Shown here: positions 1 to 64,000 of the stretch, piece after piece | Position numbering within the stretch: position 1 is the first letter of the stretch | How the letters are laid out: the number at the start of each line of letters is the position of its first letter | From: Sminthopsis crassicaudata | Taxonomy: Eukaryota | Assembly (NCBI RefSeq): GCF_048593235.1 | Contig: NC_133622.1 | Span: 16,926,001-16,990,000, forward strand | Direction of reading: 5' to 3' | Length of the DNA stretch: 64,000 nt | The notes under the pieces: generated by a model | Told to the model about the DNA's origin: nothing | The model's database searches: none | Seen by the model: only the letters and a program-made list of their open reading frames with translations | Position numbers and translations under genes: made by a program

Positions 1-56
1 CTCACATCTGGGCCACTTTAAGCACCTTGGACAGATCCTGCAGACCTCAGGTAAGC
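1..56 (+). other. 3' end of non-coding exon 1 and donor of alpha1
   Basis: CAG|GTAAGC at 50/51, homologous to donors at 16367, 33145 and 49626. Exon 2 starts 3 nt before the ATG, as recalled for SLC34A2. Confidence 0.7.
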
Positions 57-371
57 TTGGCTGGAGTTTGGCGCTCCTTCAGCTGCCCCTAGCCATCGTG
101 GGCCGTCCCTGCTGGCCTTCGCCAGGGAGAAAGCTTTTCTTTTCTCTGCCAGTCATTGAAAGGTTCTCTCTACTTTTTTTTTTCTCCACAAAGCTCTACT
201 TCTTGCTGGCCGAGACCGTACGGGGTATTTTCTAGCATTTCTGGGGAGCACGAAGGGAGGTTTAAAAATTGTAGCCCAATTGCTTTTTGTCCGATCTGAG
301 CGTTCTTTCACCCATCTGTGGGTTTTATAGTAAAACTACTGCAGGGTGGTGTTCCGTTTCATTTTCCAGCT

Positions 372-510
372 CAATTTACCGATGAGGAAACTGAGGCAAA
401 CAGCATTAAGTGACTTGCCCAAGGTCACAAAGCTGGTGGTTGGAACTACATTTGAATTCAGGAAGTTGTCTTCCTGACTCCAGGCCTAGCATTCAATCCA
501 CTGTGGCACC
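372..510 (-). mobile_element. MIR/Mar-type CORE SINE remnant
   Basis: GATGAGGAAACTGAGGC..AAGTGACTTGCCCAAGGTCACA core. Repeated near 16730, 33510 and 49990. Confidence 0.7.
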
Positions 511-826
511 TCCCTACCTCTTTTTTAATCACCAGATTTCTTTTTTTTTTTTCCCTGAGGCAATTGGGGTTTTCACTAATCAGTTTTCACTAATCACTAA
601 ATTTCAGCTTTTGATTCTTTAGGTTTTGAGATTAAAGAAGCACAGGCTATTTATTAGACATCCACATATTTCTCTCTGCTGTCTATTGAGTGGGCAGATT
701 GTGCCCACAGCCCAGATCCCCAGGGATTTCACAAGGTTATCCTGAGGGGGGATCAGGGCTTGTGGGGAAGGGATGGTTGGCTATTTGCTCTCCCTGGAAG
801 GAGGGTTTTTTTCTGAATGGAAGAAT

Positions 827-972
827 GGCAGCTAGGAGGCTCAGTGGATCCAGCACCAGCTCTGAAATCAAGAGGATCTGAGTTCAAATCTGACCTCAGA
901 CACTTAACACTTCCTATCTGTGTGACCCTAGGCAAGTCCCTTAGTCCCAATTGCCTCAGCAGGAAAAAAAAA
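827..972 (+). mobile_element. Older tRNA-derived SINE in intron 1, shared by all gene-bearing monomers
   Basis: GGCAGCTAGG..CAGTGGAT..GAGTTCAAAT..A-tail. Also at 17180-17325, 33971-34117 and 50440-50585. Confidence 0.8.
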
Positions 973-1690
973 TGGAGTCATAGAGCTATCACTTTTCAGT
1001 AGCTTTGGGGCTTTGATGTGGGTCAATTATCAGACTTATGGGGAGGCAGTTTTTATAGGGGAATATGCACATGGGAAGGATTGATCCCCTTGGTTGTTAG
1101 AAGGGTGCAGAAGCTCCAGGCTTCTGTAGGTGAGGGCAGTGGGCTAATTAATGCCAAGAGAGAAAGGATCCAAAATTTTAATGCAGTGTTGATGACAAGG
1201 ATGGCCAGAGGGAGCAGAAGTTAGGAGTAGGAATGGGGCTGGCTGTGGAGGCAGAAGATCTGTTATTTCCCATCTGGAAGATATTGGGACTCCTTCTGCA
1301 GTAGCCTCAGTTCCTTCATCTGTAAAATGATACTTGAATGAGACACTTACACGTTAGACATTAATGAGGAAGAGTAGAGGAATCCAGGAAGGCAATGACT
1401 AAGACCAGGATTAGTGATTTATTATGAAGTTGGGGCAGGAGGAAAGAAAGAATGAATGCAGGGAGAAGGGATGATTTAATAGCAAAGCCGAATGTATGGA
1501 TGAAATTTACAAAATGGCCCCATGAGTTCACCCTTTGTTTCTTTGTTTTTTAATGAGTTTTAATGAGCTCTAGAACTTATTTTTTGGTTTTTGTTTTGTT
1601 GATGCTATTATTGTGTGATTAATTGTCCTGCTGTCCATGGTGATCTAAAATGGTGATGCATATTTTGTTTTAAATTTCATTATTCAGACC

Positions 1691-2261
1691 ATGGCAACTC
1701 CACCTCTATCTCCATTGGAAAACTCCCACTGTGATGCTAAGAAGAGCACTGAAGATCCACTATATCTGGAAAAGACAAAGTTAGATAAAAGAAGCCCTAG
1801 CAGTGAGTACTGTTCTCTCATGACATTGCCATCTTCCACTCCTCCCCTGGGGAAATAGACCTTATTCCTGATGGTTTTTTACTTTCTTTGGCAGATAATG
1901 CCCATTCTCCTATAAGTAAGATAGAAGTTCTGTCATCTTTTTGTGAAATTGCATTGATGGAAGAGCCAGTGGTGGAAGAGCCAGTGGTGGAGCAAGACCT
2001 ACAGGATGTTCCTGACTTTAGGGACTCAGGGATGGAGTGGTCAGGTATCGCCAGCTCCCCTTCTGTTATTGTTCAGTTCTCTCTGCAATTTTCCTAACAG
2101 AGCCTAGAATGCTTTGCCATTTTCTGTAGATTAACAGCAGCTAAGGGCTGAACCTCCTAGACCTGGCTAGCATCATTGGGAACATTTACAAAAGCAAAAC
2201 CCCAGCCTGCCTTCCCCTGGCTAGCAAGAGATGGGACAAGATTCCAGAAAATGCCAGATCC

Positions 2262-2322
<61 letters not shown>

Positions 2323-5300
2323 ACCTGCACAAGAGCAAGCTTTACATATATGGACACAATAACTAAAGCAATTTGTATAGCTTTTAGCACAGGGGCTGGC
2401 ACAGAGTAAATGTTGAATAAAAGCTTATTCTCTTCCTCTTTGTTTTTGCAGAGAAAGACACCACAGGGAAAATAATTGCTGTCTTCAGAGAGTTCGGAAA
2501 AGGGATCCTCCTCCTGGGATTTCTCTACTTCTTTGTATGTTCCTTGGATGTTCTCGGCAGCGCTTTCCAACTGGTTGGAGGTATGAGACGCGATATCAGC
2601 ACAGATCAAAAGTTTGTGCGTGGCTTTTGTAGCTTAAGAGTTGCTTTTGGTTCAGCATGTAGCCAACCAACTGGCCAACTCAACCCAAGTAATGTCCCCT
2701 TTCTTAAACTCTTCCTGGCCAAGATGTCTCATCTTTTCATCCACTCCAGAGACATGGATGCTTCTCCATTCTTTCTGCCCTTCTCTCTTCCCTCTTCCCT
2801 ACTTACACTCTAATCTTTGGGGAAAAGACACTTTAGGGAATAGGAATCAAAAATTTGTGTGGAAGAATGTGATAGTTGGGCACCTTAGGTCATCAGATAA
2901 AAGTTGTGTTGAGGGTGACCCTCTGTATCTTTGCATTGATGTCTGAATCATAGCTTTGGATTCAGAGATTGGCATCTGTGTTAGATGCATATTTGGATGT
3001 TAGATGTTGTGTTGGCAACAGAAATGGTTTCAAGTGGAAAGAGTGAGAAGTCAAATTTGTCCCCGGAAAGCAACTAGAAAATTGGGGTCGTTTTGGTCCA
3101 AATCAGCCTCCCGGAGACCTTCCTTAACCCCCTCTCCACAGATTCTTCCCAGTCTCCCTCCCTTTGTGTCTGTCTCTCTCTTTCCTCTAATAACCCATAT
3201 CAGGAAAGGGAATAAGCATTTCTAGATCATTTATGTGTCAAGCCCCGCTCTAAGCAAATTCAGCCCTCACTGTCCTCTGCCACATTGCCTTCCTCAGCAG
3301 CCAGTGACTCTTCTTCACTCCTCCTTCCCCCACAGGGGCCTCTAAATTTGGTCTATGGCCCAGAAGTCCCTAATATAACCACATATAATTTAAAATTTTC
3401 CATTCTCTTTGCAGGGAAAATGGCTGGGAAGATTTTCCAAGATGGTTCAGTGTTGAACAACCCTGTGGCTGGCTTGATGATTGGCATGCTGTTGACAGTC
3501 CTGGTGCAGAGTTTCATCACCTCTACATCCATCGTTGTCAGCCTGGTATCCTCTTCACGTGAGTCAGCAGGGTCCCCTCTCCCCCAGTGCCCCAGTCCCT
3601 ATGCCAAACTGGATCTCTTGAAAGAACTTCATGCCAAATTTTAGAACTGTGAAATTGTTCCCTATGTGCCCCAGAGTCATCATCTCCCCGATTTTCCATC
3701 CTTCCAAGCTTGGGACAGAGCTCTTGCTACAGTCTCGATCCGAGCCATGCCCACATATCCCAACATTGCTGCCAGTGGTCTCGTTTTTTGCTATGGGTAA
3801 AGGTCCAGTTGCCCTGCCCCACTTAGAGCCGTGGGCACCTGGTTGCCGCTGTAGGGAGTTGTTCTTCACCCAGATCTTCAAGCAAAGACTGGGTGACTGA
3901 CTGGTTGGAGACATTGTAGAAAAGATTCCTCTTTCTTGGTCTTCATAGTTTCCCTAACTTTTTGCTAAGTTAATTCCTTGGCTTGTTGAAGCTTTTCCCT
4001 ACGAATTTCCCTAGTTTATTTTCATTTTCTTTTTTTCCTTTGACAGTGCTGACAGTAAAGGCAGCCATTCCCATCATCATAGGAGCCAGTATTGGGACTC
4101 CAGTGACCAAGACCATCGTGGCCCTCATGCAGGCTGGAGACAGAAATGGGTTCCGAGGGTATGAAGCTTTTTTTTTTTTTTTTTTAATCACTGCTGTAAC
4201 TGTATTTTATAAAGGTGAGAATCTTTACTCTGCTCTAGATACTCATCTTGCTCTTCCAGTGGTTCTTTCAGAGTGTGGAATAACTACTCAGAAGTTCACA
4301 TAATTCAGCTGAGTTTTCAATAACCTTGAATTGATAATGATTTCATTAAGATTAAGAAGAATAGTTAAAATCTGGCCTCAGACATTCTTTATGTCATATG
4401 ATTGTGATGGAATGCTATTGGGCCATAAGAAAGGATGGGGGGGGGTATAATTTCAGAGTGAAAAAAACCCATCCCATTAATTGCTTTGTTTTTTTCTCCC
4501 TGCTTTAGGGCTTTTGCTGGAGCGACTGTCCACGATTACTTTAACTGGTTGTTAGTGCTGGTGCTGCTGCCCGTGGAGGTGGTCACTGGCTACCTCTACC
4601 ACCTCACCGATCCCATCGTGGAAACCTTTAATATCAATAGCGAGGAAAATGTCCCTGACCTCCTGAAAGTCATCACCGATCCCTTCACCCAACTCATTAT
4701 CCGGGTGAGCATCAAGACTCCCTCTGATTTTAATATGAGAATGAAATGGTGCCAGTGGTGGACTAGGTTCCTGTGAAAGCAGAGCTCTAAGTCTCTTCCC
4801 CCAATCTGTAGTGCCGGTTAGACATGCCTTTCCTTGCTCTGACTCCCCCATTTTATTTGAGGGAGTGGAGCTAAGGGGCTTGCTTGACCCTCCACATTGG
4901 CAGTTGTGTTCTTCAGAACCTCCATTCTGCCATTTGGGGCCCAATCACTGTTTTGTTGGTTGCTTTGTTGCCTTTCTGAACCAGGCACTGGGAGATATGA
5001 TGACCAAATGCGAGCCCCTTCAAGGCTTCCAGGAGCTGGTGGTACTGGCCCCCCAGAATAGGGCAAAAGGGTCTATCTGGCCTGATGCGGGTCAGGTTAA
5101 GATGAGACAGTCCCATGTAGAAGTGAGGTCCTTGGGGAACGAGACCAATTTGTGTCCCTTTTATGTACATCAGGGTTTTGTCTTCTGTGCACTGGAGCCC
5201 CTGGGAGAGTAACTTTTCAGTCACAAATTATAGGTGAGGAACAAGCTAACTCTTTCCTCATGTGTGTTGCTTTTCCAGCTGGATAAAAAAGTCATAAATG

Positions 5301-8005
5301 AAATTGCTATGGGAAATGAGGCAGCCAAAAACAAGAGCCTGATAAAGACTTGGTGTAAAACAGTAAAATATGTGGTAAATATCAGCCCTATACCAAAGCT
5401 CTCCTCACCCTGCCTTAGTTCTACCTCAGACTCTGTGGAGCAGAATGCTTCTCTAAGACAGAGCTAAAGCAAGTGATGCTCAGGTCCCCATTCCAGGGTA
5501 ACAGTGCTCAGGCTGAGCACAGCTGGGCTGACCTTCAGAAGTAACCCAGAGTCTGGACTTTAGATGCTCCATGGTCTATGGACCAAGCACAGAGACAGAA
5601 GGCCTTTTCTAAGCATTATGGGAAAGGTGGAGTAGAGAAGACGGGGAAAGTGAGGATTCATTGGCTAGTACGCCATGTGCAATGAAATCGAATTTTCCAA
5701 AATGCCATTTTCAATAACAAGCTTTTTTTCCTTTATTGTGTCATTTAGGCATTAAGAAATGTTACTGTTCCCTCACCAGAAAACTGCACCTCTCCCAGCT
5801 TCTCCTGGACCAATGGGAACATGACCTGGACCGTCATGAACACAACATCTAAACAGAACATTGCAAAGTGTGAGTAGGAAATCGTTCAGTTAACCCTCAT
5901 GTCCTCACATTTTAAGTCTTTTTAGAAATCCAAAATGGCTTTTTATAAAATCTGTGTGGGACCAGGGTTAAATGTTATTTGTATTTAATTTCAATATCTC
6001 CTGAGATCTTTTGGGGGGAATTATATAAACCTGTGAATTACAACCACTTTCTGTAAGAGCTTGTGCTCTATAGAACGCTCTGTATCTGGGTTAAGTGATG
6101 AAGAAGAGAGAGATGATGACGGGTGGCTGCTCTGGTTCCCACAGGCAAACACGCATTTGTGGATGTCGGTCTCTCTGACCTGACCATTGGACTCATTCTC
6201 CTGGCCCTCTCCTTGCTGGTCCTGTGCACCTGTTTGATCCTGATGGTCAAGGTCCTGAACTCTATGCTCAAGGGACAAATTGCTTCGGTGATTAAGAAGA
6301 CCATCAATACAGGTAGAATTCCTCCCTTCCTGGGCCTTCCTCTGGTCCTCTACTTTTTCTGTCTCTAAGTTTGAAGATTCTATGTTCTGATAAAATGAAT
6401 TTGTAAATAAAGAAATCATCGCTAAGGTCATTGTAAATACAAAAGGGCTCTAGAAATGTCACTGTCCTCAGTAGTTGGCCAGGGAAGATAGTCCCATGCT
6501 GCTCCATCTCCCTCCTACCTTATACACAAACACAGAAGAAGAATGTCCAAGGAAAAGGAATCAAGCGGGCAGAGCATGGCTGTGGTGGCCCTCTCTGGCC
6601 ACCCAAAATAATCAGAGACATTCTCATTAAAATCCTAAAAATCATCAAAGTTATTAATAAAATTAAAGAGCAGTTATTAGGCAAGAAGGAATGGGCTGAC
6701 TGTAAGAGATAGCACAGAGGGCCTAGAGAAAGGAATATGAATTCAAATCCTACAAGTAAGTCACTTGACTTCTGTTTACCCCACTTTCCTCCTCTGTTAG
6801 GATGAGGATAAAATCTACCTTCCAGAGTTTTTTTTGTTAGGATGAAATAGCGATTTGTCAGGACACTTGGACAAACGGGGCCTTTTCTTCTTTCCCCCAG
6901 ATTTTCCTTTTCCTTTTGCCTGGCTGAAGGACTACCTCACCATTCTTGTAGGAGCTTGGAGTACATTTCTGGTGCAGAGCAGCTCTGTGTTCATGTCTAC
7001 CATCATTCTTCTGTTTGGTGAGTTCTCCCTTTTCCCCCCATTTCCCCTTGCCCATGTCCATGTCTCCATTTTTACATTGGTCTTGCCATGCTGAGTCATT
7101 CCCAGCCAGGACTGAACCTGTATTCCCTCTCCCCCCTTAGGCATCAGAGTGATCAGCCTGGAGAGAGCGTACCCCTGGACCCTGGGCTCCAACTTCGGCA
7201 CCACCACCACGACCCTCCTGACTACTCTGGCCAGCTCTGGAAGCACTTTGCCAGATTCCCTCCAGGTCAGAATGCACAGTTGGGACCTTCTGTTCTTTCC
7301 TCAACTTCCCACTCCATCCTTCCCATAAGCACCGGGGTTCCTTTTTTGAAAGATCCTCCATATCCCAAAGGGTCGCTGGTTGCTGCCGAGGTCTCAGCTG
7401 CCTCTGAACAGTGACTTGGGGGCTAGAGAACCATCCCTAGCTCTTGTTCTCACAAGCTGAATTTCCTAAGAAATGACCAGATATCTACAGCTTGTGTCTT
7501 AATAAACAAATGAGGATGGTGAAGTTTCACCCCCATCTGCAACTAGTCCCCTGTCCCCCACATAGATTGGTATGGATAACTTCCCCCTTTGCCCTCCTCT
7601 GAGTCAGAAAACGAGAAAAGGTGGAAACAATGTCTGACTTGTTTGAAGTTTGAGTATGAATCTCAGCTGTTACTTGCTAGGTGACTGGTATAGATCCAAG
7701 CTCTGTGTGCAGTGGGGGGGGGGGGGGGGACAAAGGTCCCGGGAATATGGCAAGTGAACGAGCATCTTTTTAGATTCCAGTGAAGCTGGCATGGTGATGA
7801 TGGCAGTACATACTTTTCTTCCCTCTGATTCCCTCCCACCTAATTCCAGCTAACTGCTCTCTCCCCAAATTTCCCATTTCCACAGAGTATGAAGGAAAGG
7901 GCCACCTGGACTGAGGAAGAACAAGCATTCCTCCAATCCCCTGTCACCTATTTGAGGACATATGGACCCTTATCCTGGTCTTCCACTGTATGTAACTCTA
8001 CCTGA
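1691..8005 (+). CDS. SLC34A2: SLC34A2-like gene alpha1: exons 2-12 intact (490 aa), native terminal exon absent, putative new terminal exon (529 aa total)
   Basis: Coding exons 1691-1802, 1895-2044, 2452-2580, 3415-3558, 4047-4158, 4509-4704, 5279-5374, 5749-5869, 6145-6312, 6901-7017, 7141-7265, all GT-AG and phase-compatible. Sizes 112/150/129/144/112/196/96/121/168/117/125 match recalled human SLC34A2 except exon 3. Motifs include [48 protein letters not shown] and GSNFGTTTT. The last exon 7886-8005 is inferred. Confidence 0.88.
2264..2315. repeat. (TG)26 microsatellite, intron 3 of alpha1
   Basis: Direct count. Confidence 0.95.
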
Positions 8006-8190
8006 ACAGATGTATAGTCAGCGAATTGTATAGTTTTTCTATTGGATAGTAAATAACGTGTATGAGTCAGATTTTATATTGCTCACCTTTGGAAGGAAAT
8101 ATTTAATTACAAAATATCTTTATCTAAATAGTCAATATAAGCAAGAACATCTGTATATATTGTCAATTTTGTCATGTTTACAATAATTTT

Positions 8191-8196
8191 ATTAAA
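8191..8196 (+). terminator. Candidate polyadenylation signal ATTAAA in the inherited 3'UTR
   Basis: Also present in beta1 (19839) and the copy-2 equivalents, followed by U/GU-rich sequence. Other candidates are AATAAA at 7501 (intron 12), 8348 and 19634. Confidence 0.35.
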
Positions 8197-9508
8197 AAAA
8201 TTTCAACAATCACTACCATTCATTCTTTTTGCTTAGTAGAATGTGTCATATAGGAAAAGTCCTCAGCCAACTCCTTTTTACTTCATTTCTTTCTTTTTTG
8301 TTTACATGTATAATTCCACATATATTTCCATATTTGTAACATTGTGCAATAAAAATCAGATCAATTCAATCCACATTCAGTGTCCATGGTTTTTTCTCTA
8401 GGTATGGATAACATTTACTTATTCCTTTTTTAGGTGTACTTTTAAGGTGTAAGGTGTAAGTCATAAGTTTTTCTAGAAAAATTTAAGATTATGAGGAAAC
8501 ACCTGTGCTGTACGATAGAGTAAAATGTGTTCTTTTTCATATCATCTTTATTGGTAGAATTATGTAACATATATTCTAAATCTACATTTCAAGCTTCTGA
8601 ATTACAAAAACAATAGGTTATGAAAAGTTATTACACGAAGTGAAACTGCAGAAAACTTTAAAATTAAATCTGAAAAACACAACATATCTGATGGTCAAGA
8701 GGAGATAAATCACAACTTTGCATACACATTATTAAAACATTAAAGAAAATAAGATGACTCAACACTGCACCATGTATATATTCTTAAACAATTGATATAT
8801 ATGATAAATGAAACCTATATGGAACCTTTTATAGGACAGACCACTAATGAAATAGTATTGTAAACAACTTTACTAATAACGTTTGATGTAAACTCCCAAT
8901 GGAATTGTGGGGTGAACAGTATAAAACACCCGTTTTATTACTGTGACTTTTTCAGTTCTGTCCCAACTCTCCATGACTCTATTTGGGATTTTCTTGGCAG
9001 AGATATTGGGGTGGTTTGCCATTTCCTTCTCCCGTTCATTTTTTGTACTATCTTTTAAACTTGTTCATAAGCATAGTATAAATACAGAAGCTAAGTACCT
9101 CTTTCATCTCCTTTACACTTTGTGTGTCTTTTTCCATTTGGATTATTCATGTGATCTGTGTACATGGTGTGCTTTGATATATTTTTGGAAAGACATTGTC
9201 TAAGAAGACTGGATCACAGAAGTTGCTTGATTATTTTTTTCCTTTAGAGTTCCATGCTCAGAGATCCCCAAAGGACTGTAATTTTTGACCAAAGTTATCT
9301 TAATTTGGTATTTATGTAGTTTTAAAGGTGCACAGACATTGACATTTAGAAGAAATAAGAAGTTGTCTTCCTCTGTATAAAAAATAATGTCATGTGATCA
9401 AGAAAGAGGCGAGTAAGACACTTTTAAGTCCAATAAAGAGTTGAAGTGAGAGAATTGTCAAGCTCGTCTCAGGAGGCGACTCCTACATTATTAAAGGGGA
9501 GAAGAACT

Positions 9509-9755
9509 GGCTGTGTTTGTTGGTTGACATGTGTAGTCCTTGCTACTAAGGAGCTGAGGCTGGTGGATCCTTGGAGCCCTGAAGTTCTAAGGTGTTACAA
9601 AGCTCATGAGCCCATCAGGTGTCTCCATTGAGGCTGGCTTCAATGGGAAAAGCCTGCAGAAGTGGAAAACCATCATGCTTAAGGAGGGGCACCAGGCTCA
9701 GGTGAATAGTGAGTGGCTGTTACACTTCCAATCTGAGTGGAATAGGAAAACTCAC
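9509..9755 (+). pseudogene. 7SL (SRP RNA)-derived element, P7SL-like
   Basis: GAGCTGAGGCTGGTGGATCCTTGGAGCCCTGAAGTTCT is similar to the 7SL Alu domain, CAGGTGTCTCCA.TAAG..GGC.TCAAT and ACCACCAGG.TGCC.AGGGAGGG to the S domain, followed by a jump to the 3' Alu arm. Confidence 0.8.
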
Positions 9756-9994
9756 TGGTATGGAGGAAGACAGGAAAGAAAAAAGAAGAAAGGAACTTCA
9801 GAGATGGTATAGTACCTTTTTTTTTCACTTACTATTTTGATCAGGACTTACCCTTTATTATATCTGAACAGGAATTCAAACATCTCCATTTTACTTAACA
9901 GATAGCCAAGGCTGGAGTGATTAAACTGTGACATATCATTACTTTTAAAAGTTTATTTATTTTTAATATACATTATTTTATGAATTATGTTGAG

Positions 9995-10160
9995 AGAAAG
10001 AATGAAGAAAAAAAAAGCAAAAAGCGAGAGACAGAGACAGAAGGAAGGGGCTTTACAGATGATTCAGTCTGCTCCTAAAAGAAAGAAAAAAGAAGACATG
10101 GAAGGAAGGAAAGGAAAAGAAGGAAGGGAGGGAAGGAAAAGAAGGAAGGGAGGGAGGGGT
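9995..10160. repeat. Purine-rich low-complexity tract (GAAA/GGAA)
   Basis: Present in each monomer (near 21700, 28745, 43260, 54950 and 62005). Confidence 0.8.
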
Positions 10161-10822
10161 TTCCTAGATCTTGTCCAGTCCTCTGATGTTATAAATGAAG
10201 AAACTGAGCACCACAGATGAAAAAACTGCATGAGGTCCCATGGTATATAGCAGAGCTAAAGTCAGAATTCTGTTCTTCTGCCTTCTAGCCAGTGTCTTTC
10301 TCCAACAATATCCTACATGGAATTGTGATTCTTTTTTGTTTGTTTTGGGTATTTTGGGGAAAATAGGGAGTGAGTCACTTGAACTTGGTTTCCTCAGCAT
10401 GGCCCCTGTCCTATGTTTCAGACACCTATTTGGTTTTCTCTTTTGTCTCTCCCTGTTTTCCTCCAGAATTCTAGGAATTGAGATAATATTTGAACTCATG
10501 TCCTCTTCACTATACTTTGTTTATCTTGCTTCCCCTTAAATTAGCCATTCTACATCTTTTTGTGTTTTATGGACCTTTTGGGCTATCTATAGATCCTTTC
10601 TCCAAATGATATATGTAAATAGATAAAACAAAACACATAGGATTACAAAAGAAATCAGTTACACTGAAATGCCATGATCCAATTATTTATTTTATTTAAA
10701 AAATTCAGAGACCCAGAGCAAGAACTGCTGGAGAAAAATTAGTGGTGAAATGCGAGGCTATTTTCAATGAAGAAATAGAAAAGCTTGCTTTTTTAAAAAG
10801 TCAAAATTCATAGTAGAATTTC

Positions 10823-12879
10823 TTTTTTTTTACATTAAATTTTTTAAAATTAATTTTTAAAATTATATCATTTTCTTTGACAGTACATATGCATAAGTAA
10901 TTTTATTTTTTACAACATTATCCCTTGTACTCCCTTGTATTCTGAATTTTCCTCTCCTTACCTCCACCTCCTCCCCTAGATGGCAGGCATTCCCATACAT
11001 ATTAAATATGTTATAGTATATCCTAAGTACAATATATATGTGCAGAACCGAATTTTGTTTTTGTTGTTGTTGCAAAGGAAGAATTGTATTTGGAAGGTAA
11101 AAATAATCTAGGAAGAAAAACAAAAAAAAAAATGCTCACAGTTTACACTCATTTCCCAGTGTTCCTTCTCTAGGTGTAGCTGATTCTGTCCATCATTGAT
11201 CAATTAGAATTGCATTAGCTCTTCTCTATGTTGAGATATCCACTTCCATCAGAATACCTCCTCATACAGTATCATTGTTGAAGTGTATAATGATCCCCTA
11301 GTTCTGCTCTTTTCACTCAACATCAGTTGGTATAAGTCTCTCCAAGCCTCTCTGTATTCCTCCTGATGGTCATTTCTTACAGAACAATAATATTCCATAA
11401 CATTCATATACCATAATTTACCCAACCATTCTCCAATTGATGGACATCCATTCATTTTCCAGTTTCTAGCCACTATGAAAAGGACTGCCACAAACATTTT
11501 GGCAAAGACAGGTCCCTTTCCCTTCTTTAGTTAATTTCCTTGGGATATAAGCACAGAAGAAACACTGCTGGCTCAAGGGGTATGCACATTTTGATAACTT
11601 TTGGGGCATAATTCTAGATTGCTCTCCAGAATGGCTGGCTTTTTTCAGAACTCCACTAACAATGCATCAGTGTCCCAGTTTTCTCACAGCCCCTCCAACA
11701 TCATCGTTATTTGTTCCTGTCATCTTAGCCAATCTGACAGTTGTGTAATGATAACTCAGAGTTGTCTTAATTTGCATTTCTCTGATCAGTAGTGATTTGG
11801 AACCCTCTTTCATATGAGTGGAAATAGTTTCAATTTCATCCTCTGAAAATTGTCTGTTCATATCCTTTGACCATTTGTCAATTGGAGAATGGCTTGATTT
11901 CTTATAATTAAAGTCAATTCTCTGTATATTTTGGAGATGAGGCCTTTATCAGAACCTTTAACTATAAACATGTTTTCCCAATTTATTTTTTCCCTTCTAA
12001 TCTTGTTTGCATTAGTTTTGTTTGTGCAGAAACTTTTTAATTTGGTTTAACCAAAATTTTCTATTTTGTGATCAATAATGGTCTCTAGTTCTCCCTTGGA
12101 CACAAACTCCTTCCTCCTCCACAAGTCTGAGAGGTAAACCATCCCATGTTCCTCCAATTTAATTAAGATTTCGTTCTTTATGCCTAAATCTTGGACCCAT
12201 TTTGATCTAATCTTAGTATGTGGTGTTAAATGTAGATCCATGCCTAGATTCTGCCATACTAATTTCCAGTTTTCCCAGCCATTTTTGTCAAATAATGAAT
12301 TCTTATCCCAAAAGTTGGGATCTTTGGGTTTGTCAAACACTAGATTGCTGTTTTTATTCACTAAGTGAGTTTTTTCCTTCTATGGAATTTTTTCCCATTT
12401 TATCCATTTTATTTTTTAGAGAGCTGTTTTCTTCATCCAGCTCACTAATCCTGTTTTCCTTAGAGTTGTTAACTTTTCCAATTCACTAATTTTGTTTCTG
12501 AATGATTTGATCTCTTTATCCACTCTGGATAACTTCTCCAGGCTCTCTTGCCAAGCTTCCCTTTCCTTTTCCCATTTCTCTTCCAGCTCTCTTGTGAGAG
12601 CCTTTTTGATTTCCTCTATGAGATTCTTTTGTATTGAGGAGCAGATCATATCCCCTTAAGGGATTCCTCTGGGGACAGTCTGTTTTTAGTCTCCTCAGTA
12701 TTTGAAGTCTACTCTCTCTCCATACAGAAGCTGTCAATGCTTAAAGCCCTTTTGAATTTTTTGTTCATTTTGTCAGAGGGGAATCGAAGAAAACAAATTG
12801 ACAAGACAAACAATTGATCTGTTTTTGGGGGATGGGGCTGGATGGTGTTAAAGGGCTTCTTCTACAGACTGGGGGGGGA
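10823..12879 (-). mobile_element. L1 LINE, internally deleted (end of 5'UTR and ORF1 start joined to ORF2 3' end and 3'UTR), alpha-specific
   Basis: Poly(T) at 10823. ORF2 C-terminal peptides (LVFDKPKD..FWDKNSLFDK..WENW; NGCPSIGEWLGKLWY). ORF1-like coiled coil LEEKWEKE at 12416-12649. TSD AGAATTTC at 10815-10822 and 12880-12887. Absent from the beta and gamma equivalents. Confidence 0.9.
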
Positions 12880-13859
12880 AGAATTTCAATATAATGTAGG
12901 CTCTTTGAAGGAAGACTTTTTTTTACTTTCATTTATGTTCATTTTTCATTTTACTTTCATTTACCCAGTGTCTAATAGAGGACTTTGCACATCGCTGATT
13001 CTTAGTAACTCTTTTTTGAAGTAAATAAAAAGTAACATGTAAAAACTATCAGAACATTTTCATTTCTTTCTTGGGGCCAGTGCTAAATAAAAAGAGATTT
13101 AATTCTTTCTTTATTCATTCAATTAATGTTTGCCAAGCACCTACCAAGTGCTAAGCTACTGTGAACCCTATAAGTAAATGAGGCATTTACAGGGTTACAT
13201 CACTACTAGAAGTATAGAATTTTAGAGCTGGGAGAAACATTATAAGTCATCTAGTCCCTATAAGAATCCCCTTTTTAAAAATATGAACCTTGTCCAAAAA
13301 TAATATAAAATAATGTATATCCTTTAACCTAGCCATAGCATGAGTAGACATGAATCCTGAATAAAATTTTTAAGAAAGAAAAGGAACCTATAAGTCCTAC
13401 GAAAATATTTTCAGCAGCTTGTAAAGAGCAGCAACTTTGGAGAAATTTACTTGAGGCTCAGTAGGATTGATTTAATCTTCCAAGGTGTTAACTTGTAGAA
13501 CTATAGTAAGTTCATGTAAACTAGGTAGCTATTATCTTCTCAATTCCACCGAGTTAATACCTTTTTTGTGCTCTCATTTTGGGGATTCCCACCTCCCTGA
13601 GAAGTCAGGGAGGGCATGCCTACCTATGTTCAAAAACAAAAGAAATGGGGTGATGTAGAGAGCCAGAACTTTAGAGAAATATATTCAAAATAAGGTTTAA
13701 CACCTCAGTGGAGTTGATAAGATAAAGGTTATTTACTTTACCTGCACTTAGTATAGTTCTACAAGTTGACACTTGGCAGTAGAATTAAATCACTCATACT
13801 GAGCCTTAATTATATGTCCCCAAAGTTCCTGCCCTTTACAGCAGCTCTCTTCTCAGAAC

Positions 13860-14140
13860 AAAAAACTGGAAACTGATGGGATGCCCCTCAATTGGGGAAT
13901 GGATGAATAAATTATGTCATGTGATTCTGAAAGAACATTATTGCTCTATGAAAAATGATGAGCAGGATGTTTTCAGAAAAACCTGGATAATTGTACACAA
14001 ATTCAAGCAAAGTGAAATACACTGAAGTGATAGTAAACTTCTAGGATGATCAGATGGGAATGACTTTGGGATTTTGTAACAATCAAATGAGATGTTTCTA
14101 AAGTTTTTAACACAGTATGTAGAACATAGTAAATGCTGTA
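13860..14140 (+). mobile_element. Old L1 ORF2 3'-end remnant
   Basis: AAAAACTGGAAACTGA.GGGATGCCC.TCAATTGGGGAATGG..AATAAATT. Repeated near 23520, 30590, 47120, 56770 and 63850. Confidence 0.65.
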
Positions 14141-14295
14141 TACCTGTGAGCTATAACTGTTCTCCAAAGTCACAGAGAAAGTTAGGAACAAGTGCTCTAA
14201 CTTTAGATCCAGTGTTCATTCTACCATTCCACAGGGAGCCCCCAAGTTCATAGTTCCTGCCCACTTTTTGCCCAATTTTACTCTGCCTCGAATAT

Positions 14296-14420
14296 TGTTG
14301 TTTGTACAGTCATGCACAACTCTTTATAACTTCATCTGGGGTTTTCTTGGTAAAGATCCTAGAGTGGTTTGCATCTCCTCTTCCAGCTCATTTTATAGTT
14401 AAGGAACTGAGGCAATCAGG
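14296..14420. mobile_element. Mar1-like marsupial SINE remnant
   Basis: GGGGTTTTCTTGG..AAAGAT..GAGTGGTTTGC..TCC..CTCCAGCTCATTTTA..GAACTGAGGC. Repeated near 24930, 31030, 47560 and 58190; a related remnant lies at about 8945-9040. Confidence 0.6.
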
Positions 14421-14559
14421 ATCCCAAACTATTATGCGTCTGAGATTAGATTTGAAAGTCTTCCTCATTCCAAGTGCAGCATTATATGCAGTGCAGCACC
14501 TAGACTTTCCCAATAACAGTATTTGTACTTTGTTAGAGATTCATGTGTGGGGCAGCGAG

Positions 14560-14650
14560 AGATGGAGGGAGGGGACAGAGAGAGACAGAGAAAGACAGAC
14601 AGACAGAGAGAGACACACATAGAGAGAAAGACAGAGAGAGATAGAAAGTT
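14560..14650. repeat. (GA/GACA)n low-complexity tract
   Basis: Repeated near 25180, 31290, 47825 and 58440. Confidence 0.8.
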
Positions 14651-16059
14651 CAGGGAAAGTTTCAAGTAAAAGGCTATTTTTGAGCTGACCTTTGAAGAAC
14701 TATAGTGATTATGTGCAAGAATAGAAAAGAGCACATCCATAGTCCTTAGTTAATTTAGTTAACACACAGTGCTGAAAGAATGATAACTGATGGGTAAATG
14801 GGGAAAAATGGCTTCCCATCTGAAATGATGATGTTTAAAGGAAAAGTTGTTGATCGATTAGTTGGGTGACACTTCACCTCACATACTCATCCTTCCTCCC
14901 CCTCAAATTCTCTCTGAAATTGTTATTGAAGGGTTAAGACAAGTACTCGATAAATACTAGAAGTCAAGTGTTCCAATAGAACAATAATGGGACTCAATGA
15001 AATTCTCTCCTCAATCTCAAAGTATGATCTACAATTTGCTTCATAGATTGTCTTCACTAATTGAGCCAAAGTCACCACTGTGCATTTGAATGTTGGAGTT
15101 CACATTTCCCAGTCTGGAGGAATAATGTGGAAAGACAGTAGGTGCAGATCAGGCCCAGGGAGGGTTTTGTTTTTTATCACTGGGGATTCTTCCAGAATTG
15201 GAAGATGATAGATTGGTCCGGCAACTCCTTGAGGAGAAGGGAAGCCTCTACTGACCAGGACAGTTTGGTCCTTTCTGACTGGTGGCTTGAAGTGAAAGAG
15301 GAATCGGCCTGGAAGTCACAGATAGTTCCAGCATTCCCGGCAGAAGCTCTGAGCTGCAAAGCTTTTGGGTAGGGAGTAAGTACATATAATAGAAGTGCCA
15401 TGGAGGCTAGGAAGATACTTCTGTTGCAACTCTTGATTCCCTCTCCAGCCCCCTTCTCCCCCATAGTAGTTTATTTGTTCCAATAACATGTAAACATTAT
15501 TTTCAGCATTTACTTCTATAAGATTTTGAGCTACACTTTTTCTCCCTTCCCCTCTCCTAGATGACAAGCAATATGATATAGTTTTCTATCTAGGTGCAGC
15601 ATTTCTTTTCCGAGTCCGTTTTTGTTTGGGTTGTTTGGAAGGCTGTTTTGGGACTAGACCTGTGAACTCATCAATAAATGGAATGGAGGATGAAGGACTT
15701 ACCCACCAAGGCTACTTGACACCTCTTCAACTTGGATAGTTAGACAGTGGTGTGGGCCACTAGGAAGTTCAGTGATGTGCCTTGAGTGAAAAAGATACTA
15801 AAGTGAAGGGTGAACCAAGTGATCAGCCCAAAGTCTTGAAATTCTTGATTGAACCCCAATAAAGACCAATGGATGCTCATTAGACATCAACCTTTTAATG
15901 CACTGGATCCCCTGCTCTGCTTCTCCCTAGTTTGCATTTCTTTCTGCAAAATGAATGAGAACCTGAGGAAAACGTTCACTTGGAAATCCGCTGATGGTGG
16001 GTGGGAGGTTCTAGGAGGTGAGATCAGGTGCCTGAGGAGGTAAACAGTGTTGGCTTTTT

Positions 16060-16373
16060 TCCAGAGGGCCCCAATCAGCCAGCCTTCCCACCCAATCCTT
16101 CTCAAATCGAGAAGCGGTCCTCCCGGTGGATGAAGCCAGAGCAGAAGACGAAGCTCCTTTGGCGTCTCCTTCCCTTCTTCTGAAGGAACGTTCCTGGGCC
16201 TCCGGGGAAACTCGCACCGAAGTCTCCACAACTCTCAGTGGGCTGAATCGGGCTCCTGGCTCCTCTGGCCGGGCTAAGGATTGGAAAGTGAAGGGACCCT
16301 GCTTGAGTCTCAGCGCACGTTGCGGCCGCTTTCAGCACCGTGGACAGAGATCCCCCTCTGACCACAGGTAAGC
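16060..16373 (+). promoter_or_regulatory. Putative promoter and non-coding exon 1 of beta1
   Basis: CCAAT at 16071 and 16092, locally CpG-rich (GCGGCCGC 16322-16329), donor CAG|GTAAGC at 16367/16368. No TATA box. Confidence 0.55.
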
Positions 16374-17774
16374 TTGGGCTGAGTTTGGAGCTCCTTCACC
16401 TGCCCCTAGGCAGCCTGGGCTGTCCCTGCCTGCCTTGGGCAGGGAGAAAGGAAAGCACTGCTTTCTCCTGGAGACCTGGGGTGTGGGACAAAGCTTTTCC
16501 TTTCTCTGCTAGTCATCCAAAGGATCTCTTTACTTTTTTCTTCTCCATAAAGCTCTACTTCTTGCTGGGCGAGGAGGTACGGGGTATCCTCTAGCATTAC
16601 TTGGGAGTACAAAGGGAGGTTTAAAAATTTTAGCCCTGTCGTTTTCTGTCTGATGTGAGCGTTCTTTTACCCATTTGTGGGTTTTGTGGTAAAACTACTG
16701 TAGGGTGGTGTTGGGTTTCTTTTCCAGCTCAATTTACCGACAAAGAAACTGAGGCAAACAGCATTAAGTGACTTGCCCAAGGTCACAAAGCTGGTGGTTG
16801 GAAGTACATTTGAATTCAAGAAGTTGTCTTCTTGACTCCAGGCCTAACATTCAGTCCACTGTGGCACCTCCCTACCTCTTTTTAATCACCAGATTTCTTT
16901 TTTTCCCCCTGAGGCAATTGGGGTTTTCACTAATCAGTTTTCACTAATCACTAAATTTCAGCTTTTGATTCTTTAGGTCTTGAGATTAAAGTAGCACAGG
17001 CTATTTATTAGATATCCAAACAATTCTCTCTGCTGTCTATTGAGTGGGCAGATTGTGCCCACAGCCCAGATTCCCAGGGATTTCACAAGGTTATCCTGAA
17101 GGGGAATCAGAGCTTCTGGGGAAGGGATGGTTGGCTATTTGCTCTACCTGGAAGGAGGGTTTTTTCTGAATGGAAGAATGGCAGCTAGGAGGCTCAGTGG
17201 ATCCGAGGACCAGCCCTGAAATCAAGACTATCTGAGTTCAAATTTGACCTCAGACACTTAACACTTCCTACCTGTGTGACTCTGGGCAAGTCTTTTAGTC
17301 CCAATTGCCTCAGCAGGAAAAAAAATGGAGTCATAGAGCTATCACTTTTCAGTAGCTGTGGGGCAATGATGTGGGCCAATTATCAGGCTTATGGGCAGTT
17401 TTTATAGGGGAATAGGCACATGGGAAGGGTTGATCCCCTTGGGTGTTAGAAGGGTGCAGAAGCTGCAACCTTCAGGCGGTGAGGGCAATAGGTTAATTAT
17501 AATAGAGAAAGTGATCCAAAATTTTAATGCAGTGTTGATGACATGGATGGCCAGAGGGAATAGAATTTAGGAGTAGTAATGGGACTGGCTATGGGGGCAG
17601 AAGATCTGCTATTTCCCATCTGGAATATATTGGGTCTCCTTCTGCAGTAGCCTCAGTTCCTTCATCTGTAAAATGATACTTGAATGAGACACTTACACGT
17701 TAGACATTAATGAGGAAGAGTAGAGAAATCCAGGAGGGCAATGACTAAGACCAGGAGTAGTGATTTATTATGAA

Positions 17775-17912
17775 GGGGCAGCTAGGTGGCACAGTGGATA
17801 GAGCACCAGCCTTGAATTCAGGAGGACCTGAGTTCAAATGTGGTCTCAGACACTTAGCACTTCCTAGCTGTGTGACCCTGGGCAAGTCACTTAACCCCAG
17901 CCTCAAAAAAAA
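17775..17912 (+). mobile_element. Young tRNA-derived CORE SINE (WSINE1-like), beta-specific, intron 1
   Basis: GGGGCAGCTAGGTGGCACAGTGGATAGAGCACC..GGACCTGAGTTCAAAT..A-tail. 16-bp TSD AGTGATTTATTATGAA (17759-17774, 17913-17928). Empty site in alpha near 1415-1427. Confidence 0.9.
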
Positions 17913-18185
17913 AGTGATTTATTATGAATTTGAGGCAGGAGAAGAGAAAGAATGAATGCAGGGAGAAGGGATATGATTTAATAGCAAAGACAGATGTATG
18001 GATGAAAATAAAAGTTTTAAATTTATAAAATGGCCCCATGAGTTCACCCTTTGTTTGTTTGTTTGTTTTTAATGAGTTTTAGAACATCTTTTTTTTTTTT
18101 TTTGGTGCTATTGTTGTGTGACTAATTGTCCTGATGCAAAATCCAGTCGGTACATATTTTCTTTTAAATTTTATTAATTCAGACC

Positions 18186-18923
18186 ATGGCAACTCCACCT
18201 CTATCTCAATTGGAAAACTCCCACTCTGCTGCTAAGAAGAGCACTGAAAATCCACTGTATCTGGAGAAGATAAAGGAAGATAAAGGAAGCCCTAGCAGTG
18301 AGTACTGTTCTCTCATGACATTGCCATCTTCCACTCCCCCCCTGGGGAAATAGACCATATTCCTGATGGTTTTTTACTTTCTTTGGCAGATAATGCCCAT
18401 TCTCCTATAAGTAAGATAGAAGTTTTGTCATCTTTTTGTGAAATGTCATTGATGGAAGAGCCAAAGATTAAAGACCTAGTGATGGAAGAGCCAGTGGTGG
18501 AGCAAAACCTACAGGATATTCCTGACTTTAGGGACTCAGGGATCAAGTGGCCAGGTAACACCAGCTCCCCTTCTGTTATTTTTCAGTTCTCTTTACTGAG
18601 AGCCTAGTATGCTTTACCCTTTTCTGTAGTGACCCTGTTTATCGATAAGGAAATGAGCTAAGAAAGAATTGACTTGCCCAGGGTCATACAATTAGTAAGC
18701 ATGTGAGATTTGATTTTAATTCAGGAAGATGAGGCAGGTAGCATTGTTCGGCTATAGAGAAGAACTGGGGCAGGACTAACAGCAGCTAAGAGCTGAACTT
18801 CCTAAGGGTGGCTAGCATCATGGGGAACATTTGGGGGCCAAAACTTCTTTACAAAAGGAAAACCCCAGCCTGCCTTTTCCTGGCCAGAAAGAGATGGGAC
18901 ACGATTCCAGAAAATGCCAGATC

Positions 18924-18973
<50 letters not shown>

Positions 18974-19462
18974 CTGCCTAAGAGCAAGCTATACATACGT
19001 GAATACAATAAACAAAGCAATATTTGGATGGCCCTTAGCAAGGGGCTGGCACATAGTAGGTGTTGAATAGAAGCTTATTCACTTCCTTTTATTTCGGCAG
19101 AAAGAGACATCACAGGGAAAATAATTGCTGTCTTCAGAGGGGTTGGAAAAGGGATCCTCAGCTGCTGGTCATGCTGCAGGCTGAACGGATGCTGCAAGAG
19201 ACACAAGAAATGTCCAGAAATGGAGGAAGATCAGGAAAAGTCATGTAAAATCCCCCTCAGGGGCCATGAGGGACATGAGGAAACTGCAGAAACAACTATG
19301 GAATTCCAAGCCAGGTATCCAGACACAGAAGGAAAGCTCAGAAGACCAGGAAGGATGGGAGAACCCTTGCGTTATTGTGGCAGCTCAGAAATCTTTGCTC
19401 TGCCTCTTTATAAGAGCGATGACTTTTTATATTCATTTTGCCAAATACATACTCTTTTCTGA
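18186..19462 (+). CDS. SLC34A2: SLC34A2-derived gene beta1: 212-aa protein without transmembrane core (N-tail fused to Cys-rich C-tail)
   Basis: Exons 18186-18297, 18390-18554, 19101-19462 (112+165+362=639 nt, open, ACCATGG Kozak, GT-AG). Exon 4 sequence [20 protein letters not shown] runs directly into SCWSCCRLNGCCKRHKKCPEMEEDQE, which resembles the NaPi-IIb tail. Confidence 0.82.
18927..18970. repeat. (TG)22 microsatellite, intron 3 of beta1
   Basis: Direct count. Confidence 0.95.
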
Positions 19463-21203
19463 ATCTCTGATTCCCTCCCACCTAATTCCAGCTCACTCCT
19501 CTCTCCCAACAATTTCCCATTTCCAAAGAGTGTGAAGGAAAGGGGCACCTGGACTGAGGAAGAACAAGCCGTCCTCAAATCCCATGTCACCTATTTGAGG
19601 TCATAGGGAGCCTTAGCCTGATCTTGCACTTTAAATAAATCTTCCAAAACACATGTATAGTCAGGAAATTGTATAGGTTTTCATTGGATAGTAAATTACT
19701 TTTATGATTCTGGTTTTATATTGCTACCATTGGAAAGAAATATTTAATTAGTAAATATCTTTATCTAAATCTATAGTCAATATAAACAAGAACATCTGTA
19801 TTATATATTGTAAATTTTGTCATGTTTACGATAATTTCATTAAAAAAATTTTCAGCAATCACTGCCATTCTTTTTGCTTAGTAGATTGTGTACATAGGAA
19901 AAGTTCCTAGCCAACTCCTTTTTACTTTCTTTCTATTTTATTTACATGTACAATACTTCCAAATACATTTCCGTATTTGTAACACTGTACAATAAAAATC
20001 AGAGATAGAAAAAAACATGAAGAAGAAAAGGCAAAGGGACAAACAAAAATGAGAAAATACTATGCTTCAATCCACATTCGGTGTCCATGGTTGTTTCTCT
20101 GGACATGGATAATTTATTTAACCCATTTTTAAGTCCTTCTTGTAATTGAAATATTTTGAATAAATAAGTTTTTCTAGAAATAATTTTTTAAGGATAGTAG
20201 AAAAGCCTGTGTTGTAGGATAGAGTAAAATATGTTCTTTTTTATCATCTTTATTGATAAACTATATAGTACATATTCTAAATATGCATTTCAAGATTCTG
20301 GGTTACAAAAATAATGTATGTTATGAAAACTTATTACGCTAAATGAAACTTCAGAAAACTTTAAAATTAAATTTCAAAAAACACAATATCTGATGGTCAA
20401 GAGAAGATAAATCATGACTTTATGTACAAATTATTCAAGCATTAAGAAAATAGCTGCTTCAATATTGCACCGTGTGTATATTCTTAAACAATTGATAAAC
20501 ATATATGGAATCTTTTATAGGACAGACCACCAATGAAAAAGTATTATAAACCACTTTACTAATAAAGTTTGAAGAAAACTCCCAATGTAATTGTGGGGTA
20601 AACAATAGAAAACACCTATTTTAAATGTGACTTTGTCAGTTGTATCTCAACTCTCCATGACTCTATTTGGGATTTTCTTGTCAGGGATAGAGGAGTGCTT
20701 TGCCATTTTCTTCTCCCGTTCATTTTTTGTACTATCTTTTAAACTTGTCCATAAGCATACTATAAATACAGAAATTTAGTGCCTCTTGGCTCTCCTTTAC
20801 ACTTTCTATTTCTTTTTTTCCATTTGGATTGGTCATGTGATCTGTGTACTTGGTGTGCTTTGACATATTTTCAGAAAGACAGATTGTTCTTGAACTAATT
20901 CAAAAGACTGAATCGCAGAGGTTATTTAACTATTTTTTTCTCTTAGAGTTCCATGATCAGATATCCCTAAAGGACTGTAATTTTTGACATGAGTCGTCTT
21001 AAATGTAGTTTTAAAGGTGCACAGACATTGATATTTACAGGAAGTAGGAAGTTCTCTTCCTCAATATGAAAAATAATGTCATGTGATCAAGGAAGAGGCG
21101 AATAAGACATTTTTAGTTTCAAAAAGGAGTTGAAATGAGAGAATTGTCAAGCTCGTCTCAGGAGGAAGAACACTCCTAGATTGTTAGAGGGAGGAGGAAC
21201 TCT

Positions 21204-21456
21204 AGCTGTATTTGTTGGTTGACACGTGTAATCCTTGCTCCTAGGGAGCTGAGGCTGGTGGATTCTTGGAGCCCTGAAGTTCTAAGATGTTACAAAGTTA
21301 ATGAGCCCATCAGGTGTCTCCACTAAGTCTGGCATCAATAGGATGAGCCTCCACACACGTGGGAAACCACCAGGCTGCCCAGGGAGGGCCAACAGGCTCA
21401 GGTGAAGAGTGAGTGGTTGTTACACTTCCAATCTGAGTGAGATAGGATAACTCTCT
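21204..21456 (+). pseudogene. 7SL-derived element (beta1 copy, closest to the 7SL sequence)
   Basis: CATCAGGTGTCTCCACTAAGTCTGGCATCAATAGGATGAGCCTCC versus recalled 7SL GATCGGGTGTCCGCACTAAGTTCGGCATCAATATGGTGACCTCC. Confidence 0.85.
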
Positions 21457-23986
21457 GGTATGGAGGAAGGAAGCCAGGAAAGAAAATAAAGAAGAAAGGA
21501 ACTTCAGAGATGATATAGTATTTTCCTTTTCTTTTTTTTTTTCACTTACTATTTTGATCAGGACTTATCCTTTACAATAGATGAACAGGAATTCAAACAT
21601 TTAGTTAACAGATAGCCAAACCTAGAGTAATTATACTCTGACATATCATTACTTTTAAAAGTTTATTTTTAATACACATTGTTTAATGAATTATGTTGAG
21701 AGAAAGAATAAGGAAAAAAAGGGGGAAAAAAAGGAGAGATAGAGAGAGAAGGAGGGAAGGGGCTTTACAGATGATCCTGTTTACTCCTAAAATAAAGAAA
21801 GAAAAAAGAGAGAGATGGAAAGAAGGAAGGAAAGAAAAAAAAGGAAGGGAGGAACTTCATAGATCTTGTCCAGTCCTCTGATTTTATAAATGAAGAAACT
21901 GAGCACCACAGATGAAAAAACTGCATGAGGTCCCATGGTATGTAGCAGAACTAAAATCCGAATTGTGTTCTTTTGCCTTCTAGACTAGTGTCTTTCTCCA
22001 AAAATACCTTACCTAGAATTGTGATTCTTTTTTGTTTGTTTGTTTTAGATATTTGGGGGGCAATAGGGGTCAAGTGACTTGCCCTTGGCTTCCTTAGCAT
22101 GGCCCCTGTCCTACTGCTTGGACAACTACTTGGTTTCCTCTTCTCTCTCCTTTTTCCTCTAGCATTCTAGGAATTATCTGAGATAAGATTTGAACTCATG
22201 TCCTCTTGAATGTACTTTGTCACCTTGCTTCCCCTTGAATCAGCCATTCTTAATCATTTTGTGTTTTATGGACCTTTGGGGCAATTATGGATTCTGTTCC
22301 GAAGAATACTTGAAAATATATAAAATAGAACCCATAGAATTACAAGAAAAATCAATTACATTAAGAGGCAGTGACCCAATAATTTATTTTATTTTAGAAA
22401 TTCACAGACCCAGAATAAGAACTGCTGGAGGAAAATTAGTGGTGAAATGTGTGGCTACTTTAAGTGAAGGAATAGATAAGGTTGTTTTTTTTAAAGTCAA
22501 AATTCATAACAGAATTTCATTAGAATGGAAACTCATTGAGTGAAGGCCTTTTTACTTTCATTTCATTTTACTCTTATTTACTTTCATTTGTCATTTTACT
22601 TTGGTTTTCCCAGTGTCTGATAGAGGGTTTTGCACTTATGTTTAAGTAATTCTTTGTTGAATTGAAATCAGTTAAAGGTAACAAGTATAAAACTATGAGA
22701 ACATTTTCATTTCTTTCTTGGGGCCAGTGCTAAATGTAAAGAGATTTAATTCTTTCTTTATTCATTCAACTATATTTGTCAAGCACCTACCAAGTGCTAA
22801 GCTACTGTGAGCCCTGCGAGTAACTGAGGCATCAGAGAAAGCAGGGTTACATCACTACTAGAATCATAGAATTTCAGAGCTGGGAGAAACATAATAAGTC
22901 ATCTTGTCCCTGTAAGAATCTGTTTTTTTTTTTTTTTAATATATGAACCTTGCCCAAAGTTCTATAAAATCATTTATATCCTTTAACCTAGCAATACCAC
23001 TAGTAGACATGAATCCTGAATGAAATTTTTTAAGAAAGAAAAGGAACCTATAGGTCCTACAAAATATTTTCAGCAGCTTGTAAAGAGCAGCAACTTTGGA
23101 GAAATATACTTAAGGCTCAGTAGGATGGATTTAATCCTACAACAAAGTGTCAACTTGTAGAACTATACTAAGTACATGTAAAGTAGGTAACCATTGTCTT
23201 CTCAATTCCACTGAGTTAACACCTTTTTGTGCTCTCATTTTGGGGGTTCCCACCTCCCTGAGAAGGCAGGGAGGGCATGCCTACCTATGTTCGAAAACAA
23301 AGGAATGTGGGTGATGTAGTGAGCCAGAACTTTAGAGAAATATATTCAAAATAAGGTTTAACACCTCAGTGGAATTGATAAGATAAAGGTTATTTATTTT
23401 ACCTGCACTTAGTATACTTCTACAAGTTGACACTTGGCAGTAGAATTAAATCACTCATACTGAGCCTTAATTATATGTCCCCAAAGTTCCTGCCCTTTAC
23501 AGCAGCTCTCTTCTCAGAACAAAAAACTGGAAACTGAGGGGATACCCCTCAATTGGGGGATGGATGAATAAATTATGTCATGTGATTCTGATAGAATATT
23601 ATTGCTCTATGAAAAATGATGAGCAGGATGTTTTCAGAAAAACCTGGATAATTGTACACAAATGCAAGCAAAGTGAAATACACTGAAGTGATAGTAAACT
23701 TCTAGGATGATCAGAAGGGAATGACTTTGGTATGTTGTAACAATCAAATGAGATGTTTGTAAAGTTTTTAACACAGTATGTAGAACATAGTAAATGCTGT
23801 ATACCTGTGAGCTATAACTGTTCTCCAAAGTCACAGAGAAAGTTAGGACCAAGTGCTCTAACTTTAGATCCAGAGTTTAGTCTCCCATTCCACAGGGAGG
23901 CCCAAAGTTCATAATTCCTGCCCACTTTTTGCCCAATTTTAGTCTGCCAATAATATTGTTGTTTGTACAGTCATGCCCAACTCTTT

Positions 23987-24927
23987 TTTTTTTTTTTTTT
24001 TTGGCAGAAATATATCTTATTATTTGTCATCTTCAGTCAATAATTTCTAAGTCAGGAAGTGGGTAGAAACTCCATCTTCAATAATCTGGAATCTTAGTGA
24101 TAATTACATTGGTCAGAACTCTTAAGTTTTTCAAAGATATTTTCGTTTACACTGTCATTACTATATAAATTATTTTTCATATTTTGTCATTTATTCTGCA
24201 TTAATCTATGTAAGTCTTCCGAAGACTTTTTTTTATTATATATATATATATATTTTATAATATTATCCCTTGTATTCATTTTTCCAAATTACCCCCCTTC
24301 CCTTTATTCCCTCCCCCCGACGACAGGCAATACCATACGTTTTACATGTGTTACAATATAGTCTAGGTACAATACATGTGTGCGAATATCATTTTCTTGT
24401 TGCACAATAAACATTAGAATCCGAAGGTACATGCAACCTGGGCAGACAGATATTAGTGCTAACTATTTTCATTCCCCTCCCAGTGTTTCTTCTCTGGGTG
24501 CAGCTACCTCTGTCCATCATTGATCAACTGGAAGTGAGTTGGATCTTCTTTATGTTGAAGATTTCCACTTCCATCAGAATACATCCCCATACAGTATTGT
24601 TGTTGAAGTGTACAGTGATCTTCTGGTTCTGCTCATTTCACTCAGCATCAGTTGATTTAAGTCTCTCCAGGCCTCTCTATATTCCTCCTGCTGGTCATTT
24701 CTTACCGAGTAATAATATTCCATAACCTTCATATACCACAATTTACCCAACCATTCTCCAACTGATGGACATCCATTCATCTTCCAGTTTCTAGCTACAA
24801 CAAAAAGAGCTGCCACAAACATTTTGGCACATATATGTCTCTTTCCGCTCTTTAGTATTTCTTTGGGATATAATCCCAGTAGTAGCGCTGCTGGGTCAAA
24901 GGGTATGCACAGTTTGATAACTTTTTG
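23987..24927 (-). mobile_element. 5'-truncated L1 with apparent 3' transduction
   Basis: 15-bp TSD CATGCCCAACTCTTT (23972-23986, 24928-24942). ORF2 C-terminus 24574-24927, 3'UTR, A/TA-rich tail near 24226-24260, about 220 bp of unique sequence, then a second poly(A). Confidence 0.85.
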
Positions 24928-26780
24928 CATGCCCAACTCTTTATGACTTCATCTGGGGTTTTTGTAAAGATCCTAGAGTGGTTTGCATCTCCTCTTCCAG
25001 CTCATTTTATAGTTAAGGAACTGAGGCAATCAGGATCCCAAACTATTATGTGTCTGAGATTAGATTTGAAAGCCTTCCTCATTCCAAGTGCAGCATTATA
25101 TGCAGTGCAGCACCTAGACTTTCCCAATAATAGTATTTGTCCTTTGTTAGAAATTCATGTCTGGGGCAGCGATAGATGGAGGGAGGGGACAGAGAGAGAC
25201 AGAGAAAGACAGACAGACAGACAGAGAGACACATAGAGAGAGAAAGACAGAGAGAGATAGAAAGGTCAGGGAAAGTTTCAAGTAAAAGGCTATTTTTGAG
25301 CTGACCTTTGAAGAACTATAGTGATTATGTGCAAGAATAGAAAATAGCACATCCATAGTCCTTAGTTAATTTAGTTAACACACAGTGCTGAAAGAATGAT
25401 AACTGATTGGTAAATAGGGAAAAATGGCTTCCCATCTGAAATGATGATGTTTAAAGGAAAAGTTGTTGATCGATTAGTTGGGTGACACTTCACCTCACAT
25501 ACTCATCCTTCCTCCCCCTCAAATTCTCTCTGAAATTGTTATTGAAGGGTTAAGACAAGTACTCGATAAATACTAGAAGTCAAGTGTTCCAATAGAACAA
25601 TAATGGGACTCAATGAAATTCTCTCCTCAATCTCAAAGTATGATCTACAATTTGCTTCATAGATTGTCTTCACTAATTGAGCCAAGGTCACCACTGTGCA
25701 TTTGAATGTTGGAGTTCACATTTCCCAGTCTGGAGGAATAATGTGGAAGGGCAGTAGGTGCAGATTAGGCCCAGGGAGGGTTTTATTATTCATCACTGGG
25801 GATTCTTCCAGAATTGGAAGATGATAGATTGGTCCTGCAACTCCTTGAGGAGAAGGGAAGCCTCTACTGACCAGGACAGTTTGGTCCTTTCTGAAGCTGT
25901 TGGGTAGGGAATAAGTACATATGATAGAAGTCCCATGGAAGCTAAGAAGATTCTTCTGTTGCAACTCTTGATTCCCTCTCCAATATTTATTTTTTCCAAT
26001 GACATGTACAGATAATTTTCGACATTCACTTCTTTAAGATTTTGAGCTACACTTTTCTCCCCTCCAGCTCTCCTAGATGACAAGCAATGTGATAGAGTTT
26101 GCTATCTAGGTGCAGCATTTCTTTTCCGAGTCTGGTTTTGTTTGGGTTGTTTGGAAGGCTGTTTTGGGACTATACCTGTGTACTCATCAATAAATGGAAT
26201 GGAGGATGAAGGACTTGCCCACCAAGGCTAGTGGACACCTCTTCAACTTGGATAGTTAGACAATGGTGAGGGCCACTAGGAAGTTCAGTGATGTGCCTTG
26301 AGTGAAAAAGATACTAAAGTGAAGGGTGAACCAAGTGATCAGCCCAAAGTCTTGAAATTCATGATTGAGCCCCACATAAACACCAACAGATTCTCATTAC
26401 AAATAAACCTTTTAATGTACTGGACCCCCTGCTCTGCTTCTCTCTCGTTTGCATATTTGTAACATTATACAATAGAAATCTGATCAATTGAATCCACATT
26501 CAGTGTCCATGGTTTTTTCTCTAGATATGGATGATATTTACTTACTTCTTTTTTTAGCTATACTTTTCAGGTGGAAGGTGGAAGTTATAAGTTTTTTTAG
26601 AAAAAAATTTTCAAGAATATGAGAAACACCTATGTTGTAGGATAGAGTAAAAATTGTTTTTATCATCTTTATTGATAAAGATTATTTACATATTCTTAAT
26701 ATACCTTTCAAGCTTTTGAATTACAAAAATAATGTACCTTATGAAAAGTTATTGCACAAAGTGAAACTACAGAAAACTTT

Positions 26781-26921
26781 TTTTTCCCTGAGGCTGGGGT
26801 TAAGTGACTTGCCCAGGGTCACACAGTTAGGAAGTGTTAAGTGTCTGAAACCAGATTTGAACTGGGGTCCTCCTGAATTCAAGGTGGGTGCTCTATCCAC
26901 TGGGCCACCTAGCTGCCCCTC
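26781..26921 (-). mobile_element. Young SINE (WSINE1-like), gamma-specific
   Basis: Reverse-strand copy with TSD CAGAAAACTTT (26770-26780, 26922-26932). Empty site in alpha (about 8650) and beta (about 20350). Confidence 0.9.
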
Positions 26922-28261
26922 CAGAAAACTTTAAAATTAAATCTCAAAAAACACAATATATCTGAGGGTCAAGAGGAGATAAATTAAATCACAAATTTAT
27001 ATACAAATTATTAAAACATTAAAGAAAATAAGATGCCTCAATATTGCACCATGTATATATTCTCATACAATTGATATATATAATAAATGAAACCTATATG
27101 GAACATTTTATAGGACACACGACCAATGAAAAAGTATTGTAAACAAGTTTACTAATAAAGTTTGAAGTAAACTCCCTATGTATTTGTGGGGTAAACAATA
27201 GAAAACACCCATTTTGTTACTGTGACTTTTTCAGTTGTGTCGCAATTCTCCATGACTCCATTTGGGATTTTCTTGACAGATATTGGAGTAGTTTGCCATT
27301 TTCTTCTCATGTTCATCTTTTATACTTGTTCGTAAGCATACTATAAATACAGAACCTAAGTACCTCTTTGATCTCCTTTACACTTTGTCTTTTTCCATTT
27401 GCATTATTCCTGTGATCTGTGTACTTGGTATGCTTTGACATGTTTTTGGAAAGACATTGTGCTTGAACTGATTGGTCAAGAAGAATGGATCACAGAAGTT
27501 ATTTGATTTTTCCCCCCTTAGAGTTCCATGCTCAGATATCCCTGAAGGATTGTAACTTTTTTTTTTGCTTTTCAAGGAACTTTACTGGAACTTGTTAGTT
27601 TGATATTTCAAATTTAATCTTTTCTCTAAAAATAGAAAAAAAATAACAATCACACAAGACCAAACCCCAAACATTGCTTATTTCCAGCTTCTTTAGAGTG
27701 ACTGTCAATAGTTGACAGTGTCCTATACAATGGAAAAAAAATACTAAACATCCATATGTTTTCTTACCCTTGTATGGAAGAAAGCAATAAGTCATGGGCC
27801 GGTTTCCATTCACACACATGCCCATTGTCACCCTCAAGTACCAAATCAAAAAATTTCATTACAAACATTTTTGAGCATAATCCTGTTAAGAAAGTTGTGT
27901 TTTTCCTAATGAAAAAAGCCACAATTGCATTAGAGAAATAAGTAATCACTGAATTAAATGATAATTTTACTATGAAAGATTATTTTGATTAAAGCTATAA
28001 AAAGTAGTTCATTAAAAACATCAGTACTATAGAACAGAAGAAGTGTAATTTTTGACAAAAGTTATCTTAATTTGGTATTTATGTAGTTTAAAGGTGCACA
28101 GACATTGATATTTAGAGGAACTAGGAAGTTCTTTTCTCAGTATGAAAAATAAGTTCATTTGATCAAGAAAGAGGCAAGTAAGACACTTTTAAGTCCAAAA
28201 AGGAGTTGAAGCTCATCTCAGGAGAACTAGCACTCCTAGATTGTTAAAGGGGAGAGGAACT

Positions 28262-28509
28262 GGCTGTGTTTGTTGGTTGACATGTGTAGTCCTTGCTCCT
28301 AGGGAGCCGAGGCTGGTGGATCCTTGGAGCCCTGAAGTTCTAAGGTGTTACAAAGCTCATGAGCCCATCGGGTGTCTCCATTAAGCCTGGCTTCAATAGG
28401 ATGAGCCTGCAGAAGTGGAAAACCACCATGCCCAAGGAGGGACACCAGGCTCAGGTGAACAGTGAGTGGCTGTTACACTTCCAATCTGAATGAGATAGGA
28501 TAACTCACT
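28262..28509 (+). pseudogene. 7SL-derived element (gamma1 copy)
   Basis: Homologous to 9509-9755. Confidence 0.8.
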
Positions 28510-31500
28510 GGTATGGAGGAAGACAGGATAGAAAAAAGAAGAAAGGAACTTCAGAGATGATAGAGTATCTTCCTTTTTTTTCACTTTCTATTTTGATCAG
28601 GACTTACCCTTTATTATAGATGAACAGGAATTCAAACATCTCCATTTTAGTTAACAGATAGCCAAAGTTGGAGTAATTAAACTCTGACATATCTTTACTT
28701 TTAAAAGTTTATTTATTTTTAATATACATTGTTTTATGAATTATGTTGAGAGAAAGAATAAAGAAAAAAAAAGCAAAAAGGGAGAGACAGAGACAGAAGG
28801 AAGGGGCTTTACAGATGATCCAGTCTGCTCCTAAAAGAAAGAAAAAAGAATACAGGGAGGGAAGGAAAAGAAGGAAGTGAGAGAAAGGAAGGAAGCAAGG
28901 GAGGGGCTTCATAGATCTTGTCCAGTTCTCTGAATTTATAAATGAAGAAGCTGACCACCACAAATGAAAAAAACTGCATGAGTTGCCATGATATGTAGCA
29001 GAGCTAAAATCGGAATTCTGTTCTTCTGCCTTCTAGTCTAGTGTCTTTTTCCAACAATATCCTACCTGGAATTGTGATTGTTTTTTGTTTGTTTTGGGTA
29101 TTTTGGGGACAATAGTGAGCAAGCCACTTGCCCTCAGCTTCCTCAGCATGGGCCCTGTCCTATGTTTCAGACACCTATTTGGTTTTCTCTTCTGTCCCTC
29201 CTTATTATTTCTCCAGAATTATGGGAATTAATTGACATAAGATTTGAACTCATGTCTTCTTCATTGTACTTTGCCACCTTGCTTCCCCTTAAATTAGCCA
29301 TTCTTATTTTTTTTGTGTGTTTTATGGACCTTTTGGTCAATCTATGTATTCTTTCTCCAAATAATATTTGTAAATAGATAAAACAGAACACATAGGATTA
29401 CAAAAGAAATTGATTACATTGAAATGTCATAAATCAATAATTTATTTTATTTTAAAAATTCACCGACCCAGAGCAAGAACTGCTAGAGAAAAATTAGTGG
29501 TGAAATATGAGGCTACTTTCAGTGAAGGAATACAAAACCTTGTTTTTGTTTTTGTTTTCTGTTTTTTTTTACTCAAAATTCATAGCAAAATTTCAGTAGT
29601 ATGTAAGCTCATTGAAAGAAAGCCTTTTTATTTATTTATTATATTTTTAAAACTCATTTGCTTTCATTTGTCATTTTACTTTCATTTACCCAGTGTCTAA
29701 TAGAGGACTTTGCACATAGCTGATTCTTACTAACTCTTTGCTGAATAAATGAAAGATAACATGTATAAAACTATGACAACATTTTCATTTCTTTCTTGAG
29801 GCCAGTGCTAAATGAAAGGAGATTTACTACTTTCTTTATTCATTCAACTAATATTTGTCAAGCACCTACCAAGTGCTAACCTACTGTGAGCCCTGCAAGT
29901 AACTGAGGCATCAGAGAAAGTAGGTTACATCACTACTAGAATCATAGAATTTCAGAGCTGAGAGAAACATTATAAGTCATCTAGTCCCTGTAAGAATCCC
30001 CTTTTTAATAACATGAACCTTGCCCAAAGGGCTATAAAATCATTAAAACTGGCAAAACCACTAGTAGGCATGAATCCTGAATGAAATTTTTTAGGAGAGA
30101 AAAGGAACCTATAAGTTCTACAAAAATATTTTCAGCAGCTTGTAAAGAGCAGCAACTTTGGAGAAATATACTTAAGGCTCAGTAGTATTGATTTAATCCT
30201 ACAAGGTGTTAACTTGTAGAAGTATACTAAGTACATGTAAACTAGATACCCATTGTCTTCTCAATTCCACTGAGTTAACACCTTGTGTGTAGTATACTTT
30301 GGGCTCTCATTTTGGGGGTTCTCACATTCCTAAGAAGTCAGGGAGGGCATGCCTATCTCTGTTCAAAAACAAAGGAATGTGGGTGATGTAGAGAGCCAGA
30401 ACTTTTGTAAAGTCTACTTAAAAGAAGGTGTTAACTCAGTGGAATTGATAAGATAAAGGTTATTTACTTTACCTGCACTTAGTATAGTTCTACAAGTTGA
30501 CACTTAACAGTAGAAGTAAATCACTCATACTGAGCCTTAATTATATGTCCCCCAAATTACTGCTCTTTACAGCAGCTCTCTTCTCGGAACAAAAAACTGG
30601 AAACTGAGGGGATGCCCATCAATTGGGGAATGGATGAATAAATTGTGTCATGTGATTCTGATAGAATATTATTGCTCTATGAAAAATGATGAGAAGGATG
30701 TTTTCAGAAAAACCTGGATAACTGTACACAAATTCAAGCAACGTGAAATACACTGAAGTAATAGAAACTTTGAGGATGATCAGATGGGAATGACTTCGGG
30801 GTTTTGTAAGAATCAAATGAGATTTTTGTAAAGTTTTTAAAACAGTGCCTCGAACATAGTAAATGCTGTACACCTGTGAGCTATAAGTGTTCTCCAAAGT
30901 CACAGAGAAAGTGAGGATCAAGTGCTCTAACTTTAGATCCAGTGTTTATTCTACTATTCCATAGGGAGCCCCCAAGTTTATAGTTCTTACCCACTTTTTG
31001 CCCAATTTTACTCTACCAATAATATTGTTGTTTGTACAGTCATGCCCAGCTCTTTATAACTGCATCTGGGGTTTTCTTGGTTAAGATCCTAGAGTGGTTT
31101 GCATCTCCTCTTCCAGCTCATTTTATAGTTAAGGAACTGAGGAAATCAGGGTCCCAAACTATTATGTGTCTGAGATTAGATTTGAAAGTCTTCCTCATTC
31201 CAAGTGCAGCATTATATGCAGTGCAGCACCTAGATTTTCCTAATAATAGTATTTGTATCTTGTTAGTGATTCATGTCGGGGGGAGGAACAGGTGAAGGGA
31301 GGACAGAGAGAGACAGAGAAAGACAGACAGACAGACAGATATAGAGAGAAAGACAGAGAGAGACAGAAAGTTCAAGGAAAGTTTCAAGTAAAAGGCTATT
31401 TTTGAGCTGACCTTTGAAGGACTTTAGTGATTATGTACAAGAATAGAAAATAGCACATGCATAGTCCTTAGTTAACTTAGTTAACACGCAGTGCTGAAAG

Positions 31501-32759
31501 AATGATAACTGATTGGTAAATGGTGAAAAATGGCTTCCCATCTGAAAAGGATGATGTTTAAAGGGAAAGTTGTTGGTTGATTAATTGGGTGACACTTCAC
31601 GTCACATACTCATCCTTCCTCCCTCTCAAATTCTCTCTGAAATTGTTATTGAAGGGTTAAGACAAGTACTCGATAAATACTAGAAGTCGTGTTCCAATAG
31701 AACAATAATGGGACTCAATGAAATTCTCTCCTCAATCTCAAAGTATGATCTACAATTTGCTTCCTAGATTGTCTTCACTAATTGAGCCAAAGTCACCACT
31801 GTGCATTTGAATGTTGGAGGTCACATTTCCCAGTCTGGAGGAATAATGTGGAAGGGCAGTAGGTGCAGATCAGGCCCAGTGAGGGCTTTCTGGTTTATCA
31901 GTGGGGATTCCCTCCAGAATTGGAAGATGATAGATTGATCCTGCAACTACTTGAGGACAAGGGAAGCCTCTCCTGAGCAGGACAGTTTTGTCATTTCTGA
32001 CTAGTGGCTTGAAGTGAAAGAGGAAGTCACAGATAGTGCCAGCAGTCTCTCTGAGCTGCAAAGCTGTTGGGTAGGGAGTAAATACATATAAGAGAATTCC
32101 CATGGAGGCTAGGAAGATAATTCTGTTGCAACTCTTGATTCCCTCTCCAGCCCCCTTCTCTCCCATAGTAGTTTATTTGTTCCAATAACATGTAAACATA
32201 ATTTTCAACATTTAATTTTATAAGATTTTGAGCTATATTTTTCTCCCTTCCCCTCTCCTAGATGACAAGCAATGTGATAGGGTTTGCTATCTAGGTGCAG
32301 CATGTCTTTTCCTAGTCTGTTTTTGTTTGGGTTGTTTGGAAGGCTGTTTTGGGACTAGACCTGTGAACTCATCAATAAAGGGAATGGAGGATGAAGGACT
32401 TGCCCACCAAGGCTAGTTGACACCTCTTCAACTTGGATAGTTAGACAATGGTGTGGGCTACTAGGAACTTCAGTGATGTGCCTTGAGTGAAAAAGATACT
32501 GAAGTGAAGGGTGAACCAAGTGATCAGCCCAAAGTCTTGAAATTCTTGATTGAACCCCAATAAAGACCAATGGGTGCTCATTACATATCAACCTTTTAAT
32601 GCACTGGACCCCCTGCTCTGCTTCTCTCTAGTTTGCATTTCTTTCTGCAAAATGAATGAGAACCTGAGGAAAACGTTCCCTTGGAAATGGGCTGATGGTG
32701 GGTGGGTGGGTTCTAGGAGGTGAGAACAGGAGCTGAGGTGGTAAATGGTGTAGGCTTTT

Positions 32760-33151
32760 GTCCAGAGGGCCCCAATCAGCCAGGCTTCCCACCCACGCCT
32801 TCTCAGTAGTGCTATAAAAAGCGGTCCTCCAGGTGGATGAAGCCAGAGCAGCAGAAGAAGCTCCTTTGGCGTCTCCTTCCCTTCTTCTGAAGCAACATTC
32901 CTGGGCCTCTGGGGAGACTGGCACCGAAGTATCCACAACTCTCAGTGGGCTGAATCGAGCTCCCGGCTCCTGTGGCCGGGCTAAAGATTGGAAAGAGAAA
33001 GGACCCTGGTGATCGAGAACGAGGGTGAGAGTCTGTGGGCCCCTTCCCTGGACTGCCCCCCCTGCCCTGTGCCGAGAAGCCAGCTCCCACTACAGCTCAC
33101 ATCTGGGCCACTTTAAGCACCTTGGACAGATCCCTCAGACCACAGGTAAGC
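32760..33151 (+). promoter_or_regulatory. Putative promoter and non-coding exon 1 of alpha2
   Basis: CCAAT 32772-32776, TATAAAA 32813-32819, CpG-enriched, no ATG between 32840 and the donor at 33145/33146. Confidence 0.6.
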
Positions 33152-34835
33152 TTGGCTGGAGTTTGGCCTTCCTTCAGCTGCCCCTAGCCAGCCTGGGCCG
33201 TCCCTGCCGGGATTCGGCAGGGACAAAGGAAAGCACTGCTTCCTCCTGGAGACCTTTGGTGCAGGACAAAGCTTCTCCTTTCTCTCCTAGTCATCCAAAG
33301 GTTCTTTCTATTTTTTTTTCTTCTCCATAAAGCTCTACTTCTTGCTGGCCGAGAGGGTTCCTGGTATCCTCTAGCATATCTGGGGAGCACAAAGGGAGGT
33401 TTAAAAATTTTAGCCCAGTCGTCTTCTGTCTGATCTGAGCGTTCTTTCACCCATTTGTGGGTTTTATGGTAAAACTACTGCAGGGTGTTGTTGGGTTTCC
33501 TTTTCCAGCTCAATTTACCAATGAGGAAACTGAGGCAAACAGCATTAAGTGACTTGCCCAAGGTCACAAAGCTGGTGGTTGGAACTACATTTGAATTCAG
33601 GAAGTTGCCTTCCTGACTCCAGGTCTAGCATTCAATCCACTGTGGCACTTCCCTACCTCCTTTTTTAATCACTAGATTTCTTTTTTTTTTTTTTTCCCCT
33701 GAGGCAATTGGGGTTTTCACTAATCAGTTTTCACTAATCACTAAATTTCAGCTTTTGATTCTTTAGCTCTTGAGATTAAAGTAGCACAGGCTATTTATTA
33801 GACATCCACATATTTCTCTCTGCTGTCTATTGAGTGGGCAGAGTGTGCCCACAGCCCAGATCCCCAGGGATTTCACAAGGTTATCCTGAGGGGGAATCAG
33901 AGATTGTGGGGAAGGGATGGTTGGCTATTTGCTCTCCCTGGAAGGAGGGTTTTTTTCTGAATGGAAGAATGGCAGCTAGGAGACTCAGTGGATCAGAGCA
34001 CTAGCTCTGAAATCAAGAGGATCTGAGTTCACATGTGTACTCCCACACTTAACACTTCCTATCTGTGTGACCCTAGTCAAGTCCCTTAGTCCCAATTGCC
34101 TCAGCAGGAAAAAAAAATGGAGTCATAGAGCTATCACTTTTCAGTAGCTTTGGGGCTTTGATGTGGGCCAATTATCAGACTTATGGGGAGGCAGTTTTTA
34201 TAGGGGAATATGCACATGGGAAGGATTGATCCCCTTGGATGTTAGAAGGGTGCAGAAGCTCCAGGCTTCTGTAGGTGAGGGCAGTGGGCTAATTAATGCC
34301 AAGAGAGAAAGGATACAAAATTTTAATGCAGTGTTGATGGCAAGGATGGCCAGAGGGAGCAGAAGTTAGGAGTAGGAATGGGGCTGGCTGTGGAGGCAGA
34401 AGATCTGCTATTTCCCATCTGGAAGATATTGGGACTCCTTCTGCAGTAGCCTCAGTTCCTTCATCTGTAAAATGATACTTGAATGAGACACTTACACGTT
34501 AGAGATTAATGAGGAAGAGTAGAGGAATCCAGGAGGGCAATGACTAAGACCAGGATTAGTGATTTATTATGAAGTTGGGGCAGGAGGAAAGAAAGGATGA
34601 ATGCAGGGAGAAGGGATGATGTAATAGCAAAGCCGAATGTAGGGATGAAATTTACAAAATGGCCCCATGAGTTCACCCTTTGTTTCTTTGTTTTTTAATG
34701 AGTTTTAATGAGCTCTAGAACTTATTTTTTGGTTTTTGTTTTGTTGATGCTATTATTGTGTGATTAATTGTCCTGCAGTCCATGGTGATCTAAAATGGTG
34801 ATGCATATTTTGTTTTAAATTTCATTATTCAGACC

Positions 34836-35543
34836 ATGGCAACTCCACCTCTATCTCCATTGGAAAACTCCCACTGTGATGCTAAGAAGAGCACTGAAGA
34901 TCCACTATATCTGGAAAAGACAAAGTTAGATAAAAGAAGCCCTAGCAGTGAGTACTGTTCTCTCATGACATTGCTATCTTCCTCTCCTCCCCTGGGGAAA
35001 TGGACCTTATTCCTGATGGTTTTTTACTTTCTTTGGCAGATAATGCCTATTCTCCTATAAGTAAGATAGAAGTTCTGTCATCTTTTTGTGAAATTGCATT
35101 GATGGAAGAGCCAGTGATGGAAGAGCCAGTGGTGGAGCAAGACCTACAGGATGTTCCTGACTTTAGGGACTCAGGGATGGAGTGGTCAGGTAACGCCAGC
35201 TCCCCTTCTGTTATTGTTCAGTTCTCTCTGCAATTTTCCTGACAGAGCCTAGAATGCTTTGCCATTTTCTGTAGTGACCATGTGTATAGATAAGGAAATG
35301 AGGTAAGGAAGAAGTGACTTGCCCAAGGTCATACAACGAGTAAGCCTCTGAGATCCACTTTGAACTCGGGAAGATGAGGCATTGTTGGCCTCAGAGAAGA
35401 GCTGGGGCTGGATTAACAGCAGCTAAGGGCTGAGCCTCCTAGAGCTGGCTAGCATCATTGGGAACATTTACAAAAGCAAAACCCCAGCCAGCCTTCTCCT
35501 GGCTAGAAAGAGATAGGACAAGATTCCAGAAAATGCCAGATCC

Positions 35544-35606
<63 letters not shown>

Positions 35607-38600
35607 ACCTGCACAAGAGCAAGCTTTACATATATGGACACAATAACTAAAGCAATTTGTATAGCTCTTAGCACAGGGGCTGGCACAGAGTAGGTGTTGA
35701 ATAAAAGCTTATTCTCTTCCTCTTTGTTTTTGCAGAGAGAGACACCACAGGGAAAATAATTGCTGTCTTCAGAGAGTTTGGAAAAGGGATCCTCCTCCTG
35801 GGATTTCTCTACTTCTTTGTATGTTCCTTGGATGTTCTCGGCAGCGCTTTCCTACTGGTTGGAGGTATGAGAAGCGATATCAGCACAGATCAAAAGTTTC
35901 TGCGTGGCTTTTGTAGCTTAAGAGTTGCTTTTGGTTCAGCATGTAGCCAACCAACTAGCCAACTCAACCCAAGTAATGTCCCCTTTCTTAAACTCTTCCT
36001 GGCCAAGATGTCTCATCTTTTCATCCACTCCAGAGACGTAGATGCTTCTCCATTCTTTCTGCCCTTCTCTCTTCCCTCTTCCCTACTTACACTCTAGTCT
36101 TTGGGGAAAAGACACTTTGGGGAATAGGAATCAAAAATTTGTGTGGAAGGATGTGATAGTTGGGCACCTTAGGTCATCAGATAAAAGTTGCGTTGAGGGT
36201 GACCCTCTGTATCTTTGCATTGATGTCTGAATCATAGCTTTGGGTTCAGAGATTGGCATCTGTGTTAGATGCATCTTTGGATGTTAGATGTTGTGTTGGC
36301 AACAGAAATGGTTTCAAGTGGAAAGAGTGAGAAGTCAAATTTGTCCCCGGAAAGCAACTAGAAAATTGGGGTCGTTTTTGTCCAAATCAGCCTCCCGGAG
36401 ACCTTCCTTAACCCCCTCTCCACAGATTCTTCCCAATCTCCCTCCCTCTGTCTCTGTCTCTCTCTTTCCTCTAATAACCCATATCAGGAAAGGGAATAAG
36501 CATTTCTAGATCATTTATGTGGCAATCCCCGCTCTAAGCAAATTCAGCCCTCACTGTCCTCTGCCACATTGCCTTCCTCAGCAGCCAGTGACTCTTCTTC
36601 ACTCCTCCTTCCCCCACAGGGGCCTCTAACTTTGGTCTATGGCCCAGAAGTCCCTAATATAACCACGTATAATTTAAAATTTTCCATTCTCTTTGCAGGG
36701 AAAATGGCTGGGAAGATTTTCCAAGATGGTTCAGTGTTGAACAACCCTGTGGCTGGCTTGATGATTGGCGTGCTGGTGACAGTCCTGGTGCAGAGTTTCC
36801 TCACCTCTATATCCATTGTTGTCAGCCTGGTATCCTCTTCACGTGAGTCAGCACGTTCCCCTCTCCCCCAGTGCCCCAGTCCCTATGCCAAACTGGATCT
36901 CTTGAAAGAACTTCATGCGAAATTTTAGAACTGTGAAATTGTTCCCTATGTGCCCCAGAGTCATCATCTCCCCGATTTTCCATCCTTCCAAGCTTGCTAC
37001 AGTCTCGATCCGAGCCATGCCCACATATCCCAACATTGCTGCCAGTGGTCTCGTTTTTTGCTATGGGTAAAGGTCCAGTTGCCCTGCCCCACTTAGAGCC
37101 GTGGGCACCTGGTTGCCGCTGTAGGGAGTTGTTCTTCACCCAGATCTTCAAGCAAAGACTGGGTGACTGACTGGTTGGAGACATTGTAGAAAAGATTCCT
37201 CTTTCTTGGTCTTCATAGTTTCCCTAACTTTTTGCTAAGTTAATTCCTTGGCTTGTTGAAGCTTTTCCCTACGAATTTCCCTATTTTCTTTTCATTTTCT
37301 TTTTTTCCTTTGACAGTGCTGACAGTAAAGGCAGCCATTCCCCTCATCATAGGAGCCAGTATTGGGACTCCAGTGACCAAGACCATCGTGGCCCTCATGC
37401 AGGCTAGAGACAGAAATGGGTTCCACAGGTAGGTAGCTTTGTTTTTTTTTTTTTTAATCACTGCTGTAACTGTATTTTATAAAGGTGAGAATCTTTACTC
37501 TGCTCTAGATACTCATCTTGCTCTTCCAGTGGTTCTTTCAGAGTGTGGAATAACTACTCAGAAGTTCACATAATTCAGCTGCGATTTCAATAACCTTGAA
37601 TTGATAATGATTTCATTAAGATTAAGAAGAATAGTTAAAATCTGGCCTCAGACATTCTTTATGGCATATGATTGTGATGGAATGCTATTGTGCCATAAGA
37701 AAGGATGGGGGGGGTATAATTTCAGAGTGAAAAAAACCCATCACATTAATTGCTTTGTTTTTTTCTCTCTGCTTTAGGGCTTTTGCTGGAGCGACTGTCC
37801 ACGATTACTTTAACTGGTTGTTAGTGCTGGTGCTGCTGCCCGTGGAGGTGGTCACTGGCTACCTCTACCACCTCACCGATCCCATCGTGGAAACCTTTAA
37901 TATCAATAGCGAGGAAAATGTCCCTGACCTCCTGAAAGTCATCACCGATCCCTTCACCCAACTCATTATCCGGGTGAGCATCAAGACTCCCTCTGACTTT
38001 AATATGAGTATGAAATGGTGCCAGTGGTGGACTAGGTTCCTGTGAAAGCAGAGCTCTAAGTCTCTTCCCCCAATCTGTAGTGCCGGTTAGACATGCCTTT
38101 CCTTGCTCTGACTCCCCCATTTTATTTGAGGGAGTGGAGCTAAAGGGCTTGCTTGGCCCTCCACATTGGCAGTTGTGTTCTTCAGCACCCCCATTCTGCC
38201 ATTTGGGGCCCAATCACTGTTTTGTTGGTTGCTTTGTTGCCTTTCTGAACCAGGCACTGGGAGATATGATGACCAAATGCGAGCCCCTTCAAGGCTTCAA
38301 GGAGCTGGTGGTACTGGCCCCCCAGAATAGGGCAAAAGGGTCTATCTGGCCTGATGGGGGTCAGGTTAAGATGAGACAGTCCCATGTAGAAGTGAGGTCC
38401 TTGGGGAACGAGACCAATCTGTGTCCCTTTTATATACATCAGGGTTTTGTCTTCTGTGCACTGGAGCCCCTGGGAGAGTAACTTTTCAGTCACAAATTAT
38501 AGGTGAGGAACAAGCTAACTCTTTCCTCATGTGTGTTGCTTTTCCAGCTGGATAAAAAAGTCATAAATGAAATTGCTATGGGAAATGAGGCAGCCAAAAA

Positions 38601-41270
38601 CAAGAGCCTGATAAAGACTTGGTGTAAAAGAGCAAAATATGTGGTAAATATCAGCTCTATACCAAAGCTCTCCTCACCCTGCCTTAGTTCTACCTCAGAC
38701 TCTGTGGAGCAGAATGCTTCTCTAAGACAGAGCTAAAGCAAGTGATGCTCAGGTCCCCATTCCAGGGTAACAGTGCTCAGGCTGAGTGCAGCCCAGCTGA
38801 CCTTCAGAAGTAACCCAGAGTCTGGACTTTAGATGCTCCATGGTCTATGGACCAAGCACAGAGACCGAAGGACTTTTCTAAGCATTATGGGGAAGGTGGA
38901 GTAGAGAAGACTGGGAAAGTGAGGATTCATTGGCTAGTAGGCCATGTGCAATGAAATCGATTTTTCCAAAATAACTATTTTCAATAACAAGCTTTTTTTC
39001 CTTTATTGTGTCATCTAGGCATTAAGAAATGTTACTGTTCCCTCACCAGAAAACTGTAACTCTCCCAGCTTCTCCTGGACCAATGGGAACACGACCTGCA
39101 CCGTCATGAACACAACATCTAAACAGAACATTGCAAAGTGTGAGTAGGAAATCTTTCAGTTAAACCTCATGTCCTCACATTTTAAGTCTTTTTAGAAATC
39201 CAAAATGGCTTTTTATAAAATCTGTGTGGGACCAGGGCTAAATGTTATTTGTATTTAATTTCAATATCTCCTGAGATCTTTTGGGGAGGACTGTGTAAAT
39301 CGCTGAATTACAACCACTTTTTGTAAGAGCTAGTGCTGGGTAGAACACTGTTTCTGGGTTAAGTGATGAAGAGGAAGAGAGAGATGATGACGGGTGGCTG
39401 CTCCGGTTCCCACAGGCAAACACACATTTGTGGATGTCGGTCTCTCTGACCTGACCATTGGACTCATTCTCCTGGCCCTCTCCTTGCTGGTCCTGTGCAC
39501 CTGTTTGATCCTGATTGTCAAAGTCCTGAACTCTATGCTCAAGGGACAAATTGCTACGGTGATTAAGAAGACCATCAATACAGGTAGAATTCCTCCCTTC
39601 CTGGGCCTTCCTCTGGTCCTCTACTTTTTCTGTCTCTAAGTTTGAAAATTCTATGTTCTGAGAAAATGAATTTGTAAATAAAGAAATCATCGCTAAGGTC
39701 ATTGTAAATACAAAAGGGCTCTAGAAATGTCACTGTCCTCAGTAGTTGGCCAGGGATCATTGTCCCAAGCTGCTCCATCTCCCTCCTACCTTATACACAA
39801 ACACAGAAGAAGAATGTCCAAGGAAAAGGAATCAAGCGGGCAGAGCATGGCTGTGGTGGCCCTCTCTGGCCACCCAAAATAATCAGATATTCTCATTAAA
39901 ATCCTAAAAATCATCACAGTTATTAATAAAATTAAAGAACAGTTATTAGGCAAGAAGGAGTGGGCTGACTGTAAGAGATAGCACAGAGGGCTTAGAGAAA
40001 GGAATATGAATTCAAATCCTCCAAGTAAGTCACTTGTCTTCTGTTTACCCCACTTTCCTCCTCTGTTAGCATGAGGATAAAATCTACCTCCCAGAGTTTT
40101 TTTTGTTAGGATGAAATAGCGATTTGTCAGGACACTTGGACAAACGGGGCCTTTTCTTCTTTCCCCCAGATTTTCCTTTTCCTTTTGCCTGGCTGAAGGA
40201 CTACCTCACCATTCTTGTAGGAGCTTGGAGTACATTTCTGGTGCAGAGCAGCTCTGTGTTCATGTCTGCCATCATTCTTCTGTTTGGTGAGTTCTCCCTT
40301 TTCCTCCCATTTCCTCTTGCCCATGTCCATGTCTCCATTTTTACATTGGTCTTGCCATGCTGAGTCATTCCCAGCCAGGACTGAACCTGTATTCCCTCTC
40401 CCCCCTTAGGCATCAGAGTGATCAGCCTGGAGAGAGCGTACCCCCGGACCCTGGGCTCCAACTTCGGCACCACCACCATGACCATCCTGACTACTCTGGC
40501 CAGCTCTGGAAGCACTTTGCCAGATTCCCTCCAGGTCAGAATGCACAGTTGGGACCTTCTGTTCTTTCCTCAACTTCCCACTCCATCCTTCCCATAAGCA
40601 CCGGGGTTCCTTTTTTGAAAGATCCTCCATATCCCAAAGGGTCGCTGGTTGCTGCAGAGGTCTCAGCTGCCTCTGAACAGTGACTTGGGGGCTAGAGAAC
40701 CATCCCTAGCTCTTGTTCTCACAAGCTGAATTTCCTAAGAAATGACCATATATCTACAGCTTGTGTCTTAATAAACAAATCAGGATGGTGAAGTTTCACC
40801 CCCATCTGCAACTAGTCCCCTGTCCCCCACATAGATTGGTATGGATAACTTCCCCTCTTTGCCCTCCTTTGAGTCAGAAAACGAGAAAAGGTGGAAACAA
40901 TGTCTGACTTGTTTGAAGTTTGAGTATGAATCTCAGCTGTTACTTGCTAGGTGACTGGTATAGATCCAAGCTCTGTGTGCAGTGGGGGGGGGGGACAAAG
41001 GTCCCGGGAATATGGCATGTGAACGAGCATCTTTTTAGATTCCAGTGAAGCTGGCATGGTGATGATGGCAGTACATACTTTTCTTCCCTCTGATTCCCTC
41101 CCACCTAATTCCAGCTAACTGCTCTCTCCCCAAATTTCCCATTTCCACAGAGTATGAAGGAAAGGGCCACCTGGACTGAGGAAGAACAAGCATTCCTCCA
41201 ATCCCCTGTCACCTATTTGAGGACATATGGACCCTTATCCTGGTCTTCCACTGTATGTAACTCTACCTGA
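34836..41270 (+). CDS. SLC34A2: SLC34A2-like gene alpha2: exons 2-12 intact, putative new terminal exon
   Basis: Exons 34836-34947, 35040-35189, 35736-35864, 36699-36842, 37317-37428, 37778-37973, 38548-38643, 39019-39139, 39416-39583, 40170-40286, 40410-40534, putative 41151-41270. Open frame and GT-AG throughout. Confidence 0.88.
35546..35599. repeat. (TG)27 microsatellite, intron 3 of alpha2
   Basis: Direct count. Confidence 0.95.
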
Positions 41271-42773
41271 ACAGATGTATAGTCAGCGATTGTATAGTTT
41301 TTCTATTGGATAGTAAATAACATGTATGAGTCAGATTTTATATTGCTCACCTTTGGAAGGAAATATTTAATTACAAAATATCTTTATCTAAATAGTCAAT
41401 ATAAGCAAGAACATCTGTATATATTGTCAATTTTGTTATGTTTACAATAATTTTATTAAAAAAAATTTCAACAATCACTACCATTCATTCTTTTTGCTTA
41501 GTAGAATGTGCCACATAGGAAAAGTCCTCAGCCAACTCCTTTTTACTTCATTTCTTTCTTTTTTGTTTACATGTATAATTCCACATATATTTCCATATTT
41601 GTAACATTGTGCAATAAAAATCTGATCAATTCAATCCACATTCAGTGTCCATTGTTTTTTCTCTAGGCATGGATAACATTTACTTACTCCTTTTTTAGGT
41701 GTACTTTTAAGGTGTAAGGTGTAAGTCATAAGTTTTTCTAGAAAAATTTAAGATTATGAGGAAACATCTGTGCTGTACGGTAGAGTAAAATATGTTCTTT
41801 TTCATATCATCTTTATTGGTAGAATTATGTAACACATATTCTAAATATACATTTCAAGCTTCTGAATTACAAAAACAATAGGTTATGAAAAGTTATTACA
41901 CGAAGTGAAACTGCAGAAAACTTTAAAATTAAATCTGAAAAAACACAACATATCTGATGGTCAAGAGGAGATAAATCACAACTTTGCATACACATTATTA
42001 AAACATTAAAGAAAATAAGATGACTCAACACTGCACCATGTATATATTCTTATACAATTGATATATATGATAAATGAAACATATATGGAACCTTTTATAG
42101 GACAGACCGCCAATGAAATAGTATTGTAAACAACTTTACTAATAAAGTTTGAAGTAAACTCCCAATGGAATTGTGGGGTGAACAGTATAAAACACACGTT
42201 TTATTACTGTGACTTTTTCAGTTCTGTCCCAACTCTCCATGACTCCATTTGGGATTTTCTTGGCAGAGATATTGGGATGGTTTGCCATTTCCTTCTCCCT
42301 TTCATTTTTTGTACTATCTTTTAAACTTGTTCATAAGCATACTATAAATACAGAAGCTATGTACCTCCTGATCTCCTTTACACTTTGTGTGTCTTTTTCC
42401 ATTTGGATTATTCATGTGATCTGTGTACATGGTGTGCTTTGATATATTTTTGGAAAGACATTGTCTAAGAAGACTGGATTACAGAAGTTGCTTGATTATT
42501 TTTTTCCTTTAGAGTTCCATGCTCAGAGATCCCCAAAGGACTGTAATTTTTGACCAACGTTATCTTAATTTGGTATTTATGTAGTTTTAAAGGTGCACAG
42601 ACATTGACATTTAGAAGAAATAAGAAGTTGTCTTCCTCTGTATGAAAAATAATGTCATGTGATTAAGAAAGAGGCGAGTAAGACACTTTTAAGTCCAATA
42701 AAGAGTTGAAGTGAGAGAATTGTAAAGCTCGTCTCAGGAGGCGACTCCTACATTATTAAAGGGGAGAAGAACT

Positions 42774-43020
42774 GGCTGTGTTTGTTGGTTGACATGTGCA
42801 GTCCTTGCTCCTAAGGAGCTGAGGCTGGTGGATCCTTGGAGCCCTGAAGTTCTAAGGTGTTACAAAGCTCATGAGCCCATCAGGTGTCTCCATTAAGGCT
42901 GGCTTCAATGGGAAAAGCCTGCAGAAGTGGAAAACCACCATGCTTAAGGAGGGACAGCAGGCTCAGGTGAATAGTGAGTGGCTGTTACACTTCCAATCTG
43001 AGTGAAATAGGAAAACTCAC
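42774..43020 (+). pseudogene. 7SL-derived element (alpha2 copy)
   Basis: Homologous to 9509-9755. Confidence 0.8.
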
Positions 43021-44087
43021 TGGTATGGAGGAAGACAGGAATGAAAAAAGAAGAAAGGAACTTCAGAGATGGTATAGTACCTTTTTTTTTCACTTACTAT
43101 TTTGATCAGGACTTACCTTTTATTATATCTGAACAGGAATTCAAACATCTCCATTTTACTTAACAGATAGCCAAGGCTGGAGTGATTAAACTGTGACATA
43201 TCATTACTTTTAAAAGTTTATTTATTTTTAATATACATTATTTTATGAATTATGTTGAGAGAAAGAATGAAGAAAAAAAAAGCAAAAAGCGAGAGACAGA
43301 GACAGAAGGAAGGGGCTTTACAGATGATTCAGTCTGCTCCTAAAAGAAAGAAAAAAGAAGACATGGAAGGAAGGAAAGGAAAAGAAGGAAGGGAGGGAAG
43401 GAAAAGAAGGAAGGGAGGGAGGGGCTTCCTAGATCTTGTCCAGTCCTCTGATGTTATAAATGAAGAAACTGAGCACCACAGATGAAAAAACTGCATGAGG
43501 TCCCATGGTATATAGCAGAGCTAAAGTCAGAATTCTGTTCTTCTGCCTTCTAGCCAGTGTCTTTCTCCAACAATATCCTACATGGAATTGTGATTCTTTT
43601 TTGTTTGTTTTGGGTATTTTGGGGAAAATAGGGAGTGAGTCACTTGAACTTGGTTTCCTCAGCATGGCCCCTGTCCTATGTTTCAGACACCTATTTGGTT
43701 TTCTCTTTTGTCTCTCCCTGTTTTCCTCCAGAATTCTAGGAATTGAGATAATATTTGAACTCATGTCCTCTTCACTATACTTTGTTTACCTTGCTTCCCC
43801 TTAAATTAGCCATTCTACATCTTTTTGTGTTTTATGGACCTTTTGGGCTATCTATAGATCCTTTCTCCAAATGATATATGTAAATAGATAAAACAAAACA
43901 CATAGGATTACAAAAGAAATCAGTTACACTGAAATGCCATGATCCAATTATTTATTTTATTTAAAAAATTCACCGACCCAGAGCAAGAACTGCTAGAGAA
44001 AAATTAGTGGTGAAATGTGAGGCTATTTTCAATGAAGAAATAGAAAAGCTTGCTTTTTTAAAAAGTCAAAATTCATAGCAGAATTTC

Positions 44088-46140
44088 TTTTTTTTACATT
44101 AAATTTTTTAAAATTAATTTTTAAAATTATATCATTTTCTTTGACAGTACATATGCATAAGTAATTTTATTTTTTACAACATTATCCCTTGTACTCCCTT
44201 GTATTCTGAATTTTCCTCTCCTTACCTCCACCTCCTCCCCTAGATGGCAGGCATTCCCATACATATTAAATATGTTATAGTATATCCTAAGTACAATATA
44301 TATGTGCAGAACCGAATTTTGTTTTTGTTGTTGTTGCAAAGGAAGAATTGTATTCGGAAGGTAAAAATAATCTAGGAAGAAAAACAAAAAAAAATGCTCA
44401 CAGTTTACACTCATTTCCCAGTGTTCCTTCTCTAGGTGTAGCTGATTCTGTCCATCATTGATCAATTAGAATTGCATTAGCTCTTCTCTATGTTGAGATA
44501 TCCACTTCCATCAGAATACCTCCTCATACAGTATCATTGTTGAAGTGTATAATGATCCCCTAGTTCTGCTCTTTTCACTCAACATCAGTTGGTATAAGTC
44601 TCTCCAAGCCTCTCTGTATTCCTCCTGATGGTCATTTCTTACAGAACAATAATATTCCATAACATTCATATACCATAATTTACCCAACCATTCTCCAATT
44701 GATGGACATCCATTCAACTTCCAGCTTCTAGCCACTATGAAAAGGACTGCCACAAACATTTTGGCAAAGACAGGTCCCTTTCCCTTCTTTAGTTAATTTC
44801 CTTGGGATATAAGCACAGAAGAAACACTGCTGGCTCAAGGGGTATGCACATTTTGATAACTTTTGGGGCATAATTCTAGATTGCTCTCCAGAATGGCTGG
44901 CTTTTTTCAGAACTCCACTAACAATGCATCAGTGTCCCAGTTTTCTCACAGCCCCTCCAACATCATCGTTATTTGTTCCTGTCATCTTAGCCAATCTGAC
45001 AGTTGTGTAATGATAACTCAGAGTTGTCTTAATTTGCATTTCTCTGATCAGTAGTGATTTGGAACCCTCTTTCATATGAGTGGAAATAGTTTCAATTTCA
45101 TCCTCTGAAAATTGTCTGTTCATATCCTTTGACCATTTGTCAATTGGAGAATGGCTTGATTTCTTATAATTAAAGTCAATTCTCTGTATATTTTGGAGAT
45201 GAGGCCTTTATCAGAACCTTTAACTGTAAACATGTTTTCCCAATTTATTTTTTCCCTTCTAATCTTGTTTGCATTAGTTTTGTTTGTGCAGAAACTTTTT
45301 AATTTGGTTTAACCAAAATTTTCTATTTTGTGATCAATAATGGTCTCTAGTTCTCCCTTGGACACAAACTCCTTCCTCCTCCACAAGTCTGAGAGGTAAA
45401 CCATCCCATGTTCCTCCAATTTAATTAAGATTTCGTTCTTTATGCCTAAATCTTGGACCCATTTTGATCTAATCTTAGTATGTGGTGTTAAATGTAGATC
45501 CATGCCTAGATTCTGCCATACTAATTTCCAGTTTTCCCAGCCATTTTTGTCAAATAATGAATTCTTATCCCAAAAGTTGGGATCTTTGGGTTTGTCAAAC
45601 ACTAGATTGCTGTTTTTATTCACTAAGTGAGTTTTTTCCTTCTATGGAATTTTTTCCCATTTTATCCATTTTATTTTTTAGAGAGCTGTTTTCTTCATCC
45701 AGCTCACTAATCCTGTTTTCCTTAGAGTTGTTAACTTTTCCAATTCACTAATTTTGTTTCTGAATGATTTGATCTCTTTATCCACTCTGGATAACTTCTC
45801 CAGGCTCTCTTGCCAAGCTTCCCTTTCCTTTTCCCATTTCTCTTCCAGCTCTCTTGTGAGAGCCCTTTTGATTTCCTCTATGAGATTCTTTTGTATTGAG
45901 GAGCAGATCATATCCCCTTAAGGGATTCCTCTGGGGACAGTCTGTTTTTAGTCTCCTCAGTATTTGAAGTCTACTCTCTCTCCATACAGAAGCTGTCAAT
46001 GCTTAAAGCCCTTTTGAATTTTTTGTTCATTTTGTCAGAGGGGAATCGAAGAAAACAAATTGACAAGACAAACAATTGATCTGTTTTTGGGGGATGGGGC
46101 TGGATGGTGTTAAAGGGCTTCTTCTACAGACTGGGGGGGA
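44088..46140 (-). mobile_element. L1 LINE, internally deleted (copy 2)
   Basis: Near-identical to 10823-12879. TSD AGAATTTC at 44080-44087 and 46141-46148. Confidence 0.9.
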
Positions 46141-49100
46141 AGAATTTCAATATAATGTAGGCTCTTTGAAGGAAGACTTTTTTTTACTTTCATTTATGTT
46201 CATTTTTCATTTTACTTTCATTTACCCAGTGTCTAATAGAGGACTTTGCACATCGCTGATTCTTAGTAACTCTTTTTTGAAGTAAATAAAAAGTAACATG
46301 TAAAAACTATCAGAACATTTTCATTTCTTTCTTGGGGCCAGTGCTAAATAAAAAGAGATTTAATTCTTTCTTTATTCATTCAATTAATGTTTGCCAAGCA
46401 CCTACCAAGTGCTAAGCTACTGTGAACCCTATAAGTAAATGAGGCATTTACAGGGTTACATCACTACTAGAAGTATAGAATTTTAGAGCTGGGAGAAACA
46501 TTATAAGTCATCTAGTCCCTATAAGAATCCCCTTTTTAAAAATATGAACCTTGTCCAAAAATAATATAAAATAATGTATATCCTTTAACCTAGCCATAGC
46601 ATGAGTAGACATGAATCCTGAATAAAATTTTTAAGAAAGAAAAGGAACCTATAAGTCCTACGAAAATATTTTCAGCAGCTTGTAAAGAGCAGCAACTTTG
46701 GAGAAATTTACTTGAGGCTCAGTAGGATTGATTTAATCTTCCAAGGTGTTAACTTGTAGAACTATTGTAAGTTCATGTAAACTAGGTAGCTATTATCTTC
46801 TCAATTCCACTGAGTTAATACCTTTTTTGTGCTCTCATTTTGGGGATTCCCACCTCCTTGAGAAGTCAGGGAGGGCATGCCTACCTATGTTCAAAAACAA
46901 AAGAAATGGGGTGATGTAGAGAGCCAGAACTTTAGAGAAATATATTCAAAATAAGGTTTAACACCTCAGTGGAGTTGATAAGATAAAGGTTATTTACTTT
47001 ACCTGCACTTAGTATAGTTCTACAAGTTGACACTTGGCAGTAGAATTAAATCACTCATACTGAGCCTTAATTATATGTCCCCAAAGTTCCTGCCCTTTAC
47101 AGCAGCTCTCTTCTCAGAACAAAAAACTGGAAACTGATGGGATGCCCCTCAATTGGGGAATGGATGAATAAATTATGTCATGTGATTCTGAAAGAACATT
47201 ATTGCTCTATGAAAAATGATGAGCAGGATGTTTTCAGAAAAACCTGGATAATTGTACACAAATTCAAGCAAAGTGAAATACACTGAAGTGATAGTAAACT
47301 TCTAGGATGATCAGATGGGAATGACTTTGGGATTTTGTAACAATCAAATGAGATGTTTCTAAAGTTTTTAACACAGTATGTAGAACATAGTAAATGCTGT
47401 ATACCTGTGAGCTATAACTGTTCTCCAAAGTCACAGAGAAAGTTAGGAACAAGTGCTCTAACTTTAGATCCAGTGTTCATTCTACCATTCCACAGGGAGC
47501 CCCCAAGTTCATAGTTCCTGCCCACTTTTTGCCCAATTTTACTCTGCCTCGAATATTGTCGTTTGTACAGTCATGCACAACTCTTTATAACTTCATCTGG
47601 GGTTTTCTTGGTAAAGATCCTAGAGTGGTTTGCATCTCCTCTTCCAGCTCATTTTATAGTTAAGGAACTGAGGAAATCAGGATCCCAAACTATTATGTGT
47701 CAGAGATTAGATTTGAAAGTCTTCCTCATTCCAAGTGCAGCATTATATGCAGTGCAGCACCTAGACTTTCCCAATAACAGTATTTGTACTTTGTTAGAGA
47801 TTCATGTGTGGGGCAGCGAGAGATGGAGGGAGGGGACAGAGAGAGACAGAGAAAGACAGACAGACAGAGAGAGACACACATAGAGAGAAAGACAGAGAGA
47901 GATAGAAAGTTCAGGGAAAGTTTCAAGTAAAAGGCTATTTTTGAGCTGACCTTTGAAGGACTATAGTGATTATGTGCAAGAATAGAAAATAGCACATCCA
48001 TAGTCCTTAGTTAATTTAGTTAACACACAGTGCTGAAAGAATGATAACTGATTGGTAAATGGGGAAAAATAGCTTCCCATCTGAAATGATGATATTTAAA
48101 GGAAAAGTTGTTGATCGATTAGTTGGGTGACACTTCACCTCACATACTCATCCTTCCTCCCCCTCAAATTCTCTCTGAAATTGTTATTGAAGGGTTAAGA
48201 CAAGTACTCGATAAATACTAGAAGTCGTGTTCCAATAGAACAATAATGGGACTCAATGAAATTCTCTCCTCAATCTCAAAGTATGATCTACAATTTGCTT
48301 CCTAGATTGTCTTCACTAATTGAGCCAAAGTCACCACTGTGCATTTGAATGTTGGAGTTCACCTTTCCCAGTCTGGAATAATAATGTGGAAAGACAGTAG
48401 GTGCAGATCAGGCCCAGTGAGGGTTTTGTGATTTATCACTGGGGATTCTTCCAGAATTGGAAGATGATAGATTGGTCCTGCAACTCCTTGAGGAGAAGGG
48501 AAGCCTCTACTGACCAGGACAGTTTGGTCCTTTCTGACTGGTGGCTTGAAGTGAAAGAGGAATCGGCCTGGAAGTCACAGATAGTGCCAGCAGTCCCGGC
48601 AGCAGCTCTCAGCTGCAAAGCTGTTGGGTAGGGAGTAAGTACATATAATAGAAGTCCCATGGAGGCTAGGAAGATACTTCTGTTGCAACTCTTGATTCCC
48701 TCTCCAGCCCCCTTCTCCCCCATAGTAGTTTATTTGTTCCAATAACATGTAAACATTATTTTCAGCATTTACTTCTATAAGATTTTGAGCTACACTTTTT
48801 CTCCCTTCCCCTCTCCTAGATGACAAGCAATATGATATAGTTTTCTATCTAGGTGCAGCATTTCTTTTCCGAGTCTGTTTTTGTTTGGGTTGTTTGGAAG
48901 GCTGTTTTGGGACTAGACCTGTGAACTCATCAATAAATGGAATGGAGGATGAAGGACTTGCCCACCAAGGCTACTTGACACCTCTTCAACTTGGATAGTT
49001 AGACAGTGGTGTGGGCCACTAGGAAGTTCAGTGATGTGCCTTGAGTGAAAAAGATACTAAAGTGAAGGGTGAACCAAGTGATCAGCCCAAAGTCTTGAAA

Positions 49101-49319
49101 TTCTTGATTGAACCCCAATAAAGACCAATGGATTCTCATTAGACATCAACCTTTTAATGCACTGGACCCCCTGCTCTGCTTCTCCCTAGTTTGCATTTCT
49201 TTCTGCAAAATGAATGAGAACCTGAGGAAAACGTTCACTTGGAAATCCGCTGATGGTGGGTGGGAGGTTCTAGGAGGTGAGATCAGGTGCCTGAGGAGGT
49301 AAACAGTGTTGGCTTTTTT

Positions 49320-49632
49320 CCAGAGGGCCCCAATCAGCCAGCCTTCCCACCCAATCCTTCTCAAATCGAGAAGCGGTCCTCCCGGTGGATGAAGCCAGAG
49401 CAGAAGACGAAGCTCCTTTGGCGTCTCCTTCCCTTCTTCTGAAGGAACGTTCCTGGGCCTCCGGGGAAACTCGCACCGAAGTCTCCACAACTCTCAGTGG
49501 GCTGAATCGGGCTCCTGGCTCCTCTGGCCGGGCTAAGGATTGGAAAGAGAAGGGACCCTGCTTGAGTCTCAGCGCACGTTGCGGCCGCTTTCAGCACCGT
49601 GGACAGAGATCCCCCTCTGACCACAGGTAAGC
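49320..49632 (+). promoter_or_regulatory. Putative promoter and non-coding exon 1 of beta2
   Basis: CCAAT at 49330 and 49351, donor at 49626/49627. Copy of 16060-16373. Confidence 0.55.

Positions 49633-64000: not shown

What the first reader, a model, noticed from the sequence alone, without database searches (positions are those of the whole stretch)
7141..8005. Alpha gene lost its last exon and appears to have recruited a new one from the old 3'UTR
Seen: after exon 12 no IALCHFFFN-type exon exists. Homology to the beta stop and 3'UTR region resumes at TACATACT (about 7807 versus 19446). Inside that former UTR alpha has CTAAC (7850-7854), a pyrimidine tract and TTCCACAG| (7885), whereas beta has CTCAC and the weaker TTCCAAAG. 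Splicing from the phase-0 exon 12 donor gives [39 protein letters not shown]-stop (7886-8005), identical in alpha2. An alternative is read-through of intron 12 ([20 protein letters not shown]-stop 7326-7328, AATAAA 7501). Inference: exonisation gives an NMD-resistant 529-aa product lacking the last membrane segments and tail.
Basis: partly seen in the sequence, partly recalled or inferred. Interest (0 to 1): 0.8.

Follow-up and report, generated by a model that had tools for sequence, protein, structure and literature searches.

The report
Truncated transporter gene, makeshift last exon
In the fat-tailed dunnart, several copies of a phosphate-transporter gene in a tandem array lost their last exon to one 1.9-kb deletion, and the public annotation already ends them with a stretch of the old 3'UTR, but nobody has shown that this ending is used and the product cannot be a normal transporter.

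Summary
The window is Sminthopsis crassicaudata CM109186.1, about 16.926-16.990 Mb, inside a tandem array of SLC34A2-like (NaPi-IIb-like) genes.

The missing exon 13 is a real 1,949-bp deletion with its junction at 7806|7807. Two intact paralogues still hold the segment. Four copies share the junction: alpha1, alpha2 and two copies outside the window.

The proposed splice (7265>7886 and 40534>41151) and the 529-aa product are already RefSeq models. XP_074130590.1 maps 100% to alpha2 and XP_074130252.1 to alpha1.

Several points weaken the recruitment story:
- CTAAC is ancestral. Only the -3 change at 7883 (AAG to CAG) is new.
- An equally good ancestral acceptor at 7850 feeds the same frame.
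- The 39-codon frame is also open in the true 3'UTR of an intact paralogue.
- All six differences in that frame among copies change the amino acid.
- The other two deleted copies are modelled with different 3' ends.

The runs I laid were DNA, so usage is untested. The protein lacks TM6 and later parts and carries S160F, S161I/L, N189S, S193P and N196K, so it is not a Na/Pi transporter. This is a new member of a known kind, of modest interest.

The parts
1691..7265 (+). alpha1 coding exons 1-11 of the SLC34A2-like gene: 1691-1802, 1895-2044, 2452-2580, 3415-3558, 4047-4158, 4509-4704, 5279-5374, 5749-5869, 6145-6312, 6901-7017, 7141-7265. The frame is open and all splice sites are canonical.
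   Evidence: Homology mapping from the exactly reconstructed alpha2 model.
7141..7265 (+). It encodes the stretch from [23 protein letters not shown] to LPDSLQ and ends in phase 0. It differs from alpha2 at 7176, 7210 and 7215, all nonsynonymous.
7266..7806 (+). Retained 5' part of intron 12, collinear with intron 12 of intact paralogues L001 and L007. It holds the ancestral donor GTCAGA, the read-through frame of 20 codons with stop at 7326-7328, AATAAA at 7501-7506 and a G run at 7714-7729.
7351..7352 (+). The AAG acceptor homologous to the one RefSeq uses in deleted copy L005 (XP_074130251.1; 88-nt intron). It is a rival 3' end.
7806..7807 (+). Deletion junction (GGCAG|TACATACT). A 1,949-bp segment is missing that L007 holds at 10334-12282: the end of intron 12 and the exon-13 coding sequence up to about 5 codons before the stop.
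7807..7849 (+). Remnant of the last codons, the old stop region (the ancestral TGA was lost through a 3-base gap and substitutions) and the start of the old 3'UTR. It ends in the ancestral acceptor TTCCAG (AG at 7848-7849), with CTGAT at 7825-7829 as a possible branch site.
7850..7854 (+). CTAAC branch-site-like motif, 32 nt upstream of the AG at 7884-7885. It is ancestral: present in L001, L007 and Antechinus, and changed to CTCAC in beta.
7883..7885 (+). Acceptor CAG. The C at 7883 (-3) is derived (A in beta, L001, L007 and Antechinus) and is shared by all four copies that carry the deletion.
7886..8005 (+). Proposed new terminal coding exon: 39 codons plus TGA at 8003-8005. It is the terminal CDS exon of RefSeq model XP_074130252.1.
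8006..8370 (+). The rest of the old 3'UTR, with ATTAAA at 8191 and AATAAA at 8348. It is 94.5-94.7% identical to the 3'UTR of the intact paralogues.
34836..41270 (+). alpha2, the CDS range of XP_074130590.1 (529 aa). It has 12 CDS exons; the last two are 40410-40534 and 41151-41270.
16186..16371 (+). Homologue (99.3% identical) of the terminal exon that RefSeq joins to exon 12 in deleted copy L006 (XP_074130230.1). A second copy lies at 49445-49630 (99.7%). This is a rival 3' end lying between alpha and beta.

Best explanation
Shown: the window lies in a tandem array of SLC34A2-like genes in the fat-tailed dunnart. A single 1,949-bp deletion removed the 3' end of intron 12 and almost all of the coding part of the last exon. 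That exon encodes TM6 with the Na+ ligands His491 and Asn495, two further membrane helices and the Cys-rich tail. The deleted form now sits in at least four array copies, spread by unit duplication, unequal crossing-over or gene conversion.

Inferred: the natural acceptor is gone, so the phase-0 donor of exon 12 must either run on into the intron remnant or pair with a makeshift acceptor. The retained former 3'UTR offers two acceptors 36 nt apart, both feeding the same frame, which was already open. One is TTCCAG|7850, which is ancestral. The other is CACAG|7886, which has an ancestral CTAAC branch site 32 nt upstream and one derived -3 A-to-C change.

I think this junction is used in some alpha transcripts (about 0.5), but as one of several makeshift ends rather than a selected new exon.

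The product cannot be a Na/Pi cotransporter. It lacks TM6 and everything after it. The whole alpha subfamily, including a full-length member, has replaced Pi/Na ligands of repeat 1: S160F, S161I/L, N189S, S193P, N196K.
For: - Deletion: alpha is collinear at 92-97% with paralogues L001 and L007 except for a 1,949-bp segment that holds exon 13. That segment matches the window only in the beta tails.
- The same junction occurs in alpha1, alpha2, L005 and L006.
- Junction and product: P0305 (XP_074130590.1, 529 aa) and P0303 (XP_074130252.1) translate exactly from exon sets that include 40534>41151 and 7265>7886.
- Polarity of the splice signals comes from intact dunnart paralogues and Antechinus.
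- A second in-frame acceptor lies at 7850.
- The frame is open in the L007 UTR, and all six differences among the deleted copies are nonsynonymous.
- Heterogeneous RefSeq 3' ends are seen in L005 and L006.
- Ligand residues were mapped on human numbering against the cryo-EM paper bioRxiv 10.64898/2026.05.25.727688.
- The Pfam Na_Pi_cotrans domain is kept.
Against: - No transcript evidence was obtained. Runs X1-X4 cover introns and exons alike, so they are DNA, and they show no 7265>7886 joint.
- Other runs of the same species hold next to none of the sampled words.
- Run X5's shares (0.12 and 0.25) could come from the 95%-identical UTR of an intact paralogue.
- Gnomon may have placed the last exon ab initio.
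- Against 'mere decay': all six dunnart copies keep open frames and canonical splice sites. Exons show 1 in-frame indel against 52 in introns, where 7-15 were expected (P about 0.006 down to 4e-6). They show 0 stops where 3.2 were expected (P 0.04).
Confidence: 0.55

Rival explanations
1. Read-through or intronic polyadenylation is the main 3' end. Transcripts run past the exon-12 donor, add 20 codons (VRMHSWDL... with the stop at 7326-7328) and are cleaved after AATAAA at 7501.
For: - The donor GTCAGA has C at +3, which is suboptimal.
- With the natural acceptor deleted, intron definition is weakened (inference).
- The read-through frame and its stop are conserved in all dunnart copies and in Antechinus.
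- A RefSeq model of a sugar-glider paralogue (P0284, 512 aa) ends in just such a read-through, VRMHSYDS....
Against: - The same donor serves the intact paralogues, so it works.
- RefSeq did not model this end for any dunnart copy.
- No reads were available to test it.
Confidence: 0.2
2. Exon 12 is mostly joined to other makeshift acceptors. Candidates are the AAG at 7351-7352 (as modelled in copy L005), TTCCAG|7850, or the exon at 16186-16371 between alpha and beta (as modelled in copy L006).
For: - RefSeq models XP_074130251.1 and XP_074130230.1 use the first and third of these ends, in copies that also carry CACAG and the open frame.
- The downstream exon is 99.3-99.7% identical in the window. 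An 8.9-kb intron is an unlikely ab initio choice, which hints at read support (inference).
- The acceptor at 7850 has a better pyrimidine tract (0.82 against 0.71) and C at -3.
Against: - For the two window copies RefSeq chose 7886.
- In alpha1 the 7352 acceptor is AAG behind a shorter T run than in L005.
Confidence: 0.2
3. alpha1 and alpha2 are silent or barely transcribed duplicated pseudogenes, and the RefSeq proteins are artefacts of homology-driven prediction.
For: - dN/dS between alpha1 and alpha2 is 1.72 (24.5 nonsynonymous against 4.5 synonymous changes), and most array pairs lie near 1.
- An essential part of the fold is lost and ligand residues are replaced.
- The exact 529-aa and 405-aa proteins occur only on the genome record, not in any assembled public run.
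- Runs with the same species label hold 0.00-0.01 of the sampled words.
Against: - Frames and splice sites are intact in every copy, with a significant deficit of indels and stops in exons.
- The upstream region is 96.8% identical to that of the intact paralogue L001.
- The absence of words in assembled contigs is weak evidence.
Confidence: 0.25

Closest known systems
[quoted passage not shown]
   Same: They are the window's own alpha2 and alpha1. They map at 100% identity, use the same 40534>41151 and 7265>7886 junctions and carry the same 39-residue tail.
   Different: They are automated predictions without a stated origin. The records seen here do not say that the tail is former 3'UTR or that exon 13 was deleted. 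The alpha1 model starts at a mini-exon at 3024, although the full 529-aa frame is intact.
Intact array paralogues XP_074129211.1 (P0307, 713 aa, locus L007) and the P0203 gene (locus L001)
   Same: They have the same exon structure, are 92-97% identical in DNA and use the same exon-12 donor. P0307 shares the rewritten repeat-1 residues.
   Different: They keep the 1,949-bp segment with exon 13 (TM6, later helices, Cys-rich tail). In them the 7886-type sequence lies after a real stop and has AAG, not CAG.
SLC34A2 / NaPi-IIb (human NP_006415.2; zebrafish Slc34a2a structures 9z60-9z66)
   Same: The proteins share the Pfam Na_Pi_cotrans domain, the inverted-repeat layout, the second QSSS motif and the TTTT motif.
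   Different: Alpha differs at S160F, S161I/L, N189S, S193P, N196K and T437M. Everything from His491 and Asn495 (TM6) onward is absent. The structure paper lists these positions as Pi/Na+ ligands.
Truncated isoform models of marsupial SLC34A2-like genes, for example Petaurus breviceps P0284 (512 aa)
   Same: These proteins also end right after exon 12 with a short unrelated tail.
   Different: The Petaurus tail is intron-12 read-through, not a spliced piece of 3'UTR. I did not check whether that gene still has exon 13.

Membership tests
SLC34 / NaPi-II Na+-phosphate cotransporters | Na_Pi_cotrans domain (Pfam PF02690) above the curated cut-off | tested here: met
   P0305 scores 75.7 bits against a cut-off of 29.1, in two stretches.
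SLC34 / NaPi-II Na+-phosphate cotransporters | Both QSSS signature motifs (human 158-161 and 431-434), which coordinate Pi | tested here: not met
   Motif 1 reads QSFI in alpha1 and QSFL in alpha2. Motif 2 is intact.
SLC34 / NaPi-II Na+-phosphate cotransporters | Na+ ligands of repeat 1 (Asn189, Ser193, Asn196) | tested here: not met
   Alpha has N189S, S193P and N196K.
SLC34 / NaPi-II Na+-phosphate cotransporters | TM6 of repeat 2 with His491 and Asn495, and the following helices | tested here: not met
   These parts are encoded by the deleted exon 13 and occur nowhere in the window for alpha.
SLC34 / NaPi-II Na+-phosphate cotransporters | Na+-dependent Pi uptake | not testable with these tools
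   This needs expression in oocytes or cells with a 32P uptake assay.
New terminal exon recruited from a former 3'UTR (exonisation) | The sequence is untranslated 3'UTR in the ancestral or intact gene | tested here: met
   In L001, L007 and Antechinus it lies just after the stop codon.
New terminal exon recruited from a former 3'UTR (exonisation) | A usable acceptor (AG, pyrimidine tract, branch site, no intervening AG) in a frame that gives a stop in the last exon | tested here: met
   CACAG|7886 has a pyrimidine fraction of 0.71, C at -3, the previous AG 36 nt upstream and CTAAC at -33. It was not scored with MaxEntScan or SpliceAI.
New terminal exon recruited from a former 3'UTR (exonisation) | Transcripts that carry the junction | tested here: inconclusive
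   The runs laid were DNA. Only automated gene models carry the junction.
New terminal exon recruited from a former 3'UTR (exonisation) | Coding constraint on the new exon | tested here: inconclusive
   Among four copies there are 6 nonsynonymous and 0 synonymous differences, too few to decide. The frame is also open in the L007 UTR.
Duplicated (unprocessed) pseudogene | A disabling lesion | tested here: met
   The last exon is lost through a 1,949-bp deletion.
Duplicated (unprocessed) pseudogene | Frameshifts, stops or broken splice sites accumulate at the neutral rate | tested here: not met
   There are none in 1,470 coding bases of any of six copies. The indel deficit has P of 0.006 or less, and the stop deficit has P of 0.04.
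Duplicated (unprocessed) pseudogene | dN/dS near 1 | tested here: met
   alpha1 against alpha2 gives 1.72. Array pairs range from 0.4 to 1.8. L001 against Antechinus gives 0.31.

The most novel reading that the evidence does not exclude
The alpha-type genes may be a young, dasyurid-specific family of transporter-derived membrane proteins. On this reading they are kept open by selection while changing fast, with the Pi/Na site dismantled. The truncated form with a C-terminus made from old 3'UTR would be expressed and would do something new, for example modulate or trap full-length NaPi-IIb-like partners in secretory epithelia such as uterus or mammary gland, rather than transport phosphate.
Probability: 0.12. 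Interest if true: 0.65.

Novelty: new member of a known kind. Interest (0 to 1): 0.35.

Why it matters
If the junction is used, this is a dated, clean case of a protein C-terminus born from 3'UTR right after a deletion. The intact and deleted forms sit side by side in one array, which makes the steps easy to order: a frame and acceptor that already existed, the deletion, and a -3 change whose timing relative to the deletion I did not resolve.

It also bears on why dasyurid marsupials expanded SLC34A2-like genes (PMC12866920). A related gene is among the most abundant pregnancy transcripts in the opossum uterus (PMC5012577).

As it stands, the main practical value is a caution. Several RefSeq 'NaPi-IIb-like' proteins of this species are truncated, lack ligand residues and have mutually inconsistent 3' ends.

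Tried and rejected
- Read laying on X1-X4: the contigs cover introns as well as exons, so these are DNA runs. They give no splice information. Their loose ends at 7806 and 7825 are the undeleted paralogues.
- Second run search on 7886-8380: run X5 holds 0.25 of the sampled words, and organism B's run X6 holds 0.17. A 95%-identical paralogue UTR would give about the same share, so I do not count this as expression.
- Assembly gap as the cause: rejected. The window has no N and the same junction occurs in four copies.
- Exon 13 hidden elsewhere in the window: rejected.
- 'Alpha gained CTAAC': rejected. The motif is ancestral.
- 'TAG-to-TAT opened the frame for the new exon': rejected. The change is shared with the intact copy L007.
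- Monophyly of the deleted copies: not found. The gene-body tree is mosaic and L007 groups with alpha2. I therefore could not separate changes made after the deletion.
- AlphaFold2 model of P0307: mean pLDDT 53.6, too poor to use. I used the published cryo-EM description instead.
- MaxEntScan and SpliceAI: not available. I used only simple measures.

Full report
**What the window is.** A self-comparison shows a 33-kb unit present twice (126-30740 and 33264-64000, 98.5% identical). Each unit holds a long gene, 'alpha', and a short one, 'beta'. Translations identify both as SLC34A2 (NaPi-IIb) relatives.

[quoted passage not shown] The 90% clusters around two dunnart entries then gave two RefSeq proteins. 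Both translate exactly from the window:
- P0305 = XP_074130590.1 (529 aa), from alpha2.
- P0303 = XP_074130252.1 (405 aa), from alpha1 (exon sets rebuilt exactly).

Their record positions place the window at Sminthopsis crassicaudata CM109186.1, about 16,926,001-16,990,000. Other members of the same array lie 20-160 kb upstream of the window: L001, L005, L006 and L007.

**The observation.**
- Exon 12 is 7141-7265, in phase 0.
- No exon-13 motif occurs in any frame.
- Alpha/beta homology resumes at TACATACT (7807).
- CTAAC is at 7850-7854 and the acceptor CACAG ends at 7885. Beta has CTCAC and CAAAG at these places.
- A 39-codon frame runs to TGA at 8003-8005 and is identical in alpha2.
- The read-through stop is at 7326-7328 and AATAAA is at 7501.
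- The window has no N.

**Why exon 13 is missing.** Alpha is collinear with two intact paralogues at 92-97% identity, except for one segment. In L007 that segment is 10334-12282, 1,949 bp long. It holds the end of intron 12, the natural acceptor and the exon-13 coding sequence up to about five codons before the stop. The junction in alpha1 is GGCAG(7806)|TACATACT(7807).

The same junction occurs in alpha1, alpha2, L005 and L006. This points to one deletion that spread through the array. The deleted segment matches the window only in the tails of the two beta genes.

The gene-body tree is mosaic: intact L007 groups with alpha2. The copies therefore exchange sequence, and 'before' and 'after' the deletion cannot be cleanly separated.

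- The sequence is 3'UTR in the intact copies and in Antechinus.
- The C at -3 (7883) is derived and limited to copies with the deletion.
- RefSeq models for both window copies use exactly 7265>7886 and 40534>41151, and give the 529-aa protein.

Several things argue against a selected recruitment:
- CTAAC is ancestral, and beta lost it.
- A second ancestral acceptor, TTCCAG|7850, lies 36 nt upstream in the same frame. It has a better pyrimidine tract.
- The frame is open in L007, where it is true UTR, and the TAG-to-TAT change is shared with L007.
- The six differences in the 120 bases among the four deleted copies all change the amino acid.
- L005 and L006 carry the same CACAG and an open frame, yet RefSeq models them differently. 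L005 uses an acceptor 88 nt into intron 12. L006 uses an exon 8.9 kb downstream, whose homologues lie in the window at 16186-16371 and 49445-49630.

**Transcripts.** I could not settle this. The four best-holding runs cover introns and exons evenly and show no joint at 7265>7886, so they are DNA. Small runs of the same species hold next to none of the sampled words. Run X5's shares (0.12 of 6900-8300 and 0.25 of 7886-8380) are what a 95%-identical paralogue UTR would give. The exact 529-aa and 405-aa proteins are on record only from the genome itself.

**What the product could do.** The published zebrafish Slc34a2a structures name the Pi and Na+ ligands (PDB entries). On human numbering, alpha-type proteins carry S160F, S161I/L, N189S, S193P, N196K and T437M. 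The truncation removes His491, Asn495 and everything after them. The full-length P0307 shares the repeat-1 changes, so those are older than the deletion or were spread by gene conversion. A Na/Pi transporter function is therefore very unlikely. This is an inference and was not assayed.

**Dead or alive?** The signals are mixed.
- dN/dS between alpha1 and alpha2 is 1.72, and most array pairs lie near 1. L001 against Antechinus gives 0.31.
- Yet all six dunnart copies keep open frames and canonical splice sites over 1,470 coding bases.
- Exons show one in-frame indel against 52 indels in introns. Expected were 15, or 7 after removing low-complexity contexts (P from 4e-6 to 0.006). They show no stop where 3.2 were expected (P 0.04).
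- Among the four deleted copies alone, 1 indel was seen where 9 were expected.
- Gene conversion from intact copies could contribute to this pattern.

**Context from papers.** An SLC34A2 orthogroup expanded in the dasyurid ancestor (PMC12866920). An SLC34A2-like gene is among the most abundant pregnancy-associated uterine transcripts in the opossum (PMC5012577).

**Verdict.** The adaptive reading rests on a single derived base at -3. I rate this a new member of a known kind: a truncated array copy with a makeshift last exon. Its interest is modest until reads show which 3' end is used.

Noticed in passing
window 16186-16371 and 49445-49630: These stretches are 99.3-99.7% identical to the terminal exon of RefSeq model XP_074130230.1 (copy L006). 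That model joins the exon to exon 12 across 8.9 kb. The exon lies between alpha and beta, just upstream of the beta promoter-like region. It bears on the scan's separate note that alpha and beta might be spliced together.
   Followed up: partly
window 7848-7850: An ancestral acceptor TTCCAG|7850 lies 36 nt upstream of 7886 in the same frame. Using it would add 12 residues ([12 protein letters not shown]) to the same tail.
   Followed up: partly
window 3024-3042: The RefSeq model for alpha1 starts at a 19-base mini-exon (MVSSGK...) in intron 3, although alpha1's full 529-aa frame from 1691 is intact with canonical splice sites.
   Followed up: partly
window 1691-7265 versus 34836-40534, and loci L005-L007: The gene-body tree and the distances by segment are mosaic. 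Intact L007 groups with alpha2, and L006 is 0.5% from alpha1 in the first 1.3 kb but 4.3% in the last. This points to gene conversion or unequal crossing-over in the array.
   Followed up: partly
all alpha-type copies (alpha1, alpha2, L005, L006, L007): Exons have far fewer indels and stops than introns predict, while dN/dS is near or above 1. The frames look protected even though residues change freely.
   Followed up: yes
window 7714-7729: A G homopolymer has 16 G in alpha1 and 11 in alpha2. Public contigs break or skip here (a joint 7712>7725, and loose ends at 7725 and 7726).
   Followed up: no
window 7886-8380: A run of another organism (X6, organism B) holds about 8 sampled words, and almost all of them lie in this 3' stretch rather than in 6900-7885. 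I cannot say whether this is a conserved UTR in a relative or RNA.
   Followed up: no
locus L006 9561-9566: Copy L006 has an improved exon-12 donor (GTAAGA instead of GTCAGA) and an earlier read-through stop (12 codons).
   Followed up: no

Follow-up and report, generated by a model that had tools for sequence, protein, structure and literature searches.

A tandem array of SLC34A2-type units

The window analysed here, a 64-kb stretch of DNA without gaps, contains a 33.3-kb block that is repeated in tandem at 98.5% identity, with positions 2129-30740 corresponding to 35411-64000 in a self-comparison. Each block is composed of three older units; their similarity is 78-97%, according to segment, with a value of about 82-85% over the gene and its near flanks. 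The first unit carries a multi-exon gene, alpha, and the second carries a shorter gene, beta, located 11.8 kb downstream of alpha on the same strand. The features of the array are as follows:

1-16310: unit A, which carries alpha (self-comparison)
1691..7265, + strand: alpha1, with 11 coding exons, 486 codons open, all splice sites GT-AG and the last exon absent (gene model)
16311-26460: unit B, which carries beta and is without alpha's 2511-7806 (self-comparison)
19446..20003, + strand: 3' flank common to beta and alpha (7807-8360, 85%), starting 16 nt before the beta stop
26461..33092, no strand assigned: unit G, a gene-less third unit with 3'-flank sequence only (self-comparison)
34836..40534, + strand: alpha2, same model as alpha1 but with a GC donor at exon 8 (comparison with alpha1)
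23079-23501, 13420-13840 and 30141-30571, with copies in the second block: palindrome segment (self-comparison)

Unit G is recognisable from segments at 26488-26780, 26919-27560, 28038-31055, 31041-32000 and 32061-32638, which match the 3' flanks of alpha and beta. The palindrome, which occurs once per array unit, is imperfect, spans about 420 nt and is about 70% alike to its own reverse complement. Apart from a 120-codon open reading frame on the minus strand (24574-24936), which was recognised by eye as resembling the C-terminal part of LINE-1 ORF2, no noteworthy long open reading frame is present in the rest of the block.

One of the alpha exons matches zebrafish Slc34a2a (PDB 9z60) with an E value of 1.9e-21, and the alpha exons give Na_Pi_cotrans signals that are weak and in all cases under the Pfam gathering score. 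The first QSSS-type motif of alpha reads QSFI in alpha1 and QSFL in alpha2. Positions 17913-19159 of the beta unit align to alpha 1413-2510 and 34558-35794 at 81-84% identity with the same exon borders, but the alpha exons that encode the membrane core (2581-7265) have no counterpart in beta. Homology between alpha and beta resumes at 7807, which corresponds to 19446, and alpha has no match to beta 19169-19445, so that the last exon of alpha has been deleted. The large deletion is thus a different one in each unit, comprising the last exon in alpha, the equivalent of alpha 2511-7806 in beta and the whole gene in the third unit. Since the alpha and beta deletions overlap, the right-hand border that they have in common needs no special event.

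A smaller difference is seen within an intron, where approximately 140 nt (35274-35411 in alpha2, 18629-18774 in beta1) are present in alpha2 and both beta copies and missing in alpha1 at position 2129. This is a deletion specific to alpha1 and later than the 33-kb duplication.

The beta reading frame and the break in exon 4

Beta is present in two copies, one in each block, and its coding parts are arranged as follows:

18186..18297, + strand: first coding exon of beta1, with the ATG at 18186, encoding the SLC34A2 N-terminal tail (translation; 8.9% divergence from alpha 1691-1802)
18390..18554, + strand: second coding exon of beta1, carrying an in-frame insertion of 15 nt (at about 18463-18477) that alpha does not have (translation and alignment; acceptor ...ctttggcag, donor CAG|GTAACA)
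19101..19159, + strand: part of exon 4 lying 5' of the junction in beta1, ending ...GKGIL, the first residues of predicted TM1 (alignment to alpha 2452-2510; rat TM1 at 95-117, PMC5451523)
19160..19462, + strand: post-junction tail of beta1, with a Cys cluster, a basic run, an acidic run, about 80 more codons and the end HTLF-TGA (sequence and translation)
51442..52723, + strand: beta2, with three exons (51442-51553, 51646-51810 and 52362-52723) and 212 codons open (comparison with beta1)

Spliced beta1 (18186-18297, 18390-18554 and 19101-19462) comprises 639 nt, with 212 codons ending in a TGA at 19460-19462. A sequence-only reading of this stretch had proposed that the N-terminal tail is joined in frame to a Cys-rich tail at 19159/19160 without an intervening intron, giving a protein of 212 residues, and this was reproduced from the spliced sequence. 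Translation and inspection of the sites likewise bore out the claim that the frame is open to its stop and that splice sites and start context are intact: the introns are GT-AG, with donors CAG|GTGAGT (first intron) and CAG|GTAACA (second intron), both acceptors consist of a pyrimidine tract followed by CAG, and the start context is gaccATGG. The same fusion had been attributed to beta2, which indeed has the same structure as beta1, from which it differs by 6 nt and 5 amino acids. A single-base change in beta yields a stop in 5.5% of cases.

The non-coding surroundings of beta show several peculiarities of their own. A SINE-like insert of about 130 nt (17782-17912 and 51042-51171) lies approximately 270 nt 5' of the exon with the ATG and is missing from alpha at the matching place; relatives of this element occur at 17180-17325, 827-974 and 26776-26926. 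Downstream, an AATAAA at 19634-19639 is private to beta1, beta2 and both alphas having TAAC at its last four bases. Five differences between beta1 and beta2 fall within 20 nt when 19634-19658 is compared with 52895-52919, and at most of these beta2 agrees with alpha.

Beyond ...GGGATCCTC, exon 4 of alpha (2452-2580) goes on to encode the hydrophobic core of the first membrane helix, whereas beta at the same point passes to AGCTGCTGGTCATGCTGC. Homology of beta to alpha ends at 19159, or extends as far as 19168 if an imperfect 7-nt microhomology (CTGCTGG versus CTCCTGG) is counted. Exon 4 had been described as identical to alpha up to the break; in fact 4-6 of its 59 nt differ, which amounts to 90-93% identity. 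Close to TM1 beta reads RGVGKGIL, alpha REFGKGIL and rat Slc34a2 QGIGKFIL, the residues of beta being the more conservative. The tabulated rat protein has TM1 at residues 95-117 and a Cys string at 618-640, in which 17 of the 23 residues are Cys (PMC5451523). Measured against this table, the break does not fall just before the first transmembrane segment, as had been proposed, but nine residues inside predicted TM1 (PMC5451523).

The post-junction frame contains 6 Cys within 17 residues (codons 114-130, nt 19163-19213), at positions 114, 117, 118, 123, 124 and 130. The cluster is flanked by the hydrophobic stretch IIAVFRGVGKGIL and by the basic run KRHKK, which is followed by an acidic run. 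As beta has only 6 clustered Cys against the 17 of the rat string, the rejoining point would lie inside the Cys string. With these corrections, the proposal that every membrane span has been removed with both cytoplasmic ends kept is supported in its structural part, beta having the N-terminal cytoplasmic tail and reading in frame into a Cys-rich and then acidic tail. No membrane span was found in beta, in which no 19-residue window reaches a Kyte-Doolittle value of 1.6 (the highest value, 1.35, is found at the junction), compared with 66 windows that do so in alpha by the same test. The C-terminus, H-T-L-F, fits the pattern of a putative class I PDZ ligand (S/T-x-hydrophobic).

Database comparisons found no relatives of the tail. 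A Pfam scan detected no Na_Pi_cotrans domain (PF02690) in the terminal exon; a hit to FAM163 in the same exon (17.2 bits against a cut-off of 28.3) was taken as compositional. The post-junction peptide has no match in the PDB at E values up to 10, the terminal-exon peptide has none by phmmer among 1.84 billion representative proteins and only chance-level matches in the ESM Atlas, and no contig encoding the 80-residue open reading frame of beta1 or beta2 is on record. Neither tblastn (E up to 10) nor blastn with word size 7 matches the tail to alpha, and among NaPi-IIb C-terminal peptides in the literature only the rat Cys string was found. A single-sequence structure prediction gave no confident fold for beta (pLDDT 42).

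The alignments to alpha support the view that beta is a derivative of an SLC34A2-type gene that has kept the N-terminal cytoplasmic tail and lost every membrane exon of alpha. On composition and position only, the post-junction peptide is a candidate descendant of the SLC34A2 last exon: it has a Cys cluster, it is located just 5' of the shared 3' flank, and a Cys string occurs at 618-640 in the rat protein (PMC5451523).

Substitution patterns and word shares in sequencing runs

The coding sequences of beta1 and beta2 differ by 6 changes, 5 of them nonsynonymous and 1 synonymous, which taken alone are too few to reject an omega of 0.2 (p = 0.06). Divergence of the beta coding sequence (6/639) is not significantly lower than that of the introns (11/638; p = 0.23). 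Over the 321 nt of N-terminal tail shared by alpha and beta, 20 nonsynonymous and 5 synonymous differences were counted (Nei-Gojobori dN/dS 1.1-1.9), and an omega of 0.3 or less is rejected (p = 0.0045). The counts for beta1 against beta2 and for the N-terminal tail fit an omega of 1, with low power for beta alone. Alpha1 and alpha2 are separated by 28 nucleotide differences, about 23 nonsynonymous and 5 synonymous, so that an omega of 0.5 or less is rejected (p = 0.017), and some of these changes strike conserved transporter motifs (W to R in AYPWTLG, T to M in GTTTT). Differences are even across codon positions. The patterns in beta, alpha and the N-terminal tail together indicate that the array has been drifting since the latest duplication without detectable constraint at the protein level.

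The deletion in beta is, as far as the sequence of the window reaches, older than the duplication at 98.5% identity, and dating from the window alone stops there. Survival of both beta frames since that duplication is unremarkable under neutrality, the chance of it being, by our estimate, modest but not small enough to surprise. Between alpha and beta, intron 2 has diverged by 12-13% and the first two coding exons by 6-9%. The 92-nt intron that separates these exons (18298-18389) differs by only 1-5 bases from its alpha counterparts at 1803-1894 and 34948-35039, a low divergence that could be due to local gene conversion or to the presence of an element under constraint.

We also considered the share of sequence words from 18100-19600, and from the intron-rich part at 18298-19100, that is contained in eight public sequencing runs (X1-X8). 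Runs X1-X4 hold 0.43-0.54 of the words of the whole stretch and 0.41-0.60 of those of its middle part, close to the 0.61 expected for the latter from beta2-like sequence alone. Coverage of introns in these four runs is no poorer than that of exons, so that they provide no evidence for a mature mRNA. Run X5 holds 0.24 of the words of 18100-19600 and 0.14 of those of 18298-19100, where the second coding exon (exon B) alone would give 0.13-0.175. In X6-X8 the corresponding shares are 0.20-0.31 and below 0.05, the latter value leaving exon A, or the terminal exon together with the sequence 3' of it, as the place where the words of these runs lie. The pattern in X5-X8 fits a transcript that is mature or 3'-biased; it could also stem from a paralogue elsewhere whose last exon is nearly identical. 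The SLC34A2 orthogroup is expanded in dasyurids (PMC12866920) and expression of an SLC34A2-like gene is high in the uterus of the pregnant opossum (PMC5012577). These publications do not specify which paralogue was measured, and the supplements of the latter do not identify the SLC34A2-like gene (PMC12866920, PMC5012577).

Origin of beta and comparison with known systems

We consider it probable that beta is an unprocessed, deletion-truncated duplicate within a tandem array, possibly transcribed, with no selected protein function: a young relic in neutral drift. Array decay through large deletions, of which one chanced to be in frame, is the most economical account of all the observations. Unequal crossing-over generated an array of units, each comprising an upstream region, a gene and a 3' flank. 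In one unit a genomic deletion of at least 5.3 kb linked codon 112, which lies in exon 4 where TM1 begins, to what by composition and position is the distal Cys string of the last exon, the ends probably being united by end joining with a few bases of microhomology at most. Such a deletion may be in frame by chance (1 in 3), and with the last exon read in its native frame the open frame would extend to the old stop region without any selection. The upstream block, splice sites and start context have been kept and the stop is placed in the last exon, so that beta could be transcribed, could escape nonsense-mediated decay and may even give rise to a 212-residue protein without membrane spans. 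Beta and its neighbours have drifted without detectable protein-level constraint, as the comparisons above show with modest power, and probably no function has been selected in beta. Two marks of an unprocessed pseudogene are found in beta, namely a duplicated copy that retains introns and flanks, and a lesion that abolishes the parental function. Origins by retrocopying or cryptic splicing were rejected, as beta retains its two upstream introns and alpha has no GT where the break falls. Several points nevertheless count against a truncated duplicate. If the deletion were as old as the split between alpha and beta, neutral survival of 212 codons and of all splice sites in both copies would be unlikely. 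An omega near 1 also fits a young gene under changing selection. The more conservative residues of beta next to TM1 are a further point against a relic, as are the word shares in X5-X8, which fit a mature transcript.

The main alternative is that beta encodes a working protein of 212 residues, built from both cytoplasmic tails of NaPi-IIb and acting as a decoy or adaptor, with an S-acylated Cys cluster as membrane anchor; we regard this as unlikely. The anchor would be aided by the hydrophobic remnant of TM1 and by KRHKK, and the protein would engage partners of the transporter tails, for example sorting or PDZ proteins. The termini of NaPi-IIb are described as cytoplasmic and its Cys string as palmitoylated, with an effect on sorting to the apical membrane (PMC13024260, PMC9335355), in agreement with what the sequence-only reading had said of this tail and in keeping with a tail-tail protein; a role of the C-terminal region in sensitivity to PI(4,5)P2 has been proposed but not shown (PMC6656865). 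A Cys cluster beside a hydrophobic remnant and a basic run can plausibly anchor a soluble protein, so the notion of a lipid anchor is biochemically reasonable, and the 6 Cys in 17 residues of beta do adjoin IIAVFRGVGKGIL and a basic run. Preservation of the open frame, splice sites and start context in two copies, a T-L-F end that would suit a class I PDZ ligand, word shares in X5-X8 that fit exon-only coverage, and the dasyurid expansion and high opossum uterine expression of SLC34A2-like genes (PMC12866920, PMC5012577) point the same way. Against this, purifying selection was not seen in any comparison, the neighbouring copies are degraded and drifting, only about one third of a typical Cys string is left, the predicted structure (pLDDT 42, single sequence) has no confident fold, and there are no homologues among the 1.84 billion representative proteins. 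A more specific version, in which beta is a marsupial-lineage gene that arose by an in-frame intragenic deletion and whose palmitoyl-anchored product would, in a tissue with high expression of the family, vie with the full-length SLC34A2 paralogues for their partners in sorting, PDZ proteins or lipids, seems to us quite doubtful. The sequence comparisons support derivation from an SLC34A2-type gene, with an N-terminal tail that reads into a Cys-rich one, but the lipid-anchored adaptor or decoy that had been suggested found no support, as the substitutions fit neutrality and the neighbours carry large deletions of their own.

It is highly unlikely that the exons of beta matter as RNA only, either in chimeric or read-through transcripts of the array, in which alpha would use the terminal exon of beta, or in a non-coding transcript that affects the paralogues. 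Alpha is without a last exon of its own and beta follows 11.8 kb downstream on the same strand, which favours such use, but when checked by hand no AG at 19099-19161 would let a phase-0 donor be spliced in frame to the Cys tail. A chimera of alpha exon 12 with beta 19101 was discarded, since phase 0 is joined to a phase 1 acceptor, out of frame, and a stop is reached 7 codons later. An assembly artefact, in which a collapsed or mis-joined repeat or two haplotypes placed in tandem make the deletion or the second copy unreal, is scarcely credible. A dense array of similar units is hard to assemble, and X1-X4 hold about 0.5-0.6 of the words, near the 0.61 given for the middle stretch by beta2-like sequence alone; on the other hand, two copies have the same junction and are distinguished by differences at 1.5% of the positions at and near it, the window is free of gaps, and to either side of the junction the flanking sequence is collinear with alpha.

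If beta is only a relic, it provides a clean example of a solute-carrier tandem array that decays by large deletions, and demonstrates that an open frame, even where the splice sites are intact, is no evidence of a gene, which bears on the annotation of SLC34A2 expansions in marsupials. Should the protein be produced and have a use, beta would be one of few transporter genes to have become a soluble, lipid-anchored regulator, and would offer a natural tool for studying the tails of NaPi-IIb acting alone.

The parent gene family of beta is SLC34A2/NaPi-IIb. Its N-terminal exons are homologous to those of alpha, whose further exons match zebrafish Slc34a2a (9z60), its ...GKGIL beginning of TM1 is like that of rat Slc34a2, and the Cys-rich part is followed by an acidic part and a T-x-hydrophobic end. 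In contrast to NaPi-IIb, beta possesses neither membrane helices nor the two Na_Pi_cotrans repeats, and hence cannot be a transporter. It resembles unprocessed pseudogenes with internal deletions in being tandem-duplicated, in keeping introns and upstream region while essential domains are lost, in having substitutions that fit neutrality and in its damaged array neighbours. It is unlike them in that the deletion is in frame and no premature stop or frameshift is present, so that formal marks are missing and a protein could be made.

DNAJC5 (cysteine-string protein), SNAP-25 and PLSCR1 are peripheral membrane proteins that are palmitoylated at a cluster of Cys residues. Beta may be likened to these in having a Cys cluster beside hydrophobic and basic residues and no membrane span (for palmitoylation of such clusters see also PMC9335355), and a working beta protein would depend on this cluster for membrane binding. 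Unlike DNAJC5, SNAP-25 and PLSCR1, to which it has no homology, beta lacks a J domain, a SNARE domain and any other effector part. A further parallel is with the truncated alpha, beta and gamma isoforms of rat kidney NaPi-2, which Tatsumi and colleagues, in 1998, reportedly found to inhibit the full transporter. These are likewise shortened SLC34 products that might interfere with the full-length protein, but they are alternative splice products of a single gene and still have membrane helices, whereas beta is a separate copy that has none.

What the first reader, a model, noticed from the sequence alone, without database searches (positions are those of the whole stretch)
19448..19462. Beta protein ends in a class I PDZ-binding motif (H-T-L-F-stop)
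Seen: ATA CAT ACT CTT TTC TGA in both beta copies. Known: type II Na/Pi transporters end in S/T-x-hydrophobic motifs (TRL in NaPi-IIa, TAL recalled for human NaPi-IIb) that bind NHERF-family scaffolds. Inference: beta keeps both trafficking signals (Cys cluster and PDZ ligand) and could compete with or regulate full-length NaPi-IIb or other NHERF clients.
Basis: partly seen in the sequence, partly recalled or inferred. Interest (0 to 1): 0.7.

Follow-up and report, generated by a model that had tools for sequence, protein, structure and literature searches.

The report
Chance PDZ-like tail on transporter remnant
A shortened leftover copy of a phosphate-transporter gene in the fat-tailed dunnart would end in four amino acids that resemble a docking tag for scaffold proteins. 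That ending is a recent by-product of small insertions in what was probably untranslated sequence, not the parent gene's conserved tag, so it is most likely ordinary.

Summary
The letters are there. CAT ACT CTT TTC TGA (H-T-L-F-stop) closes a 212-codon, three-exon open frame at 19448-19462 and again at 52709-52723. The two copies lie in one 33.3-kb tandem duplication (98.5% identical), so they are not independent. A third copy, 95% identical, lies elsewhere in the array.

T-L-F fits the class I pattern S/T-x-hydrophobic. Phe at the last position has precedents: URAT1 ends STQF and binds PDZK1, and 30 of 113 long SLC34A2-type proteins recovered here end TAF or TVF.

The ending is not kept from the parent. 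Every canonical marsupial, platypus and human NaPi-IIb, including the dunnart's own, ends in TAL, and that stop maps about 26-30 codons upstream of HTLF. The nearest full-length dunnart paralogues stop 19 codons earlier in another frame, or 61 codons earlier at a nonsense codon. Antechinus copies read on to ...PPI. The window's own alpha remnant has indels here and no TGA.

dN/dS along the tail is 0.6-1.0, not distinguishable from 1. No protein of 67-229 residues with this tail was found in the collection searched. Read evidence could not be obtained.

Verdict: a lineage-specific new C-terminus that matches a short motif, most likely by chance. Function is unproven and interest is low.

The parts
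19448..19462 (+). Codons H-T-L-F plus TGA stop, beta copy 1
52709..52723 (+). The same codons in beta copy 2, part of the 33.3-kb tandem duplicate
19101..19462 (+). Beta exon C, the predicted last coding exon. The first ~59 nt are homologous to SLC34A2 exon 3; the rest derives from the Cys-rich end of the old last exon.
19159..19160 (+). Fusion breakpoint. DNA homology to alpha exon 3 stops here (...GKGIL | SCWSCC...).
18186..18297 (+). Beta exon A (ATG, N-terminal tail), GTGAGT donor
18390..18554 (+). Beta exon B (N-terminal tail, ...DSGIKW)
19370..19382 (+). Approximate place (codons R-Y-C-G) where the canonical NaPi-IIb TAL stop maps. Inferred by extrapolating from a significant local alignment; this is not an exact column.
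19411..19413 (+). TAA, out of frame in beta. It is the stop used by the closest full-length dunnart paralogue (P0174), which carries a 1-bp insertion just upstream.
7807..7832 (+). Alpha-unit remnant homologous to beta 19446 onward. It has 2-bp and 1-bp gaps relative to beta and no TGA, and it is the 3' edge of alpha's last-exon deletion.
19634..19639 (+). AATAAA 172 nt after the stop in copy 1. It reads AATAAC in copy 2 and is absent at this spot in the third copy.
52362..52723 (+). Beta exon C, copy 2. It has one coding difference from copy 1 (Glu to Gly).

Best explanation
HTLF-stop is a young, lineage-specific new C-terminus, not the conserved PDZ ligand of NaPi-IIb. The window lies in a dasyurid tandem array of SLC34A2-like genes. 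In this subfamily the ancestral T-A-L stop was lost and the reading frame runs on into what was probably 3'UTR. There the position of the stop differs from copy to copy because of small indels and point mutations. In the branch leading to the dunnart beta-type and P0174-type last exons, a small complex indel created a TGA preceded by ACT CTT TTC (or CTC). The beta units are internal-deletion derivatives: exon 3 is fused to the Cys-rich end of the last exon and every transmembrane segment is missing. They happen to keep the frame that reaches this TGA. The match to S/T-x-hydrophobic is therefore most likely fortuitous, and the tail evolves with little or no constraint. Shown here: the sequence, the frame, the homologies and the different ends. 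Inferred: that the extension derives from 3'UTR, and that the ending has no function.
For: All canonical orthologues end in TAL: dunnart P0269/P0270, Antechinus, devil, opossum, bilby, wombat, koala, Dromiciops, platypus and human. Protein homology between beta and the canonical tail holds in the same frame up to 20 residues before TAL, which places the canonical stop near beta R-Y-C-G, 26-30 codons before HTLF. A DNA local alignment with E=2e-7 extrapolates to the same place. The closest relatives end differently. P0174 has a 1-bp insertion and stops at a TAA 19 codons earlier (...FASL). P0178 has a GAG-to-TAG nonsense codon 61 codons earlier. Two Antechinus units keep the frame but end ...PPI 11 codons later. 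The alpha remnant has indels and no TGA. dN/dS for the tail is 0.60 for beta against Antechinus (11 synonymous, 28 nonsynonymous; Fisher p=0.19), 0.99 for the third copy against Antechinus, and 0.60 over all 212 codons between beta copies (p=0.27). The background rate of the motif at open-frame ends in this window is 4.6%; with about 7 independent ends in the subfamily, at least one match is expected 28% of the time. No protein of 67-229 residues with this tail was found in the 5.8-billion-cluster collection, although the dunnart's RefSeq SLC34A2-like proteins are there. Pfam finds no transporter domain in any of the three beta exons.
Against: T-x-[LF] is exactly the family's own C-terminal pattern: 97 of 113 long SLC34A2-type proteins recovered end in T-x-L or T-x-F. 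Only 0.7% of random open-frame ends in the window match it, about 5% after allowing for 7 ends. Three beta copies up to 5% diverged keep the whole 212-codon frame, all splice sites and an identical last 14 residues. Four small runs hold 42-53% of the sampled words of 18100-19700, close to the roughly 55% predicted for a spliced message, which hints at expression. The dN/dS values are below 1, though not significantly. The mapping of the canonical stop rests on an extrapolated 59-61% identity alignment.
Confidence: 0.75

Rival explanations
1. Regained, functional PDZ ligand. Beta is expressed as a soluble or palmitoylated 212-residue protein made of the N-tail and the Cys-rich tail of NaPi-IIb. 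Its new T-L-F end docks on PDZK1 or NHERF1, so it competes with or regulates full-length transporters and other scaffold clients.
For: T-L-F fits the class I consensus (PMC4466390). URAT1 STQF binds PDZK1 with Phe in the pocket (bioRxiv 10.1101/2025.07.21.665923). NaPi-IIb of many rodents, afrotherians and reptiles ends TAF or TVF. T-x-[LF] is rare at random frame ends, at 0.7%. The open frame and splice sites are intact in three copies. There is a possible RNA signal. A lineage-specific C-terminal extension that creates a PDZ ligand has a precedent in primate RGS14, which ends DSAL (PMC11083860).
Against: The ending is absent from Antechinus units, P0174, P0178 and alpha. No significant purifying selection was found. 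No protein of this size with this tail is on record. The P0174-type copy that carries the same DNA variant lost the frame through a 1-bp insertion, so the ending was dispensable there. Only 6 Cys remain of the cluster. Neither binding nor expression was tested.
Confidence: 0.1
2. Exon C is not a translated terminal exon at all. The beta unit is a dead deletion remnant, or it only donates an upstream promoter and 5' exons to the next unit in the array, so no protein ends in HTLF.
For: The RefSeq model P0178 starts with beta-type exons A and B of the third copy, includes the first 60 nt of its exon C, and then continues in the downstream full-length unit. No small protein with this tail is annotated. 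The AATAAA 172 nt after the stop is present in only one of the three copies. dN/dS is not distinguishable from 1.
Against: The P0178 model looks chimeric: there is no GT donor at its apparent junction inside exon C, so it is weak evidence. The exon C acceptor is conserved with the exon 3 acceptor. Other AATAAA and ATTAAA signals follow within 400-700 nt in all copies. The frame is intact in three copies.
Confidence: 0.35

Closest known systems
C-terminal T-A-L / T-x-F end of canonical NaPi-IIb (SLC34A2)
   Same: Thr at -2 and Leu or Phe at 0 on a cytoplasmic tail that follows a Cys-rich stretch. 97 of 113 long SLC34A2-type proteins recovered here end in T-x-[LF].
   Different: It is not the homologous position. 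The canonical stop maps about 26-30 codons upstream. Beta has no transporter domain and its ending is not conserved in the sister genus.
URAT1 (SLC22A12) C-terminal S-T-Q-F binding PDZK1/NHERF3
   Same: A class I ligand with Thr at -2 and Phe at 0. Crystal structures show the Phe in the hydrophobic pocket (bioRxiv 10.1101/2025.07.21.665923).
   Different: URAT1 is a membrane transporter with measured binding. For beta nothing has been measured, and residues -1, -3 and -4 differ (L, H, I against Q, S, K).
NaPi-IIa (SLC34A1) T-R-L binding NHERF1 PDZ1 and PDZK1
   Same: A class I ligand of a type II Na/Pi cotransporter (PMC4466390, PMC11083860).
   Different: Arg at -1 and upstream His residues give NaPi-IIa its PDZ1 selectivity (PMC4466390). 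Beta has Leu at -1 and Phe at 0.
Primate-specific 21-residue extension of RGS14 ending D-S-A-L
   Same: A lineage-specific C-terminal extension that creates a PDZ ligand for NHERF1 (PMC11083860). This is the kind of event the novel reading would need.
   Different: For RGS14, binding and an effect on phosphate transport were shown. For beta they were not.

Membership tests
Class I PDZ-binding motif (C-terminal X-S/T-X-hydrophobic) | Ser or Thr at position -2 of the predicted free C-terminus | tested here: met
   ACT (Thr) at 19451-19453, in frame with the 212-codon model
Class I PDZ-binding motif (C-terminal X-S/T-X-hydrophobic) | Hydrophobic residue at position 0, directly before the stop | tested here: met
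   TTC (Phe) at 19457-19459, then TGA. Phe at 0 has precedents in URAT1 STQF (bioRxiv 10.1101/2025.07.21.665923) and in TAF/TVF ends of NaPi-IIb.
Class I PDZ-binding motif (C-terminal X-S/T-X-hydrophobic) | The protein is made and its C-terminus is exposed in the cytoplasm | tested here: inconclusive
No matching protein or gene call is on record.
Class I PDZ-binding motif (C-terminal X-S/T-X-hydrophobic) | Conservation of the ending among orthologues and paralogues | tested here: not met
   Antechinus ends ...PPI, P0174 ...ASL, P0178 ...EGH, and alpha has no stop here. dN/dS is 0.6-1.0 and not significant.
Class I PDZ-binding motif (C-terminal X-S/T-X-hydrophobic) | Physical binding to a PDZ domain that depends on the last three residues | not testable with these tools
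   Needs a pull-down, fluorescence polarisation or SPR.
Retained NaPi-IIb PDZ ligand (homologue of T-A-L) | Same alignment position and frame as the canonical T-A-L stop | tested here: not met
   The canonical end maps near beta R-Y-C-G, 26-30 codons upstream.
SLC34 Na/Pi cotransporter (Pfam PF02690) | Na_Pi_cotrans repeat domains and transmembrane core | tested here: not met
   Pfam finds no PF02690 in any of the three beta exons. Homology to SLC34A2 is limited to the N-tail, 20 residues of exon 3 and the Cys-rich tail.
SLC34A2-derived gene remnant (descent, not function) | Exons and flanks homologous to SLC34A2-like units of the same array | tested here: met
   Beta 16485-19159 aligns to alpha at 82-91%. 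The tail is 72% identical to dunnart P0174, and exon A is 95% identical to P0178.

The most novel reading that the evidence does not exclude
After losing the ancestral T-A-L, one branch of the dasyurid SLC34A2-like array re-created a family-type T-x-F ligand from former untranslated sequence. The transporter-less beta units then kept it, producing a small palmitoylatable decoy that occupies PDZK1 or NHERF1 and tunes the apical retention of phosphate or urate transporters in the dunnart.
Probability: 0.07. Interest if true: 0.6.

Novelty: new member of a known kind. Interest (0 to 1): 0.2.

Why it matters
If the ending were a working PDZ ligand on an expressed, transporter-less protein, it would be a natural dominant-negative regulator of NHERF/PDZK1 scaffolds, born by gene-fragment fusion. 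It would also be an example of a PDZ ligand regained from what was probably UTR. The evidence instead shows the ordinary fate of tails in redundant tandem copies: the conserved T-A-L is kept only by the canonical gene, and the paralogues acquire a different end in almost every copy. The useful outcome is negative. The motif should not be read as a retained trafficking signal. Any follow-up on beta should first establish that the transcript and the protein exist.

Tried and rejected
- **Small-protein word searches.** Searches with exon C (121 residues) and with the longer open frame 19067-19459 (131 residues) found no protein of 67-229 residues.
- **Family and structure scans.** Pfam and PDB sequence scans of the beta exons gave nothing above threshold. 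The only Pfam line was FAM163 at 17 bits, below its 28-bit cut-off, and I rejected it.
- **Representative search.** A search with an alpha exon returned only 50%-identity cluster representatives. Most of the 150 listed were short fragments, and none of the full-length ones carried a normal T-x-[LF] NaPi-IIb ending. It did supply P0027, which seeded the profile search that recovered the marsupial proteins.
- **Profile building.** Adding alpha exons 3, 4, 8 and 11 to the profile failed because MAFFT misplaced them. I dropped those rows.
- **Read evidence.** There is therefore no read-level evidence. No letters of 16760-16797 were sent to any search tool afterwards; they sit only in a local BLAST database of the whole window made.
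- **Exact look-ups.** The look-up of the 80-residue ATG-ORF of exon C found no gene call.
- **'SSEIFAL' as the old T-A-L.** I considered this and rejected it. The canonical end maps about 7-10 codons upstream of that A-L, and the match is only two residues.
- **Joined 212-residue model.** It was not searched or folded. The exons were joined only inside local scripts, for the frame check and dN/dS.

Full report
**Observation**

The window reads ATA CAT ACT CTT TTC TGA at 19445-19462 and, letter for letter, at 52706-52723. These codons close an open frame built from three exons with standard splice signals:
- exon A, 18186-18297, followed by a GTGAGT donor;
- exon B, 18390-18554, followed by GT;
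- exon C, 19101-19462, preceded by ...tttcggcag.

Together they make 639 nt, that is 212 codons plus the stop.

The two copies are not independent. The window is a tandem duplication with a 33.28-kb period and 98.5% identity. The two exon C copies differ at a single coding base.

**What the gene is**

Each 33-kb period holds two units.
- The 'alpha' unit carries SLC34A2-like exons up to about exon 11.
- The 'beta' unit aligns to the alpha 5' region at 82-91% (beta 16485-19159), and that homology stops abruptly at 19159.

Exon C starts with 20 residues homologous to SLC34A2 exon 3 (...[16 protein letters not shown]). It then jumps into the distal part of the Cys-rich tail of the old last exon. 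Beta is therefore an internal-deletion derivative with no transmembrane segment. Pfam finds no Na_Pi_cotrans domain in any of its three exons.

Only 6 cysteines of the cluster remain, against 18 in the dunnart's canonical tail.

**Relatives**

A profile made of a possum SLC34A2-like protein plus five alpha exons recovered the marsupial family. The canonical orthologues all end in T-A-L. They are:
- dunnart XP_074129202/203 (P0269/P0270);
- Antechinus P0162, devil P0165 and opossum P0157;
- bilby, wombat, koala and Dromiciops;
- platypus and human.

Among 113 recovered proteins of at least 640 residues, 60 end TAL, 24 TAF, 6 TVF and 7 T-x-L of other kinds. The family signature is therefore T-x-[LF].

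The dasyurid subfamily closest to the window has lost that signature. Its annotated ends are ...FASL (dunnart P0174)...YEGH (dunnart P0178)...SSFW (Antechinus P0169) and ...TMDI (devil P0177).

**Where the ends come from**

I fetched the loci of P0174 (L001), P0178 (L002), P0169 (L004), the canonical Antechinus gene (L005) and the dunnart TAL-type paralogue P0273 (L006). I then aligned the last exons.
- **P0174** shares beta's DNA (86% identity) but has a 1-bp insertion after ...GSSEVF. It therefore stops at a TAA that is out of frame in beta (19411-19413), 19 codons before beta's stop.
- **P0178** has GAG-to-TAG 61 codons before beta's stop.
- **A third beta-type unit** (L002:4001-5263, 95% identical) keeps the 212-codon frame and HTLF-stop.
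- **Two Antechinus units** keep the same frame through ...CQIH but continue AFLLPDSYSFPPI-stop. Around the dunnart TGA the sequences differ by several small indels.
- **The alpha remnant in the window** resumes homology exactly at beta 19446. It reads TACATACT--TTTCTTCC-CTCTGATT, without a TGA.

The TGA-bearing variant is thus a derived state shared by the beta-type and P0174-type exons. It is in frame only in beta.

**Position of the parental stop**

Protein homology between beta and the canonical tail holds, in the same frame, up to a point 20 residues before T-A-L. A DNA local alignment, canonical Antechinus against beta, gives 61% identity over 182 nt with E=2e-7 and ends 40 nt before the canonical stop.

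Both results place the canonical stop near beta codons R-Y-C-G (about 19370-19382). That is 26-30 codons upstream of HTLF. The MAFFT alignment agrees.

The downstream part of beta's frame therefore most probably derives from former 3'UTR. The only direct hint for this is a collinear 12-of-13 match around TACATGCC, which is not significant on its own.

**Constraint**

dN/dS was estimated by the Nei-Gojobori method.

| Comparison | dN/dS | Counts or test |
|---|---|---|
| Tail, beta vs Antechinus | 0.60 | 11 synonymous, 28 nonsynonymous; Fisher p=0.19 |
| Tail, third beta copy vs Antechinus | 0.99 | |
| All 212 codons, window beta vs third copy | 0.60 | 6 synonymous, 14 nonsynonymous; p=0.27 |
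| All 212 codons, the two window copies | 1.28 | 1 synonymous, 5 nonsynonymous |

None of these differs significantly from neutrality.

**Chance**

In this window 4.6% of all open-frame ends match [ST]-x-[LIVFM] and 0.7% match T-x-[LF]. With about seven independently derived ends in the subfamily, at least one match is expected in about 28% and about 5% of cases respectively. The narrower pattern is therefore mildly unexpected but far from decisive, and it was noticed after the fact.

**Chemistry**

The class I consensus is X-S/T-X-hydrophobic. Leu at 0 and Thr at -2 make the canonical contacts in NHERF1 PDZ1 with NaPi-IIa (PMC4466390). Phe at 0 is a proven alternative for PDZK1, as shown by the URAT1 KSTQF structures (bioRxiv 10.1101/2025.07.21.665923), and it occurs naturally in NaPi-IIb of many species.

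The pattern-level claim therefore holds. A precedent for a lineage-specific extension creating a PDZ ligand exists in primate RGS14 (PMC11083860). The Cys stretch of NaPi-IIb is reported to affect sorting and to be a palmitoylation site (PMC9335355, citing McHaffie 2007).

**Existence of the product**
- No protein of 67-229 residues with this tail was found in the 5.8-billion-cluster collection, which does hold the dunnart RefSeq SLC34A2-like proteins.
- No gene call for the exon C ATG-ORF is on record.
- Four small runs of one study (0.65-1.6 Gb, kind guessed as RNA) hold 42-53% of the sampled words of 18100-19700. The three exons plus a short 3'UTR would make up about 55%. This is suggestive only.
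Splice junctions and transcript ends could therefore not be examined.
- The RefSeq model P0178 uses beta-type exons A and B of the third copy as its 5' end. Beta units may serve, or be mis-modelled, as upstream exons of the next gene.

**Conclusion**

The ending fits a class I PDZ pattern, but it is not the retained parental ligand. It is a dunnart-lineage new terminus created by small indels in an unconstrained tail of a transporter-less gene remnant, and its expression as protein is unproven.

- Most likely it is fortuitous (about 0.75).
- A regained functional ligand remains possible (about 0.1).

**Limits and rules observed**
- The joined 212-residue model was not searched or folded. The exons were searched separately by reference.
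- The exons were joined only inside local scripts, for the frame check and dN/dS.
- Places 16760-16797 were not sent to any search tool.
- The identification of the species rests on the scan's earlier notes, and on a 94-95% identical beta-type copy in a locus (L002) of Sminthopsis crassicaudata assembly GCA_048593235.1.

Noticed in passing
L002:4001-5263 and L002:16336-27319: The RefSeq-type model P0178 (679 residues) begins with beta-type exons A and B and the first 60 nt of a beta exon C. It then continues inside exon 3 of the next, full-length unit, with no GT donor at the apparent junction. It looks like a chimeric model, or a hint that beta units supply upstream 5' exons.
   Followed up: partly
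L002:27194-27319 and L004:28940-29023: The dunnart P0178 last exon and a third Antechinus unit stop at the same codon (...EGH-stop, GAG to TAG). This subtype of unit therefore seems older than the dunnart-Antechinus split.
   Followed up: no
window 7807 versus 19446: The 3' edge of the deletion that removed alpha's last exon falls exactly at the I-H-T codons of beta. Beta 19160-19445 is the piece that alpha lacks.
   Followed up: partly
window 18926-18972, 2290-2350; L004:11674-11732; L005:2939-2979: A (GT)n microsatellite sits in the intron before exon 3 in beta, in alpha, in the Antechinus paralogue and in the canonical Antechinus gene. It is an old, persistent microsatellite.
   Followed up: no
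proteins P0027, P0151, P0152, P0153, P0154: A second marsupial SLC34A2-like subfamily (possum, wombat, Dromiciops, wallaby, devil) ends in L-A-L, I-A-L, M-A-I or V-S-L. Thr at -2 is replaced by a hydrophobic residue, which gives a class II-like rather than a class I end.
   Followed up: no
protein P0176 (Antechinus, 661 residues) against dunnart P0273: The fast-evolving duplicate of the canonical gene ends T-A-F in Antechinus but T-A-L in the dunnart. This Leu/Phe switch at position 0 within dasyurids mirrors the TAL/TAF split seen across vertebrates.
   Followed up: no
L004:26145-28910: Antechinus has an annotated 256-residue product with only a weak Na_Pi_cotrans hit, just downstream of P0169. 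Its end abuts a Cys-tail homologue that has an early stop. It is another truncated unit of the array.
   Followed up: no
window 19634-19639 versus 52895-52900: The first AATAAA after the beta stop is intact in copy 1 but reads AATAAC in copy 2, and it is missing at that spot in the third copy.
   Followed up: partly
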